Positions 1 through 64,000 of a stretch of 64,000 nucleotides of DNA are shown in pieces. The position numbers and the translations under genes were made by a program. This DNA is from an uncultured cyanobacterium (GTDB lineage: Bacteria > Cyanobacteriota > Cyanobacteriia > Cyanobacteriales > CAWUOF01). The notes beneath the pieces are model-generated. The model saw only the letters and a program-made list of their open reading frames with translations, was not told the origin of the DNA and made no database searches. Position 1 is the stretch's first letter. Each line of letters begins with the position of its first letter. Where the stretch lies: contig CAVUSO010000001.1 of assembly GCA_963744145.1 (NCBI GenBank), positions 544,001 through 608,000 of the forward strand, in the 5' to 3' direction.

Positions 1-1414
1 CCAATCCCAAAAAGCCAAAAATGTACTCCGTCACTATCAAATTAAAGCTTGTAGCACAATTCTCTGTACTGGTCGTGCTGTGGGGGAAATGATTGGTCAA
101 GGTCAAGCGCGATTAATTCTGGATGAGAGTAAAATGGACTTATTCCAATCGGGAGAAGTTTTGGTGACTAAACGCACTGATCCAGATTGGGAACCGATTA
201 TGAAGAAAGCTAGTGCGATCGTCACAGACCAAGGTGGACGGACTTGTCACGCAGCAATTATTGCTCGGGAAATGGGAATTCCAGCAATTGTTGGTTGTGG
301 AAATGCGACCCAATTATTAAAAACTGGTCAAGAGGTAACTATTTCTTGTGCTGAAGGTGATGAAGGGAAAATTTATGAAGGTTTATTACCTTTTGACATC
401 GAAGAAACTCCTTTAGAAAATATTCCCCGCACCCGGACTAAGATCTTGATGAATGTGGGTAATCCAGAGGAAGCTTTTAGTCTATCAGCGATTCCCTGCG
501 ATGGGATTGGGTTAGCTCGCTTAGAATTTATTATTGCCAATCACATTCAAGCGCATCCGCTAGCATTGCTTCACTTTGACAAAATTGATGATGAATCAGT
601 GAAGGATAAGATTGACAAACTAACGGCTCAGTATGAATATAAGCCAGATTTCTTTACTGATAAAGTCGCCCATGGGATCGCCAAGATTGCAGCAGCATTT
701 TACCCTAAACCAGTAGTGGTGCGTTTATCTGACTTTAAGACTAATGAATACGCTAATCTGCTGGGTGGGAAACAGTTTGAACCAAAAGAAGAAAATCCGA
801 TGATTGGTTGGCGGGGTGCTTCTCGCTATTATGATCCAAAATATCGTGATGCTTTTGCGCTGGAATGTAAAGCATTAAAACGGGTCAGAGATGACATGGG
901 TTTAACAAATGTGATTCCGATGATTCCTTTCTGTCGAACTCCGGATGAAGGTCGTAAGGTGTTATCCCAGATGTCACTTAATGGTCTAGAACGTGGTAAG
1001 AATGGTTTGCAAGTCTATGTGATGTGTGAGTTACCCAGTAATGTAATTTTAGCCGATGAGTTTGCTCAGGTGTTTGATGGATTTTCGATCGGCTCTAATG
1101 ATTTGACTCAATTAACACTGGGTTTAGATCGGGATTCAGCTTTAGTTGCTCATATTTTTGATGAACGGAATGAAGCAGTCAAGCGGATGGTTCAAGTCGC
1201 GATCGCTTCAGCTAAGAAATATGGTCGCAAGATTGGGATTTGCGGTCAAGCTCCTAGTGATTATCCTGAGTTTGCTCGGTTTTTAGTTGAGTTGGGGATT
1301 GATTCGATTAGTTTGAATCCTGATTCGGTGCTAAAGACAACTCTTGATATTGCTTTGGTGGAGGAATCTAATTCAACTTTGAAGACTATTCTGGATGTGG
1401 CTAAAGCGAATTAG
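1..1414 (+). CDS. ppsA: Phosphoenolpyruvate synthase, 5'-truncated by the window edge
   Basis: Frame is open from position 2. Motifs GGRTCHAAIIARE (phospho-His), GWRGASRY, FSIGSNDLTQ, GICGQAPSD. Confidence 0.96.
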   Translation, partial: QSQKAKNVLRHYQIKACSTILCTGRAVGEMIGQGQARLILDESKMDLFQSGEVLVTKRTDPDWEPIMKKASAIVTDQGGRTCHAAIIAREMGIPAIVGCGNATQLLKTGQEVTISCAEGDEGKIYEGLLPFDIEETPLENIPRTRTKILMNVGNPEEAFSLSAIPCDGIGLARLEFIIANHIQAHPLALLHFDKIDDESVKDKIDKLTAQYEYKPDFFTDKVAHGIAKIAAAFYPKPVVVRLSDFKTNEYANLLGGKQFEPKEENPMIGWRGASRYYDPKYRDAFALECKALKRVRDDMGLTNVIPMIPFCRTPDEGRKVLSQMSLNGLERGKNGLQVYVMCELPSNVILADEFAQVFDGFSIGSNDLTQLTLGLDRDSALVAHIFDERNEAVKRMVQVAIASAKKYGRKIGICGQAPSDYPEFARFLVELGIDSISLNPDSVLKTTLDIALVEESNSTLKTILDVAKAN

Positions 1415-1447
1415 AGTTTTTCCTTCTAAGATTGTTAGTTAATTGTC

Positions 1448-1478
1448 ATGCTTCAGTGTAATGCACTGAAGCATTTTT
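1448..1478 (+). terminator. Likely intrinsic terminator of ppsA
   Basis: 11-bp perfect stem ATGCTTCAGTG/CACTGAAGCAT, 5-nt loop, then a T-run, just downstream of the stop. Confidence 0.7.
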
Positions 1479-1909
1479 GTGTGATCAGCCAATCCAGTTC
1501 AGTTAGAGAATAAAATATATTATTTTCTATGTATGTCGCTGCGGTAAGAGCGCTGAAGCGCAACTACATACCTAGAGCAACACTCATCAGATTAATTTCG
1601 CACTCATTGGTAAAAATTGCTGATCAGCATATATAGTATTTTGGTGATGCACTAATGGATCTACTTTTCCATCTATAGGTAAAAACACGATGTTGATAGA
1701 ATAACCAAATAATAACTAGGGTAAATCATGATCATTATGAGCATAAAAATTAATCAACTATATATATATATTGCTATGATTGACTAAATGGGAAAGCAAT
1801 CAGTCATGGGAGAGGTGAGAGCCGATCGCTTTAAACTGAGCGGTTAGTATTCAATTTCTAGTTTAGTCTTGGGATTAAATAGCTAAATAGCTGGGTCAGT
1901 AGCGAAATT

Positions 1910-4675
1910 ATGGAAGAAAATTATCCTTTAGCAATTCCGGACATTACCTCAGAGGATTGGACATCAACACCAGGTAGTGTCAAAAATCTGGTAGAACTGC
2001 TATTAGCACAAAGCAGAAAAGATGACGTTTTATTAACGACCAGAGAAAATTTGTTAAATCGCTGTCTAGATGCTTTACCGATCGGAGTTTATATCCATAA
2101 TTGTAGTGGACAATTAATCTACCTTAACCAAGCTGGCAAAAATCTGCTAGGAATTAGAGAAGTGTCAGTAAAAGAAACGGAGGATTTTACCGCAAAATTT
2201 CAAATATATTGTGACCGCACTAAAGAATTATATCCAACTGGTAAATTACCAATTCTGACAACTAAATTAGGTGAAAATTTTCAAGCTGATGATTGGGAAA
2301 TTCATCGAGAAGATCGGATAATTACTATAGAAGTTTGGGGAGCCAAGATCGATGATGTAAAGAGTAAAAATTATTACACGATCGCGGTATTTCAAGATAT
2401 TAATGAGCGCAAACAGACCGAGAAAGCATTAAGAGAAAGTCAGTATTTAATTGAGAAGATTACTAATACTACTCCCAATCTACTCTATATTTACGATCAG
2501 ATTGAACAGCGCAATGTCTACATAAACTATGCTGTAGCCGAATTACTGGGTTATTCACCTCAAACTGTAGTAGAAATGGGTGCTAATTTATTTCCTACTA
2601 TTTGTCATCCAGAAGATCTAAATCGAGTTTATGAGGCAATTCAACAGTGTACGAACTTATCAGACCATGAATTTGTTGAACTAGAATATCGGGTCAGAGA
2701 TGCTCAAGGGAAATGGCGGTGGTTGCACACTAGAGATACTGTATTTACGAGAACGGCTGATGGTAGAGTGAAACAAACTCTGGGTACTTCACAGGATATC
2801 ACTGATCATAAATTAGCCGAACAAGCATTAAAACAGAATATGGAGCAAGCTCAAGTAATTAATCGAGTCGTGCAAACTATTCGTCAATCTTTAGATCTAC
2901 CGACAATTCTCCATACTACTACCAGGGAAATTGCTCAACTTCTAGAATTAGAAGAAGCCGCGATCATTCAATATTTACCAGAACGTAAATGCTGGTTATT
3001 TATTGCTGATTATCAGCAAAATCCACAAGTAGCAAACCGGATTGGTGTGGAAATTCCTAGTGAGAACAACCCTATATCCGAGCAACTCAAACGGATGGAA
3101 ATAGTCAAAGTAGTTGATACTAATACTTTGACCGATGAAGTTAACCAGAAAATTGCTCAAGCAATACCCGGAGCATGGTTATTAGTACCAGTGATTGTTG
3201 AGAATAAAGTTTGGGGTGTTGTGGGTCTAGTTAATCACCAAAAAATTTCTGTCTGGGAAGATGAAAAGGTGGAATTGGTGCGCTTGTTAGCAGACCAACT
3301 AGCGATCGCTATCCATCAGTCTGAACTTTATAGTCAGGTACAGCAACTTAATAGTAACCTGGAACAACAAGTCCGAGAAAGGACAGCTCAATTACATCAA
3401 GTCCTTAATTTTGAAGCATTAGTCAGACGGATTACAGATAAAGTCCGGGATAGTTTGGATGAGTCCCAAATCCTGCAAACTGTAGTCCAGGAGTTGGGGA
3501 TTGATTTAGGAGTAGAATGCTGTGATGTGGGTATTTATAATCCAGACCAAACAACCGTAAAAGTTGCCTATGAATATAATCAAACTGGGCAATCTGTGCA
3601 AGGATCTGTAGTGGAAATCGTTAATTCTGTTGGTGCTGATATTTATGCTTTACTACTGAAGAAAAATTATTGTCAGTTCTGCTTAATTGTTGGTGATAGT
3701 CTTCGACGTAATGATTTTCCCCAGACGATTCTAGCTTGTCCGATTTATGATAATGAGGGAATTTTAGGAGACTTATGGTTATTTCGCAGAAAAGAAGAAA
3801 GCTTTAACGAGTTAGAAATTCGGTTAGTTCAGCAAATTGCTAATCAATGTGCGATCGCGCTGAGACAATCTCGTTTATATCAAGCAGTCCAGCTTCAAGT
3901 GCAAGAATTAGAAAGACTAAATCAACTAAAAGATGATTTCCTTTGTAGCGTTTCTCATGAATTACGGACACCAATGTCTAATATCAAGATGTCTACTCAG
4001 ATGCTAGAAATTACTTTAAATTCTTTGGGAGTATTTACCAATCAATCCTATCCAATTGTTAACTATTTTAAAATTCTCCAAACTGAAATTGAGCGGGAGA
4101 TTAGATTAATCAACGATTTGCTGGATATGGCTCGTCTAGATGGTGGTACAGATCCGATCAATCTGACGAAAATTTCCCTGCAAATTTTTATTCCTTATAT
4201 TGCTGAACCATTTATGGAAAGGATGCGGAAGCAACAACAACAATTACAAATCCATATTCCCGAAAATCTCCCATTATTAAATACTGATATGTCTTATTTA
4301 GAGCGGATTTTGTCTGAACTTTTGGACAATGCTTGTAAATATACTCCGAGCGGGGAGACTATCACTTTATCAGCTCAATTCATCCCTAATACATTAAATA
4401 TTTTTGTGAGTAACTCTGGGGTAGAAATTTCTCCAGTCGAGTGCGATCGCATTTTCGATAAATTCTACCGGATTCCTAATCATGATCCTTGGAAGTATGG
4501 AGGAACTGGATTAGGATTAGCACTGGTCAAAAAATTGACCGAACAGTTAGGAGCTAAAATTAAGGTTAATAGTAGTTTTGGTGAAATTAAATTTACTTTA
4601 GAATTTACCGATTGTCTGAGTTCGAGCGAAACTGAGAAAGCGATTAGAGGCGTTGCTGATTTACGGTATGAATAA
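1910..4675 (+). CDS. PAS-PAS-GAF-GAF sensor histidine kinase
   Basis: PAS/PAC motifs (HPEDL, EYRVRD..GKWRW), two GAF-like segments, H-box SHELRTP, N-box NACKYT, G-box GGTGLGL. Confidence 0.9.
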   Translation: MEENYPLAIPDITSEDWTSTPGSVKNLVELLLAQSRKDDVLLTTRENLLNRCLDALPIGVYIHNCSGQLIYLNQAGKNLLGIREVSVKETEDFTAKFQIYCDRTKELYPTGKLPILTTKLGENFQADDWEIHREDRIITIEVWGAKIDDVKSKNYYTIAVFQDINERKQTEKALRESQYLIEKITNTTPNLLYIYDQIEQRNVYINYAVAELLGYSPQTVVEMGANLFPTICHPEDLNRVYEAIQQCTNLSDHEFVELEYRVRDAQGKWRWLHTRDTVFTRTADGRVKQTLGTSQDITDHKLAEQALKQNMEQAQVINRVVQTIRQSLDLPTILHTTTREIAQLLELEEAAIIQYLPERKCWLFIADYQQNPQVANRIGVEIPSENNPISEQLKRMEIVKVVDTNTLTDEVNQKIAQAIPGAWLLVPVIVENKVWGVVGLVNHQKISVWEDEKVELVRLLADQLAIAIHQSELYSQVQQLNSNLEQQVRERTAQLHQVLNFEALVRRITDKVRDSLDESQILQTVVQELGIDLGVECCDVGIYNPDQTTVKVAYEYNQTGQSVQGSVVEIVNSVGADIYALLLKKNYCQFCLIVGDSLRRNDFPQTILACPIYDNEGILGDLWLFRRKEESFNELEIRLVQQIANQCAIALRQSRLYQAVQLQVQELERLNQLKDDFLCSVSHELRTPMSNIKMSTQMLEITLNSLGVFTNQSYPIVNYFKILQTEIEREIRLINDLLDMARLDGGTDPINLTKISLQIFIPYIAEPFMERMRKQQQQLQIHIPENLPLLNTDMSYLERILSELLDNACKYTPSGETITLSAQFIPNTLNIFVSNSGVEISPVECDRIFDKFYRIPNHDPWKYGGTGLGLALVKKLTEQLGAKIKVNSSFGEIKFTLEFTDCLSSSETEKAIRGVADLRYE

Positions 4676-4739
4676 ATAATTTGTAGGGGCGTATGGCCAT
4701 ACGCCCCGATTGATTTTCATACCCTGATTAAGCAACGTC
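4649..4739. mobile_element. MITE with 8-bp target-site duplication and internal REP-like hairpin
   Basis: Imperfect TIRs GGCGTTGCTGATTTACGGTATGAA / TTCATACCCTGATTAAGCAACGTC. CGATTAGA at both 4641-4648 and 4740-4747. Internal GTAGGGGCGTATGGCCATACGCCCC. Confidence 0.75.
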
Positions 4740-4756
4740 CGATTAGAGATATTGAC

Positions 4757-4832
4757 GAAGAAGGGTGAAGCATTCGGGTATAGTATCACTCGTTTGAGCG
4801 TTCAATTGTCGCCCGAATGCTTCACCCCTACA
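4757..4832. repeat. REP-like long hairpin, family A copy 1
   Basis: GGGTGAAGCATTCGGG...CCCGAATGCTTCACCC-CTAC. Near-identical copies at 22119-22194 and 24554-24630. Confidence 0.85.
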
Positions 4833-4833
4833 A

Positions 4834-6420
4834 TTAACCTTCAGCGCTCTTAGTGTTCAGATTGTTGTGGTAACTAACATCTGCTGCTTGAACAGGAATT
4901 TGCTTGCTCACCAATGGTTTTTGTAACATGGGAGTTTTAGCAATAGAATTATTAGCTAAAGTCAATAAGGGATTAGACAAAATCCCTGCTAGAGTAGTAG
5001 CGATAAAAGTCAGAACTAGACTGACTTGTAATGGTCTCATCCCAGATAAATTCCAGCTAATTTCTGGATAATTTTTCACCGCATCAGACATTTCGTGAGG
5101 TTCTTTAACTACCATCATTTTCACGACTCGGATGTAGTAGTAAATGGAAATGACACTGGTAATTAAACCAAGCAAAACTAAACCATAAATTTGGGCTTGC
5201 CAACCTGCCCAAAATAGATAAATTTTAGCAAAGAATCCTGCTAAAGGAGGAATCCCACCGAGGGAAAGTAAAGAAATACTCAGACATAAGGTGAGGAGAG
5301 GATCTTTTTGATAAAGACCAGCGTATTCGCTGATTTGATCGGTGCCCGTTCTGAGGGTGAACAAAATAACACAAATAAAACCACCTAAGTTCATAAATAA
5401 ATAAACTAGGAGGTAAAAGATGATACTTGAATAACCAGCATCGCTACCAGCAAGTAAGCCAATCATCACAAATCCGGCTTGACCGATCGATGAATAAGCT
5501 AACATCCGTTTCATGCTTGTTTGCGCTAGAGCTACAACATTACCTAAGATCATACTCAGGATAGCTAAAGCTGTGAAGACAAAGTGCCACTGAGGACTGA
5601 CGAGAGGAAATACGGTAATGAGGAGACGAATTGCTAGAGCAAAACCAGCAGCTTTGGAACCTACTGAAAGGAAAGCTACAACGGGAGTTGGTGAACCTTC
5701 ATAAACATCTGGAGTCCATTGATGGAAGGGAACAGCAGAAATTTTGAAAGCGATTCCTGCGATCGCAAATACCAGAGCAATAACTAAAGCTAGGGATTGT
5801 CCCGCATTAGCATTAGCAATTCCCGTCGCGATCGCATCTAAGTTAGTTTCACCACCAGATAATCCATAGAGGAGGGAAACTCCATAGAGGAAAACTGCTG
5901 AACTCGAAGCACCAATCAACAGATATTTTAAAGCAGCTTCATTGGAACGTGGATCGCGCTTGGTATAACCAGTGAGCAGGTAAGAGGAAATACTGAGAGT
6001 TTCTAAGGAGACAAAAATCACCACTAACTCATTCGCACCAGATAGGAACATTGCTCCTAATGTGGCACAGAGTAAGATCATGATGAATTCAGCTAAAGCA
6101 GTTCCTGTTTGTTCGATATAGGTGATCGACATTAAAATTGTCACCACCGTACAGAGGAGGATGATCCCGCGAAACACGAGACTGAGAGCGTCACTGTTAA
6201 ATCCACCTAAAAATGAGATGGTGTTAGTGTTATCCCATTGGAGGTACAGGGGGATGATCGCTACTAACAAACCGGCGATCGCGACATAAGGGACTAACCG
6301 TGCGGCAGATCTTCCTAAAATCAGATCTGTGATGATTATTCCCACTAGGGTAATGATGACAAAGCCCTCGGGCCAAATTGTACCCGCATTGAGCTGGGCT
6401 ACAAGACTAGCAAAATCCAT
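4834..6420 (-). CDS. ndhB: NAD(P)H-quinone oxidoreductase subunit 2 (NDH-1)
   Basis: Hydrophobic, with motifs [50 protein letters not shown]. Confidence 0.96.
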
Positions 6421-6516
6421 AGTTTTTGGGCAGAATAGGGGAGAACAAGCTGGTTAAAAATACTTTACAATACCGTATTTTACCCCCGATGTTCAATTCA
6501 CAGCATAAAACTTGAT

Positions 6517-6640
6517 TAGACAAGCAAGCAAAAGTCATGGTGAGCAATTTATTGGACAGGCAAGATGCCTGTCCCACAATAGTCTTTTTTGTTGTGGGAC
6601 AGGCATCTTGCCTGTCCTAATTATCTTTGCAAGAAGTCTA
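6517..6640. repeat. Palindromic element, family B copy 1 (MITE-like)
   Basis: GGACAGGCAAGATGCCTGTCCCACAA ... TTGTGGGACAGGCATCTTGCCTGTCC inside TAGAC...GTCTA ends. Related to 19252-19376. Confidence 0.75.
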
Positions 6641-6641
6641 T

Positions 6642-7937
6642 TTAGCTTTCCTGAGCAAATTCATTTGGATCTACACCCCAATTAGCCCAGCGAATTGCTT
6701 CACGAGCAGATTGAAGATAGGGTGGTACACGAACAGCATGAATATGTCCGGTGCTGGGACAAGTCATTTTTAATAAATAAATAGGTTCGATATCGATTTG
6801 ACTATTGATCCGCAAGAGAGTATACTCTCGCCAGCTATCGATCTCAATTGCTTGTAATTCCTGACAAATTCTGCCATAACCAATACCTTGAATTAAAACT
6901 CGTCTGAGTTCTGCATTCGGTTCTTCTAACAACCAGCGTGATTGCCATTGATGGGGATGCCAAACACCATATTTTTCTGGTAATCTAGTGCCATGATAGG
7001 CATAGAGTCGGTAGCCATCAGCAAAAAGAATGGCGGGTTCTCCGACGCGATGGAGACGATTTTCCTCATCAAAATGCAGTTCACGGGGTCGATCGCAAAC
7101 TAGACAAGCTTTTTCTAATTGGATTACCCAACCACAGGATTGAGTTAATAATTGTAAAGCTTCCCACCCAGAGCGATCGCAATCGCAATCTAACACCGAA
7201 ACACAAAAATCAATGCTATCGATCGAAAAAGCGAGAATATTTCTAATCAGATTCGATAATACCCCAATTCCCCCGACCAGCTGAAGCAAAGGTTGTCTCA
7301 ATTCCTGATCCCAGGTTTGGATCAATGGTTGAGTTGATAAAGGTTTCCAGACATTTTCTGCTAATTGCTCAGAGATGGGTTGACCTAAATTCATCCAGAA
7401 AAAATCACTAATTTGAGCAATAATTTCTCCTCCAGGTTGTTTCAGTAAGTGTTTACGGATTTCTACTTGTTGTTGTTCCCAGATTTGATTTAAAATTTGT
7501 TCTTGCCATTGCTGCCAAAATACCTCAGCTAGAAATTCGCGATTTTCACCAACTAAAGAATCTTGAAATATAAACATGAATAAATTAAACTGATTATTAA
7601 CACCTTCTGCTGCTAGTTTCTGCCAAATATTTGGATGTAATTGGGTTTGAATCTGTTCACAAATTTGCGGTGCTAAAGATTGTAATAGGGGAGCGCCTAG
7701 TTGCTGGGCTAATTTTTCGGGATTTTGGTGTACTAATAGTTGGGCGATTTCCCGAGGACTTTTAAAAAATAAAATTTCTGGTGTTTTTCTACCAATAACT
7801 TCATAAGCTTTTTTGACCGCTATTTCAGCTTCTTGACGATTAATCGGAGTAGTAGATAAAGCAATTTTTTGCCATTTTTGACGATAGATAGCGATCGCGG
7901 CTTCTTGTTCAGGAGTGAGGAATTCAATGGTTGACAT
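6642..7937 (-). CDS. DUF6745-like hypothetical protein
   Basis: C-terminal motifs RLH..GEPAI.FADG, NAELRRV, MTCPSTG..H..RVPP..SAREAI.W, which I associate with DUF6745. Confidence 0.7.
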   Translation of the reverse strand: MSTIEFLTPEQEAAIAIYRQKWQKIALSTTPINRQEAEIAVKKAYEVIGRKTPEILFFKSPREIAQLLVHQNPEKLAQQLGAPLLQSLAPQICEQIQTQLHPNIWQKLAAEGVNNQFNLFMFIFQDSLVGENREFLAEVFWQQWQEQILNQIWEQQQVEIRKHLLKQPGGEIIAQISDFFWMNLGQPISEQLAENVWKPLSTQPLIQTWDQELRQPLLQLVGGIGVLSNLIRNILAFSIDSIDFCVSVLDCDCDRSGWEALQLLTQSCGWVIQLEKACLVCDRPRELHFDEENRLHRVGEPAILFADGYRLYAYHGTRLPEKYGVWHPHQWQSRWLLEEPNAELRRVLIQGIGYGRICQELQAIEIDSWREYTLLRINSQIDIEPIYLLKMTCPSTGHIHAVRVPPYLQSAREAIRWANWGVDPNEFAQES

Positions 7938-8009
7938 AATGGTAATTCACCTAGTTAATCGCTAAAAATAGGAGCGAGCGATCGCTCGCCCTTACTTTAG
8001 TGCTTGATT

Positions 8010-8303
8010 TTAGTCAGCAATATAGCGCCATCCATCGGGTTCATACTCACGCTGAATCCTGACCATCCAATTACCCTGGGGAATATTAATCGCTTGATGT
8101 TCTTCGTGGGTTAAAACCGCAGCATCAGATAACACGCGTAAATATAATGTCCCATCCCGTTCATATAATTCCGCTTTACCGTCGCTGATCCGATGGGAAT
8201 GTCCAGTAACCTCACCTTGGGCTAAAGTCAAATGAGATAACTTATTTCCTTCAGTCTGCGGCACGGGTAGCAAAATTACGTCCCCTTGTCGAATTGGTAA
8301 CAT
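8010..8303 (-). CDS. Small His-rich conserved hypothetical protein, probable partner of the DUF6745-like gene
   Basis: Motifs RQGDV, GEVTGHSH, LTHEEH, RIQREY. Co-oriented, 72 bp upstream of the DUF6745-like gene. Confidence 0.75.
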   Translation of the reverse strand: MLPIRQGDVILLPVPQTEGNKLSHLTLAQGEVTGHSHRISDGKAELYERDGTLYLRVLSDAAVLTHEEHQAINIPQGNWMVRIQREYEPDGWRYIAD

Positions 8304-8587
8304 AGAATCTGCTCCAAATTTTGGTGATTATATATTAATTTTAGCAATTATAGACACAGATCGGGGGTGTTGGGGGCCTGAATTCAAGCTGGTAACCTGT
8401 TTTCTGACCCATCTGGCTGTTAATTGTTTTCAGTTTTCACAAATAAAACGTAATCCAGCAGAAATTCAGCTATAAGCTAAAAAAGTAAAGTAGCCTTCAT
8501 ATATGTAATTTTGATTCCCTACTTGACATTTGTCCAGAATTAACTACATTGGACTTTCGAGTCTAGCCGGTATCCTGTAAAGTTCCC

Positions 8588-11236
8588 ATGTCAACCCTTG
8601 TCATTGTCGAATCTCCTACCAAAGCTCGTACCATTCGTAACTTCCTCCCTTCTGACTACCGTGTGGAAGCTTCGATGGGTCATGTCCGTGATTTGCCACC
8701 TTCTGCTGAAGAAGTGCCGGAATCGGCTAAGGGCCAAAAGTGGGCTCAGTTGGGCGTAAATGTCGATGCTGACTTTGAACCCCTATATGTCATCCCCAAA
8801 GAAAAAAGAAAAATTGTTAAGGAACTTAAAGATGCCTTGAAAGAAGCCTCTGAGTTAATCCTAGCAACTGACGAAGATCGGGAAGGGGAAAGTATTAGTT
8901 GGCATTTACTCCAGCTTTTAGCTCCTAAAGTGCCCAGTAAGCGCATGGTTTTTCATGAAATTACTCAAGAAGCAATTCAGAAAGCGCTGCAAAACTGTCG
9001 CAAAATTGATGAAAAACTAGTCCACGCTCAAGAAACTAGAAGGATTTTAGATCGCTTAGTGGGATATACTCTGTCTCCCCTGTTATGGAAAAAAATTGCT
9101 GGTGGTTTATCTGCTGGAAGAGTCCAGTCGGTGGCTGTACGCTTGCTGGTGAAAAAAGAACGGGAGCGTCGTGCTTTTCGTCAAGGTAGTTATTGGGATT
9201 TAAAAGCCAGTTTGACCCAAGAAAAAATTGCCTTTGAGGCTCGCTTAGTGATCCTAGCAGGAATAAAGGTAGCTACTGGTAGTGATTTTGATGAATCTAC
9301 TGGTCAAATTGCGGCTGGTCGGAATGTGCGGTTATTAAGTGAAGCTGATAGTAGGAGTCTACAAGAAAGGTTGACTGGAAAGACTTGGACGGTGACGGAA
9401 ATTGATGAACGTCCAGTTACTCGCAAACCAGCTCCACCTTTTACTACTTCCACTCTCCAACAGGAAGCTAATCGGAAACTGAATTTATCTGCAAGAGAAA
9501 CTATGCGGATTGCTCAGAATTTGTATGAGCAAGGTTATATTACTTATATGCGGACCGATTCAGTCCATTTATCGGAACAAGCGATCGCCGCAGCTCGTGC
9601 TTGTGTAGCTGAAAAGTATGGTCAGGAATATCTGAGTCCGGAACCACGTCAGTATACAACTAAAAGTAAAGGTGCCCAAGAAGCTCACGAAGCAATTCGT
9701 CCTGCTGGTAATGTGTTCCGGATTCCTCAAGAAACGGGATTGGCTAGTCGCGAACTTCAACTCTATGATTTGATTTGGAAACGTACTGTTGCTAGTCAAA
9801 TGGCTGACGCTCGGCAAACTCATATTACAGTTAATCTGCAAGTTGAGGATGCGGTTTTTCGTTCTAGTGGTAAACGGATTAACTTCCCCGGTTTTTTACG
9901 TGCTTATGTGGAAGGATCGGATGACCCGAATGCAGCGATCGAAGATCAAGAGGTAATTTTACCTCAAATGAAAAAGGGCGATCGACCCAAATGTAACAAT
10001 TTAGAAGCGATCGGTCACGAAACTCAACCCCCCGCTCGTTATACAGAAGCATCTTTAGTCAAAACTTTAGAAAGTGAAGGGATTGGTCGTCCGAGTACCT
10101 ACGCGAGTATTATTGGGACAATTGTTGACCGTGGTTATGCTCAATTACTCAATAATGCCCTAATTCCTACTTTTACGGCTTTTGCAGTTACAGGTTTATT
10201 AGAGAAACATTTTCCTGATTTAGTCGATCTGAGTTTTACTTCCCGGATGGAACAAACCCTAGATGATATTTCTACGGGTGAGGTAGATTGGCTCCCTTAT
10301 TTGAAAAAATTTTACTTAGGTGAAACTGGATTAGAAACCCAAGTCAAGGAACAAGAAAGCCAAATTGATGCGATCGAAGCTCGGACGGTTGAATTAGAAA
10401 ACCTGAATGTGAAAGTCAGGATTGGCAAATTTGGTCCATATATTGAAGCAGAAAATGAGAATGGACCTGTAACTGCTTCTATTCCCAAGAATTTGACTCC
10501 TGCGGATTTAACACCAGAACAGGTAGAATTTTTACTGCGTCAAAAAACTGAAGGACCAGATAAATTAGGAATCCATTCGGAAACTGGGGAAAGTATTTAT
10601 ATAGTGATTGGTAGTTATGGTCCTTATGTGCAGTTAGGTGAAGTTTCTGAGACTAATAAGAAACCAAAACGAGCTAGTTTACCGAAAGGATTAACACCGG
10701 AAAATATCACTGTGGAAATCGCAGAGGGGTTGTTATCTTTACCCCGTAATTTAGGGTCTCACCCAGAAACTGGTGCAAAAGTTCAAGCTGGATTAGGACG
10801 TTTTGGTCCCTATGTGGTTCACGACCAAGGTAAGGAAGGTAAGGATTTTCGTTCTTTAAAATCTAGTGATGATGTATTGACAATTTCCCTAGAACGTGCA
10901 TTGGAATTATTAGCCGTACCTAAACCTGAAAGAGGAGGGAGGAATAAAACTAAGTCTAAAGCAGCTTTACGAGAAATGGGTCAACATCCAACGGATAATG
11001 AACCAATCAATATTTATGACGGTCCTTATGGTCCTTACATTAAACATGGAAAAACTAATGTTTCTATTCCTGAAGGACAATCAGTGGAAGATATTGCATT
11101 GGATACAGCGATCGAACTTTTAGCTGCTAAAGCTTCATCGGGAAAAAGTAAAAGTAAGTCTACCAAGGCAACTAAATCTAGCACTAAATCAGCTAGTTCA
11201 ACTACGAAAAAGACAACTAAAACTACTAATAAATAA
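8588..11236 (+). CDS. topA: DNA topoisomerase I (type IA)
   Basis: TOPRIM LVIVESP and [17 protein letters not shown], catalytic GYITYMRTD, Toprim C-terminal repeats (G.FGPY), Lys-rich tail. Confidence 0.97.
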
Positions 11237-11260
11237 TAGGGGCGTAGCAATACGCTCCTG
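11237..11260. repeat. Short REP-like hairpin after the topA stop
   Basis: TAGGGGCGTAGCAATACGCTCCT, the same GTAGGGGCG-headed type as at 4683 and 38598. Confidence 0.5.
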
Positions 11261-11425
11261 AGCATAATTGTATCCATCGACGAAGCGCTAAATCTACATT
11301 TAGAGCAGGGTGAATCTATGTTATCTCTGCCTTTTACTGAATGGGGCGATCGTTAGTTGTTTTTTTATAATGATCTAAGGTTGCCTGGTTGAGTTAAAAT
11401 AAAATATCCTCAGATATTTTCAGAT

Positions 11426-11632
11426 ATGAACACAAAACTCATTGAATCCCTAGTACAAATCATTCAGGCACTTTCTGAAGAGGAGCAATTGCTCATCAAA
11501 GCAAAACTATTTAATCACATACCCTATCCTTCTACCGTGGAAATAACCCAGTTAGCCCAAAACGGAGGAGTATTTCAATTCCTGCAAGATGAACCGGATA
11601 TTTATACCCTTGAAGATGGAGAGCCAATTTAG
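11426..11632 (+). CDS. Small acidic protein, probable orphan antitoxin
   Basis: 68 aa ending DEPDIYTLEDGEPI, typical of small cyanobacterial TA partner proteins. An overlapping GTG ORF dies after 5 codons. Confidence 0.5.
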   Translation: MNTKLIESLVQIIQALSEEEQLLIKAKLFNHIPYPSTVEITQLAQNGGVFQFLQDEPDIYTLEDGEPI

Positions 11633-11659
11633 TGAAGTTAAAAAGATGAATTTGCTTTA

Positions 11660-11788
11660 AACACTTCAGAGCCAGAATTTTCTAACAATCAAAGCAACTT
11701 CCAGCACTTCTTCCGCAGAGCCATATTTACCAGTTCCCAGTTTATTTTGGAGCAATCATTCTTGGGCTTTCGTCAGAGTAATGCTCAT
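11660..11788 (-). pseudogene. ParD-like (RHH) antitoxin remnant
   Basis: Translates MSITLTKAQE*LLQNKLGTGKYGSAEEVLEVAL with an internal TGA at 11756-11758. Confidence 0.55.
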
Positions 11789-11851
11789 AAAATTTTCAGG
11801 TTATTTTGATGATTAATTAGTATAATACCTCAATTCTATTAATTTTTAACT

Positions 11852-13961
11852 ATGGTTACCTCAATAAAATCTAGCACCCCTAAATTGTTTAAATTTCGGC
11901 TTCGTACAGCTCTTGTAGTTCCCTTTGTCTGCCAAATTGCTGGGACAGTGGGATTAGTGGGATATCTTTCATTTCGGAATGGACAAGAGGCAGTCAACAA
12001 ACTTGCGAGTCAAATCAGAATCGAGACTGCGAGCCACGTCCAGCGAGTGATGGAGAACTATTTTACAGTGCCATTCAAAATAACACATAGCAACATTAAC
12101 GCATTGCGGCTTAATCAAATCAAACTTCAAGATAAAGAAGCGATCGAACAATATTTTTTCTATCAGTTTCAGGCTTTCCCTTTATCACAGGAACTCTATG
12201 TGGGAATGCCTGATGGCACTCTGATCTATGTAGTACACAAACCTAATGGCACTTTCATTGCCAATACGACTAGTATTTTTCCCAAGCGAGAAATGTATCA
12301 ACTTGATCATCAAGGTAAGCGGGGTAAGCTCATAAGTACAAGTGATTATGATTGCCGCACTCGTCCCTGGTATAAACTCGCAGTTGAGAAGCGAGGACAG
12401 GTATGGACAGATGTATATTTGTTTACAACGTTACAGAAATTGGGGATTACAGCAGCAGAACCTTATTATGATGAACAGGGTAAACTTATGGCAATTTTTA
12501 CCGGTCAATTTCCTCTAGAAGTAATCTCGGATTTTTTGGGGACTCTCAAAGTCAGCTCAACCGGACAGGTTTTTATTCTGAGATCGGACTGGACGGCTAT
12601 CTGCATCATCAACAGGAGAAAACTCCTTAGTTGGTGCGAATGGAGAACAGAATCTGTTTGACGCAGTTGAGAGTAAAAATCTTTTGACTAGTAAAACAGC
12701 ACAGTATTTAAAACAGCAGTTTAGTGATCTGAGCCAAGTTAAAGAGTTGCAAGAGTTATCTTTTGATATTGATGGTAAACGTCAATACCTGCTGGTGCAG
12801 CCTTATATTGATCCAAAGGGATTGGATTTTCTGATCGTAGTCGTTGTACCAGAAGCAGATTTTATGGAACAAGTTAATGCTAATAATCGCACCACAATTT
12901 GGCTATGTTTGCTGGCGTTGGGATTAGCGATCGCTGTAGCAATTGTGACTAGTAACTGGATTACTCGTCCGATTTTGCGAATTGCCGAAGCCTCAGAAAA
13001 GTTGGCAGAGGGAAATTTTGACCAGCATATTCTATCTAGTCAGATGATTGAAATTGCCAGACTGATAAATTCCTTTAATCTGATGGCAAAACAACTCAAA
13101 GACTCTTTTGACAAAATCACTTCAGTAATTTTGCAGGCTGATCAAGTTGGGAATCAAATCAGATTATCTACCAGCCAAATTGTTAATGGGAACCAGCAAA
13201 TAGAAGCTACCGCAGTCCAGCAAGCTACTTCAACAAATGAAGTAGGAACAACTGCCCGTCAAATTGCCTCTACTGCTGGGAAATTAGTTGAGACGACAGA
13301 AAATATTGCTGCACAAGCTACCACAACGGAATTGGCAGCGAGTCAGGGTCAAAAGAGCCTGAGCGAAATGGCTGAAGCAATGAATCAGTTGGCAGAATCT
13401 ACCAATTTAATTGTTTCTCGGCTAGAGGTAATGACGGAAAAAGCTCAGAAAATTAATAGCGTGGTGCTGACTATTTCTAAAGTAGCAGATCAGACCAATT
13501 TAATTTCTATTAACGCTAATATTGAAGCAGAAAAAGCCGGAGAGGCTGGAGTAGGTTTTGCGGTTGTGGCTAGAGAAGTGCGTCGAATGGCTGATAACTC
13601 AGCCGCGGCTTCTGGAGAAATAGAAGATATAGTCAAAGATCTTCAATTATCTGTTTCTCAGGGTATGATGGCAATGGATAAGTTCAGCCAACAAGTAGGT
13701 TACTATGTAGAACAGGTTGGTCGCATTAGTGGACAGATTGCTGAGGTAATTGAGCAAGTCCAGAGCCTGACGCCCCAATTTCACCAGATTAGTCATAGGA
13801 TGGAAGGACAATTTCAAGGAGCGCAGCAAATTAGTTTCGCGATCGCTCAATTAAGTGAAGTTTCCCAGCAAACTGTTGTATCCTTGCAAGAAACTAACCA
13901 GGCTCTACAACAATTGAATGATACCGCACAAGAACTCCAAAATGTGGTTAAATCCAGTTAA
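11852..13961 (+). pseudogene. Methyl-accepting chemotaxis protein (dCache-HAMP-MA) split by a +1 frameshift near 12581
   Basis: ORFs 11852-12661 and 12684-13961 together are colinear with the intact paralog at 14092. Removing one base near 12581 restores ...FIL-DRTGRLSASSTGEN... Confidence 0.8.
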
Positions 13962-14091
13962 TTAGTAAAAAAATCAAGGTGGTTTTCCCAATATATTTTA
14001 CCAGCGAAAAGAAATTGAGAGGTATAAAGAAAATCTAAAATTTAGAATAGTTATTAAGCAGAATTTCGTCTATTAGCCTAATTATATCATC

Positions 14092-16203
14092 ATGGTTACC
14101 TCAAAGGAATCTATGACCTCCACCTTATTTAAATTCCGCCTTCGCACTGCAATTGTTGTTCCCTTTGTCCTGCAAATTGTCGCTATAGTTGGGTTAGTTG
14201 GCTATCTCTCATTTCGGAACGGACAGGAGATAGTTAATCAACTTTCCAGGCAACTAAGGGTTGCAGTTGCTGCTCGCATAGAGCGGCTCATGGAAGGCTT
14301 CCTTGAAGCACCATACCAAATTACACAGAGTAATGTTAACGCATTGCGTCTTCATAAAATCAAGCTTCAAGATCAAGAGGCGACTGAACGATATTTGCTC
14401 TATCAGTTGAAAATTTTCCCAACAGTCGGTGACAATTTTGTAGGAACTCCGGATGGCTCAATTATCTACGTTGGAGTTAAACAGGATGGTACTTTCATTG
14501 CCGATTCAACTGGTCGTTTTCCCCAACGAGAACGCTACGAACTAGACCAACAAGGTAAAAGAGGCAAGCTTTTGAAAGTTACTACTTTTGATTCCCGCGT
14601 TCGTCCGTGGTATAAAGCAACATTGGCAAAGCGAGGACAAGCCTGGTCAAGTGTTTTTAAGGCTCTGGGAACAGATAATATTGGTTTTGGGGCATCACAG
14701 CCATACTATGACGAGCAGGGTAACCTCGTTGCTATTTTTTCTACCAACCTGAAGCTCAAGCAAATATCTGACTTTTTGGAAACTATCAACATTAGTCCGA
14801 CCGGACAGGTTTATATCATGGATCAAGGGGGTTTAATGTTGGCTACTTCAACTGGAGAGAATCCTTTTATAGTAGATCAGGATAACAATTTGCAGCGGCT
14901 CAAAACCGTTGATAGTCAAAATCTTTTGACCAGTAAAACAGCTCAGTATTTGCAACAACAGTTTAGGGATCTAAGCCAAGTTAAGGATTTGCAAGAGCTA
15001 TCTTTTGATATTGATGGCAAACGTCAATACGTGCTAGTGCAGCCTTATCATGACCCAAAAGGGTTGGATTTTCTGATTGTAGTAGTTGTACCAGAAGCAG
15101 ATTTTATGGAGCAAATTAATGCCAGTACCCGCACAACAATTTGGGTATGTTTACTAGCGTTAGGATTAGCGATCGCGATCGCAATTGTAACTGGTAACTT
15201 GATTGCTCGTCCGATTTTGGGAATTGCCCAAGCCTCAGAAAAGTTGGCAGAGGGAGATTTTGAACAGCGGGTTTCATCTAGTCAGATCATTGAAATTGAA
15301 AGGCTAGCAAACTCCTTTAATCTGATGGCAAAGCAACTCAAAAACTCTTTTGACAAAATCACTTCAGTAATTTTTCAGGCTGAACAAGTTGGAAAGCAAA
15401 TCAGCTCATCTACCAACCAAATTATTACTACCAACCAGCAAATAGAAGCTACCGCCATTCAGCAAGCTACTTCAACGAATGAAGTAAGAGCAACTGCCCA
15501 TCAAATTGCTGCTACTTCTGGACAATTAGTCAAGACGATGGAAAATATTGCTGCACAAGCTACAGTAACAGAATTGGCAGCTAGTCAGAGTCAAAAGAGC
15601 CTGATGGAAATGGCTGAAGCAATGAATCAGCTAGCAGAATCCACCAATTTGATCGCATCCCGGCTCGAGGTGATGAATGAAAAATCCAAGAACATTAATA
15701 ATGTGGTGCTTACCATTGCCAAAGTAGCAGATCAAACCAATTTAATTTCCCTCAATGCTACAATTGAAGCGGAAAAAGCAGGGGAATCTGGAGTGGGTTT
15801 TGCGGTTGTAGCTAGAGAAGTACGTCGAATGGCCGATAGTTCGGCTGATGCCTCTAGACAAATAGAAGATATTGTCAAAGATCTCCAATCCTCAGTTGCT
15901 GAGGGTGTAAGTGAAATGGATAAGTTTAGCAAACAAGTAAGTTACTACGTGGAACGAGTTAGTCGCATTAGCGGACAGATTGCTGAGGTAATTGAGCAAG
16001 TACAGAGTCTGACACCCCAATTTCAACAGATTAGTCATAGTATGGAAGGACAATTTCAAGGAGCGCAAAAAATTAGTTTGGCGATCGCTCAATTAAGTAA
16101 AGCTTCTGAGCAAACTGTAGCATCTTTACAAGAGACTAACCAGGCGCTACACCAATTGAATGATACTGCCCAAGAATTCCAAAGTGTGGTCAAAACCAAT
16201 TAG
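14092..16203 (+). CDS. Methyl-accepting chemotaxis protein (TM-dCache-TM-HAMP-MA)
   Basis: dCache motif FDSRVRPWY, hairpin IAKVADQTNLISLNATIEAEKAGESGVGFAVVAREVRRMA. Confidence 0.92.
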   Translation: MVTSKESMTSTLFKFRLRTAIVVPFVLQIVAIVGLVGYLSFRNGQEIVNQLSRQLRVAVAARIERLMEGFLEAPYQITQSNVNALRLHKIKLQDQEATERYLLYQLKIFPTVGDNFVGTPDGSIIYVGVKQDGTFIADSTGRFPQRERYELDQQGKRGKLLKVTTFDSRVRPWYKATLAKRGQAWSSVFKALGTDNIGFGASQPYYDEQGNLVAIFSTNLKLKQISDFLETINISPTGQVYIMDQGGLMLATSTGENPFIVDQDNNLQRLKTVDSQNLLTSKTAQYLQQQFRDLSQVKDLQELSFDIDGKRQYVLVQPYHDPKGLDFLIVVVVPEADFMEQINASTRTTIWVCLLALGLAIAIAIVTGNLIARPILGIAQASEKLAEGDFEQRVSSSQIIEIERLANSFNLMAKQLKNSFDKITSVIFQAEQVGKQISSSTNQIITTNQQIEATAIQQATSTNEVRATAHQIAATSGQLVKTMENIAAQATVTELAASQSQKSLMEMAEAMNQLAESTNLIASRLEVMNEKSKNINNVVLTIAKVADQTNLISLNATIEAEKAGESGVGFAVVAREVRRMADSSADASRQIEDIVKDLQSSVAEGVSEMDKFSKQVSYYVERVSRISGQIAEVIEQVQSLTPQFQQISHSMEGQFQGAQKISLAIAQLSKASEQTVASLQETNQALHQLNDTAQEFQSVVKTN

Positions 16204-16236
16204 TCAGACTTGTCTTAGTAGGCGATCGCGCATTAC

Positions 16237-16272
16237 CGCATTTTCGGAGCGATCGACTATTTTCAGATTAAC
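16237..16272 (+). repeat. 36-bp direct repeat, left flank of the TA array
   Basis: 31/36 identical to 18834-18869. Confidence 0.65.
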
Positions 16273-16351
16273 GAACTCGTATTTCCTGTAATATGTAATA
16301 TTGGATTATAGTATGATCATTTAACCTATATTCCTGTTTAGGTGGCGATTC

Positions 16352-16813
16352 ATGAATATTAAAACTACCTTGAATGAAATTACAGCACTCAGCATTAAAG
16401 ACAGAATTAGTCTGGTGCAAGCAATTTGGAATAGTATTGCTTTAGAGCAAGCTTACCCTGATTTTACAGAGGGTCAAAAGCGCCAGCCTGACCACCTGAT
16501 TGATGATGAGATAATCAAGATAACTTTACCAGAAACGGATGTAGAGATGCAACAATTCCCGATTCTGCTGGGACAGGGAGGAGAAATTATTATTCCCCAG
16601 TTATTACAAAATTCTCTCAAGATTAATCAGGGATCTATGCTAGTATTACTTCAGATCGGCAATCTGATTTTGCTGTCTCCTAAACAACCTCAAGCTCCCC
16701 AACTAATCGATCAGATTGCCACCATTATGGAAAAGGAAAATGTGGGTTTGGCTGATTTATTGGGAGGGTTAGAAACAGAGCGAGAGGTGATTTGGCAGGA
16801 GCAACAGTCTTGA
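16352..16813 (+). CDS. Antitoxin-like protein (addiction-module-like N-terminus plus AbrB-like C-terminus)
   Basis: LSIKDRISLVQAIWNSI resembles addiction-module components. GQGGEIIIPQ..LKINQG resembles the AbrB fold. Stop overlaps the PIN gene start (TGATG). Confidence 0.55.
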   Translation: MNIKTTLNEITALSIKDRISLVQAIWNSIALEQAYPDFTEGQKRQPDHLIDDEIIKITLPETDVEMQQFPILLGQGGEIIIPQLLQNSLKINQGSMLVLLQIGNLILLSPKQPQAPQLIDQIATIMEKENVGLADLLGGLETEREVIWQEQQS

Positions 16814-17259
16814 TGCGTAGAATATTTGCAGACTCTAGCGTGTTAATTGCTGGATGTGGATCGCGCACTGGAGCTAGTCGTGCTGTGCTAACAATGGCAG
16901 AAATTGGTCTTTTCAAGTTAGTGGTATCTGAGCAAGTCTTGGAGGAATGCGATCGCAATTTACGCAAAAAACTACCTGCGGCTCTGCCAATTTTTACTCA
17001 ATTAATAGCTATTATTAACCCCGAAATTCGACCAGATCCATCACTAGAAGAATCATCACAGTGGGCGGCTATTATTGAAGCTAAAGATACTCCAATTTTA
17101 GCGGCAACTGTTCGGGCAAATATTGACCGCTTTTTGAGCTTAAATACCAAAGATTTTACTGCCGAAGTTGCTATACAAAGCGGATTAATCATTCAAACTC
17201 CAGCAGAATTTGTTAGAGAAATTCGAGAGATTGTCGAAAAAGGTTTGCTGTCAATTTGA
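16813..17259 (+). CDS. PIN-domain toxin (VapC-like)
   Basis: IFADSSVLIAG, SEQVLEE, KDTPILA, LNTKDF acidic PIN motifs. ATG at 16813 overlaps the upstream stop. Confidence 0.8.
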   Translation: MRRIFADSSVLIAGCGSRTGASRAVLTMAEIGLFKLVVSEQVLEECDRNLRKKLPAALPIFTQLIAIINPEIRPDPSLEESSQWAAIIEAKDTPILAATVRANIDRFLSLNTKDFTAEVAIQSGLIIQTPAEFVREIREIVEKGLLSI

Positions 17260-17272
17260 TAGGCTGATTAAA

Positions 17273-17455
17273 ACCTAACGCTCTGTAGTTTCTTCCTACT
17301 CTCACAGACCATAAATTGCCAATCTGCTTGAAATGCAGTGATGGATGCTTCGGATTTGTCTTAAGAAACGCATAGTTTTTGTCAACAAATTCTTGAATTT
17401 CTCTGGGCAGTTGACGATAACTTTTCCAAAATTCAGGCGTTGTAAAATGTTTCAA
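17273..17455 (-). pseudogene. RelE/ParE-superfamily toxin, apparently C-terminally truncated
   Basis: TTPEFWKSYRQLP..NPKHPSLHFKQIG..WSVRVG..YRALG. Recognisable similarity ends after RALG. TTG start overlaps the antitoxin stop. Confidence 0.6.
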
Positions 17456-17649
17456 ATTTCCCGACACTTTCCTTGACTAAATGCTTGTTCTGCTTGTCGA
17501 ATTAATGGGTCAAATTTACCTGCTTTCAGATCCTTTTCAATTTGCTGATCCCAAAGGTTTTCTTGGAACTCCTCAAGCCATTCAAGAAACTCGGTGAGTT
17601 CATTTTGTGAAAGTTCTCTTACGGCTGTTTTAAGTTCTATAATGTTCAT
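17452..17649 (-). CDS. Antitoxin partner of the RelE-like gene
   Basis: 65 aa from the ATG at 17649, with WDQQIEKDLKAGKFD motif, translationally coupled to the toxin. Confidence 0.6.
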   Translation of the reverse strand: MNIIELKTAVRELSQNELTEFLEWLEEFQENLWDQQIEKDLKAGKFDPLIRQAEQAFSQGKCREI

Positions 17650-17716
17650 TTTTCTTGATATTCGTTTGCCTGTTGCGCTAATTTTGTCTTTGCGATCAAT
17701 CCTGACTGGTGAGCCG

Positions 17717-17774
17717 TTGGTAGAGTATTGGAATCGCATAATACTCAGTTTTGGTTGCTGTTAGCCAGATTCAT
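17717..17774 (+). repeat. 58-bp direct repeat flanking the vapBC module, copy 1
   Basis: 53/58 identical to 18498-18555. Confidence 0.8.
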
Positions 17775-17791
17775 CTGTATTTTACGTTTAA

Positions 17792-18232
17792 TTAAGTGGA
17801 TTTACTTAATGTCCAGTCCTCGATCGCCAAGCCCGGAACCTTGCTAAAGTCACTAATGTTACGAGTCAACAGCACTAAGTCCCGCGAAAGTGCGATCGCA
17901 GCGATCCGTAAATCCATCGTCGCAATGCGAACTCGTTGCGATCGTAACCCCTCGAATAATGTTGCAGCCCCAGTATCGAATGGCAAGATCGTTGCTGTCG
18001 AGAAACCCTGAATGATTTCTCTTAAAAGGGTATATCCGCGAACTGTATCAGCAGGTGTTTGGGAGCGAGTAATAAAGGTATGAGCACCCATTACTTGCTC
18101 GTGAAAGCTGACGATGGAAAAGGCAAAATTCGTAGGTTGATGTTGAGCAATACGAGTAGCTAATATGGTAAACTCCCGCAGCGATCGCTGTTGGAGAAAA
18201 CTGATGTGGTCAGTATCGAGCAAATATTTCAC
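17792..18232 (-). CDS. vapC: VapC-family PIN toxin
   Basis: YLLDTDHIS, SFHE, MDLRIAAIAL, LLTRN.SDF, IEDW. Confidence 0.88.
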   Translation of the reverse strand: MKYLLDTDHISFLQQRSLREFTILATRIAQHQPTNFAFSIVSFHEQVMGAHTFITRSQTPADTVRGYTLLREIIQGFSTATILPFDTGAATLFEGLRSQRVRIATMDLRIAAIALSRDLVLLTRNISDFSKVPGLAIEDWTLSKST

Positions 18233-18234
18233 AG

Positions 18235-18447
18235 CTACACCGACGCTTCATCGATAGGTTTGTCAGCATAGCGTAGTGATTTTCCGTATTCCAAAGCTTC
18301 AAGAAAAGCTTCCTGATCAGAGATTGAACCAATCACATTATCGAGCCAATTTTTGGCAGCAGGGGTGCTGTCAATTCGGAGTTTCAGGTCAGCGACGGTA
18401 TTTTCGATAGTTGCTAAACGTTGTTCGAGTGTTGTTTCATCTAACAT
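18235..18447 (-). CDS. Putative antitoxin for VapC
   Basis: 70-aa acidic ORF ending 2 bp upstream of vapC. Confidence 0.65.
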   Translation of the reverse strand: MLDETTLEQRLATIENTVADLKLRIDSTPAAKNWLDNVIGSISDQEAFLEALEYGKSLRYADKPIDEASV

Positions 18448-18497
18448 GATTTTTGCCTAATGATATGTTTTGATGTTTGGAACTATTGCTTGGCTCA

Positions 18498-18555
18498 TTG
18501 GTAGAGTATTGGCATCGCATAATGCTCAGTTTTTGTTACTGTTAGCTAGATTCAT
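18498..18555 (+). repeat. 58-bp direct repeat flanking the vapBC module, copy 2
   Basis: Matches 17717-17774. Spans the 3' end of ORF 18526-18741 and the start of a truncated downstream ORF. Confidence 0.8.
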
Positions 18556-18741
18556 TGCCTCCATCAAAGCTGTACCAGCACCAAAAGTCTCGTAGGGGGT
18601 TGGTAAGTAGTAAATCTGGTAAGGTTCTAAAGGAAAAATATCCTCACCAATCTCCTCTTCAGCAATTAGAATGCGGATTAACTCTCGTTTATCGATCGCA
18701 GACAGTTGTCTAATGGTAGGGAGTAATTCTGTTAGGGTCAT
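18526..18741 (-). CDS. Small hypothetical protein (antitoxin-like)
   Basis: 71 aa, MTLTELLPTIRQLSAIDKRELIRIL, within the TA array. Confidence 0.55.
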   Translation of the reverse strand: MTLTELLPTIRQLSAIDKRELIRILIAEEEIGEDIFPLEPYQIYYLPTPYETFGAGTALMEAMNLANSNKN

Positions 18742-18833
18742 CGGTTGTTTTCCTAGGATGTGTCTATCTTAAATATATCAGGTCAACTTAGTAATTGCAA
18801 CTTCTATGGAAATTTCACCAGTATCAATGCGAT

Positions 18834-18869
18834 CGCATTTTAGTAGCGATCGGTTATTTCCAGATTAAC
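18834..18869 (+). repeat. 36-bp direct repeat, right flank of the TA array
   Basis: 31/36 identical to 16237-16272. Confidence 0.65.
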
Positions 18870-19082
18870 AACTATCCTCTGTCCTATCTGGATGTCAACT
18901 CCTGAAGCGATCGCTCTGGGAAAAAACTGATGTGGTCATTGTATAAAGCTCCTGGTAAATCTCTGTACAAAGTTGCGTGAATTATACGCTCATTTGATGG
19001 TTATCAATAGGTTTTATAAAAATATTGTATAAACCGTATAAACGCTAGAATAACGCAATATCAATACTTTCACGCCGCACCG

Positions 19083-19179
19083 TAGAATTTTACACGCTCA
19101 CCTATAGAATTTTACACGCTCACCTATAGAATTTTACACGCTCACCTATAGAATTTTACACGCTCACCTATAGAATTTT
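19083..19179. repeat. 22-bp perfect tandem repeat, 4 copies plus a partial
   Basis: Unit TAGAATTTTACACGCTCACCTA at 19083, 19105, 19127 and 19149, partial at 19171. Confidence 0.95.
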
Positions 19180-19251
19180 CTATATTTTATTTTTTGGTAG
19201 TATATAAAATATTCAGGGAGTTAGTCAATCTATTTGAGATCCCAACAACAA

Positions 19252-19376
19252 TAGACAAGAAAGCAAAAATAAATAGGACAGGCAAGATGCCCGTCCCACA
19301 AAAGTTATTTTTCTGGTGGGACAGGCATCTTGCCTGTCAATAAATTGATCAATAAGGACTTTTGCTTTCTTGTCTA
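19252..19376. mobile_element. MITE with 17-bp TIR carrying a family B palindrome
   Basis: TAGACAAGAAAGCAAAA / TTTTGCTTTCTTGTCTA perfect inverted repeat around GACAGGCAAGATGCCCGTCCCAC...GTGGGACAGGCATCTTGCCTGTC. Confidence 0.75.
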
Positions 19377-19490
19377 ATCAAGATCGATTAGACAATCGGG
19401 TAAACCCATATTTCTCGAATAGCTCTAAAGCCTTGACATTTTTATGACCATAATTCACAATTAATCTTATGAGTCTAAGAGTTTAGTCAG

Positions 19491-22070
19491 ATGGCAGAAG
19501 ATTTCAATATCGATACCCTGGTACAGCAAGGACATAACCAATTGGATCGGGGACAGAATCAAGCAGCCCTAGAAACTTTTCAGCAAGCTCATCTCCTAGA
19601 CTCACAAAACCCCCAGGTATTATATGGGTTAGGTTTAACTTACTATCGATTAAAAGAATATCAAGCAGCGATTAATCATCTAAATAGAGCTTTGGAAATT
19701 AAGCCAACCTATATATTAACGCTGACAAGACGCGGATTGGCTTATCAAGCATTAAAGCAGGAGCAGAGTGCAACAATAGATTTTGAAAAAGCTATTTCTA
19801 TTGAACCACAAAATGATGAAGATTGGCGAGGGCGAGGAATTGCGTTAGATGAATTAAAAAGATATGAAGAGGCGATCGCCTCCTACGACCGAACGCTGCA
19901 ACTTAATCCCAATAACGACTATGCTTGGAATGGTCGGGGTAATTCCCTTGATCACTTAGGAAAATATGAAGAGGCAATCGACTCCTACGACCGAGCGCTG
20001 GCAATTAATCCCAATAACGACGTTTATTGGAATAATCGGGGTATTTCCCTTGCTCACTTAAGAAAATATGAAGAGGCAATCATTTGCTTTGACCGAGCGC
20101 TACAACTTAATCCCAATGACGACGATTGTTGGAATAATTGGGTTATTGTCCTTAAGAAATTAGGGAATTACAAAGCTGCCATAATAAAGTTTGATGATGC
20201 GATCGAACGACTGAAGCAAAAGCTGCCTGATTATCAGCAAGCTTACGGTAAGTTATATTGGAGAAAAGGTAATTTCCAATATGACTATGGAAAAAGACTG
20301 ATTGATTCTAATACTAATATAGAATTAAATGTTCGAGCGCCAAGTATTGGTAATGAGCGAAATACTCAATCTTCTCAAACAAATCAGTTAGATCCTTTTC
20401 CTCATTGGTTAGAAGCAAGAACAAGCTATGAAAATGCTCTTAATCTTCTGACGTTTGCTCAGTTTCCCCAACAATATTTAGAAGTATTGCAAGATTTGAT
20501 GAAACTTTGCGCTTATTTAGGTGATAATAGCACTCTTGAAAAAGAATTAGAAAAAGGTACTCAAAGCTTAGAAAAATTGCTCCGTCAGTGTGACAATGAA
20601 TATCAAAAAATTGCTTTAGCCCGCAAGTTTCCTGTTTTCGATCAATTACGAGTAGATATTCTCACTCAGTCTGAAGATGAACAAAAGAAAATTAAAGCTT
20701 TAGAGTTAGCAGAGAAACGGAAAAATATATGTCTAAGTTGGATGTGGAAAGGTTGGAATTTTCCTAGCCCTAATTATCAGAAAATCCAAGAGTTGCTCAA
20801 TCCTAAAACAGCAATTATATACTGGCACGTTAGTCCTAATGCGATCGCTACTTTTATTCTCCGCTACAAGCAACCTCTGATTATTCAAACCCTTAAACCG
20901 ATTACTCAGAAAAAATATTTGGGATTAATTTCTCAATCTATTATCCCAGAACAATCTGCTTATCTTGCAGCGATCGAGCAGTTAGAAAAATTTGAAACTT
21001 GGCTGAAAAACTGGAAAGAAGATTATCAAAGCTATAGTCAAGCATCGACCGAAAAAGAAAATCATCCTTGGCGCAATAAGATGAAATCTCGCTTAGATGA
21101 ACTAGCAATAATCTTGAATATTAAGAAAATTATAGCAAATCTAACAGACATTACTCATTTAATTTTAATTCCTCACCGTGATTTACACTTGTTACCACTA
21201 CATTATTTATTCAATCATTATGATCAAAAAGATCCAGAACAGGAAGCTAGATTTACCATCACCTATCTACCTAGCGCTCTGCTCGGACTTAACTTACAAA
21301 CTCCTCAATCTGTTAATTTGCTCGTCAATGTAGATAATCCTGATCACTATTTGCATTTTGTGAGAATTACAGCGATCGCTATTTCTTGGTTATATCGCGA
21401 TCGACAACAACTTGCTTTTGAGCCGATGACTAAAGATGGACTGATCCAAACATTGCAAAATAATAGATGTACTTTTCACTTTAATGGACACGCTTATCAC
21501 GATAATGAAGACCCGACAAAATCAGCATTAATTCTGGCAAAAAATCAAGAGTTAACTTTAGCTGATATTTTCAATAATTTAGATTTTACTAATCAAGATT
21601 TAGTCTGTCTTTCTGCTTGCGAAACTGGAATTACTAGCCCAAATAATAACATTGATGAATATATTGGTTTAGTTAGTGGATTTCTAGCTAAAGGTGCTAA
21701 TTATGTGATTAGTACCCTTTGGGTAGTGAACGAATTTTCTACTACTTTACTAATCATTAAGTTTTATGAATTATTCAAAACTGGTGAAATTCCTGCTGTA
21801 GCACTGAAAAAATCTCAACATTGGTTACGTCAGCTTACTAATAGAGAATTAGCTGAATGGGCTGAAAATCTAGCCCAGGAATTAGCTAAATGGGATCTCA
21901 ATCTAGCTAAACAACAGGTACGGGGAATCCGTCACGGTATTGAATATCTAAAAACTCTTGCCCAGGTCATTAAAAATGATACAATTACAATGGGAGTTAA
22001 TGAGTGTCCCTTTGAGCATCCCTATCATTGGGCAGGTTTTATTCTGACTGGTAAATACTCGAAAAGTTAA
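19491..22070 (+). CDS. TPR-repeat + CHAT (caspase-like) protease
   Basis: N-terminal 34-aa TPRs. CHAT motifs LIPHRDLHLLPLH, FHFNGHA (His), VCLSACETG (Cys), STLWVV, HPYHWAGF. Confidence 0.92.
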   Translation: MAEDFNIDTLVQQGHNQLDRGQNQAALETFQQAHLLDSQNPQVLYGLGLTYYRLKEYQAAINHLNRALEIKPTYILTLTRRGLAYQALKQEQSATIDFEKAISIEPQNDEDWRGRGIALDELKRYEEAIASYDRTLQLNPNNDYAWNGRGNSLDHLGKYEEAIDSYDRALAINPNNDVYWNNRGISLAHLRKYEEAIICFDRALQLNPNDDDCWNNWVIVLKKLGNYKAAIIKFDDAIERLKQKLPDYQQAYGKLYWRKGNFQYDYGKRLIDSNTNIELNVRAPSIGNERNTQSSQTNQLDPFPHWLEARTSYENALNLLTFAQFPQQYLEVLQDLMKLCAYLGDNSTLEKELEKGTQSLEKLLRQCDNEYQKIALARKFPVFDQLRVDILTQSEDEQKKIKALELAEKRKNICLSWMWKGWNFPSPNYQKIQELLNPKTAIIYWHVSPNAIATFILRYKQPLIIQTLKPITQKKYLGLISQSIIPEQSAYLAAIEQLEKFETWLKNWKEDYQSYSQASTEKENHPWRNKMKSRLDELAIILNIKKIIANLTDITHLILIPHRDLHLLPLHYLFNHYDQKDPEQEARFTITYLPSALLGLNLQTPQSVNLLVNVDNPDHYLHFVRITAIAISWLYRDRQQLAFEPMTKDGLIQTLQNNRCTFHFNGHAYHDNEDPTKSALILAKNQELTLADIFNNLDFTNQDLVCLSACETGITSPNNNIDEYIGLVSGFLAKGANYVISTLWVVNEFSTTLLIIKFYELFKTGEIPAVALKKSQHWLRQLTNRELAEWAENLAQELAKWDLNLAKQQVRGIRHGIEYLKTLAQVIKNDTITMGVNECPFEHPYHWAGFILTGKYSKS

Positions 22071-22078
22071 CTATGAAC

Positions 22079-22210
22079 CAATACGGTTCAGTTAAGGATG
22101 TTTTTGGGGATCTGGGCAGAAGAAGGGTGAAGCATTCGGGTATAATGTTACTGGTTTGATCATTCAATTATCGCCCGAATGCTTCACCCCTACACTTAAC
22201 TGAACTATTG
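22079..22210. mobile_element. MITE (CAATACGGTTCAGTTAAG-type ends) carrying a family A hairpin
   Basis: Ends CAATACGGTTCAGTTAAG / CTTAACTGAACTATTG. AACTATGAA repeated at 22069-22077 and 22211-22219. Confidence 0.75.
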
Positions 22211-22214
22211 AACT

Positions 22215-22628
22215 ATGAATTACAATCTTGGACCTTTAGAATTTGTCACAGTTTGGGCTTTTTTAGCAGCTTTAGCTAAAATAGATCAACCTTTACCACC
22301 CGAGTTACAACAAGAAATTAACCAAGTTGGCAAAGTTTTTACTACTGATCCTGGAAGAGCGATCGAGCAACTGTTAGATTTAGGTAAAAATCCTGTTCTG
22401 AAAGAATTTTATGATGCTGCACGTCTGGATATTCAAACTCAGTATGAAACTCAAGAATGTCGTGAAACCGAAGAGAATGAAGATATTTCAATCCTGCTCA
22501 AAAATGTAGTAATTTTAGAAACACTATCCACAGTTCTGGATGCTCCAGTTTCACAACAAGAAGCGAAACATCAATATCCAGACTTTATTAATCGAGTAAA
22601 TTCTTTGTTTAAGCGCAAACATAAATGA
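22215..22628 (+). CDS. Small hypothetical protein downstream of the CHAT protease
   Basis: 137-aa helical-looking ORF whose stop overlaps the next start (ATGA). Confidence 0.75.
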   Translation: MNYNLGPLEFVTVWAFLAALAKIDQPLPPELQQEINQVGKVFTTDPGRAIEQLLDLGKNPVLKEFYDAARLDIQTQYETQECRETEENEDISILLKNVVILETLSTVLDAPVSQQEAKHQYPDFINRVNSLFKRKHK

Positions 22629-24040
22629 CTAATTTGAAATATCTTACCCTTGATTTATTTGCTTTTAATCTCGTTGATGCTTTAGGTCTTGATAAAGAAA
22701 AAGCACAAAAGAAATGCGATGATTTTTGGCAAAATAACTTACTGCAATATATAGAAAATTTACCAGAATATCAACTTAAAACCGAACCAGACAAAGTAAA
22801 ATTTAGTTTTAAATTAGATTCCGATCGCATTGAAGGTTTCTACCAGCGTAAAAAAATTGAGGATGGTTATAACTGGTTATTTGATTATTCCATCATTGAC
22901 CAAGAAATTTCCTTAGATCAAACCACTAATTTAGCAAAAATCAAACAGCTAATCCCTAATCTCCCAAATCCGTCTCAGGAGAAAATATTACCTGAATATA
23001 TATTACTAGGGCAAACCTGGATGATTTCTAGTTGGCTATATGCTCATCCATTAGAACAATATAATCCCCTTCCTCATATTTCTGGTGACATCGATCGACA
23101 ATTACAGCAGTTTGCTAGTAAATTATATCAAGATTTGTGTGGCAAAGCTTGGCAGCATTACCACGTCGGTAAATTTTTGGGAGGGACGATTTTTGAAGTT
23201 TGGTGTTCTGGGCAAAAATGGGATAAAATTGAAGATAATAGTCATGCAATTATTATATTTTATAATGATAAAGCAAGTTTTGATCAAGCTGGTAAATTTT
23301 ATGATCATTGGCGTCATTTACTCTATTGTCGTCACAAAATTTTGTTTGCTTATCAGCAAAGTCGTAATCTTAAACAAAGTCTGAAAGATTATTTTAGTGA
23401 AGTTGTTGTTAAACTCAAAAGTATTAGAGATAATTTAGAAATTAATTGTGAAGAAGATTGGCAAATTGCTTTAAAAAGTTGTGCTAAATATGCGATCGAC
23501 TTAAATGTTTTAATTAGTCAAGCAAAAACGATTGAAGTTAATCTGGAAAATTATAACAGATTGTTACAAGTTTTAGAAACAGAGGGTAATAAATTTGCTC
23601 CCACTAATTTACAACATTTTCAACAGGAATTTAATGAAGTTGTTATAAATCAATACCAAAAACAAATAGAAAAAGATTATGCTAGTTTTACTCCTGGGTT
23701 AGAAATTTTAAAAAATTTGGTGGATACAATTCGGGGGATGGTAGAGGTAGAAAAGATTAAAAGCGATCGGCGAATTGAACGTACTATTGCGATCGGAGGG
23801 ATTGCGATCGGTACTGCGTCTGTTTCTGCTTCTGCGATTTCTCCTTTTATTGAAACTATTACTCAGCTACCTTTAAAGACAGTTACTACAATTCAGCTAC
23901 CTTCTAAAAAAGTAGAGACTAAGGAAGTTCTAATTCCCCATAATGCTTGGTTTAATTTTGGGATAGCTTTCTTGATTAGTATTTTTATTGGTTTATTGTT
24001 TGGGTCGATAACTGGGGTTATTTTGAAGTTGAGAGATTAG
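22625..24040 (+). CDS. Hypothetical protein with coiled-coil stalk and two C-terminal hydrophobic helices (CorA-like topology)
   Basis: 471 aa. Large soluble region, then hydrophobic IAIGGIAIGTASVSASAI and FNFGIAFLISIFIGLLFGSITGVIL. Confidence 0.7.
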   Translation: MTNLKYLTLDLFAFNLVDALGLDKEKAQKKCDDFWQNNLLQYIENLPEYQLKTEPDKVKFSFKLDSDRIEGFYQRKKIEDGYNWLFDYSIIDQEISLDQTTNLAKIKQLIPNLPNPSQEKILPEYILLGQTWMISSWLYAHPLEQYNPLPHISGDIDRQLQQFASKLYQDLCGKAWQHYHVGKFLGGTIFEVWCSGQKWDKIEDNSHAIIIFYNDKASFDQAGKFYDHWRHLLYCRHKILFAYQQSRNLKQSLKDYFSEVVVKLKSIRDNLEINCEEDWQIALKSCAKYAIDLNVLISQAKTIEVNLENYNRLLQVLETEGNKFAPTNLQHFQQEFNEVVINQYQKQIEKDYASFTPGLEILKNLVDTIRGMVEVEKIKSDRRIERTIAIGGIAIGTASVSASAISPFIETITQLPLKTVTTIQLPSKKVETKEVLIPHNAWFNFGIAFLISIFIGLLFGSITGVILKLRD

Positions 24041-24061
24041 ATCGGGTTAAATTGAAATATG

Positions 24062-24526
24062 GTTCAGTTCACCGTAGGGGCAAAGCATTTCGGCGAATCA
24101 ATGATGGCTGAAACGTTTACCCTGAGCGTAGTCGAAGGGAAGAATAATATTACCGAAATGCTTTGCCCTTACCATCTATGCAGCCAACCGATCAACTAGA
24201 TATTAAAATACATTCAGTTACCAATATAGTTCAGTTCACCGTAGGGGCAAAGCATTTCGGCGAATCAATGATGGCTGAAACGTTTACCCTGAGCGTAGTC
24301 GAAGGGAAGAATAATATTACCGAAATGCTTTGCCCTTACCATCTATGCAGCCAACCGATCAACTAGATATTAAAATACATTCAGTTACCAATATAGTTCA
24401 GTTCACCGTAGGGGCAAAGCATTTCGGCGAATCAATGATGGCTGAAACGAAGAATAATATTACCGAAATGCTTTGCCCTTACCATCTATGCAGCCAACCG
24501 ATCAACTAGATATTAAAATACATTCA
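24062..24526. repeat. 167-bp tandem repeat x3 (third copy lacks 24 bp)
   Basis: GTAGGGGCAAAGCATTTCGG starts at 24074, 24241 and 24408. Each unit forms a hairpin with CCGAAATGCTTTGCCC. Confidence 0.95.
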
Positions 24527-24553
24527 TTTAAGTTTTTTTTGGGAGTTCTCGGC

Positions 24554-24648
24554 GAAGAAGGGCGAAGCATTCGGATATAATGTTAACTTGTTTAAGTGAT
24601 AAATTATCGCCCGAATGCTTCGCCCCTACAATTAACTGAACTGTATTG
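24554..24648. repeat. Family A hairpin copy 3 plus MITE right end
   Basis: GGGCGAAGCATTCGG...CCGAATGCTTCGCCCCTAC followed by TTAACTGAACTGTATTG. Confidence 0.8.
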
Positions 24649-24659
24649 GATTATGGCTA

Positions 24660-25697
24660 TTAAGGAGCTGGATTAGAATAACGAGTATGTACAGCATCGA
24701 TTTCTGCTAAGATATTAGTGTCCAGTTCTACTTGGAAACTCTCTATGTTTTCTTTCAGTTGAGTCATGGTTGTCGCTCCAATAATTGTACTGGTTACAAA
24801 CCATCGACTCCTGACAAATGCTAACGCTAATTGGGTGAGACTTAGTTGGTGAGCTTTGGCTATTTCTGCATATCCGGCGATCGCTTCACTGACCATTGGT
24901 TTTAAATAGCGTTGACCAAATCCTGGAAATAAGTCAATGCGGGAATTTTTGGCAACACCATGAAGATGTTTTCCTGATAAAAATCCGAATCCTAACGGAC
25001 TATAAGCAAGTAATCCTATATTTTCTCGATAAGAAACTTCTGCTAAGGTTGAATCAAAAACTCGGTTAAGTAAATTATAAGCGTTTTGGATGGAAACAAC
25101 TTTGGGTAATCCTAAAGATTTTGCAGCATGGCTAAATTGACAAACTCCCCAAGGGGTTTCGTTACTTAAACCCAGATATCGAATTTTTCCAGCTTTGATT
25201 AGCTCGGCAAAACTTGATAATTGTTCCTCGATCGGTACTGTTTCTCGTTCTTGTTCAGGATTATATAGGGCTTGACCAAAAAGGGGAACATTGCGATCGG
25301 GCCAGTGAATTTGATATAAGTCAATGTAATCTGTTTGTAAGCGTTTGAGACTAGCATTGACTGCGGTGATAATATTATCACGATTAATCGCTAAATTCCC
25401 ATTACGCACCCATGTAATTGGTCTACCTGAACCAGCGATTTTGGTCGCGATAATCAGTTGATCTCGTTGTTGATGTTTTAACCATTCACCTAGATAGGTT
25501 TCGGTTAATCCATAGGTTTCAGCCCGGGGTGGAACTGAGTACATTTCTGCGGTATCAATAAAGTTAATTCCTTGATTAATTGCGTAATCTAATTGCTGAT
25601 GGGCTTCTTCTAGGGTGTTTTGCTGTCCAAAGGTCATTGTCCCTAGACAAATCTCAGAAACTTTAATGTTGCTATCTCCAATTTGGTTATATTTCAT
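24660..25697 (-). CDS. NADP(H)-dependent aldo/keto reductase (Tas-like)
   Basis: ICLGTMTFG, FIDTAEMY, LQTDYIDLYQIHWPDR, GLSNETPWG, SIQNAYNLLNR. Confidence 0.92.
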   Translation of the reverse strand: MKYNQIGDSNIKVSEICLGTMTFGQQNTLEEAHQQLDYAINQGINFIDTAEMYSVPPRAETYGLTETYLGEWLKHQQRDQLIIATKIAGSGRPITWVRNGNLAINRDNIITAVNASLKRLQTDYIDLYQIHWPDRNVPLFGQALYNPEQERETVPIEEQLSSFAELIKAGKIRYLGLSNETPWGVCQFSHAAKSLGLPKVVSIQNAYNLLNRVFDSTLAEVSYRENIGLLAYSPLGFGFLSGKHLHGVAKNSRIDLFPGFGQRYLKPMVSEAIAGYAEIAKAHQLSLTQLALAFVRSRWFVTSTIIGATTMTQLKENIESFQVELDTNILAEIDAVHTRYSNPAP

Positions 25698-25810
25698 GGT
25701 TAGGTGTAGTTTGGTTGTTCATTAATTTGCCTTGATGTTATCATAGAGCTTGGCCATGGTCAATGCTTTTGCTGACCTTAGCGGACATCCGAACGTTCAC
25801 GCATTAACTT

Positions 25811-27061
25811 ATGAGTAAAGCGAATCAGAATTTTGATATTGAGCAAGAGTTAGAAAAATTACGTCACCAGTTAAAACCCAATCCTCAAGGGGAAAATCAG
25901 GTAAGCTCCCAGCAACAAGTACCAAAAAAGCGAAAAGCTAGAAAAAACCTCTTTCCTACAGGATCGTTAGTCGCGATCGCAGTGTTGGGGTTCGGATTAG
26001 GTGCTATGGGGATAATGGGATGGAAAACTTGGGTTTTGGCTAAAGCGAAAACAACTATTGTTGAAGCAGAAAAAGTTGATCATGTTGATGAAATTTCAAC
26101 CCTAACAAAGACTAAACAGTCTTTACAAGACGCGATCGCTAATTTAGAAAAAATTCCCACTGTGTTAGAATTTTCTGATCAAGAAGCTAGTTTGGATTTA
26201 ATGAAGTTGCGATCGCTATTGTTCCTAGTAGACCAAAATCTTCAAGCAACCGAAAATTTAGCCAGTGCAGAAAATTTAGCCATCCAAGCAGCAACCATTG
26301 TTCAGTCTCCTCCCCATCCCTTAAATATCTGGCAACAAGCTGAAATTGATTGGAACCAAGCAATTTTTTTGTTAGAAAAAATTCCCCCATCAACCTCAGT
26401 AGCAGAAACTGCTCAAAAAAAATTATTGAGTTACCGTTCTAACCAAGATTTGATTCATAAAAGGGTAGAGATTGCGCGTCAAGCGGTAGATTTTAATAAT
26501 CAAGGAGCGGAAACAATTAAAACTAGAAATTATCAAAAAGCAATTCAATTTTTTACTCAAGCAATTAATCTTAATGCTGCTCTAGCTGAAGCTTATTATG
26601 GTCGCGGAATGGCTTATTCCGAGTTAGGAAATAAATCAGCAGCGTTGCTTAATTATAATCAAGCTATCCAATCTAATAGTGATTTTGCTGAAGCTTATTT
26701 TAGCAGAGGTAGATATTATTATGATACAGGCGATCGCGTCAAAGCTATGGCAGATTTTGAGCAAACTATTCGCGTTAATCCTAATTATGCGATCGCGTAT
26801 TTAGAAAGAGGAGCAATTCGTTATCAATTAGGAATGCAATCCACGGGAATAAGTGATTTTCAAAAAGCATCTGAGTTATGTTTGCAACAGGGAGATCTAA
26901 ACAATTATCAATTAGCTCAAAATTTACTGATGAAATTTAATCAAAGTTCTCCAGCAAACAGTCCTGAAGAAAAAAATGATAAAATTATTTCCCCTATTCA
27001 ATTACAGATTCCTCAACCTAAAACTCATCCACAATCATCTAGTCCCAGTGAGAAAAAATAA
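25811..27061 (+). CDS. Membrane-anchored TPR protein
   Basis: One TM segment near the N-terminus, C-terminal TPRs (AEAYYGRG, AEAYFSRG). Confidence 0.8.
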   Translation: MSKANQNFDIEQELEKLRHQLKPNPQGENQVSSQQQVPKKRKARKNLFPTGSLVAIAVLGFGLGAMGIMGWKTWVLAKAKTTIVEAEKVDHVDEISTLTKTKQSLQDAIANLEKIPTVLEFSDQEASLDLMKLRSLLFLVDQNLQATENLASAENLAIQAATIVQSPPHPLNIWQQAEIDWNQAIFLLEKIPPSTSVAETAQKKLLSYRSNQDLIHKRVEIARQAVDFNNQGAETIKTRNYQKAIQFFTQAINLNAALAEAYYGRGMAYSELGNKSAALLNYNQAIQSNSDFAEAYFSRGRYYYDTGDRVKAMADFEQTIRVNPNYAIAYLERGAIRYQLGMQSTGISDFQKASELCLQQGDLNNYQLAQNLLMKFNQSSPANSPEEKNDKIISPIQLQIPQPKTHPQSSSPSEKK

Positions 27062-27089
27062 ATGTCAGTGGTAACGCGATCGCCCAGAT

Positions 27090-27461
27090 TTATTTAAAAA
27101 ATAAATACCTAATTCCAATCACCAGCAGAAATATACCGTAGAGTTTTTTCATCATTTCACTACTAATAAAAGGTTGGTTAGCAAAAAGTGCCCCAAACAG
27201 ATTCCCCACTACTAATCCAATTGCAATCATCACACCATATTTGATATTTAAGTTACCGTTACGGTAATAAACAATTGCGGATAAAATTCCAATTGGTAAA
27301 ACCTGTGCTGCTAAAGATGTACCTGTAGCAAATTTTTGGTCTAAGTTCAAGAGCAATACCATTCCTGGTACTATGATCGCACCACCACCAATCCCAAACA
27401 TCCCACCTGCAATTCCTGCGACTAAACCGATAATCAGAAGTTGGATCAGAATCAGAGACAT
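27090..27461 (-). CDS. Sulfite exporter TauE/SafE family (half-size) permease
   Basis: GIAGGMFGIGGGAIIVP, ATGTSL. Confidence 0.85.
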   Translation of the reverse strand: MSLILIQLLIIGLVAGIAGGMFGIGGGAIIVPGMVLLLNLDQKFATGTSLAAQVLPIGILSAIVYYRNGNLNIKYGVMIAIGLVVGNLFGALFANQPFISSEMMKKLYGIFLLVIGIRYLFFK

Positions 27462-27544
27462 AGTTAAGTAGATGATTTTTAGATATTAAAAATCATTATA
27501 ATAGTTATGGCTGTCACCTAAATTACATTAGTATATTTTCAGAT

Positions 27545-28156
27545 TTGCTGACCCTCATGTCCCTATCTCCAACCCCAACGATTAAATTTCTCCAACAACC
27601 GACTTCTTTAGAGTGGGTAAGTCAAGCGATCGCTAATCTGGATACAATCTTACTTGATCACTCTCATTGTGAACGCAAAGCCGCAGGAGTAGCGGTAAAT
27701 TTAATGTTTCGCTATCCTTCTCATCAGAAAATGATCCGGATGCTGACAGCGATCGCGATTGAAGAATTAGAGCATTTTGAGCTGGTAAATCGATGGTTAG
27801 AACGTCGGGGGATAGCTTTGGCTCCTCTAGCTGCACCTCCCTATGCAACTGGGTTAAATGCTCAAATTCGTCGTCAAGAACCAGAGCGTTTATTAGATTC
27901 TTTGCTGGTTTCTGGTTTAATTGAAGCTCGTAGTCACGAAAGGTTAGGTTTATTAGCGACCCATTGTCCTGATGCAGAATTATCTAGTTTTTATCGCGGT
28001 TTAATGGTTTCGGAAGCACGTCATTATGGAGTTTATTGGATTCTTGCTACTACCTATTTTGACCGGATAATTGCTACCGATCGCTTGCAAGAATTAGCGA
28101 GAATTGAAAGTGATTTACTTGCTACTCTCTATCCCCAACCACGAATACATAGCTAG
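27545..28156 (+). CDS. miaE: tRNA-(ms2io6A) hydroxylase (di-iron); start may be the ATG at 27560
   Basis: DHSHCERKAA, EELEHF, IEARSHER, SEARHY. Confidence 0.9.
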   Translation: MLTLMSLSPTPTIKFLQQPTSLEWVSQAIANLDTILLDHSHCERKAAGVAVNLMFRYPSHQKMIRMLTAIAIEELEHFELVNRWLERRGIALAPLAAPPYATGLNAQIRRQEPERLLDSLLVSGLIEARSHERLGLLATHCPDAELSSFYRGLMVSEARHYGVYWILATTYFDRIIATDRLQELARIESDLLATLYPQPRIHS

Positions 28157-28170
28157 GAGCTTAGTCCCAG

Positions 28171-28743
28171 CTACTTTTTAAATAGGAAAGGACGTGCAAA
28201 AGAATAACCAATCCCAAAAGCACTAGCAACTACTAAAATAATTACAATTATCGGCCAGAATCGCCCAATTCTCATCATCTGTTGAGAATTCCGGTGAGGA
28301 CGGTAATGTTCTTGTGCTTGTTCGGTCAATAATTTATTTGGTGGATAGGCAAAATAGGAATCATCATTATGATCATCCATACTATGATCATCCGCGATCG
28401 CCCCTACAGTCGGACTTTGAGGAAAATACGCGGGTGATGACAGGGAATTTGCTGGTGTCCCATTAGCAGTTTGACTAACCCCGACCTGATGACCCGATAA
28501 CTGTTGCATTCGCAATACGGTTTGAACTACCTGATCAATTTCTCGCTGTAACTGTTGATTTTGCAAGAGTAATTGTTGATTTTGGGTAGTCAGCTCTTGA
28601 TATTTAATATTGAGAGAGTCTAACATGGCTTGGGTAGCTTGCATTTCTGCGACCAATTCTCGGTAAACGGAAATTGGGACAGAAGGAGAGTAAGTATTAC
28701 TACCCATCAGAGGCGAGGGTTCAGAAGCGTTATGATTATTCAT
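28171..28743 (-). CDS. Hypothetical coiled-coil protein with C-terminal TM anchor
   Basis: PSVPISVYREL followed by a Gln-rich coiled coil and a hydrophobic tail. Confidence 0.75.
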   Translation of the reverse strand: MNNHNASEPSPLMGSNTYSPSVPISVYRELVAEMQATQAMLDSLNIKYQELTTQNQQLLLQNQQLQREIDQVVQTVLRMQQLSGHQVGVSQTANGTPANSLSSPAYFPQSPTVGAIADDHSMDDHNDDSYFAYPPNKLLTEQAQEHYRPHRNSQQMMRIGRFWPIIVIILVVASAFGIGYSFARPFLFKK

Positions 28744-28835
28744 AATCTGTAGTCCGAGAATGTCTCAAGTTATTTGCAATTAGAACAAGGTCAGAGAAAT
28801 TAGTCAAGTTATTTGCTCCAAATTGAAATCCACCG

Positions 28836-29267
28836 ATGAACCAATCCCTAAACCAACCAAACTGGTCCCCCAGTCCTAACACTACTAGTGATCCGACAGA
28901 AAGCAAATATGGTGAACGGAACATTACTCAGGGACAATTAATCACCTTTCCCAATCCCCGGATCGGACGAAAATACGAGATTAACATCTCTTTACCAGAG
29001 TTTACCTGTAAATGTCCCTTTTCTGGCTATCCAGATTTTGCCACCATTGAGATTAACTATATCCCCGACCAAAAGGTGGTAGAATTAAAAGCAATCAAGC
29101 TTTATATTAATAGCTATCGCGATCGCTATATTTCCCATGAAGAATCTGTTAATCAAATTCTCGATGATTTTGTGAGTGCTTGTGATCCGATCGAGGTGAC
29201 AGTTACAGGGGATTTTTCTCCTCGGGGTAACGTTCACACTGTGATTAAGGTGCATCACCAAAAGTAA
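28836..29267 (+). CDS. queF: NADPH-dependent 7-cyano-7-deazaguanine reductase
   Basis: PEFTCKCPFSGYPDFA, VELKAIKLY, ISHE, PRGN. Confidence 0.93.
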   Translation: MNQSLNQPNWSPSPNTTSDPTESKYGERNITQGQLITFPNPRIGRKYEINISLPEFTCKCPFSGYPDFATIEINYIPDQKVVELKAIKLYINSYRDRYISHEESVNQILDDFVSACDPIEVTVTGDFSPRGNVHTVIKVHHQK

Positions 29268-29271
29268 AAAA

Positions 29272-30660
29272 TTAATGAGCAGCAAGATCCAACAACTCAG
29301 GATTGGGTTTTGCTAATTCCTCAAATATTTCGATCATCTCCTGTTCAAATGCTACTTGAGCCCGATTAGTCCTTCCACCTACATAAAAGCGATCTCCTGA
29401 TTGGAGAGCCCAAATTTGGGAATGGGAAACATAACTCATTAGCACTCCCAAAATCAACAATCCAAACCCAGTATAAACGATGGGAATACCTGGATCAGCT
29501 TTAATTTGTAATCCTGTACTACCAATAATCTCTTTTAAATGCAGGGTAACCCCATTGACTTCGGTAGACATTCCGGAACGGACAGTGGAAACTAATTTTC
29601 CGGTATCATCATAAACAAAAACTGTTCCCTGTAAGTCTTTGGCTAATAAGGAAACTCCAGCACTTAAATCTGGTTTGGTGGGCACCCATGTCCCCCAAAT
29701 TTTGCCCTGATCTCCCAGATGTAATGGGACCATTGCTAATTGTAATACCGGACTATTATTAATTTTTACCTTTACCCCTGCAATCCCCCAGTCAGTTTGA
29801 TAAAAAGTTACTCCTTGATAGCGTAAAGGTTGATTAACGTAAATTTTTTTCTGGTCAACTTCTTGACCGTTTTTATCTAAAACTGATAAATCAGAATAAA
29901 ACTGATTGATCTTGCCATCAGCACTATAATCAATCCAGAAGCGATTTACTTTGACTGACCAATCTTGGGGAATTTGTGCTGCTGACCAAGGTCCAGCATC
30001 AAAGATATTTTTCACCTGAAATGTTTCACCACTAGGAACCATTTCTTGAGCCATAAATCCGGTCATTGAACCCCAAATTGCGCCCAATAGAATAATTAAC
30101 ATACTTGCATGAACGATAATCGGACCAATCTTCCCGACTAATCCTTTCCGAGCATAGAGAGAATTTTCTGACTGAAAAACCTGATATCCTTTTGTAGCTA
30201 ATAAGGGGGTTAATTTAGTCAGGGAACCTTGAGCTAACTCAGCACTCAGAGCTAGTTTTTCAAACTGACGTGGTTGGTCATAAAATTTCCAAAAACGAGC
30301 TGCTTTTAAAGCTGGAAATTGACGGGTAAAGGTACAAGCAGTTAAACTAGAACCAAATAAAATCAGAATTGCCAGAAACCACCAAGCACGATAAACATGG
30401 TCTAATCCCACCATTAAAATTATTTTCCCAGTCAGAAAACCAAATAAAGCAGGACTTTCGGGATAATTGGCTTGATAAAAAGCGATCGATTGACCTTGTT
30501 CAATCACTGTACCACTGATGCTCAACAGGGCTATGACCAATAAAAGTCCGATCGCTAACCGCAAATCTGCTAACAGGGGTAATAATTCTTGCTGAATAAA
30601 GCGTTGGGGAATTGAGATCCAAGTAAATAAAGTTGATGAAAAAGAATTGTTTTCGGTCAT
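29272..30660 (-). CDS. ccsB: Cytochrome c biogenesis protein Ccs1/CcsB (ResB family)
   Basis: [38 protein letters not shown]. Confidence 0.92.
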
Positions 30661-30669
30661 TAGATTTGA

Positions 30670-31407
30670 TTAAAAAACATTGATTGGTAGGCGAACTAGC
30701 AAGGAAACTACGCCAAATCCTACCAACATCGCGCCACTAACTGGTGTAATCCAACTAGACCAACGCCGTAACTCTAGCATTTTCTTAATCGCCACCGTAA
30801 AAGTGCCAGCGATGATCAACGGAATCACATATCCGATCGTATAGGATAGCAGAAAAACAGCTCCTAAAACTAAATCTTGGGTGGTTGCGACCCAAGAAAG
30901 AATCGTGACTAATACCGGGGTACTGCAAGGAGAAGCAACTAACCCAAACATTAATCCTAGCAAATAGGACCTAATTCCTGGGGGGAAGTCCTTACCAATC
31001 CAGTCAATACTCCCCAAAGATGGTAATTGGAGGGGTAAAGCTTCCAGTAAATTCAAGCCCATGATAATTGCTACAATACTCACCAGGATGGGAAAACCGA
31101 TCCCAATTTGACCATAAACTTTTCCCAGTAAGGCTGCCAAAATGCCTAATAAAGCTAAGGTAGTGGCTAATCCTAAGGAAAACCATGTTGATTGTACCAT
31201 GGCTTGGAGCCGGGTTTTGGCCTCATACCCACCGATATAGCCGATCGTAATTGGTAGCATAGACAGCATACAAGGGGTAAGACTGGTCAGTAACCCAGCC
31301 ATCAAGATTACACCAATACTAATGAAGCTCAAGTGGGTTAACTGGGTCGAAACCAGAGTATTGGCAAATTGTCCTAAATCATAGAGTTGGGTTTGTATGG
31401 TATCCAT
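30670..31407 (-). CDS. ccdA: Cytochrome c biogenesis thiol-disulfide transporter CcdA
   Basis: SLTPCMLSMLP and ASPCSTP Cys motifs, adjacent to ccsB. Confidence 0.92.
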   Translation of the reverse strand: MDTIQTQLYDLGQFANTLVSTQLTHLSFISIGVILMAGLLTSLTPCMLSMLPITIGYIGGYEAKTRLQAMVQSTWFSLGLATTLALLGILAALLGKVYGQIGIGFPILVSIVAIIMGLNLLEALPLQLPSLGSIDWIGKDFPPGIRSYLLGLMFGLVASPCSTPVLVTILSWVATTQDLVLGAVFLLSYTIGYVIPLIIAGTFTVAIKKMLELRRWSSWITPVSGAMLVGFGVVSLLVRLPINVF

Positions 31408-31496
31408 GATGGGCTAATTAGTAGTTGTAATCTTGATTAATTATAGCTAATTTTAGTTCTAACTATTGTCTGCTAATGTGCTGAGGTTAAATAATT

Positions 31497-33470
31497 ATGC
31501 TCAAGGGGAATCATCTAATTTTTCGATTTTTTCGTCAAGTTCCAGGTTGGCAAGATAGCATCCAGTTATATGACCAAATTATCAGTCAAATTACAGCTAG
31601 CGCTAAACTTTGTATTGTTAGTATTACAATCACTAGCTTAATTTTGGGAATGAGACAAATTGGATGGTTGGAACCATTGGAACTGAGTGCTTTCGATGAA
31701 ATGATGAGATTTCGTTCCCAAGAGCAACCTGACTCACGATTATTACTGGTATCAATTACAGAAAAAGATATTGAAAATCTCAATGAATGGCCATTATCTG
31801 ATTTAACAGTAGCCCATATTTTGGAAAAATTAACTAAGTTACAACCAAGGGTGATTGGTTTAGATTTGTATCGACATATTTCTCATTCTATCGGTGCTAA
31901 TTTACTGATTACCCAATTGCAAAACCCAAACCTGATCGTGGTTACCAGTAACGGTAACACTCCCGATGAGCAAATTCGACCACCTGCTAATGTACCAAAT
32001 GAACGAATCGGTTTTAGTGATCTCTTAATTGACCCCGATGGAGTTGTTCGTCGTCATTATGTCTATTCTTCTGATGGAAACTCCTTATCTTTACAGCTAG
32101 CTCTTGCTTATTTAGACAAAGAACATATTGCAGTTCAAGCCAATCAAAATAAACTTCTGCAATTAAATAAAGTAGTATTAATACCTTTAAAAGTTCATTC
32201 TGGCAGTTATAAAACTATTAATACTTCTGGCTATCAAATTTTGCTTAATTATCGCGGTTATCAAACTGAGAATATTGCCCGATCGGTTAATATTACCCAG
32301 TTGTTAAATGATCAGGTTAATCCGGAATGGGTGAAAGATAAAATTGTCTTAATTGGCACTACTGCCCCCAGTGGTAAAGACTTATTTAATACTCCCTATA
32401 GTGCTACTAAAAAAGGGAACCGGAAAATGGCTGGGATAGTAATTCATGCCCAAATGACATCCCAACTGATTAGTGCTGCTTTAGATCAGCGTCCTTTGTT
32501 ATCACCTTGGTCAGAATGGTTAGAAATATTATGGATTAGTACATGGGCTTTTATCGGTGGGATTGTGGGTTGGCGGATTCATCATCCGGTATGGTTAGGA
32601 TTAACAGTTCTTCTCCTCTTGATCGGTTTGTTTGCTCTGGGAATGTGGTTATTTATCCAAGGAACATGGATTCCGATCGCGGCACCACTTTTGGCTGCTA
32701 TTCTGACCACTACTGTTGTAGTAGTTTATCAGTTAAATCAGGCAATTCGCCAGCATCAGATGATGATGAAACTGTTAGGTCAACAAACTTCTCCAGCGAT
32801 CGCTAATGCTTTGTGGAATAGTCGTGTCCGTTTACTCAATCAAGGGATATTACCAGGACAAAATTTAACTGCGACAATTTTGTTAACTGATATTAAAGGA
32901 TTTAGCACTATTTCTGAAAAGAAACCCCCCGAAACTGTAATGAGTTGGTTGAATGAATACTTATCAGCGATGACTCAAGTAGTCCAGTCTCATCAAGGTG
33001 TCATTAATAAGTTTACAGGTGATGGTCTGATGGCTGTGTTTGGTGTACCCGTACCCCGGACCACAGAAGCAGAAATTGCTCAGGATGCTCAACGAGCTGT
33101 AGCTTGTGCTTTAGCGATGCGCGATCGTCTAGAAGCACTAAATATTTCCTGGGATGCTCGGTCCTTACCAATGGTGCAAATGCGGATCGGGATTTTTACT
33201 GGTCCAGTTATGGTAGGTAGTTTGGGCGGTAAAGATCGCTTAGAATATGGAGTGATTGGCAATAGTGTTAATATTGCTTCTAGGTTAGAAAGTTACGAGA
33301 AAGAGCGTCTTGAGGGCACATGTCGGATTCTCATTGCCCAAGAAACTCTCAATTATCTGCAAGAAAAATTTGCAGTAGAATCATGGGGGTGGTTGCAACT
33401 ACGAGGAAAACAAGAGCAGGTTAACGTTTATCTGGTTGTTGGTACTCGTCTCAGCTCCTCGCTCCCTTGA
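31497..33470 (+). CDS. CHASE2-domain class III adenylate/guanylate cyclase
   Basis: CHASE2 (WPLSD, IGLDLYR, DPDGVVRR), 3 TM, cyclase TDIKGFS, NKFTGDG, VNIASRLES. Confidence 0.9.
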   Translation: MLKGNHLIFRFFRQVPGWQDSIQLYDQIISQITASAKLCIVSITITSLILGMRQIGWLEPLELSAFDEMMRFRSQEQPDSRLLLVSITEKDIENLNEWPLSDLTVAHILEKLTKLQPRVIGLDLYRHISHSIGANLLITQLQNPNLIVVTSNGNTPDEQIRPPANVPNERIGFSDLLIDPDGVVRRHYVYSSDGNSLSLQLALAYLDKEHIAVQANQNKLLQLNKVVLIPLKVHSGSYKTINTSGYQILLNYRGYQTENIARSVNITQLLNDQVNPEWVKDKIVLIGTTAPSGKDLFNTPYSATKKGNRKMAGIVIHAQMTSQLISAALDQRPLLSPWSEWLEILWISTWAFIGGIVGWRIHHPVWLGLTVLLLLIGLFALGMWLFIQGTWIPIAAPLLAAILTTTVVVVYQLNQAIRQHQMMMKLLGQQTSPAIANALWNSRVRLLNQGILPGQNLTATILLTDIKGFSTISEKKPPETVMSWLNEYLSAMTQVVQSHQGVINKFTGDGLMAVFGVPVPRTTEAEIAQDAQRAVACALAMRDRLEALNISWDARSLPMVQMRIGIFTGPVMVGSLGGKDRLEYGVIGNSVNIASRLESYEKERLEGTCRILIAQETLNYLQEKFAVESWGWLQLRGKQEQVNVYLVVGTRLSSSLP

Positions 33471-33554
33471 TGAAACATCCATCTAGCTATTGGTTATTGC
33501 TATAACTGCTTGCAGTAATAAAGATGAAATAGCAAGGATCATAATAAAAGACCT

Positions 33555-34343
33555 ATGCCTACCCTTAGACCTCTGACCACTTTTATTACTATACCTTTAG
33601 TATCTCTGCTGAGTTTGTTACCCTTGACTTTATCAACTCAGGCGATCGCTGCTGATCTACCCGTTATTGATAAAACAGATGATCCCACAGATTCTGGTGC
33701 TACTCATGTAACTTTACCCGATCCCGGTAAAACTGATGGGACAGAATCTGGTGGGACTAGAGGACCATGTATTCCAGCTGATCAAGGAGAACATTGGAGA
33801 CATATCATCCCCTTAATCCCTGAATCTAATCTTGGACAAACAGTCACAGGAAATCCCACTTTCTTTTTTTACATCCCTTTGACTAATGCCCAATCCGCTG
33901 AATTTGCGCTCAAAGATGATCTTAACAATGACATTTACAAAACTACTTTTGATCTGATTACCAGTCCGGGAATTATTAATATCAAAATGCCTAATCCTCC
34001 GATAATCTCCTTAATGGTTGGTCAGGAATATCATTGGGATTTTGCTTTAATTTGCAATGCTCAAGACCGGAAAAATGATCTTGTCGTTAAAGGGTGGATC
34101 AAACGGATGCAACTGGAAACCAGTATTGAGCGTCAATTGTCCAATGCTAAATTGTCTGATTTGTTTGTAATTTATAGAGACAATAATATTTGGTATGATG
34201 CTTTGGCAGTTTTAGCTGAACTAAAGATCAAAGATCCTAATGATCCTCAAACCACCGAGGATTGGGAAAATTTATTAAAGTCTTTTGGATTAAGTGAAAT
34301 TGTGAAAGAACCACTAATTAAAAGTAAAGCAAATAGGATATAA
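33555..34343 (+). CDS. DUF928-like exported protein
   Basis: Signal-like N-terminus, GGTRGPC, PTFFFYIP, YHW, IWYDAL. Sits next to a CHASE2 gene. Confidence 0.8.
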   Translation: MPTLRPLTTFITIPLVSLLSLLPLTLSTQAIAADLPVIDKTDDPTDSGATHVTLPDPGKTDGTESGGTRGPCIPADQGEHWRHIIPLIPESNLGQTVTGNPTFFFYIPLTNAQSAEFALKDDLNNDIYKTTFDLITSPGIINIKMPNPPIISLMVGQEYHWDFALICNAQDRKNDLVVKGWIKRMQLETSIERQLSNAKLSDLFVIYRDNNIWYDALAVLAELKIKDPNDPQTTEDWENLLKSFGLSEIVKEPLIKSKANRI

Positions 34344-34420
34344 GCTAACAATGATATTGTTGAGTTCCAATTTAGGTAAAAATTGTCAGCAGTTTAATCA
34401 ATCTCAATGGCAGAGGAAGG

Positions 34421-34558
34421 TCAGAAAATTTCGGTAGTAGTAGAATTAGGCTGTAACTGTGATAATTTGATCACCTCATTAACAGCAGGGGGCTTAATTC
34501 CTAGAAATAGGTTAAGTAAGAAAGTTATTATAGCTGCTAATAACAGTTTTTCATACAT
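34421..34558 (-). CDS. Possible small hydrophobic peptide
   Basis: MYEKLLLAAIITFLLNLFLG preceded by a purine-rich stretch. No family recognised. Confidence 0.3.
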   Translation of the reverse strand: MYEKLLLAAIITFLLNLFLGIKPPAVNEVIKLSQLQPNSTTTEIF

Positions 34559-34971
34559 ATTCCGCTCTCTCCTCTTTTCCTTCTTACTACCAAAGAGCAG
34601 GGGACTTGTTCTTTTTGGTATTTTATACTTAATATTATGATTGATTTTTGACAATTCACTGGCGATCGCTAAGGGAAAACAATGTGATGATTACCACTAT
34701 TTTTTGTGATTTTGATCACAGGAGCAAGGAACTGGTGATTTCTAAATAAAAGTTGATCAATATCACCCAGCCAAGAAAGTCTATGCTAGACTATAAACCC
34801 GAAATAAGTGAGAGCAGGTAAAAGTAATGACCCTAAATGACTTATTCATGTTGTTATTGCTACTTAGTCCCGGTCTTTTACTATCCATATTGATTATGGG
34901 TTCTTTTGCAGCAGGGGGCTGAAAAAAGTTAAATTGTTTGCTACCATCCTCGGAGAGTGAGGATGGTAGGA

Positions 34972-35520
34972 TCAATCTGATAGATCATCAAAAACTTCAG
35001 AACTTGCGGATAAATGATGATTTGTCCTCGGGATATCCGAAGGGCTATTTTCTGGTGGACTAGGACTAGATAAAGAATGGTCATGCAAGTCTAGAGTAGA
35101 GATGGGAGTCGGTGATAACCGATCGCGCGATCGCTTTGGGGGAGGAGCCGCAGAAGGTGTTTTAGTAAAAGTTTGCCAAGCTGCTTTTACCCCAGCTAAC
35201 ACACTGCGAGTGGTAGTATTAACTTTTTTTACCTGTTTTTTAGCACTATCAAGACTTTGATCGACTTGTTTCACCACCTGTCCCGCACTTTGCACACCTT
35301 CAGTCACATCATCAGTTAAGTCACTAATTTCCATACCTGTCAGACGGATTGCTTCTAAAGTGGGGGGTAATTCCCTTCTAAGAGTATCGGCTAATTTTTC
35401 CACACTCCGAGCAGCTCGAGCTAATTCTTGCAAAGCCGGAATTGCAGCCACTAAAACCGCAGTTAGGCTGACAGAAACCAATAAAATAGATAATCCTAGC
35501 CAAAATATGGGGTCAATCAC
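34972..35520 (-). CDS. DUF948-like membrane-anchored protein
   Basis: N-terminal TM then ELPPTLEAIRLTG. Downstream of a YtxH-like gene. Confidence 0.75.
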   Translation of the reverse strand: MIDPIFWLGLSILLVSVSLTAVLVAAIPALQELARAARSVEKLADTLRRELPPTLEAIRLTGMEISDLTDDVTEGVQSAGQVVKQVDQSLDSAKKQVKKVNTTTRSVLAGVKAAWQTFTKTPSAAPPPKRSRDRLSPTPISTLDLHDHSLSSPSPPENSPSDIPRTNHHLSASSEVFDDLSD

Positions 35521-35532
35521 GGATATATGAAC

Positions 35533-35895
35533 CTATAAGCGATCGCGAACTGACAAATTCGACTGTCCAGCAGCGGGATTTTCAGTTAGATTAGTAATTT
35601 GAGCCTCTCGCTTACTCGCTTCGACTCCAGCAGCGATCGCTGCTTGTAATTTTTCCAGGGTTTTATCCCAGTTACGTAAAGCTGTTTCAGACAGACGATC
35701 TGCTTGAATTTGCATACTTGTCGATAGATCTTCGGCTAGTTCTGGAAGAGCATCGGCTGATTTTTTCAATAATTGTCTCGTTTGACTCCCACTTCGAGGT
35801 GCAAACAGCAAACCTGCTACTGCTCCAATTGCAGTCCCTACCAGCATTCCACCAATAAATGCTCCAGAACGGTTTTTTGACATCTTTTCCTTCAA
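35533..35895 (-). CDS. YtxH-domain protein
   Basis: FIGGMLVG.AIGAVAGLLFAPRSG..TR. True start probably the ATG at 35883. Confidence 0.85.
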   Translation of the reverse strand: MKEKMSKNRSGAFIGGMLVGTAIGAVAGLLFAPRSGSQTRQLLKKSADALPELAEDLSTSMQIQADRLSETALRNWDKTLEKLQAAIAAGVEASKREAQITNLTENPAAGQSNLSVRDRL

Positions 35896-36032
35896 TCTAT
35901 TCCTAAATCAATTTTAGGCAGCCCGGATGCAGATAGCTACCATTAAGCTACTACTTATATTTATTCTATTAAACCTTACGCTCAAACTACTCCTGACGCC
36001 AAGAGATCAGGGGAGAGGAGCCCAAATCAGGG

Positions 36033-36371
36033 TCAAAATTTGGAAAAAGGCTTTTTTACCGATTGAGCTTGTCGTCCACTAGATCGACGTGACCAAGCTT
36101 TTTGACCCAGACTCAGTAATGCTAAAACTTGTTGGACTTTTTCTAGTTGAGTTGCCAATTCGTGATATTGGTAACGAAGCGATCTTGTGCCCCTCCGTCC
36201 TTTAATGATAGCATCTGGGGCGAGATGGAGGACATCATAAGTTTTTCGTTCAACTGAGGTGAGTGTGTCTGCTACCTTAGCTAATACTTGGCGGATCTGC
36301 CATAACTGACCCATGGTATATAAACACATCAGTGCTAGAACTGCATTGATGGCTAAAACTATTGTCAACAT
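36033..36371 (-). CDS. Hypothetical membrane-anchored protein
   Basis: 112-aa ORF with N-terminal hydrophobic helix, co-oriented with the YtxH-like gene. Confidence 0.65.
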   Translation of the reverse strand: MLTIVLAINAVLALMCLYTMGQLWQIRQVLAKVADTLTSVERKTYDVLHLAPDAIIKGRRGTRSLRYQYHELATQLEKVQQVLALLSLGQKAWSRRSSGRQAQSVKKPFSKF

Positions 36372-36531
36372 TTTTTAACCTTCCGGGGATTTTTCCCTAA
36401 TATTTAGGATGATATACCGATTTTAACGATCGCTCCTATAACTTGATATGATATCAAAATATTGTGAAAGTTAGATCTATTGTTGCCAGCAAAGCTGTTA
36501 AAGTAAAGTGAGAATTACATGATTATCCATT

Positions 36532-36939
36532 ATGAAAATTGCCTATATTGCGATCGGTCTAGGGGGATTGAGTGTAATCGGATTAGGAGTGGTAATGGCC
36601 ATGACTAATCCGTCCCAGAACGTTTATGATGAGTATGCTGTGAACAAACTGACTCAAGCTGCCAAAAATGTTTGTGATAAACTGCCCATTTCTGCAAGAA
36701 ATTGCTCATCAATCATCGATTCTAAGCGTTCTCAAATTCAGCAAATTATTTCGGAGAAAACTCAACGGTATAATTTGATTATTGCTAGTATTTATATTAC
36801 CAATATCTCCATTCCTTTTTTGCCTTTTTCTCCTTCCTGTCAAGTAGAAACAATTGGAATTATGCAAAATTTATATACTATTAAAGCCGAAAATAAATCA
36901 GGACAGAGCTGTGGTAACTTACTCGGAATTTCTCAATAA
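36532..36939 (+). CDS. DUF4359-like protein
   Basis: TM followed by AMTNPSQ..YDEYA, TQRYN..IASIY, ETIG. Confidence 0.65.
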   Translation: MKIAYIAIGLGGLSVIGLGVVMAMTNPSQNVYDEYAVNKLTQAAKNVCDKLPISARNCSSIIDSKRSQIQQIISEKTQRYNLIIASIYITNISIPFLPFSPSCQVETIGIMQNLYTIKAENKSGQSCGNLLGISQ

Positions 36940-36968
36940 ATATTCTGGCAAAATATTAAGGTGATTAT

Positions 36969-38442
36969 ATGAGTTACTGTATGAATTTAAGATGTAAATA
37001 TCCGGAAAATTCTGAGTTAGATCAGAATTGTAAAAATTGCGGCTTATCTCTACTACTAAAAGGTAGGTATCGCGCGATTAAATCGATTGGTCGTGGAGGG
37101 TTTGGTAAGACTTATTTAGCAGTAGATGAAGATATTCCCTCTAAACCTAAGTGTGTGATTAAGCAACTTTCTTATCCAGATGATGATCAAGAACTTTATG
37201 AAAAAGTAGTTGAACTATTTACCCAAGAAGCCATCCGTCTAGATGAGCTAGGTAAGCATCCCCAAATCCCGACATTGTTAGCTTATTTTCACGAAAATGA
37301 ACAATTTTATTTAGTTCAAGAGCTGATTGAAGGACAGGATTTACATAAAGATTTACAACAACATGATGCTTGTACCAGAAGAAGAAATTTGGGAATTATT
37401 ACGAAGTTTACTACCCGTATTACAGTTTATTCATGAAAACAATATAATTCATCGGGATATTAAACCATCTAATATTATCCGTCGCGATCGCGATCAAAAA
37501 TTATTTTTAATTGATTTCGGAATAGCTAAACTAATCACCGGAACAGCATTATTAAAAACGGGAACACTAATCGGTAGTCCCGAATATATGTCACCGGAAC
37601 AAAACCGAGGTAAAGCTGTAATGGCTAGTGATTTATATAGTTTAGGGGTTACTTGTATCAATTTACTCACAGGAGTGCCACCCTTGGATATGTTTGATAT
37701 CAATAATGACTGTTGGGTATGGCGGAATTTTTTACTACCTGGACACCAAGTCAGCGATCGCTTAGGTAAAATTTTAGACAAACTATTACAAAGTGCGATT
37801 AGTAAGCGTTATAAATCTGCGGTGGAAGTTTTGAATGATATTAACCCACCAAAAGTTGTATTACCACAACCATTAGCACCACAACCACAACCATTAGCAC
37901 CACAACCATTACCCCCTCCCCAACCAGAATCATTCTTAGTCAAAATATTTCCCAATTTCAAGCAGAAACCCGATGTGATCATTTCTGAAATTGGGATTAA
38001 CTATCAGAAACTAACAGATTTATTAAATGCTAATAAATGGCAATCAGCAGATGAAGAAACTTGGATGATTTTATGTCAAGCTGTTGATAAACCACTGCGA
38101 GGGTATTTAGCTCCAGATAATATTGAGCATTTACCTTGTGAAGATTTATTAATCCTTGATCATCTATGGTTAAAATTTAGCAAGGGACGATTTGGATTTA
38201 GTGTGCAAAAACAGATTTTTGAAAGTGTCAATCAAGATTATGGACGTTTTTGCAAACAAGTAGGTTGGTCAATATCTTTACCTCATTATCACACCACAGG
38301 AATGATCTATAATTTGAAAGCACCCAAAGGACATTTACCTTCACGAGTATGGGTGCAAAACGGTTCTCAGTGGTGGAATCATGCTAGTGCGATCGCGAAG
38401 AAATTAGAAAGTTGTACTTCTGGTAACAACCTGGAGGGATAA
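36969..38442 (+). pseudogene. Ser/Thr protein kinase with C-terminal GUN4-like domain, split by a +1 frameshift near 37375
   Basis: ORF1 has a Cys-rich N-terminus and GRGGFGKT. ORF2 has IHRDIKPSN, DFG, YMSPE, then GUN4 motifs (W..ADEET, LPCEDL..D.LW...S.GRFGFSVQ, APKGHLP). May be a sequencing artefact. Confidence 0.8.
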
Positions 38443-38483
38443 CAATCAAGCTGAAACATTTATGGATAAAGATTAGAGCTTAG
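38356..38483 (+). repeat. 128-bp direct repeat, left island boundary
   Basis: 122/128 identical to 49764-49891. Covers the kinase 3' end and the downstream spacer. Confidence 0.95.
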
Positions 38484-38597
38484 GAATAGAAATTAAATAA
38501 TTAGCTCGCTATGGCAAGCTCCAATACCCCAACAATTATAGATAGTCCAATAATTAACCAGAATCATTAATGATCAAGGAGAACTATTAGCATTCAA

Positions 38598-38626
38598 GTA
38601 GGGGCGCAGTAGCTCTACGCCCCTAC
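38598..38626. repeat. REP-like hairpin; possible terminator between convergent genes
   Basis: GTAGGGGCG-CAGTAGCTCTA-CGCCCCTAC. Confidence 0.7.
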
Positions 38627-38662
38627 TGGTAATGTGGATGATCATAAACTGGGATCAGATAG

Positions 38663-40114
38663 TTAAAGATTTTCCTCAGCCCTAAACCTGGTATGAATTT
38701 CCTCAATAGAATTATTCATATTTTCTACGATTTTTGGATAACGTTTCTTTTGGAAAAGGAACCATCCAAACCCAGCCATGAAGTAAATTAAAACCAAGTA
38801 GGGGAGAATATTTTGAGGAAAGTCTGGAACAGGAAATAGACTACTACCAGGAATTCCAATTGTGCCAATAAAAGGCAGGAGCATAAAACTAACTGCTAAA
38901 ATAGTAAATAGCAAATTTATTGGTTGCAGTTTATTAAGTTGGAACAAGTAGACTGGTGCTGCAATGGAAACCAAAATGTACATTACCAAAAATCCAAAAG
39001 AGCAAATGATACTAAAATAATTTTGTAAGTCAAACGTACTATAGCCATATACCTTGAATAGGGAGGGGATAATCAAGATAATAAAACCTGATAAAGCGAT
39101 CGCATTGTGAGGTGTAAGATTAGTATCATGGGTTTTTCCTAAAGAATGGTGAAACCAACCATGAAGTGACATGGACAGCAATATTCGGGCTGTGAAATTA
39201 ATCGAACCGCAGACAGCAAAGAAGAAAGAAAGTACGACACCTATACTAATTATTACTCCTAAAAAATCTAATCCGATCTGATGTGCTAGAAAATCTAATG
39301 GGGCTTCTATTTTACCTAAATTTACATTAGTACCGCTAAAACCCAGCACCACAATATAGGTTATGATGATGTAGAATATACCACAAAAAATTATGCTTTG
39401 TGTCACAGCTCTAGGGATAGTCTTTAGGGGGTTTTTTGCTTCATCACCCAAAGCTGTTGCACTTTCAAAGCCAGCAAAACAGAAGACAACTAGGACAATT
39501 CCCATTGTCACTCCCCCAGGAGTGGCTCCTTGCAGGCTCAATTGATTCCAATCTATCACAAAACCTTTCTGTACTAAGATAATTAAGCCCAATAAAAGGA
39601 TCAATGCGAGGCAGACTCCTTGAACTACTAGGAGAATTTTATTGGCACGAATATCCTTAAAAGCTACATAGCAAGCTGCAACAGTACCAAGGATAAATAA
39701 GGTCAAAGTATGGGTGGTAAAACCAATATTACCTAATAATTTTTGACTAAAGATGGCAAATGCACACAATAATGCCATTGCTCCAAATAAATAGCCCAAC
39801 AGCAAAGCCCAAGCACACCAAACTCCGACATGGGGACCAAGACCCTTGATAATATATGAATATATCGAACCAGGAGAAGCGGAGCGACTAGCAAATTGGT
39901 TAATGTTGAAACTGACAAATAACAGTCCAACCATACCGATCACAAAACTTAACCATATCCCATTTCCCGCACTAGCAAAAACTAAGCTTAATATATTTGC
40001 TGGGACTGTTGTAGGTGCCATTAAGACTATAGATTGAGCAATTACTGCCTCATAGGAAAGACAGTGATTTCTTAAACCATGAGGGCTTTGATTGTTGGGA
40101 ATTTCTGTTGTCAT
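38663..40114 (-). CDS. APC-family amino acid/amine permease
   Basis: About 12 TM segments, SASPGSIYSY, FAGFESATALGDEAKNPLKTIPRA. Confidence 0.88.
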   Translation of the reverse strand: MTTEIPNNQSPHGLRNHCLSYEAVIAQSIVLMAPTTVPANILSLVFASAGNGIWLSFVIGMVGLLFVSFNINQFASRSASPGSIYSYIIKGLGPHVGVWCAWALLLGYLFGAMALLCAFAIFSQKLLGNIGFTTHTLTLFILGTVAACYVAFKDIRANKILLVVQGVCLALILLLGLIILVQKGFVIDWNQLSLQGATPGGVTMGIVLVVFCFAGFESATALGDEAKNPLKTIPRAVTQSIIFCGIFYIIITYIVVLGFSGTNVNLGKIEAPLDFLAHQIGLDFLGVIISIGVVLSFFFAVCGSINFTARILLSMSLHGWFHHSLGKTHDTNLTPHNAIALSGFIILIIPSLFKVYGYSTFDLQNYFSIICSFGFLVMYILVSIAAPVYLFQLNKLQPINLLFTILAVSFMLLPFIGTIGIPGSSLFPVPDFPQNILPYLVLIYFMAGFGWFLFQKKRYPKIVENMNNSIEEIHTRFRAEENL

Positions 40115-40471
40115 ATAGAACTAAGGTTTAGACTAATTTGGAACAAAAGGGACGTGATGGGAAAGCGATTGCCGGTCTATTCCCCTGGAAATATAAAATT
40201 GATAATTATTGCAAAAACCTCTTTTATCTATAAACCATGAATTATAAAATTGGCTCTTCAGGATCTAGTATGCTCGCACCATTAGTCCCTAATCTGTGCA
40301 GGCTAGCTGAAGATTCTAGATAAAATCTTAGCAGTGTTCTGACTGAAATGCTTGCTTTACTTCCCCATCAATACCTTGCACAGTAATACTTTGGGGATTT
40401 TTATTAAAAAATCAGCATACTAGGTAATGAAGAACCATAAAATTTTATTCTTCATGGCTTCTATCTGACAA

Positions 40472-40931
40472 TTATTTAGGGTCTATTGTTTCTAACTCAA
40501 GAATAGACAATTGTGGCGGGTAAAGAAAATAAAACTTTCCGTGGTCATGGATAAAACCCAACTGAAAAATACAAATTGGTTGAGTTTCATGAAAAGCTTT
40601 TAGTTGAAATGTTCTCACATCTAAGCCATCATTTCTCTCATCTTCTATCGATTGAGAAAAATCGCCGGGATATATCGTATCGAAATAAATTCCTAATTTT
40701 CCGACTTCTCTGAGAAAATGTTTAGCAGCTAACTGACAGCTATACCAATGACCCGGATTAGGAATAACTCCGAAGTATTTGCTATCATACCACCAATCCA
40801 TTTGACGATATAATTGCTCACTGACTAAAAAATCATCGCTTTCTTTAAATTCTTGCCAACCTTTATCTAGGCTGGTCCTGTAAAACTGGGTAAGACTTTT
40901 TAATGGTTTGCAGGAGATTTTCAGTAAACAT
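40472..40931 (-). pseudogene. ~152-aa hypothetical protein, +1 frameshifted near 40870-40900
   Basis: The ATG at 40931 (MFTENLLQTIK...) joins the 40472-40801 ORF frame if one base is removed. Confidence 0.5.
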
Positions 40932-41142
40932 GACGGCCTCGATTATAAGTCTTTCAGAACTTTAGCAAAAATTCGGACTGTAGCAACGTTAAATTTCCTA
41001 AAGTTTTGGAATAATATCCAAGTTTTCCTGTCAATACTTAACAAGTCATCGCTCTATAAGAATATATGAGTTTTTGACAACTCTAAGACAGAATTTGTGA
41101 AGTTGATTGAATTTCATTGTCAGATAACAGATGAGACCGTTC

Positions 41143-41562
41143 CTAATGGTGACTGAGATCCTTTAATGATCTAGGCACTTGTCGTACTATACCACCATTA
41201 TTGTTCCGGCCCACACTGACACAGCTAACCATAGGATATGGTTGTTCTAATAATACCATGCAACGATTGCTAAAGGCACAAATCCAAATATTACTGAGAT
41301 CAAGGAAGCATTGCGTAAGACAGACCCTAAGCCTAAACCTGCAAAGTATCCATCTAGGATTAGATAAACGGAAGTAAATCCCAGTAAGGGGAATAGCCAA
41401 GGAATATAACTTGTCAGAAGCGAAGTCACTTCACCATAATTGGTCAATACCCCAAAGACCTTCTGGGGAAAAAGGAAACACACAAGGGCACAACTGATTC
41501 CTACCTCTAAACTCCGTCCTACCGTCACCTGCCATAAGAGGAATAACTTTTCACTCGCTTGT
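41143..41562 (-). pseudogene. 3' fragment of a second MATE transporter copy
   Basis: Colinear with the C-terminus of the MATE at 43614-44070. Premature TAG after WYY. 5' part missing, cut at the MITE. Confidence 0.88.
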
Positions 41563-41563
41563 C

Positions 41564-41685
41564 GGCTCTCCCGGATGTTTGGTATAAAGAGTAGCGAATA
41601 ATACAGTTTTTCAGATAATGAAGTCTGAAAACCTTGATATAGCTATACCATAAGTTTGCGTTATCACCACAAATACGGGAGAGCC
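41564..41685. mobile_element. MITE with ~20-bp imperfect TIR
   Basis: GGCTCTCCCGGATGTTTGGT ... ACCACAAATACGGGAGAGCC. Confidence 0.7.
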
Positions 41686-41718
41686 TTTATTTCCTGCGAT
41701 TGCTATGCTACTATGGTC

Positions 41719-41748
41719 TAGTCAGTAAACTTTTCGGTTTACTGACTA
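41719..41748. promoter_or_regulatory. Perfect 12-bp inverted repeat upstream of the halogenase
   Basis: TAGTCAGTAAAC-TTTTCG-GTTTACTGACTA, 28 bp before the ATG. Confidence 0.4.
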
Positions 41749-41776
41749 TGTTATTTTCAGGTGATGGTTTAGTTAT

Positions 41777-43276
41777 ATGATAAGATTTTCAAAAATCATA
41801 GTGGTTGGTGGAGGAAGTTCTGGTTGGAGTACGGCAATATATTTGAAGCATAAATTAAGGAATTTGGACGTGACTCTTGTTGAGTCACCTACTCAAAAAA
41901 GACTAGGTGTAGGAGAATCAACTAATACAATTACAAGGCATTTCAACAAGGAAATAGGATTAGAAGAAAAGGCATTTTTAAATGAAACGACAGGATCGTT
42001 CAAGTCCGCGATTGAGTTTGTAGGTTTTAACAGGAAGGAGGGGGTTTTCTATCACCCTTTTGGTTTCCCTCTTGAAAAAGATAAGGAATTCTTCAACGAA
42101 ACGACAGGATCGTTTAAGTCCGCGATTGAGTTTGTAGATTCTACCAGGAAGGATCTGGTTTTTTATCATCCTTTTGATTTACCTCTTGAAAAATATTTGG
42201 AAAAGTACTGGTTTAAAAATAAATTTGAAAATTTGTATTATATCTATCATGTAGTAAATCGAAAAAATCTTTTCGATCCGAAAGGCAGTTATGCGTACCA
42301 TGTAGATGCAGACAAGTATAGCGAATTTTTGAGAAAAAAGTCTGTAGAGCTTGGAGTTAAGCATATTGTCGGTACAGTTGAGAATGTTCTTTTTGATGAG
42401 ATACAGAATATCAAAGCACTGCGAATTGATAACAATCAAATACTGGAAGGCGACTTGTTTGTTGATTGCTCTGGTTTTAAAGCACTGTTAATGAGTGAGG
42501 CTTATAAAGAACCGTTTTTGTCAATCGCTGATAAATTACCTAATGATTCTGCGGTAGCAACAAAAGTTCCATATATGAACCGAACTAAAGAAATGAGAGC
42601 GGTAACAACATGCTGGGCTTTAGATGAAGGCTGGGTATGGATCATTCCCCTCAAAAATCGGATTGGATCTGGTTTCGTCTATTCATCTAAGTACACTTCA
42701 AAAGAAGCAGCCGAAGAGAAACTAAGGCAATACTGGGGTATTGACAGGACAAAAGAGTTAGAAGTGTTTCATATTAAGATGAGAACTGGCAGGCATGAAA
42801 GGGCTTGGGTCAAGAATTGTGTAGCCATTGGTCCTGCTTATGGATTTATCGAACCACTGGAATCAACAGGTATTTCACTTACTCAGCATAGTATTATGAC
42901 TTTGGCCAGGGTATTAAGCAAGGGGTCATACAACGATCGGATAATTGGGCAGTTCAACAAGTATGAGGCTTCCGTATTTGATAATACAGTTGATTTTATC
43001 CAGGCGCATTATATTTTGAGCAAAAGGAAAGATTCAGCTTATTGGCAGAACTTGACGGCATCAAGTTACAACATTGAAAGTCTCAAACAAATATTGGATG
43101 AAGTGAATGCCAAGTCGTACAGGTTGATTCAAGATCAAGATACGTTCTACACTACTAATAATTGGAATGCGATCTTGTCAGGTATGGAATTCTTCAATGA
43201 AGATTTGAAATTGAAAAATTCCAGTAAACTGGAAGATTTGCCAATTTTGTCAGAATACTTGGATAGTTTGTCGTAA
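41777..43276 (+). CDS. Flavin-dependent halogenase, tryptophan halogenase family
   Basis: VVGGGSSG FAD motif, GVGEST, GSFKSAI (catalytic Lys position), FYHPFG, FVDCSGF, GWVWIIPL (WxWxIP), FIEPLESTG. Confidence 0.9.
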   Translation: MIRFSKIIVVGGGSSGWSTAIYLKHKLRNLDVTLVESPTQKRLGVGESTNTITRHFNKEIGLEEKAFLNETTGSFKSAIEFVGFNRKEGVFYHPFGFPLEKDKEFFNETTGSFKSAIEFVDSTRKDLVFYHPFDLPLEKYLEKYWFKNKFENLYYIYHVVNRKNLFDPKGSYAYHVDADKYSEFLRKKSVELGVKHIVGTVENVLFDEIQNIKALRIDNNQILEGDLFVDCSGFKALLMSEAYKEPFLSIADKLPNDSAVATKVPYMNRTKEMRAVTTCWALDEGWVWIIPLKNRIGSGFVYSSKYTSKEAAEEKLRQYWGIDRTKELEVFHIKMRTGRHERAWVKNCVAIGPAYGFIEPLESTGISLTQHSIMTLARVLSKGSYNDRIIGQFNKYEASVFDNTVDFIQAHYILSKRKDSAYWQNLTASSYNIESLKQILDEVNAKSYRLIQDQDTFYTTNNWNAILSGMEFFNEDLKLKNSSKLEDLPILSEYLDSLS

Positions 43277-43613
43277 GGATTCAGATGGGGGCAGTTGACC
43301 CCGGATTTCTCACAAAGATTTAAACAACTTGCCCAAAAAGCTTATGTAGCTTAGATTTGAGATCAGATATCCCGTCAACCTACTGTCCCCGGATTTCTCA
43401 CAAAGATATCGCTGACAAGCGAGGGATTGCAACCCAAAAACACCCTGTCATTTTTCAGCAGCGTTCATTTAGACATCCTCTACTTCCTTAGTATATTCTA
43501 CCCAGTTGCAATCCGCTAGATCTTGATACTCGACAGAAATCTTCAACGGAGTAACATTACTCAAAAGAGCCTATGAGTTTTTGCCGACTCTAAGGCAAAA
43601 TTTGCAAAGTTGA

Positions 43614-44984
43614 CTAAGCTTCGTTGCCAGATGACAGATCAGAAAGTTGCTGAGTATGACTCACATCCTTCAATGTGCCAGGCACATGCACTGCCAGCAC
43701 CACCATTCTTGTTACTGTCCACATTGACACAGCTAACCATAAGATATGGTTGTTATGATAATACCATGCAACGACTGCTAGAGGCACAAATCCAAAGATG
43801 ACTGAGATCAATGAGGCATTGCGTAAGACTTGCCCTAAAGCTAAACCTGCAAAGTATCCATCTAGGATCAGATACACTGAACTAAATCCCAGCACGGGGA
43901 ATAACCAAGGAACATAACTTGTCAGAAGCAAAGTCACTTCTTCGTAATTGGTTAATAGCCCAAAGACCTTTTGGGGAAACAGGAAACACACAAAGGCACA
44001 ACTGATTCCTACCTCTAAACTTCTTCCTACCGTCACCTGCAATAAGGGGAATAACTTTTCAATCGCTTGTTGTCCTTTAAAGTTTCCGCTCAAAGTCTCA
44101 GTGGCAAATCCGATGGCTTCAAAACAGTAGATACAAAGGAATGTTACTTGTAAGAGTAAGGCATTTTCCGCCAGGATAGTTGTCCCCATTGCAGAACCGA
44201 GAACTGTAAAAATGCTTGCGACTAACATAGTAGCCGCAGACCTGATGAAGATATTGCCATTAAGGTTAAAAGCTGCTTTAAATGCACTGACATCCCAAAT
44301 TTTTCTAGCTACACTGACAACTTCCTTCCAGTCTATTTGAAAACTCGCCAACATGATACCGACTAATAACATGAGATAGGGGCTAATGGCTTGAGACAAT
44401 CCCGCCCCCTTACTAGCCAAGTCCCAGCGGACAATAAACAGGTAGTCAAATAAAACATTAGCTCCATTACCCACCACCGACATTAGCAACACACAGCTAC
44501 TCTTTTCCCGTCCCAGAAACCACCCAATCAGAACAAAATTCATCACAACCGCAGGTGCGCCCCAAATTCGGGCGTTGAAATAGTCAATCCCTGATGCCTT
44601 AACCTCGATCGTGGCACTGATGATGCCAAACCACAACTGTTGCAAAGGATATTGCAACAACAGAATTAGTCCAGCTATACCCAATCCAATTAAAACATTT
44701 CGCAGCCCCACCAGTAGCATCTGTTCAGTGTCATTTCGTCCCACCGCCTGTGCCGTCATTCCAGTGGTTCCCATACGTAAACAGTTGACAATGAAATACA
44801 TATGGTTAAATAGTATTGTAGACAGAGTAACCCCTGCTAGATCCTCGATTTGAGTAAAATGACCCAAGAATGCTATGCTGATTGTCCCAACTAGAGGCTC
44901 CGTGATATTTGAAAGGACATTGATGAAAGCAAGTCTAAAGAAGCGAGAAAGGAAGTCATACTTTTCTGGGAGCGTTATGCTCAT
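43614..44984 (-). CDS. MATE (DinF-like) efflux transporter
   Basis: LRMGTTGMTAQAVG, ARIWGAPA, GWFLGRE, about 12 TM. The N-terminus resembles cyanobacterial secondary-metabolite MATEs such as GntT (from memory). Confidence 0.9.
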   Translation of the reverse strand: MSITLPEKYDFLSRFFRLAFINVLSNITEPLVGTISIAFLGHFTQIEDLAGVTLSTILFNHMYFIVNCLRMGTTGMTAQAVGRNDTEQMLLVGLRNVLIGLGIAGLILLLQYPLQQLWFGIISATIEVKASGIDYFNARIWGAPAVVMNFVLIGWFLGREKSSCVLLMSVVGNGANVLFDYLFIVRWDLASKGAGLSQAISPYLMLLVGIMLASFQIDWKEVVSVARKIWDVSAFKAAFNLNGNIFIRSAATMLVASIFTVLGSAMGTTILAENALLLQVTFLCIYCFEAIGFATETLSGNFKGQQAIEKLFPLLQVTVGRSLEVGISCAFVCFLFPQKVFGLLTNYEEVTLLLTSYVPWLFPVLGFSSVYLILDGYFAGLALGQVLRNASLISVIFGFVPLAVVAWYYHNNHILWLAVSMWTVTRMVVLAVHVPGTLKDVSHTQQLSDLSSGNEA

Positions 44985-44993
44985 GAATTAATC

Positions 44994-46721
44994 CTATGGT
45001 GAATTTAACGAGTTGAACAAGTGGGCTTCGTTGCTTGCTGGAGCTAAGTTTAACACATTTGTCAGGTGGTCGATTACTGAGTTAAGGTCCACAAAAGGAT
45101 TAATCAGTATACATTTCCATCCACTAATTGGTATTCCTGATTGACCGACAATCACTTGATTAGAGTAGCCTAAAATCGGTGTATTGGAACTCCTAATAAC
45201 TTGGCTTTTTCTAAAAAGATTTTGATTATATTCATTCATTTTTTGAGTAAAATTTTGATCGGCTTCACTCGTCCCAAATAACTCTCTTTTATATGCTGCT
45301 TGTGCTTCTATTCCAGTTGGATAAAATCGCCAAAGTGTACTTGTTCCAGGAATATTTTGATTCAAAACTCCAATAGAGCTATTGAAACTATATTGTAGTT
45401 GCGATTTCAAAATATTGCTTTGTTGGATAGCATAACCAATCATCGCCTGGTATCCTTCATAACCCAAGGCATAAAGATTAGCCAAAATCATTAAAGGTCC
45501 ATCTCCTGGACGGGAGGATTCAGGGGTATAAGCTCCTGGAAATGAGCAAAAACTATCCTCAGTAAAATAGGGTGTTTCCTCCCGATCTTTTTGGAGCAGT
45601 AGCATATCCTGTTTGTTCTTAAAGATTAAGGCACTAGAAATATAAGATGTCAAACCATGTTTATGGGGAGCGACTGTAATAGAATCCGCGTAACATAAAT
45701 TAGAGTAGAGGTTATTTAATTTCTCAATAGAGTTAAGCGCGTCTGGATTAAATGCTAAGGGATTGTTGGCAATTTGATAGTTTTTAAATATCCCATAAAT
45801 CCACCCGACAACTGCATCTACATGAAGGTGGGGTTTGGGAATATGATATTTTTGACAGACTGTTTCACAAATTTCAAAAACGCTTTTGATATCATCTACA
45901 CCAAAGGAATCAGTATATCCAGCAACTAAATATATGCACACAATCTGCTTCCCTTGTTGGATAGTTTCCTCAATCTGAGCTTGCAAAGCTTTCAAGGATA
46001 TCTCAAAATTGGGTGTGACCGGAACAGAGATCACATTTTCAGTCCCGATACCAAGTAATCGAGCCGCGTTGACATTAGTATAATGGCCAAGAACTGATTG
46101 GATCACGACAGGATCTTTATCTAAAAAAGCTTTGAAGCCTTTTTTTCCCAAACCAGGGAACATCTTTTCCAGAGCAAATCGAACTGCCCAATAATTACTT
46201 GCAGCTCCTCCTGATGTAAAATATCCTCCTGCTAATTTAGGGTCAAAACCGACAATTTCAGCCAGATGTGCGATCGCGAGCTGTTCAGCTTCAATTGCTT
46301 TTCCCGCATAGGTTTCACAAGCCAGATTCGGATTAATAATAGCACAAGCAATTTTGGCAAGAATTGCTGGTGTTAGAGACGGTGGAACAATATTTAAAGG
46401 AGCATAGCCTGCTGAGTAATTGGGGACATTTCCTAAATAATTGAGAATGATATGTTGAATCACCTCTTCAATCGACCAACCTTTTGTAGGAATTTGATTT
46501 ATGCCTAACTCAGATTTGATTTCTGGAGTTATTCTAGCGGTCAAATTTGTATCAGTTCGTAAGGATTTTAAGCCTGTCAATAACTGCTCAATTGCTGCCA
46601 AAAAATTACTTCCTAACCCAGCCTTGGGAAGAAGGTATTGACTGTAGGTTAAGAGCAAATTATTTAAACTCTGATTTTCCTGACTAAAATCATCTTTGCT
46701 GCGATCTGTTTGTTCAATCAT
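44994..46721 (-). CDS. Group II PLP-dependent amino acid decarboxylase
   Basis: FTSGGAASN, GHYT, AGYTDSFGVD, HLHVDA, ADSITVAPHK (Schiff-base Lys). Confidence 0.85.
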   Translation of the reverse strand: MIEQTDRSKDDFSQENQSLNNLLLTYSQYLLPKAGLGSNFLAAIEQLLTGLKSLRTDTNLTARITPEIKSELGINQIPTKGWSIEEVIQHIILNYLGNVPNYSAGYAPLNIVPPSLTPAILAKIACAIINPNLACETYAGKAIEAEQLAIAHLAEIVGFDPKLAGGYFTSGGAASNYWAVRFALEKMFPGLGKKGFKAFLDKDPVVIQSVLGHYTNVNAARLLGIGTENVISVPVTPNFEISLKALQAQIEETIQQGKQIVCIYLVAGYTDSFGVDDIKSVFEICETVCQKYHIPKPHLHVDAVVGWIYGIFKNYQIANNPLAFNPDALNSIEKLNNLYSNLCYADSITVAPHKHGLTSYISSALIFKNKQDMLLLQKDREETPYFTEDSFCSFPGAYTPESSRPGDGPLMILANLYALGYEGYQAMIGYAIQQSNILKSQLQYSFNSSIGVLNQNIPGTSTLWRFYPTGIEAQAAYKRELFGTSEADQNFTQKMNEYNQNLFRKSQVIRSSNTPILGYSNQVIVGQSGIPISGWKCILINPFVDLNSVIDHLTNVLNLAPASNEAHLFNSLNSP

Positions 46722-46733
46722 TTCTTGGCTACA

Positions 46734-48131
46734 TTAATAACTTTGAATACCGTACCTGTTATTTTGAGACCGTCTCTCTGTCACCACCATCCGCACATCC
46801 CCAGGTCCTACTTCTGGTCCTAATAGAAGTCCTCTAATCACTGGTTGGACTGGTTTGCTATCAACTAATTCCATCTGAAAACACGACAAAACTGTTGCCA
46901 AAGCCAGTTTCATTTCAAACAAGTAAAATGCCATACCAATACAGCGACGGTTACCGCCACCAAAGGGCAAATACTCAGAAGAAGCAAATTGACGTTCCAG
47001 AAAACGCTCTGGTTTAAACTGCTTTGGATTGGGATATAAATCTTGGCGATGATGAGTTAGATAAATACAGGGAATCAGGATAGTACCAGGTTCAAACTGA
47101 TAGCCCCCAATCGCTAACGGTGATTTCACCACTCGACTAAATGCCAAGATTGCCGGTGGGTAAAGGCGCAGTGTTTCACAACAGATAGCATTTAAATAGG
47201 GCAAACGAAAAATAGTATTCGGATCTGGGTTTTCACCCAAACTATCGAGTTCTTGCAGTAATTTTTCCTGCACTTCTGGCAGATGGTGAATCCAATATAA
47301 GGCCCAATATAAGGCAGTTGTAGGTGCTTCGTAACCTGCTACCAATAGCGTGATCAACTGATCGCGTAACTCTACATCCGTCATCCCCTGCCCCTGCTCA
47401 TCGCGAGCCGATATCATCAAGGAGAGAATATCACTCCGAGATGAATTATTGGGTTGCTCTTTGCGTTCCCAAATCTCAGCGTAGATGAGTTCGTCTATTT
47501 CCTGGATTTGGCCCATGAACTTTTTCCAAGGACTCCAAGAACCTAAAGCGCTTCGGAGTAATGGGAAAAGAAGCATAACAACTCTCAATAAAGGTCTCTT
47601 AGGATTGAGGATTGCAATGAAAAGTTTTTTGAGCTGTTCGTAACGTGCCCCTTCCTCTAGACTAAAGACAGCTTTTGAAATAACTTGGAAGGAAATTGCT
47701 TGCATAGAGGGCAGGACAGAAAAAGGTTCACCAAGCGGCCACTGACTCACTACTTGCTTGGTAATATCGCGGATGGTCTCACCATAAGCTAGCATTCTTT
47801 CTCCATGAAAGGGAGGTGTCAACAACTTTCGTTGTCGCTGATGAGGTTTGCCTTCCAACGCTAGCATTGATTGTCGTCCAAAAAAAGCCGAACTAAAACC
47901 TGCTGATTCACCAGAGTCCAACTGTTTTGGATCGGTGGTAAAAATCTGCTCAATCGCCTGAGGGTTACTGATAAACACTTGGGGCTGAAAAGTTGGACCA
48001 ATCCTGACAGTAAAGATATCACCATAACGTTGAGCACAAGCTTCCATGTATTCTAATGGGCTAGTAAGCCATTGGAACGTCTGTACCAAAGGGTGAGTTT
48101 GAGGACCTTCAGGTAGTTTAAGAGTAGACAT
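46734..48131 (-). CDS. Cytochrome P450 (CYP110-like)
   Basis: RKLLTPPFHG, ETLR (ExxR), FKPERF, PFGGGNRRCIG heme motif. I-helix reads AGYEAP. Confidence 0.95.
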   Translation of the reverse strand: MSTLKLPEGPQTHPLVQTFQWLTSPLEYMEACAQRYGDIFTVRIGPTFQPQVFISNPQAIEQIFTTDPKQLDSGESAGFSSAFFGRQSMLALEGKPHQRQRKLLTPPFHGERMLAYGETIRDITKQVVSQWPLGEPFSVLPSMQAISFQVISKAVFSLEEGARYEQLKKLFIAILNPKRPLLRVVMLLFPLLRSALGSWSPWKKFMGQIQEIDELIYAEIWERKEQPNNSSRSDILSLMISARDEQGQGMTDVELRDQLITLLVAGYEAPTTALYWALYWIHHLPEVQEKLLQELDSLGENPDPNTIFRLPYLNAICCETLRLYPPAILAFSRVVKSPLAIGGYQFEPGTILIPCIYLTHHRQDLYPNPKQFKPERFLERQFASSEYLPFGGGNRRCIGMAFYLFEMKLALATVLSCFQMELVDSKPVQPVIRGLLLGPEVGPGDVRMVVTERRSQNNRYGIQSY

Positions 48132-48156
48132 ATTTTCTCATATTCAATTATGGACT

Positions 48157-49506
48157 TCAATAAATATCCAAATATTCATGACGCTCCCACTCCGTCAGGT
48201 GTTCGTGAAAACGGGCTAGTTCAAAACGTTTGACCGTAGTAAAAAGGCGGACAAACTCTTGAGAGAGCATATTTTGCATTTCTCCATCAGCAGCCAGTCC
48301 AGATAAAGCTTCCTCAAGGGTTTGAGGTAACTTTGGCCAATTTGGGTCGTCTTCGCTGGGACCTGCTCCTGAAGGCTGTAGTTGACGCTGTTGTTTAATA
48401 CCTAGCAAACCCGCAGCTAGAGTCGCTGCTGCGGTGAGGTAAGGATTACTCAGACCGGAAGCGGCTCGCATTTCGATATGGGTTGATTCTTCATCGGTTA
48501 CTTTGATTCGCACCATTGCTGTACGATCTTCAATACCCCAACTGATATTGGAGGGAGCAAAAGTCTGAGGTTTGAAGCGACGATAACAATTCGGAGTAGG
48601 ACTCACTAATGGCATCATTGCCTCTCCATGATCTAAAATGCCTTGAATGAAGGCTTGAGCCGTAGCAGACAAACCATATTTGTTCTCTGGGTCAATAAAA
48701 ACATTGTTTCCAGTGTTGCGGTCAATGAGGCTGATATGAAAATGACAACAGCAACCCGCATAGTCGATAAAGGGTTTAGACATGAAGGTGGCATGATAAC
48801 CCAGCCGATAAGTAATCTCCTTGACTGCATTCTTGAAGGTAAAAGCTTTGTCCGCAGCGCCAATCCCTATGCTTGCTCCATAATTAATCTCGAATTGGGA
48901 AGGACAATGCTCGCAGTGATAGTTAATCACATCTATTCCAGAGGCACGCAGATAATTGATTAATTGACTGATTTCAGGAATATAGTTGTTGCGGGTATTA
49001 TTAAAAACGTATAGCCCATCAAAAAGTAGTTCCTTTGTTTCAGGATGGAGAAGATAGAACTCAAACTCATGCCCCATCATCACATTGAACCCCAGCTCCG
49101 CCGCTTCTGCGAGTAACTGTTTGAGGATATAACGGGGAGCAATTTCCAACGGTTCTGTTGGACTCCTCATTAGATCACAAATGACTTTGGCTGTTTTTTC
49201 CATCCAAGGTACGGGTGTTAGGGTATCAAGGTCTGGGATTAATAGTAGGTCACGGTATTTCCACTCTTCGTGATAGCCAGAACCGGGTACAACCATGGAA
49301 GCCGTATCTAAAGCCAGACAACCCCCATAAAAGTTAAGACCTTTGCGAGCAAAGCTTTCTACTTTATCAATTGGCACAACTTTTGAGCGAGCGACTCCGT
49401 GTAAATCTGGTAGCTCAAAACGGATGTACTCAATATGGTGGTTGGTTAGATATTCAACAAACTGAGGGACGCTATCAAAAGCAGTTTTTGCTTTTTCTGA
49501 CATCAT
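48157..49506 (-). CDS. Glutamine synthetase-like ligase (gamma-glutamyl-amine synthetase type)
   Basis: DLHGVARSK, HEFEFY, E..PSQFEIN, ATFMSKP, HFHISL, EMR..S..SNPYL. DLxG..RxK and divergent loops fit the PuuA/GlnA4-like group rather than GSI. Confidence 0.85.
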   Translation of the reverse strand: MMSEKAKTAFDSVPQFVEYLTNHHIEYIRFELPDLHGVARSKVVPIDKVESFARKGLNFYGGCLALDTASMVVPGSGYHEEWKYRDLLLIPDLDTLTPVPWMEKTAKVICDLMRSPTEPLEIAPRYILKQLLAEAAELGFNVMMGHEFEFYLLHPETKELLFDGLYVFNNTRNNYIPEISQLINYLRASGIDVINYHCEHCPSQFEINYGASIGIGAADKAFTFKNAVKEITYRLGYHATFMSKPFIDYAGCCCHFHISLIDRNTGNNVFIDPENKYGLSATAQAFIQGILDHGEAMMPLVSPTPNCYRRFKPQTFAPSNISWGIEDRTAMVRIKVTDEESTHIEMRAASGLSNPYLTAAATLAAGLLGIKQQRQLQPSGAGPSEDDPNWPKLPQTLEEALSGLAADGEMQNMLSQEFVRLFTTVKRFELARFHEHLTEWERHEYLDIY

Positions 49507-49763
49507 TATTTTTAGCCAATCTGAGTGATTAATATATGTTAATTTATTGTACAGTAAGAATTAACTAGCTAATGAAATAAGAAAAATAAATAAATTTTTC
49601 TTATTAATTTAAAAAAATAGATAAACTTTGATAATAAATTATCCGGAAAAAGGAATTAAGGACTTGCAAATAGATAGTGGTAAATATGTAGTAAAATTTA
49701 AATATATTAATTAAATAGTATTACTATACTTATCACTATTTCATCATAGTTTGTATGGTAGTC

Positions 49764-49891
49764 CAAAACGGTTCTCAGTGGTGGAATCATGCTAATGCGA
49801 TCGCGAAGAAATTAGCAGTTTGTACTTCTGGTAACAACCTGGAAAGATAACAATCAAGCTGAAACATTTATGGATAAAGATTAGAGCTTAG
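49764..49891 (+). repeat. 128-bp direct repeat, right island boundary
   Basis: Orphan copy of the kinase-GUN4 3' end. Its last bases overlap the stop codon of the convergent histidine kinase. Confidence 0.95.
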
Positions 49892-50967
49892 TGAATAATA
49901 AGAATCGGTAGACGGAATGCAAAAACCGCACCATGAGGAGAACGGTTTTCTGCCCAAATAGTACCACCATGTGTTTCGACAATTTGACGAGTTAAATATA
50001 ATCCTAACCCTGAACCTTTAGCTTGGCGATCACTATATCCTTGATAAAAGCGCTCAAATAAATATGGCAATTGTTCCGGAAGAATTCCCGCACCAGAATC
50101 GATAATTTTAGCAGTATGATAGCGGGAACCTGACTCTAAAACCACCTCCACTTTGCTACCCCGAAGAGAGTGGTTAATCGCATTAGTCAGTAGATTAGTA
50201 AACACCCGACTAAGTTGAAAAGCATCTCCATTGACCCAAAGAAACTGACGAAAATCTGAAGTACCATAGTTAAAAGAGATATGAACACGACGACTTAAAG
50301 ATAGTCCTACTAATGTGGTGGTGACATCATGAGCAATTTCGACTAGATCAACTGGTGCTAATTTAAGGTTTAATCCCTCAGTATCATTGCGATAAATATC
50401 TAAGAGTGTTTCTACCAGTTGTAAGCTAGTTTGATGACTGCGAATAATTGTTTCTATTACTACTTTTTGAGCAGGTTGTATCGAGCCTAAATATCCTCTT
50501 TGAAAAGCTTCTAAAGTTTCAATTGCTCCTAATAAAGGTGTTTTCAAATCATGGGTTAGTGTTGAAGCAAAATCCTCACGTAACAGAGCTAATTTTTCTT
50601 GAGCTTGCAATTTAGCTTCTTGTTGCAATAGTTTTTGGTGATACTTGTGATTGCGATCGCTCAGAATTGCAGTTACAATCAATGCGATCGCTGCAATTAA
50701 CCGACTCGCAATAGTTGATGCGATCGCTGGATAGTAACCAGGAATCCAAATATTCAAAATTGTCAACAGACAAGCGATCGCGGTTATTGACAAAGTTGCA
50801 ACTTGACCAAAACGATAATTGACTAGTAGTATTGGACCAATATACAGATAACCAAATACATAGTCTGGTGGAGTTGCAAACTCCATTACCCCAACAGTTA
50901 TCGATACTCCAATAATGAACCATAGGTTACCCAAAGGTAAACGTTTAAAAAGTTTTAAAAGTAGCAT
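49888..50967 (-). CDS. Membrane sensor histidine kinase divergent from kdp
   Basis: About 4 N-terminal TM segments, THDLKTPL, NAINHS, DSGAGI, GSGLGL. Confidence 0.88.
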   Translation of the reverse strand: MLLLKLFKRLPLGNLWFIIGVSITVGVMEFATPPDYVFGYLYIGPILLVNYRFGQVATLSITAIACLLTILNIWIPGYYPAIASTIASRLIAAIALIVTAILSDRNHKYHQKLLQQEAKLQAQEKLALLREDFASTLTHDLKTPLLGAIETLEAFQRGYLGSIQPAQKVVIETIIRSHQTSLQLVETLLDIYRNDTEGLNLKLAPVDLVEIAHDVTTTLVGLSLSRRVHISFNYGTSDFRQFLWVNGDAFQLSRVFTNLLTNAINHSLRGSKVEVVLESGSRYHTAKIIDSGAGILPEQLPYLFERFYQGYSDRQAKGSGLGLYLTRQIVETHGGTIWAENRSPHGAVFAFRLPILIIH

Positions 50968-51465
50968 TAGTTATTTTTATCACAATTATTTTGAGTTTAT
51001 TTTAACTGCAAACAATGGGCTATATGCCAACTTTTTTTTTGACCCTAAACGATTATATCGCCTGTATTTATATTAATCTATATCACCAGATATAGATCAC
51101 AGTAAGCACCTAAACAAAAATAAACGGTGATAGATCATAAAATTTTAAATCATTAAAACCATTGAAATTGCGTTGTTTCGCGCCATTTAGTCCCAGAGCA
51201 AGTGAGCAGCTAAATTATGTTATACTACTGATCCCAGATTAAACACAGAGAAGTTTAAAATATACATAAAAATATAAAACACTTTAACTAAAAAATTATA
51301 TCGATCGATATATTGTAGAAAATGAGTAAATTTTACACAATAGATTTTGTCGATCAACGAAATCAGCAATAAGACAAAACAAATAATCTACCTCATCTAA
51401 GCAAGGAACTTAGTTCTCCATTGATACCTTGTTTTTATTGATTACTAGCACAAAAATCCGAATGT

Positions 51466-53571
51466 ATGTCAATTTCAAAGAGTTCTTCTCCAATTAGTTC
51501 TCTCCCACTTCCGAAAGGACCTCGTGACGATCGCAAACACACTGCAAAAGTAAATACTAAAGGGTTGTATGAGAGAGCAATTAAGGATGCTTTTCTCAAA
51601 CTCCATCCTGGGATTCAAGTTAAAAATCCAGTCATGTTTGTAGTTTGGATTGGGACAATTATCACCGCAATCATGACCATCGATCCCAATATTTTTGGTT
51701 CTGTCCCAGGAGAAAATCAACACTTTTTCAATGGATTAATTACCTTCATCCTATTTTTCACAGTAGTTTTTGCTAACTTTGCTGAAGCAGTAGCGGAAGG
51801 ACGTGGTAAAGCTCAAGCTGATGCTTTAAGAGCAACTCGTACCGATACAATTGCACGGAAAATTCTCCCAGGTGGTGCGATTGAGCAAGTAAGTTCTACC
51901 GAATTACATCGGGGTGATCAAGTCAAAGTAATTGCTGGGGATATGATTCCCGCAGATGGAGAAGTTATTCAGGGAATTGCTTCTGTTGATGAATCAGCAA
52001 TTACAGGAGAATCTGCTCCGGTTTTAAAACAACCAGGAACAGATATTGCTAGTTCGGTGACAGGTGGTACTCAGATAATTTCTGATGAGCTAGTGATTCG
52101 AGTAACCTCTGATCCAGGAAAAGGTTTTATCGATCGCATGATTAGCTTAGTAGAAGGAGCAGAACGAACTAAAACTCCCAACGAAATTGCGCTGACTGTA
52201 TTACTTGCAGTGCTAACGCTAATATTTTTAGTAGTAGTTGCAACTATTCCCCCGATTGCGAATTACTCTAATAGTCCGGTTAGTATCGCGATTTTAATCT
52301 CCTTATTAGTCGCATTAATTCCTACTACTATTGGTGGATTATTAAGCGCGATCGGGATTGCGGGAATGGATCGAGTAGCACAGTTTAATGTAATTGCGAC
52401 TTCGGGTAGAGCAGTAGAAGCGTGCGGTGATATCAATACTTTAATTCTGGATAAAACCGGGACAATCACCCTGGGTAATCGTTTAGCAGATGAGTTTATT
52501 CCAGTTGGAGGACATTCTCTCAAAGAATTAGCAAGTATTGCTCTTGCAGCTAGCATATTTGATCAAACTCCAGAAGGAAGATCGATTGTGCAGTTAGCGG
52601 AAAAATTAGGAAATGAGGTGAATTTTAATCCTGACGAAGCAGAAGGAGTTGAGTTTTCTGCTCGGACTCGCATGAGTGGTACAGATTACGGTAATGGTAC
52701 AGAAGTACGCAAAGGAGCAGTAGATGCAATTAAAGGATTTGTAAAATCGCGGAGTGGTCGTATTCCTGTAGATTTAGATAGTGCTTATGAGCGAGTATCT
52801 AAATTAGGTGGAACTCCTTTAGCTGTTTGTGAAAATGGTGAAGTTTATGGAGTTATTTACCTCAAAGATATTGTTAAACCTGGTCTAAGGGAAAGATTTG
52901 ACCAGATGCGACGCATGGGTATTCGTACCATTATGCTCACCGGAGATAACCGGATTACTGCTTCGGTAATTGCTAAAGAAGCAGGTGTTGATGATTTCAT
53001 TGCTGAAGCTACTCCGGAAGACAAAATGGCTGTCATTCGTTCGGAACAAGCACAAGGAAAGCTAGTCGCAATGACCGGAGATGGTACAAATGATGCTCCC
53101 GCGCTAGCACAAGCAAACGTTGGTGTCGCAATGAATTCTGGTACTCAAGCAGCAAAGGAAGCTGCGAATATGGTGGATTTAGATTCTGATCCTACCAAAC
53201 TAATCGATATTGTCACCATTGGTAAACAACTACTAATTACCCGAGGAGCGCTGACAACTTTTTCGATCGCTAATGATATTTCTAAATACTTTGCGATTAT
53301 TCCAGCTATGTTTACCGGAGTCGGGTTAGAAAGTTTGAATGTGATGGGATTAAAAAATCCCCAATCAGCAATTTTATCGGCTTTGATTTACAACGCTTTG
53401 ATTATTCCAGCATTAATTCCTCTCGCTCTAAAAGGGGTTCAATTTCGTCCCTTATCGGCGGATCAATTATTAATGCGAAATGTGCTGATTTATGGTGTTG
53501 GTGGCATAATTGCTCCCTTTATTGCCATCAAAATCATTGATGTACTGATTACCACAATTGATCTGGTTTAG
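51466..53571 (+). CDS. kdpB: K+-transporting P-type ATPase subunit B
   Basis: [33 protein letters not shown]. Confidence 0.97.
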
Positions 53572-53573
53572 TT

Positions 53574-53825
53574 ATGTTTTTACCAAAAAAGTTTGATTTT
53601 GAATTTATTTCAGTGCTGCGATCGCGCATCCAAAAATCTCCCATTTCTCTCCGCTTATTTTTGGCTTTGTGTTTCAATATAGTGTTTGCCAAAACAGTTT
53701 ATGCAGCAGCAAATACGGATGAAGTAACTCGATTAAATGCTTATGCAATTGGGTTATTGGGTTTAGTAACAATTGGTCTGGCAATTTACTTACTGGTTGT
53801 CATGTTTCAACCACAACGTTTTTAG
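53574..53825 (+). CDS. Extended KdpF-like (cyanobacterial KdpG-type) small subunit
   Basis: Two hydrophobic helices, with KdpF-like C-terminus IYLLVVMFQPQRF. Confidence 0.75.
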   Translation: MFLPKKFDFEFISVLRSRIQKSPISLRLFLALCFNIVFAKTVYAAANTDEVTRLNAYAIGLLGLVTIGLAIYLLVVMFQPQRF

Positions 53826-53843
53826 ATATTACTAGGAGAAAAA

Positions 53844-53927
53844 ATGACTGACCTGATTTATATATTTCTAGTGTTAGGTTGCTTTTCTACCTGTTTATGG
53901 CTAATTCGAGCCTTTAGTTGGTTGTAA
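53844..53927 (+). CDS. 27-aa single-helix membrane peptide in the kdp operon (not in the ORF track)
   Basis: AGGAG Shine-Dalgarno 5 nt upstream. [27 protein letters not shown] fills the gap before kdpA. Confidence 0.65.
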
Positions 53928-53940
53928 GGAAGAAATCTCC

Positions 53941-55656
53941 ATGATATTTGGTATCTCGCAAGTAGTGATTATTTGCTTAATCATCGCGATCGCTCTAGTT
54001 GTACCAGTTGGTAACTATCTCTATCAAGTTTTTACCGATCAACGAGACTGGTTACCCGAACGTTTTACCTATAAATTATTAGGTATTAATCCGAGAGAGC
54101 AGATGACTTGGCAACGTTATGCTCAAGCATTAGTCCTGTCTAATCTAGTACAGGTATTATTAATCTATGCTCTATTCCGATCGCAAGACTTTCTCCCCCT
54201 CAATCCAGACAACATCACTCCTGCTATGTCTCCGGACTTAGCATTTAACACAGCAATTTCCTTTGTCACTAATACCAACTGGCAATCCTATGGAGGTGAA
54301 ACCACTCTCTCCTACTTCAACCAGATGGTAGCAATTCAATTTCCCATGTTTGTCTCAGCTGCAACAGGGTTAGCAGCAGGAATTGCCACAGTTAGAGGTT
54401 TAAACCAGAGTGGTGTGAATCAATTAGGAAACTTTTGGGTAGATTTAATTCGCAGTATTTATCGCATCTTTTTACCGATTTGTTTCATACTAGCACTATT
54501 TTTTGTTTGGCAGGGAATGCCCCAAACTTTGGATGCTGCGGTCACAGCTACTACTTTAGAAGGTGCAACTCAAACGATCGCTCGCGAACCTGTTGCTAGT
54601 CTAGAATCAATTAAACACATCGGTACAAATGGCGGTGGATACTTCAACGTTAATGCAGCACATCCTTATGAAAATCCTACTCCCCTAACGGATACTCTGC
54701 ATATTTTCTCCATGCTATTAATTACCCCTGCTTTAACTTATACCTTCGGCAAATTGTTAAAACGAAGGAAACAGGGATGGGTCTTTTTTGGAGTATTTGC
54801 CGCACTATTCGTAATGTTTCTGCTGATTGCATTTCCCCTGGAACAATTAGGTAATCCCTTACTATCTCAAGCAGGAGTAGACCAAGTAGTTACCGACCTG
54901 CAAAGTGGTGGTAATATGGAAGGAAAAGAAATGCGATTTGGAATTGCTCAGACGAGCTTGTTTGTTGTAGCTACAACCGCAGCAACGACAGGTAGTGTCG
55001 ATGCTATGCACGACAGTCTGACGCCATTAGGTGGTCTGGTTCCTCTAGCAGAAATGATGCTTAACGTAGTATTTGGAGGTAAAGGTGTTGGTTTAATTAA
55101 CCTAATTCAGTACGCGATTATTACAGTATTTCTAGTTGGGCTAATGGTCGGACGCACTCCTGAATTTCTCGGCAAAAAAATTGAAGCCCGAGAAGTGAAA
55201 TTAGCCTCGGTTTCTTTGCTAGCTCATCCTACATTAATCTTGTCATTTTCAGCATTAGCGCTAGTTTGGCCCGATGCTCTCAAGAGTCTTGCTAATGCAG
55301 GACCTCATGGATTTAGCGAGATTCTTTACGCTTATACTTCTGCAACTGCAAATAATGGCTCTGCTTTTGCTGGATTAAATGCTAATGTTCCATTTTTCAA
55401 TATTACTCTGGGGTTAGCTATTCTCTTTGGTCGCTACCTCAGTCCGCTAATTCCCTTGTTAGCAGCATCAGGTTATCTAGCAGTAAAACCGAAAGTTCCT
55501 CCTAGTGCAGGAACCCTATCTACAGATACTCTTCTATTTGGTTCTCTGTTGTTTGCTACAATTCTGATTGTTGGTGGACTGACATTCTTTACTGGGTTAG
55601 CTTTAGGTCCAATCTCAGAACATTTCCAAATGGTAGCTGGAAAGACATTTTCCTAG
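53941..55656 (+). CDS. kdpA: K+-transporting ATPase subunit A
   Basis: [36 protein letters not shown] selectivity-filter motifs. Confidence 0.96.
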
Positions 55657-55662
55657 AAAAAG

Positions 55663-55689
55663 AGAGACGTTCCACCGGAACGTCTCTAC
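55663..55689. repeat. REP-like hairpin between kdpA and kdpC
   Basis: AGAGACGTTCC-ACC-GGAACGTCTCT-AC. Confidence 0.65.
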
Positions 55690-55718
55690 AATCGTTGTTT
55701 ATTTTTTTGATAGGTTTT

Positions 55719-56363
55719 ATGGAAACTCAATCTCAAGGATCTTTGATTTCGCTGATTAAACCTGCTATCTTGGTTTCTCTGTGGCTATGTCTACTAACAG
55801 GATTAGTCTATCCTTTATTAACAACAGGTGTGGCTAATATTCTTTTCCCAGCTCAAGCTCAAGGTAGTTTAATTAAACTGAACGACAAGGTAATTGGTTC
55901 AGAATTGATTGGTCAAAATTTTACTAAACCAGAATATTTTCATCCTCGTCCTAGTGCTACTACTACTCCTGATCCAAATGATTCAACTAAGACAGTTCCT
56001 TTACCATATAATGCAGCTAATAGTGGTGGTAGTAATAATGGTCCTACTAATGAAAGCTTCATTAAAGGTGTGAAAGATGCAGTTGATGCTTATCGCAAGG
56101 AAAATGCTTTAGCAGCAGATGTTGTTGTACCTGTGGATGCAGTAACCGCTTCAGCTTCAGGTTTAGATCCTGATATTTCGATCGCTAATGCTAATATCCA
56201 AGCAAATCGTGTCGCTCAATCCCGTAATATTCCCGTTGAAAAAATCCAAAATCTGATTTCTAAAAATACTACAAATCGTCAATTGGGAATTCTCGGAGAA
56301 CCCCGTGTAAATGTTCTCAAACTAAATCTAGCTTTAGATGAGTTAAAATCTGCCAGTCTTTAA
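55719..56363 (+). CDS. kdpC: K+-transporting ATPase subunit C
   Basis: GSELIGQ, YFHPRPS, SASGLDPDIS, VNVLKLNLALD. ATG at 55719 preferred. Confidence 0.95.
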   Translation: METQSQGSLISLIKPAILVSLWLCLLTGLVYPLLTTGVANILFPAQAQGSLIKLNDKVIGSELIGQNFTKPEYFHPRPSATTTPDPNDSTKTVPLPYNAANSGGSNNGPTNESFIKGVKDAVDAYRKENALAADVVVPVDAVTASASGLDPDISIANANIQANRVAQSRNIPVEKIQNLISKNTTNRQLGILGEPRVNVLKLNLALDELKSASL

Positions 56364-56379
56364 GCAATAATTAGACCCA

Positions 56380-57120
56380 ACTATCTCACCGCGATCGCTG
56401 ATCCTACTAGGGCTAAAATTGGTGGTACAATCGGAATCCACCATTCATTCAAGAAAGCTACATAACCAATCCCAAATAAACTCACGACAGGTAATACCAA
56501 TTCACCATGAAGATACATTGATGTATATTGATCTGTGGGTGAGGGTGGGTTTTGATGATTAGTAGGTAAATGTCAAACATCTCGGTGAACCCGGGCGGGT
56601 TTTTCTAATTAATTGGTAAATTTCAAAAATCTGGGCGAACCCGCCCCTACTACAAAAACCCGCAAATAGAGGATAAAATTGGTAGGGGCAGGTTCACCAG
56701 TCAATTTTGCCACCAACAGATCACCATTATAAACCTGCCCTGGCCTAACAGATCAACCTCAGATTAAGTGCAATTTCATAGTTAATTGGTATAACAAAAT
56801 CCCAACTATAAATTGGAGAAAAAATTTAGCAACTCCTACTGTATATCGCCATTTCCAACTTAGGGTAGCACCTACCACAGACCAAGCAAAAATCCACCAA
56901 ATCTCTAGGGATTTAATCCAGGTTTTAATCAGAGGTCTTCCTGAAAGCACTGCGCTCAATATTTGGCTAACTGCGTTTGCATGAATTTCTACCCCTGAAG
57001 TTTGATCTGGTATTCCGATTAGAGTGCTACGATAAGGTGTGAGAAATAAATCTTTTTTACTTTCGGCAATTGAACCAATTAATATAATGCGATCGCGAAG
57101 CAAGTCTTGGGGAATTTTAT
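56380..57120 (-). pseudogene. Fragmented CHASE2 sensor gene remnant with inserted REP-like hairpins
   Basis: RDRIILIGS..S.KDLF.TPY, SGVEIHAN..SQILSA.L.GRPL, and a separate piece FLNEWWIPIVPPILAL near 56390-56460. Hairpins at about 56530-56745. Confidence 0.7.
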
Positions 57121-57522
57121 TGTCTTTTTTGAGCCGACAAAGGTTTCTAATTCATCTAATTCTCCCACCTCTGGAACTGTCTCTTGGTGTTCAAAATCTG
57201 ATAACTGGTTGCCGATTTGTTTAATCCAATACATAATGGTGGTATGGTGAACATTTTTAACTCTTTCAATTGCTCGTAAAGCCATCCCATTTACATACAT
57301 TCACTTTTGACAGTTTCAGAATAGCCTTTATGGGGTTTATAATCCTCGATAAATTGTCGACCACAGTTTTTACAAATATAGTTCTGTTTTCCTCGTTTAT
57401 GACCATTTTTATTGATATGAGTTGATTGACAGTTAGGACATGACCTGCTCTTACAGTATTGATAAGCGTCCTTTTTTTTATTATTCATATTCTATCCTAT
57501 CATCCCCTAATTCAGCAACGCC
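57120..57522 (-). mobile_element. IS1-family transposase remnant
   Basis: Zn ribbon CPNC...KNGHKRGKQNYICKNCGRQF, HTH RAIERV..VHHTTI..W, ELDELETFVGSKK. Frameshifted and truncated. End sequence GGCGTTGCTGAAT at 57522. Confidence 0.85.
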
Positions 57523-57603
57523 CCACTGGAATGTTATTAATGTGGGATCGTGGATTGCATTCTTATACATTTTAAGCAAAACTTCAAAAATCGATTGCTC
57601 TAC

Positions 57604-59295
57604 CTAAGCACCAGGTTTAAGATAGTCTAACAAGCGATCGCCAGAATCAACTCGAACTAAACCAACTACAACATCAGATAAAGATACTAAACTCGGATAA
57701 ATTAAATAGCGCGGTTCCCAAATTGGGTTAAATTTTTCTTTAAAAAAGTGCAGCCCTTTGAAATTATAGAAGTGATTCAAATGATCAGATAGATAACGAA
57801 ACACCTTTTCTAAACGAGGAGATTCGGGAGTTTCTCCCAGACCAGCTAAGGGTGATAAACTAAAATTAAATCCCTCATATCCCAGCTCCTGAAAATGTTT
57901 AAACATGGAAACAAATAAAAAGTGCATAGTACCGTTGGGAATATTTTGACAATGACGCATTAGATCCACTGTCACTTCTTTACGATTATACTTTCCTAGG
58001 AGGTTAGCAAAAGCAATAATCTGACCATCAGCGTTATAGACTACACCAATTTGACATTCCCGCAAATAGCTTTCATAAAACCAGCCCATGGAAAACTGCT
58101 TTTCCGATCCATTCATTAATTTCAGCCACTCATTACTCACCAAACGCAACTCCTCTAATAAATGTTTCGGAATCGGTGGTTCATAAAGTTCAAATTTATA
58201 ACCCTCCTTACTAAGACGATTCATTGCAGTTCTCAGATTTTGATTCTTTTTCCCTGACATGGAAAAATTCTTCAGATTGACAATTGCTTCTTCCCCAATT
58301 TTTAAAACTCGAAAACCTAGATCGCGGTATAATTCTACACTAGATGGTAAAACCTCATAAAAAGCCGCGTGCCAATCATGGCGATCGCAATATTGACTAA
58401 AAGCAATAATCGCTTCTTGGCGATCGTCATCTGGACCAATTGGATCTCCTAAAGCGATCGCCGCTCTTCCTTTTGCGACATAAGCAATCACACTGCGACC
58501 AGAAGGACTAAAATAGTAAGATTTATCACTTAATAACGACAGCCTGGCCAAAGAAGTTTGCCCATATTGATCGATAATCTCTCGCGCTCGCTGACGCTGT
58601 TGTTCTGTGGCACCATGACGCATCAACACCGGTCTTAATAACATTAATAACGCATAACTAACTGTGACAATTCCCACCGTATAAATCGAATTTGGGAAAA
58701 AATATCCAAACTTATTTGAGAAAGGATTTCCAAACCTAATTTTTGGTTGCAATCCAGCATTATCAGCCGTAAAAAACATGGCCAGAGTTTGCCATAATGC
58801 TTCCGGAATACTAAAATTAACCTGATATCTATCTACTAACAAGAAAAAACCTACTGTACCGTAGGCTAAAGTAAACACTAATGCTCCAATAAAAACCCTA
58901 ACCCCTTGAGCAATTGACGGACGATCTGATGCAGCATTGAATGTCTTACGCATTAATAGCAATTGGATCAGCAAAACGCTAGCTAGGGTGGTCTCTTCAT
59001 AGTCCAATCCTTTAATCATGTGAATAACTATCGAGATTACCAATAACCCGACAGTGATTACCCAAGCAACTTTCTTACGTCTTAATAAATTGCTAGCTAG
59101 GGTCAACAAAACAAAACCACTTAAGGCTGAAAATAAGTGGGCATTAGCGCGAACATAAAAAGGAAAAAGTGGTTTAAGAAATACAATCCGATCGGGTAAT
59201 CCAGGGTAGACCGCAGAGATTAAATTGACTAATCCGACTAAACCAGTTAAAAATGATGCCGTCCAAATCCCAATTCGAGTTCGCTGAGATAGCAT
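57604..59295 (-). CDS. MprF/LpiA-like aminoacyl-phosphatidylglycerol synthase domain protein
   Basis: N-terminal TMs (LLRRKKVAW), DKSYYFS, ALGDPIG, KIGEEA, VDLMR, YNFKGL..FKEKFNP.WEPRYL. Confidence 0.88.
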   Translation of the reverse strand: MLSQRTRIGIWTASFLTGLVGLVNLISAVYPGLPDRIVFLKPLFPFYVRANAHLFSALSGFVLLTLASNLLRRKKVAWVITVGLLVISIVIHMIKGLDYEETTLASVLLIQLLLMRKTFNAASDRPSIAQGVRVFIGALVFTLAYGTVGFFLLVDRYQVNFSIPEALWQTLAMFFTADNAGLQPKIRFGNPFSNKFGYFFPNSIYTVGIVTVSYALLMLLRPVLMRHGATEQQRQRAREIIDQYGQTSLARLSLLSDKSYYFSPSGRSVIAYVAKGRAAIALGDPIGPDDDRQEAIIAFSQYCDRHDWHAAFYEVLPSSVELYRDLGFRVLKIGEEAIVNLKNFSMSGKKNQNLRTAMNRLSKEGYKFELYEPPIPKHLLEELRLVSNEWLKLMNGSEKQFSMGWFYESYLRECQIGVVYNADGQIIAFANLLGKYNRKEVTVDLMRHCQNIPNGTMHFLFVSMFKHFQELGYEGFNFSLSPLAGLGETPESPRLEKVFRYLSDHLNHFYNFKGLHFFKEKFNPIWEPRYLIYPSLVSLSDVVVGLVRVDSGDRLLDYLKPGA

Positions 59296-59354
59296 AGTGT
59301 TTTTACTAAGGGTGAATTTGGTTCAAATTTAAGCTCAGGTAATTATGGGTTTAA

Positions 59355-60290
59355 TTACCAATTAATTTGAATATTTTCTTTAGTCAGAGTTGTTTTAAAC
59401 TCTTTACCAACATAACTTAATGAGTCATGGAGGTGTTTACGCCAATAATTCCACCCAACATCTTTACCAACAATACCATGCCCACCAGGAAAGATTTTAA
59501 ACTGATGACTGATCCCTAACCGTTCTAGAGTTTCGTGAAATTCTTTGGTAGCATCAAGGTACTGATGATCACTTTCTCCTGCATCTAGATATACTCGCAA
59601 CCGCTGATAGGTCTCTTCTGGTAATTCCTCAATAAAATCCTGGGGACTGTTAGCAAAACCGCTTTTATCAATAAAGTAGCCCGTATGGCTAAAAAAAATA
59701 TTAAAGTTATTCACATAACGTAACCCAATATTAAAAGCTCCCCAACCACCAGAAGAGAGTCCACCGATCGCCCAAAATCTAGGATCATCAAGAGTCCGAT
59801 AGCGAGATTTGACTACCTTTACTAATTCTGATCCGATCAACTTAGCTACATCTCCATTTGGTCCATCATAATATTGGGGGTCCCAAAATGGACTTGTCCC
59901 TCGTTTGTCATTTCCATCGGGGGTAATAATAATTGATGGAGGTAGCTTGGCAGTTCGGTAGAGTTCACGAATAATCACCGTAAAATTTGCTTTGTCCTCA
60001 TAGTCACGAGCAGTTCCATGTCCCCCATGTAAGAGAAAAATTACTGGGTATCGTTGGGTAGGATTGCTAAAGTAACTGGGAGGGAGAAGTATTCCGTAAT
60101 TGCGAATTTCACCCATCACCGCACTTTTAAAGGTTTTGACTTGAAAGATAAGTCCAGTATTTTTAGTGATAATTTTTGGCGCATCTAGTTGTGGGGCACC
60201 AGCAACTACAACATACCAATAAAGGACACCACCAATCAGGGTGATGCTAGTAGTAAATAGAAATATAAATTTAGTGAATGAGAATTTCAT
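59355..60290 (-). CDS. Membrane-anchored putative esterase (alpha/beta hydrolase)
   Basis: YPVIFLLHG, GLSSGG nucleophile elbow, PGGH. Confidence 0.85.
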   Translation of the reverse strand: MKFSFTKFIFLFTTSITLIGGVLYWYVVVAGAPQLDAPKIITKNTGLIFQVKTFKSAVMGEIRNYGILLPPSYFSNPTQRYPVIFLLHGGHGTARDYEDKANFTVIIRELYRTAKLPPSIIITPDGNDKRGTSPFWDPQYYDGPNGDVAKLIGSELVKVVKSRYRTLDDPRFWAIGGLSSGGWGAFNIGLRYVNNFNIFFSHTGYFIDKSGFANSPQDFIEELPEETYQRLRVYLDAGESDHQYLDATKEFHETLERLGISHQFKIFPGGHGIVGKDVGWNYWRKHLHDSLSYVGKEFKTTLTKENIQINW

Positions 60291-60681
60291 GAATTTTTGT
60301 TTTCCTACCCTTAATCAAAATGAAAATGCCAGAAAATCAAGTTTTTTATCAATCTGTTTGAAAATTTTATTGGTTTTTAATATGGCTGATTACTCTAGTC
60401 AAATCAATTAATCAGCTCGGGATTTTCTCAACTTTTGTGACCTGGCTCATCGGCTATACTAATTATAATTAAAAAATCTCCGGGTGTAATCATTGCCAAA
60501 AACAGATGCGATCGCCCTCTAGATTTATTTTCAGTGTCATCATCACCATGTTAGTAGTCAGGACTGTACTCCTGATCTTACCAGCAGCAAAGGAATTAAG
60601 TCTTTATTACTACCTCTAGACTTGGACGCAAGTCCCTACTACTAACCATGATTAGTTTACCGGAGCTACTCGGAAAATTTT

Positions 60682-61275
60682 TTAGATTTTGTCGTTTTTA
60701 TGCTCAAGTTTCCACAGACAACTAGAAACTAAATTAGTGACAATATGTGCCAAGATTGGTACTAGCAAATTGTCCGATACCAGGGCACTATATCCGAGTA
60801 ATAAGCCCACGATCGTCGCCCAAATTGCATAGGGCCATTGTTTGGCTCCACTCAAATGTAAGATCCCAAAACACATACTTGAGCCAATTACACCAGTAAT
60901 ATTTAGCCCTAAAGCGGACAGCATCACACCCCGAAATAGTAATTCTTCACTTAAACTGGGTAACAATCCTAGCCAGATTAAATCAGGCAAAAATAGAGGT
61001 TTGAGTACCAAAGCTAAGTAAAAATCTGCACTTTGGCGATAAGCCGGCCAGAGACGATAAACTAGGGAACTAGCAACAGCGATCGCTAAACCAATTCCAC
61101 TTCCTAATAACAGATCAATTCCTGTCCATTTAACAGGTAAGAGGGAAACTTTACTAAACTGCATCCATAATTTAGCGATGATCAGCAAGACTACCGCTGT
61201 TACCCCCATTGCTACCAGCACTTGGGTGCGGGTGAGGGGTTCGATTTCTGGCTCGTGAGGAAGTTTTTCTGCCAC
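60682..61275 (-). CDS. CPBP/Abi-family intramembrane protease
   Basis: EELLFRG, FGILH, H..TN. GTG start at 61275 avoids overlap with the upstream gene. Confidence 0.85.
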   Translation of the reverse strand: MAEKLPHEPEIEPLTRTQVLVAMGVTAVVLLIIAKLWMQFSKVSLLPVKWTGIDLLLGSGIGLAIAVASSLVYRLWPAYRQSADFYLALVLKPLFLPDLIWLGLLPSLSEELLFRGVMLSALGLNITGVIGSSMCFGILHLSGAKQWPYAIWATIVGLLLGYSALVSDNLLVPILAHIVTNLVSSCLWKLEHKNDKI

Positions 61276-61294
61276 CTTTGCTTGAATAATGGGG

Positions 61295-62365
61295 TTAGAA
61301 ACGAGAGATAAAATTAATCGGAGAAAGAGTAGGATTGAGCATAGTGGGACTAATCCCAGCGCGATGAGCAACCAAAACGCCCAGTGCCTCTAAATAAGAG
61401 TTTACCTGTAATGCCTTGATTCCCAATTTTTCCGGTGGAACTTTCATTTTAGTGGTATTTTCCCTAACTGCAATCATCAGCACTGATAATTGACTCAAAC
61501 TCAATACCGCACTGCCACCACAAGCTGTCGCGGGTACAATTAAAGCATCGACATGGGTATTCCAGATCTGTTCCGGGGTAGGAATTAGCTGGGGATGGTT
61601 AGAAATAAACTGGGGAGCCCGACTTAAACCTACCAGAACACAAGGTAAAAAAGTGTATCCCAATTCTTCTGCTGCGGCTCGCGGTGAGAGATGGGGGTCA
61701 ATCGGTAGCGGTAATAAAGCTGGAGCATGAGCGCAGGGAATTTGAAAAGTCCGGACGATCAAATGACTAATCACTGCTTCTGCACCAGCTAAAGGATCGA
61801 CACCTTGTCCATGTCGATACTGAGCCAGAGCTTCACTGTCGGGATCATCAGGAAATCTTGTCACTACAGCGATCGCTTCTACTTTCCCATGTTTAATCAG
61901 TGCTGCTGCGGCTCGCAACAGACTATCGGGATGACCAATTGTCCCCCAACTAGCACCAGTAGCAGATGTACGCAGTTCTACTTGCAGAGCTGTATCGGTA
62001 ACAATATAATCTGTTAGGTTCACACCTAAAGTTGCTCTGGTTGCATCGGCTGCTTGTAAGTGTCGCAATCTTAGCTCTGGTTCAATCCCCGCATCCAGAA
62101 TTAAACCGATCCGATTTTGGTGAACTGGTTGTAATCCCCAACATCCCGCTGCAAATTGGTCTAGTCCGTAACCTTCCACATAGAAAATCTGTTCAGATGA
62201 CCAATATAATTGAGCACCATTAAGAACATTGGGGTGGGTAATCAAGCGATCGCTTATCGACGCGATCGCTCGAGCTACCGGTAAAGCATCTCCAGCATAA
62301 CCGCCGATCGCTGCTCCAATTCCGGTGGGGACAATGAGGACGACTGTATAAGGACGACGATTCAC
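61295..62365 (-). CDS. DUF3326-like conserved protein
   Basis: IVPTGIGAAIGGYAGDA, ITHPNVLNGA, GVDPLAGAEAVISH. Confidence 0.85.
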   Translation of the reverse strand: MNRRPYTVVLIVPTGIGAAIGGYAGDALPVARAIASISDRLITHPNVLNGAQLYWSSEQIFYVEGYGLDQFAAGCWGLQPVHQNRIGLILDAGIEPELRLRHLQAADATRATLGVNLTDYIVTDTALQVELRTSATGASWGTIGHPDSLLRAAAALIKHGKVEAIAVVTRFPDDPDSEALAQYRHGQGVDPLAGAEAVISHLIVRTFQIPCAHAPALLPLPIDPHLSPRAAAEELGYTFLPCVLVGLSRAPQFISNHPQLIPTPEQIWNTHVDALIVPATACGGSAVLSLSQLSVLMIAVRENTTKMKVPPEKLGIKALQVNSYLEALGVLVAHRAGISPTMLNPTLSPINFISRF

Positions 62366-62556
62366 CGTGAGCTAACAACATCAGTTTTAACTGTCACCAC
62401 TCCTTCCACGGTGACTTTTTGTTGTTCTTCATCAATCTGAGTAATTGCCCAGCGTAAAGGTTCTCCCTGTTGTTGTAAAGTCTTAGCAATTGCTGCTGCT
62501 AAATCTACAGGTGACTCTTGGATATCTATTTCTGCGGTAATAAAATGTGTCGTCAT
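62362..62556 (-). CDS. Small conserved hypothetical protein
   Basis: 64 aa with GEPLRWAIT. Stop overlaps the next start. Confidence 0.7.
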   Translation of the reverse strand: MTTHFITAEIDIQESPVDLAAAIAKTLQQQGEPLRWAITQIDEEQQKVTVEGVVTVKTDVVSSR

Positions 62557-62644
62557 GAGTTTAGGTTGAATTTCTGGTTTGATTTCGGACTATGTTAATC
62601 TAGCCGGGGTCTGAAACCCCTGGCAAACTAAAACTTGCTAAATT

Positions 62645-62971
62645 CTACTTTTTTTGGTGTTGACCAAATTGTAGTTCATAAACAGTATCTTCCATTCCTG
62701 TCTCAATTTTCAAGTCAGAACGAGGATAAGCTACGCATAACAATACATAACCTTGTTTTTGTAATTGGGGACTCACTCCCATTCCTTCAGTTTGCTCGAC
62801 TTCTCCGGTGATAATCTTTCCTGCACAAGTGGTACAGACTCCTGCATTGCAAGAATTAGGTAAACCGAGTTTAGCATCTTCAGCTACTTTGAGAATGGTT
62901 TGATCCTCTGGGACTTCGAGCTGGTAGGTAGTTTTTTCGTGGATAATTTCCACCTTGTAAGTCTTGGACAT
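62645..62971 (-). CDS. Plant-type [2Fe-2S] ferredoxin (Fed3/FdC1-like)
   Basis: SCNAGVCTTCA...LLCVAYPRSDL with C-terminal extension ED.VYELQFG. Confidence 0.9.
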   Translation of the reverse strand: MSKTYKVEIIHEKTTYQLEVPEDQTILKVAEDAKLGLPNSCNAGVCTTCAGKIITGEVEQTEGMGVSPQLQKQGYVLLCVAYPRSDLKIETGMEDTVYELQFGQHQKK

Positions 62972-63034
62972 AGATTTGAGCGCGATCTTTCTAAATGAAT
63001 CAGCCAAGTTAACATCTTAACTCGTTTGGTGATT

Positions 63035-64000
63035 CTAATCTAGTCCCGCTGATTTGAGTATTTTTTGTAATAAATCTATATTAACATTAATATCGGCAAT
63101 TATAGATGTCTGTGAATGAGGAACTCCATCACCAATTAAACTATAATAATCTAAGTCTACATATTGGCTAATTTCTCGATAATAAGGCATTTGATAGATG
63201 GGTGAAAGAAATTCTATTACTTTGGTTCCCGGTTGACAAAATACAATATTTGCTAATCCAGCTCCATGGGGTCCAATGACAAATTTTGCCTTAGCAAAAA
63301 GTAATACTTGCTCTTGGACTGACATTGATTCTAAAATGACAGGTTTAAATCCATAAGGAGCTAATAATTGCATCACTTTGTCTTCATTGATCACATGACG
63401 ACGTTGGGCTTTTTTTCTACTGATATAAATTCGGTCTTTGGGATTTTCTAAATTCTGGTTAGGTAAAAATGTCTGTCTCAGAAAATTACTAGAAAATCTA
63501 TTCCACCCAGCTCCAATGGGTACAATTAAATTTTCACCTTGAATATGCGGATATTGCTCATTGGTGATAATTTTGTGAGTTGGAATTCCTAAAAAATTTA
63601 GGGTTTCTTGTTGAAATTGTTTCTGATCACCAATGACTACAAATTTATCGATATCTTCTAAGTCAATATGATAGTCTCGCATAATTTGCAGACGTGGTAG
63701 AGAGTCAAACATCCAATGATAATAATTTTGACTCCAACGTGCTGTTAAAAGAACCACTTTTCCCTGAATATAATAAGCTGCTGGTAAGGTTTGCTCAGAT
63801 ATAATAAATTGATATAATTTGCCTTCGCAAACATCAGCAATAATTCTATCCTGGGAATTGAAAATAATTACTTTTTCGTCGGGTTCTACCCAAGCTCTAG
63901 CATTGTTTAAGATTCCAATAAATTTACTCGGAGGTTCTGGATCAGCAAAGAATACCTGTTGTTCTATTTGAATTAATTCACAATATTGTTTCAATAAATT
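63035..64000 (-). CDS. Glycosyltransferase family 61 (DUF563-like), probably 5'-truncated by the window edge
   Basis: NYYHWMFD.LPRL, IYISR, VIGPHGAGLAN..FC..GTKVIE. Confidence 0.85.
   Translation of the reverse strand, partial: NLLKQYCELIQIEQQVFFADPEPPSKFIGILNNARAWVEPDEKVIIFNSQDRIIADVCEGKLYQFIISEQTLPAAYYIQGKVVLLTARWSQNYYHWMFDSLPRLQIMRDYHIDLEDIDKFVVIGDQKQFQQETLNFLGIPTHKIITNEQYPHIQGENLIVPIGAGWNRFSSNFLRQTFLPNQNLENPKDRIYISRKKAQRRHVINEDKVMQLLAPYGFKPVILESMSVQEQVLLFAKAKFVIGPHGAGLANIVFCQPGTKVIEFLSPIYQMPYYREISQYVDLDYYSLIGDGVPHSQTSIIADINVNIDLLQKILKSAGLD

Follow-up and report, generated by a model that had tools for sequence, protein, structure and literature searches.

The isopropylamine pathway of Pseudomonas sp. 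KIE171 reportedly relies on the γ-glutamylisopropylamide synthetase IpuC and the P450 IpuD. In it, a ligase of the glutamine synthetase (GS) fold γ-glutamylates the primary amine and the P450 then hydroxylates the amide, the glutamyl group serving as a handle or cap, as in the route that we propose below for a gene island of an uncultured, filamentous cyanobacterium. The Ipu pathway is a catabolic one with a γ-glutamyl hydrolase and dehydrogenases, whereas the island encodes a putative amine-making decarboxylase, an exporter and a ring-tailoring enzyme. No ORF for an Ipu-type γ-glutamyl amide hydrolase or for the downstream dehydrogenases was found at 38–51 kb of the analysed DNA, nor in the corresponding loci of Limnofasciculus baicalensis (L009) and Microcoleus anatoxicus (L010). 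Ligases that γ-glutamylate polyamines or monoamines, namely PuuA of E. coli, the Streptomyces enzymes GlnA2–4 and Pseudomonas PauA, resemble the island ligase in keeping the GS fold and its catalytic residues while the ammonium site is changed. These known enzymes serve nitrogen or carbon utilisation, whereas the island ligase belongs to a separate cyanobacterial subfamily (62–90% identity).

Two biosynthetic systems are also comparable. The plant serotonin/melatonin route consists of tryptophan decarboxylase, the P450 tryptamine 5-hydroxylase, an N-acetyltransferase and an O-methyltransferase (OMT). The Limnofasciculus and Microcoleus versions of our locus parallel it with a PLP decarboxylase, a P450, N-acylation and a phenol-type OMT, but the N-acyl group would be γ-glutamyl, attached by an ATP-dependent GS-fold ligase, and not acetyl. 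The island enzymes are unrelated in sequence to those of plants, a halogenase takes the place of the OMT in the window, and the match in substrate is presumed. Aetokthonotoxin of Aetokthonos hydrillicola is said to be made independently of NRPS and PKS by a flavin-dependent halogenase and a P450 acting on a tryptophan-derived scaffold. This and other NRPS-independent halogenated indole pathways resemble the island in combining a cyanobacterial halogenase and a P450 in the absence of NRPS/PKS. Tryptophanase and nitrile synthase, which belong to the aetokthonotoxin cluster, are absent from the island; that cluster is not known to contain a GS-like ligase, a group II decarboxylase or a MATE transporter, and there is no sequence evidence of orthology between the two.

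The locus described here is a compact, putative NRPS/PKS-independent operon with a halogenase where relatives carry a methyltransferase. No published pathway matching the gene set was found in the literature searched, including by organism name, which agrees with an earlier note on this DNA that could place the set in no known pathway. The locus looks like a representative of an undescribed cluster family.

Gene content and borders of the island

The window, that is, the whole 64,000-nt stretch of DNA that was analysed, contains the following features.

38353..38483, no strand: left direct repeat (3′ end of a Ser/Thr-kinase–GUN4 gene and intergenic stretch)
38514..38560, minus strand: 47-nt remnant of a histidine-kinase 5′ end, 87% identical to 50876–50922
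38663..40114, minus strand: APC-family amino-acid permease, 483 aa (Pfam AA_permease, 104 bits)
40472..40933, minus strand: homologue of orf152, a conserved cluster protein of 152 aa, here with a frameshift (open ORF 40472–40801, 109 aa)
~41058..41570, minus strand: remnant (3′ part) of a second MATE gene, a pseudogene with an internal TAG
41777..43276, plus strand: halogenase of the flavin-dependent tryptophan-halogenase family, 499 aa (Pfam Trp_halogenase, PF04820, 399 bits)
43614..44984, minus strand: MATE efflux transporter, 456 aa (Pfam MatE, 97 bits)
44994..46721, minus strand: divergent group II (fold type I) PLP decarboxylase-family enzyme, 575 aa (Pfam Pyridoxal_deC, a weak 73 bits)
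46734..48131, minus strand: cytochrome P450 of a multi-paralogue cyanobacterial family, 465 aa (Pfam p450, PF00067, 280 bits)
48157..49506, minus strand: GS-fold ATP-dependent ligase, 449 aa (Pfam Gln-synt_C, 283 bits)
49761..49891, no strand: right direct repeat (duplicated kinase–GUN4 3′ end and intergenic stretch), abutting an intact histidine-kinase gene

All six Pfam assignments exceed their cut-offs. The spacing of the four core genes is operon-like, with 25 bp between ligase and P450, 12 bp between P450 and decarboxylase and 9 bp between decarboxylase and MATE; the halogenase lies on the opposite strand, convergent with the MATE gene, and the two gene remnants separate it from the permease. 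The earlier note had put the six ORFs and the three gaps at the same places and had reported no NRPS or PKS, and indeed none occurs among the ORFs at 38–51 kb. It had overlooked the plus-strand orientation of the halogenase, the two gene remnants, a 114-nt duplication, the 131-nt direct repeats and the kinase remnant. No flavin reductase or ferredoxin partner was found within the island.

The block at ~38.5–49.8 kb (11.3 kb) is flanked by the two direct repeats, which are 95% identical over 131 nt. The intact histidine-kinase gene is now located at 49888–50967, and its 47-nt counterpart marks the putative left edge of the inserted block. In comparison with Limnofasciculus and Microcoleus, the cluster proteins are 88–92% identical and the canonical GlnA only 85–86%. 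This difference, together with the repeats and the kinase-gene remnant at the borders, indicates that the cluster genes were transferred as a unit, and these features indicate that the block is a horizontally acquired island.

Recurrence of the core and exchange of the tailoring gene

The core of ligase, P450, decarboxylase and MATE recurs in reshuffled form in L. baicalensis, M. anatoxicus and three metagenome assemblies. The four genes occur together in all four related assemblies with enough contiguous sequence, and their order varies. It is GS–decarboxylase–(OMT)–MATE–P450–orf152 in Limnofasciculus, GS–decarboxylase–[1373 nt]–MATE–(halogenase)–P450 on the contig of run X2, where the 1373-nt insert is called OMT-like by its length only, and orf152–GS–P450–decarboxylase–MATE on those of runs X5 and X9. 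The X2, X5 and X9 variants were recognised from assembled contigs aligned onto the window. In Microcoleus the order is P450–decarboxylase–(OMT)–MATE on a contig cut inside the P450 gene, and the GS orthologue (90–92%) is split across two contig ends.

Two of the families are rare. The ligase was found in 2 of 401 sampled cyanobacterial genomes at E ≤ 1e-120, its own included, and in none of 40 relatives; the decarboxylase was found in 3 of the 401 at E ≤ 1e-40, and the two proteins from outside its own genome are only 28–31% identical. Since these two families are co-located with the P450 and MATE genes in every sufficiently contiguous related assembly, the grouping is, on this comparison, beyond chance. 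That unrelated genes came to lie side by side by accident is scarcely credible to us: in five arrangements the two rare families reappear beside orthologues of this P450 and this MATE, the core genes are spaced by 9–25 bp, and the comparative data as they stand already contradict such a juxtaposition. The gene comparisons support the four tightly spaced genes as a real, conserved and NRPS/PKS-independent unit, as the earlier note had taken them to be.

The note had, however, counted six genes as one set, and the two remaining genes do not share this conservation. The halogenase is present in two of the five distinct cluster variants (six assemblies), namely in this genome and in one other organism, and a phenol-type OMT adjoins the decarboxylase in two other variants (Limnofasciculus and Microcoleus). 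Judged by this distribution, the halogenase is an exchangeable tailoring cassette, not a core gene. The best solved relatives of the OMT are 6c5b, CalO6, AlpH and MmcR. Judged by such relatives, aromatic rings are the target of the OMT and the halogenase alike. The APC permease lies inside the island but, from the genomes compared, is not conserved with the core and drops out of the proposed cluster: no homologue was detected at E ≤ 1e-20 in two related genomes (G764 and G765), and in the mat organisms of runs X5 and X9 a 93% copy is located on a separate contig of equal depth. It scored far below the cut-off of every NCBIfam equivalog.

Predicted functions of the core enzymes

The ligase is a predicted γ-glutamyl:amine ligase without an ammonium site. 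In the alignment, E147, E149, E199, E206, H255, H257, R310, R328, R333, E345 and R347 are invariant, canonical GlnA included, and align with the residues by which GlnA binds metal, ATP and glutamate. The ammonium site of GlnA comprises the Asp and Ser of FDGSS, a Tyr in the GYFPV segment and the flap Glu. Compared with the GlnA of its own genome, the ligase has PGSGYH for FDGSS, lacks the segment with the GYFPV Tyr and has a Phe at the position of the flap Glu. All eight aligned members of the subfamily keep these changes. The closest solved relatives are the glutamate–methylamine ligase 9qur (175 bits) and 4hpp, a “probable glutamine synthetase” (80 bits).

Three named GS classes were considered and rejected for this protein. 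Against type I GlnA (TIGR00653, cut-off 429) it scored 250 bits in the protein scan and 196 bits in the genome scan, while the true GlnA of the same genome (C1:230294-231688) scored 689 bits. It reached 255 bits against PuuA (NF045547, cut-off 650) and 291 bits, the highest value among the four GS models, against the type III or GmaS-like model (TIGR03105, cut-off 469.6).

Members of the ligase family are mostly located outside clusters. One (in G185) stands alone, and in a genome of another genus (G456) an 82% ligase orthologue adjoins a 48% APC homologue and a second GS paralogue, an arrangement that looks more like uptake or utilisation. These contexts, and the combination of a GS-like ligase with a P450 as in the Pseudomonas isopropylamine pathway, are what would be expected of a Puu/Ipu-like system that uses or detoxifies an amine or amino acid from outside the cell. 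This compound would be imported by the permease, γ-glutamylated by the ligase and hydroxylated as the amide by the P450 before other genes complete the breakdown. We consider this distinctly unlikely, as genes for a γ-glutamyl hydrolase, an aldehyde dehydrogenase or an amine oxidase are absent from the island, and the decarboxylase would produce an amine and not consume one. Moreover, the exporter is conserved with the core but the permease is not, and a tailoring OMT or halogenase is typical of biosynthesis.

The P450 translation contains the motifs FGGGNRRCIG, AGYEAPTT and ETLR, which we take to be the haem-Cys loop, the acid–alcohol pair of the I helix and the ExxR motif, respectively. Its orthologues in Limnofasciculus and Microcoleus are 88–89% identical, and the next-best match among 40 relatives is 59%. 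The MATE orthologues of the same two organisms are 89–90% identical, and four MATE paralogues at 42–72% occur in the same genome. The MATE protein resembles the guanitoxin exporter GntT (NCBIfam NF041358): it scores 621 bits where the cut-off is 525, and its Limnofasciculus orthologue scores 627 bits, so automatic annotation would name it GntT. By its sequence, the name is a matter of transporter similarity only; to our knowledge, the guanitoxin cluster has none of the other kinds of gene in the island (GS-like ligase, P450, decarboxylase, halogenase). This exporter stands in an island lacking the hydrolase or dehydrogenase that a catabolic route would need.

The decarboxylase matches Pfam PF00282 with 73 bits (gathering score 27). 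All 12 aligned family members share K354 in an HK motif, D302, H213 and Y385. K354 is probably the PLP lysine, D302 the Asp facing the pyridine nitrogen, H213 the stacking His and Y385, 31 residues after the lysine, the Tyr of the catalytic loop. The best solved match, an entry titled as a diaminobutyrate enzyme, reaches only 76 bits, and the protein is too divergent for its substrate to be read from the sequence. Six named NCBIfam equivalogs, among them MfnA and the PanP, DABA, Tyr and His decarboxylases, were rejected as far below cut-off, the best being MfnA (75 bits against 299).

Among 389 genomes of one family (f7), five have orthologues at 65–74%, located there in PKS/NRPS clusters. A complete 372-aa gene lies beside the decarboxylase in three of these five loci, and at the same position in the fourth is a 151-aa ORF cut by the contig end; the one copy that was searched (L090) resembles ACAD-fold monooxygenases. 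This context suggests that the decarboxylase family belongs to specialised metabolism and is paired with an oxygenase. No GS, P450 or MATE gene accompanies the decarboxylase in any of the five f7 loci or in any of the 79 metagenome loci from distant relatives.

A similar pairing reportedly opens the valanimycin pathway, with the valine decarboxylase VlmD and the ACAD-fold isobutylamine N-hydroxylase VlmH. It occurs in the f7 relatives and not in the window, it feeds PKS/NRPS lines there, and the likeness to VlmD/VlmH is one of kind of protein. Set beside the f7 loci, it raises the idea that the island P450 N-hydroxylates the amine and that the ligase couples glutamate to the resulting hydroxylamine. 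The product would be either an N-substituted γ-glutamyl hydroxamate, a group that binds metals, or an intermediate on the way to an N–N or N–O compound. Glutamine synthetases accept hydroxylamine, as exploited in a classical assay, and some N–N pathways have GS-like ligases whose substrates are hydrazine or hydroxylamine intermediates; in one genome (G506), a 62% ligase homologue lies 12 bp from two PhyH-type dioxygenases. Such N-oxygenation is nonetheless improbable in our judgement: the phenol-type OMT and the Trp-type halogenase suggest chemistry on a ring, the P450 sequence shows no sign of N-hydroxylation, and the island has no further N–N-forming enzyme.

A candidate route to a γ-glutamyl arylalkylamine

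We favour an NRPS-independent route to an exported γ-glutamyl, hydroxylated arylalkylamine, probably derived from an indole and halogenated in this strain, a reading that we hold about evenly balanced between right and wrong. The divergent PLP decarboxylase would convert an amino acid to the amine; its substrate is most likely an aromatic amino acid, with tryptophan as the probable one. The GS-fold ligase would use ATP to activate the γ-carboxyl group of glutamate and join it to this amine instead of ammonia. The P450 might oxidise either the amine or its γ-glutamyl amide, in the simplest case by ring hydroxylation, and the MATE pump would export the product. A variable tailoring gene would complete the molecule, namely the phenol-type OMT in Limnofasciculus and Microcoleus or the enzyme of the Trp-halogenase family here and in one other organism.

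The predicted product of this genome would then be a halogenated, oxidised N-γ-glutamyl arylalkylamine, similar to an indolamine. The gene content, the spacing, the reshuffled conservation, the island borders and the intact catalytic motifs are observed directly; the substrate, the step order, the product and the role of the glutamyl moiety, as a final group or a removable cap, are what we infer from them. A conversion of an amino acid to a halogenated, oxidised γ-glutamyl amine had been put forward before. The parts fit its decarboxylation, γ-glutamylation, oxidation and export, whereas halogenation is not a function of the core.

The halogenase arm and the gene remnants

The best solved relatives of the halogenase are Trp 5-, 6- and 7-halogenases, and it resembles Th-Hal (5lv9), PyrH (2wet), Thal (6h43), RebH (2e4g), PrnA (2apg) and VirX1 (6qgm) with 243–286 bits. 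Its sequence contains GGGSSG, WVWIIP, the Lys of SFKSAIEF and the Glu of EPLEST, presumably the dinucleotide (flavin) binding motif, the WxWxIP motif and the catalytic Lys and Glu; K76, W286, W288, P291 and E359–T364 are invariant in 40 aligned homologues. It differs from the solved enzymes in length (461 aa without a duplication of 38 aa, against 511–551 aa, hence ~50–90 residues shorter), and for most of the solved Trp halogenases the match stops near residue 425, so that the C-terminal substrate module with which PrnA, RebH and PyrH act on free L-tryptophan is not alignable. The nearest natural homologues are three proteins at 69–79%, followed by others at 42% or less.

The duplication is an in-frame tandem repeat of 114 nt (41964–42191) that is missing from the three nearest homologues. 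Its second copy alters an invariant Gly and an invariant Phe. This, the neighbouring MATE fragment with its stop codon and the frameshifted orf152 homologue mean that the tailoring arm may be partly dead in this genome. Taken further, the halogenase arm would be a non-functional recombination scar with the permease as a passenger, the latter having no counterpart in the two related genomes, and a functional core would make only the unhalogenated product; the duplication is unique among the four closest proteins. We regard this as unlikely, since the duplication is in frame and no invariant residue is altered in its first copy. The AF2 model shows a confident core (mean pLDDT 90.9), and the second copy appears in it as a low-confidence insert (residues 101–140, pLDDT 40–59). 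A comparably long insert occurs at this position in the homologue P0153, and the X2 organism keeps a duplication of the same length in a halogenase stretch that is 96.5% identical to the window. A halogenated product stays part of the favoured route, and the scars of the arm are possibly tolerated.

The MATE fragment is 75–88% identical to 43565–43998 and matches MATE residues 303–429 at 83%. The orf152 family counts 49 representatives at E ≤ 1e-3; it has no Pfam match, and its AF2 model (pLDDT 93.8) gave no clear fold match. The homologue in the window is 76% identical to L009:7992-8450 from its Met45 on, and its N-terminal ~20 codons lie in another frame.

Gene content and borders of the island

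The six open reading frames (ORFs) reported in the earlier note were recovered at the coordinates it gave, and the Pfam matches support every family. The GS-like gene, the P450, the PLP decarboxylase (DC) and the MATE transporter are indeed separated by only 25, 12 and 9 bp, and the claim that NRPS and PKS genes are absent holds within 38-51 kb, where we found no such ORF. The halogenase lies on the strand opposite to the MATE gene and is convergent with it.

Features of the island (genes from the ORF listing and Pfam; coordinates in the window)
48157-49506, minus strand: GS-like ligase, a predicted γ-glutamyl:amine ligase
46734-48131, minus strand: P450
44994-46721, minus strand: DC (weak Pfam match, 73 bits)
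43614-44984, minus strand: MATE transporter
41777-43276, plus strand: halogenase
38663-40114, minus strand: APC permease
38353-38483 and 49761-49891: 131-nt direct repeat, 95% identity, comprising the kinase-GUN4 3' end and the spacer behind it
38514-38560: 47-nt remnant of a histidine-kinase 5' end
about 41058-41570: 3'-terminal fragment of another MATE gene (75-88% identity to the intact copy), with a TAG inside
40472-40801 (region 40472-40933): homologue of the 152-aa cluster protein orf152, C-terminal two thirds; the first ~20 codons are in another frame

The island is flanked on the left by a Ser/Thr-kinase-GUN4 gene and on the right by a histidine kinase followed by kdp genes. The order is kinase-GUN4, a deleted histidine-kinase copy, the 11.3-kb block, a duplicated kinase-GUN4 tail and the intact histidine kinase. 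As read from the sequence, this layout is the footprint of an insertion by homologous recombination, or else of a duplication. The border repeats and the order of the remnants place all six genes within one inserted block. The kinase-GUN4 gene itself is split into two overlapping ORFs on the plus strand, 36969-37436 with the kinase N-lobe and 37327-38442 with the remaining kinase and GUN4, which is likely a frameshift. A promoter and terminator scan returned promoter-like sites (40 against 38.9 expected) and terminator-like sites (11 against 9.6 expected) at about chance level.

Recurrence and transfer of the core genes

Searches of genome contigs with the DC returned two loci, both at 90-91% identity, in Limnofasciculus baicalensis BBK-W-15 and Microcoleus anatoxicus PTRS2. 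The gene order in the former is GS, DC, an O-methyltransferase (OMT) on the opposite strand, MATE, P450 and the 152-aa gene. In the latter it is P450 (truncated by the contig end), DC, the same OMT, MATE and an MFS gene, while the GS orthologue (90-92%) is split across two contig ends. Logan contigs matched to the island added three further assemblies, from sequencing runs X2, X5 and X9, in which genes were identified by the stretch of the window that each contig piece covered. Read in the coding direction, the 10-kb contig of X2 (organism A) has GS, DC, 1373 unmatched nt, MATE, halogenase (opposite strand) and P450; the unmatched gap is close in size to the 1396-nt gap in Limnofasciculus, which holds the OMT. 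X5 and X9, both mat metagenomes, each have a 9-kb contig that reads orf152, GS, P450, DC and MATE and has no halogenase. Their copy of the APC permease (93%) is on a different contig, equal in depth.

These differing arrangements mean that the core four genes, GS-like ligase, P450, DC and MATE, were kept together through at least four gene orders. orf152 is found with them in the window, in Limnofasciculus and in the form shared by X5 and X9, which makes three variants; two variants have the halogenase and two, possibly three, the OMT. Of the six genes listed in the earlier note, it is the core four that recur together. A gene set with the core four is well supported as a unit.

Identity between the window and the two named genomes is 88-92% for the cluster proteins but only 85-86% for canonical GlnA, which is very conserved. 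Taken with the repeats and the kinase-gene remnant at the borders, these identities indicate that the cluster spread horizontally as a unit. Between X2 and the window, the halogenase stretch differs by 3.5% and the core genes by 8-11.5%, so transfer of the halogenase cassette is more recent than that of the core. Recombination between two cluster variants would fit the diverged MATE fragment next to the halogenase.

The DC is rare. No close relative was found among 40 related genomes (best match 29%), and 3 of 401 genomes of a phylum-wide sample have a match at E<=1e-40, the window's own included, the other two at 28-31%. A collection of 5.8 billion proteins holds 18 that are at least 41% identical. 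The ligase orthologue is equally rare, with matches in 0 of 40 relatives (E<=1e-80), 1 of 400 genomes of the phylum sample and 4 of 389 genomes of family f7. The P450 is a member of a multi-paralogue family found in 35 of the 40 relatives; among the three genomes the copies in the cluster are 88-89% identical, and the next best match is 59%.

Both enzymes also occur in other settings. In family f7, DC orthologues of 65-74% identity (loci L090-L094, from genomes G539, G616, G758, G479 and G602) are located in PKS/NRPS clusters, and homologues of GS, P450, MATE, halogenase, OMT and APC permease were found in none of the five within the 12-19 kb examined. A complete 372-aa gene adjoins the DC in three of these loci; in a fourth, a 151-aa ORF there is truncated by the contig end. 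The 372-aa protein of L090, the sole copy searched, gave ACAD-fold monooxygenases such as DszC as its best, though weak, matches. One f7 DC cluster includes a PKS with a built-in aminotransferase; in another the DC adjoins a GNAT acetyltransferase gene, and the locus also contains a class III aminotransferase and an EPSP-synthase-like gene. Among 79 metagenome loci with more distant DC relatives (29-52%), none carried the partner genes, and no common partner appeared among the genes tested. A plasmid origin was rejected, as 72,556 plasmids gave no close match to the DC and all 106 matches were below 60% identity. One of the plasmid relatives, from Bacillus cereus (29%), adjoins an NRPS and an aldo/keto reductase, a context suggestive of secondary metabolism only.

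As for the ligase, a 70% homologue in genome G185 is solitary among housekeeping genes, and the 82% orthologue in G456 has a second GS paralogue and an APC permease homologue (48%) as neighbours. Within the genus carrying 82-83% ligase orthologues, locus L100 (G453:C285) has an IS605-type TnpB gene at 8553-9755 where the sister genome (L099) has the APC permease. In G506 (L101, C1:5789500-5809400; 9869-13085), only 12 bp separate a 62% ligase homologue from a pair of overlapping genes for PhyH-type Fe/2OG dioxygenases; downstream of these are an ATP-grasp-cNMP-binding gene and a SET-domain gene. Since the DC and the ligase are found without the core partners, each enzyme family has other roles and the linkage is not obligatory. 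It is notable that the ligase and an oxygenase, and likewise the DC and an oxygenase, are paired repeatedly.

Sequence features of the encoded proteins

The ligase scores below the cut-offs for GlnA, type III GS and the γ-glutamylputrescine synthetase PuuA, and a true GlnA is encoded elsewhere in the genome. In an alignment with that GlnA and seven members of the ligase subfamily, the positions matching the metal, ATP and glutamate ligands of GlnA are invariant, while the FDGSS stretch is replaced by PGSGYH, the GYFPV-tyrosine segment is deleted and the flap glutamate is a phenylalanine. The roles of these residues are those given in the GS literature, and the pattern is the one described for γ-glutamyl-amine ligases.

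In the DC family, 12 of 12 members keep the HK lysine, a tyrosine 31 residues beyond it, the aspartate and the stacking histidine. By position, these residues favour true decarboxylation over aldehyde synthesis. The solved relatives (best 76 bits; a noncanonical aromatic amino-acid decarboxylase, 59; GAD, 57) are too distant for a substrate to be assigned. The P450 has intact haem-Cys, I-helix and ExxR motifs. The MATE proteins of the window (43614-44984; 621 bits) and of the Limnofasciculus locus L009 (4966-6327; 627 bits) both pass the NCBIfam cut-off of 525 for the guanitoxin exporter GntT, a likely source of misleading automatic names. We dropped a reading of the MATE as a guanitoxin-cluster marker, as the resemblance is in name only and the other island genes are not of kinds known from the guanitoxin cluster.

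The best solved matches of the halogenase are Trp 5-, 6- and 7-halogenases (243-286 bits); the best entry titled only 'putative' or 'family' tryptophan halogenase gives 208 bits. The match to most solved enzymes ends near residue 425 and the protein is shorter, so that binding of free tryptophan as in PrnA or RebH cannot be claimed. It contains an in-frame tandem duplication of 114 nt with copies 86% alike, which its three nearest homologues (69-79%) lack. All invariant residues are present in the first copy, and an invariant Gly and Phe are changed in the second. The AF2 model has a confident core (mean pLDDT 90.9), with residues 101-140 at pLDDT 40-59, and in one homologue the same site holds a natural insert of comparable size. 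An assembly artefact is ruled out by the X2 contig, which carries the duplication at the same length; it is real and retained in two lineages. The OMT of the relatives resembles 6c5b, CalO6, AlpH and MmcR, which are methyltransferases of aromatic hydroxyl groups.

The orf152 family (window 40472-40933; L009:7992-8450) is small, with 49 representatives at E<=1e-3 and invariant Pro, Gly, Arg, Phe and H-x-H residues. Fusions to cupin, pterin-4a-dehydratase or DUF402 domains occur in some members. AF2 gives a very confident model (pLDDT 93.8). Searches of Pfam and NCBIfam gave no family and the Atlas no usable match; no convincing solved relative emerged from Foldseek against the PDB (best E 0.076) or VIA-wide (best Z 4.2, rmsd 4.3, 84 residues).

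Proposed pathway and significance

In the pathway we propose as the most economical reading, the DC would convert an amino acid to an amine, which the ligase would turn into a γ-glutamyl amide. The P450 would then hydroxylate the amide, O-methylation or halogenation might follow, and the MATE would export the product. γ-Glutamylation followed by a P450 is a logic with precedent. The order of steps is borrowed by analogy from the Pseudomonas isopropylamine (Ipu) pathway, a GS-fold ligase and then a P450. That pathway is catabolic; the presence of an exporter here, together with the lack of any γ-glutamyl hydrolase or dehydrogenase in the cluster, favours biosynthesis over catabolism. Two independent ring-tailoring enzymes swapping on a 90%-identical core argue for an aromatic scaffold, and the halogenase family tips it toward an indole.

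A wider reading, which taken as a whole we regard as rather improbable, is that a new family of exported γ-glutamyl indolamines is common, through horizontal transfer, to filamentous cyanobacteria that form benthic mats. It would be a bacterial, cassette-diversified counterpart of the serotonin/melatonin route with orf152 as a new enzyme. The GS-fold ATP-dependent ligase would cap the amine with glutamate, not with acetate as in the serotonin/melatonin route. A plug-in cassette of OMT, halogenase or both would diversify the signal or allelochemical, and orf152, with its H-x-H motif, might for instance remove or rearrange the glutamyl cap.

The literature searched, with subscription journals and MIBiG outside its scope, contains no description of the gene set that we could find, in agreement with the earlier note, which knew of no matching pathway. 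The antiSMASH account of L. baicalensis lists only RiPP, NRPS, PKS and terpene clusters, the present cluster being unmentioned there, and a word search of one supplement of that paper gave no match for decarboxylase, P450, halogenase or the contig name (PMC10385159). Rule-based genome mining searches for NRPS, PKS, RiPP and terpene signatures, none of which such a cluster has. The gene set appears to be an undescribed, horizontally mobile, minimal cluster family made from known enzyme families.

If the proposal is correct, mat-forming cyanobacteria that also make anatoxins host a transferable four-gene module for γ-glutamyl-capped amines with exchangeable halogenase and methyltransferase cassettes. 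This would be a natural case of cassette swapping in a minimal pathway, and would offer a new class of small exported metabolites to seek in benthic mats and a GS-fold ligase, possibly useful in biocatalysis, with a pocket for aromatic amines. L. baicalensis BBK-W-15 and M. anatoxicus PTRS2, which both carry the cluster, are cultured strains, and this makes it directly testable.

A second small NRPS-independent set lies on one strand in the same genome (G000:C1:5527000-5533000; locus L097, 8223-13616). It comprises a MATE of 473 aa (51% to the island MATE), an OMT of 377 aa (40% to the Limnofasciculus cluster OMT), a sulfotransferase split over two ORFs and a canonical group II decarboxylase of 520 aa (Pfam, 258 bits), and it looks like a parallel amine pathway.
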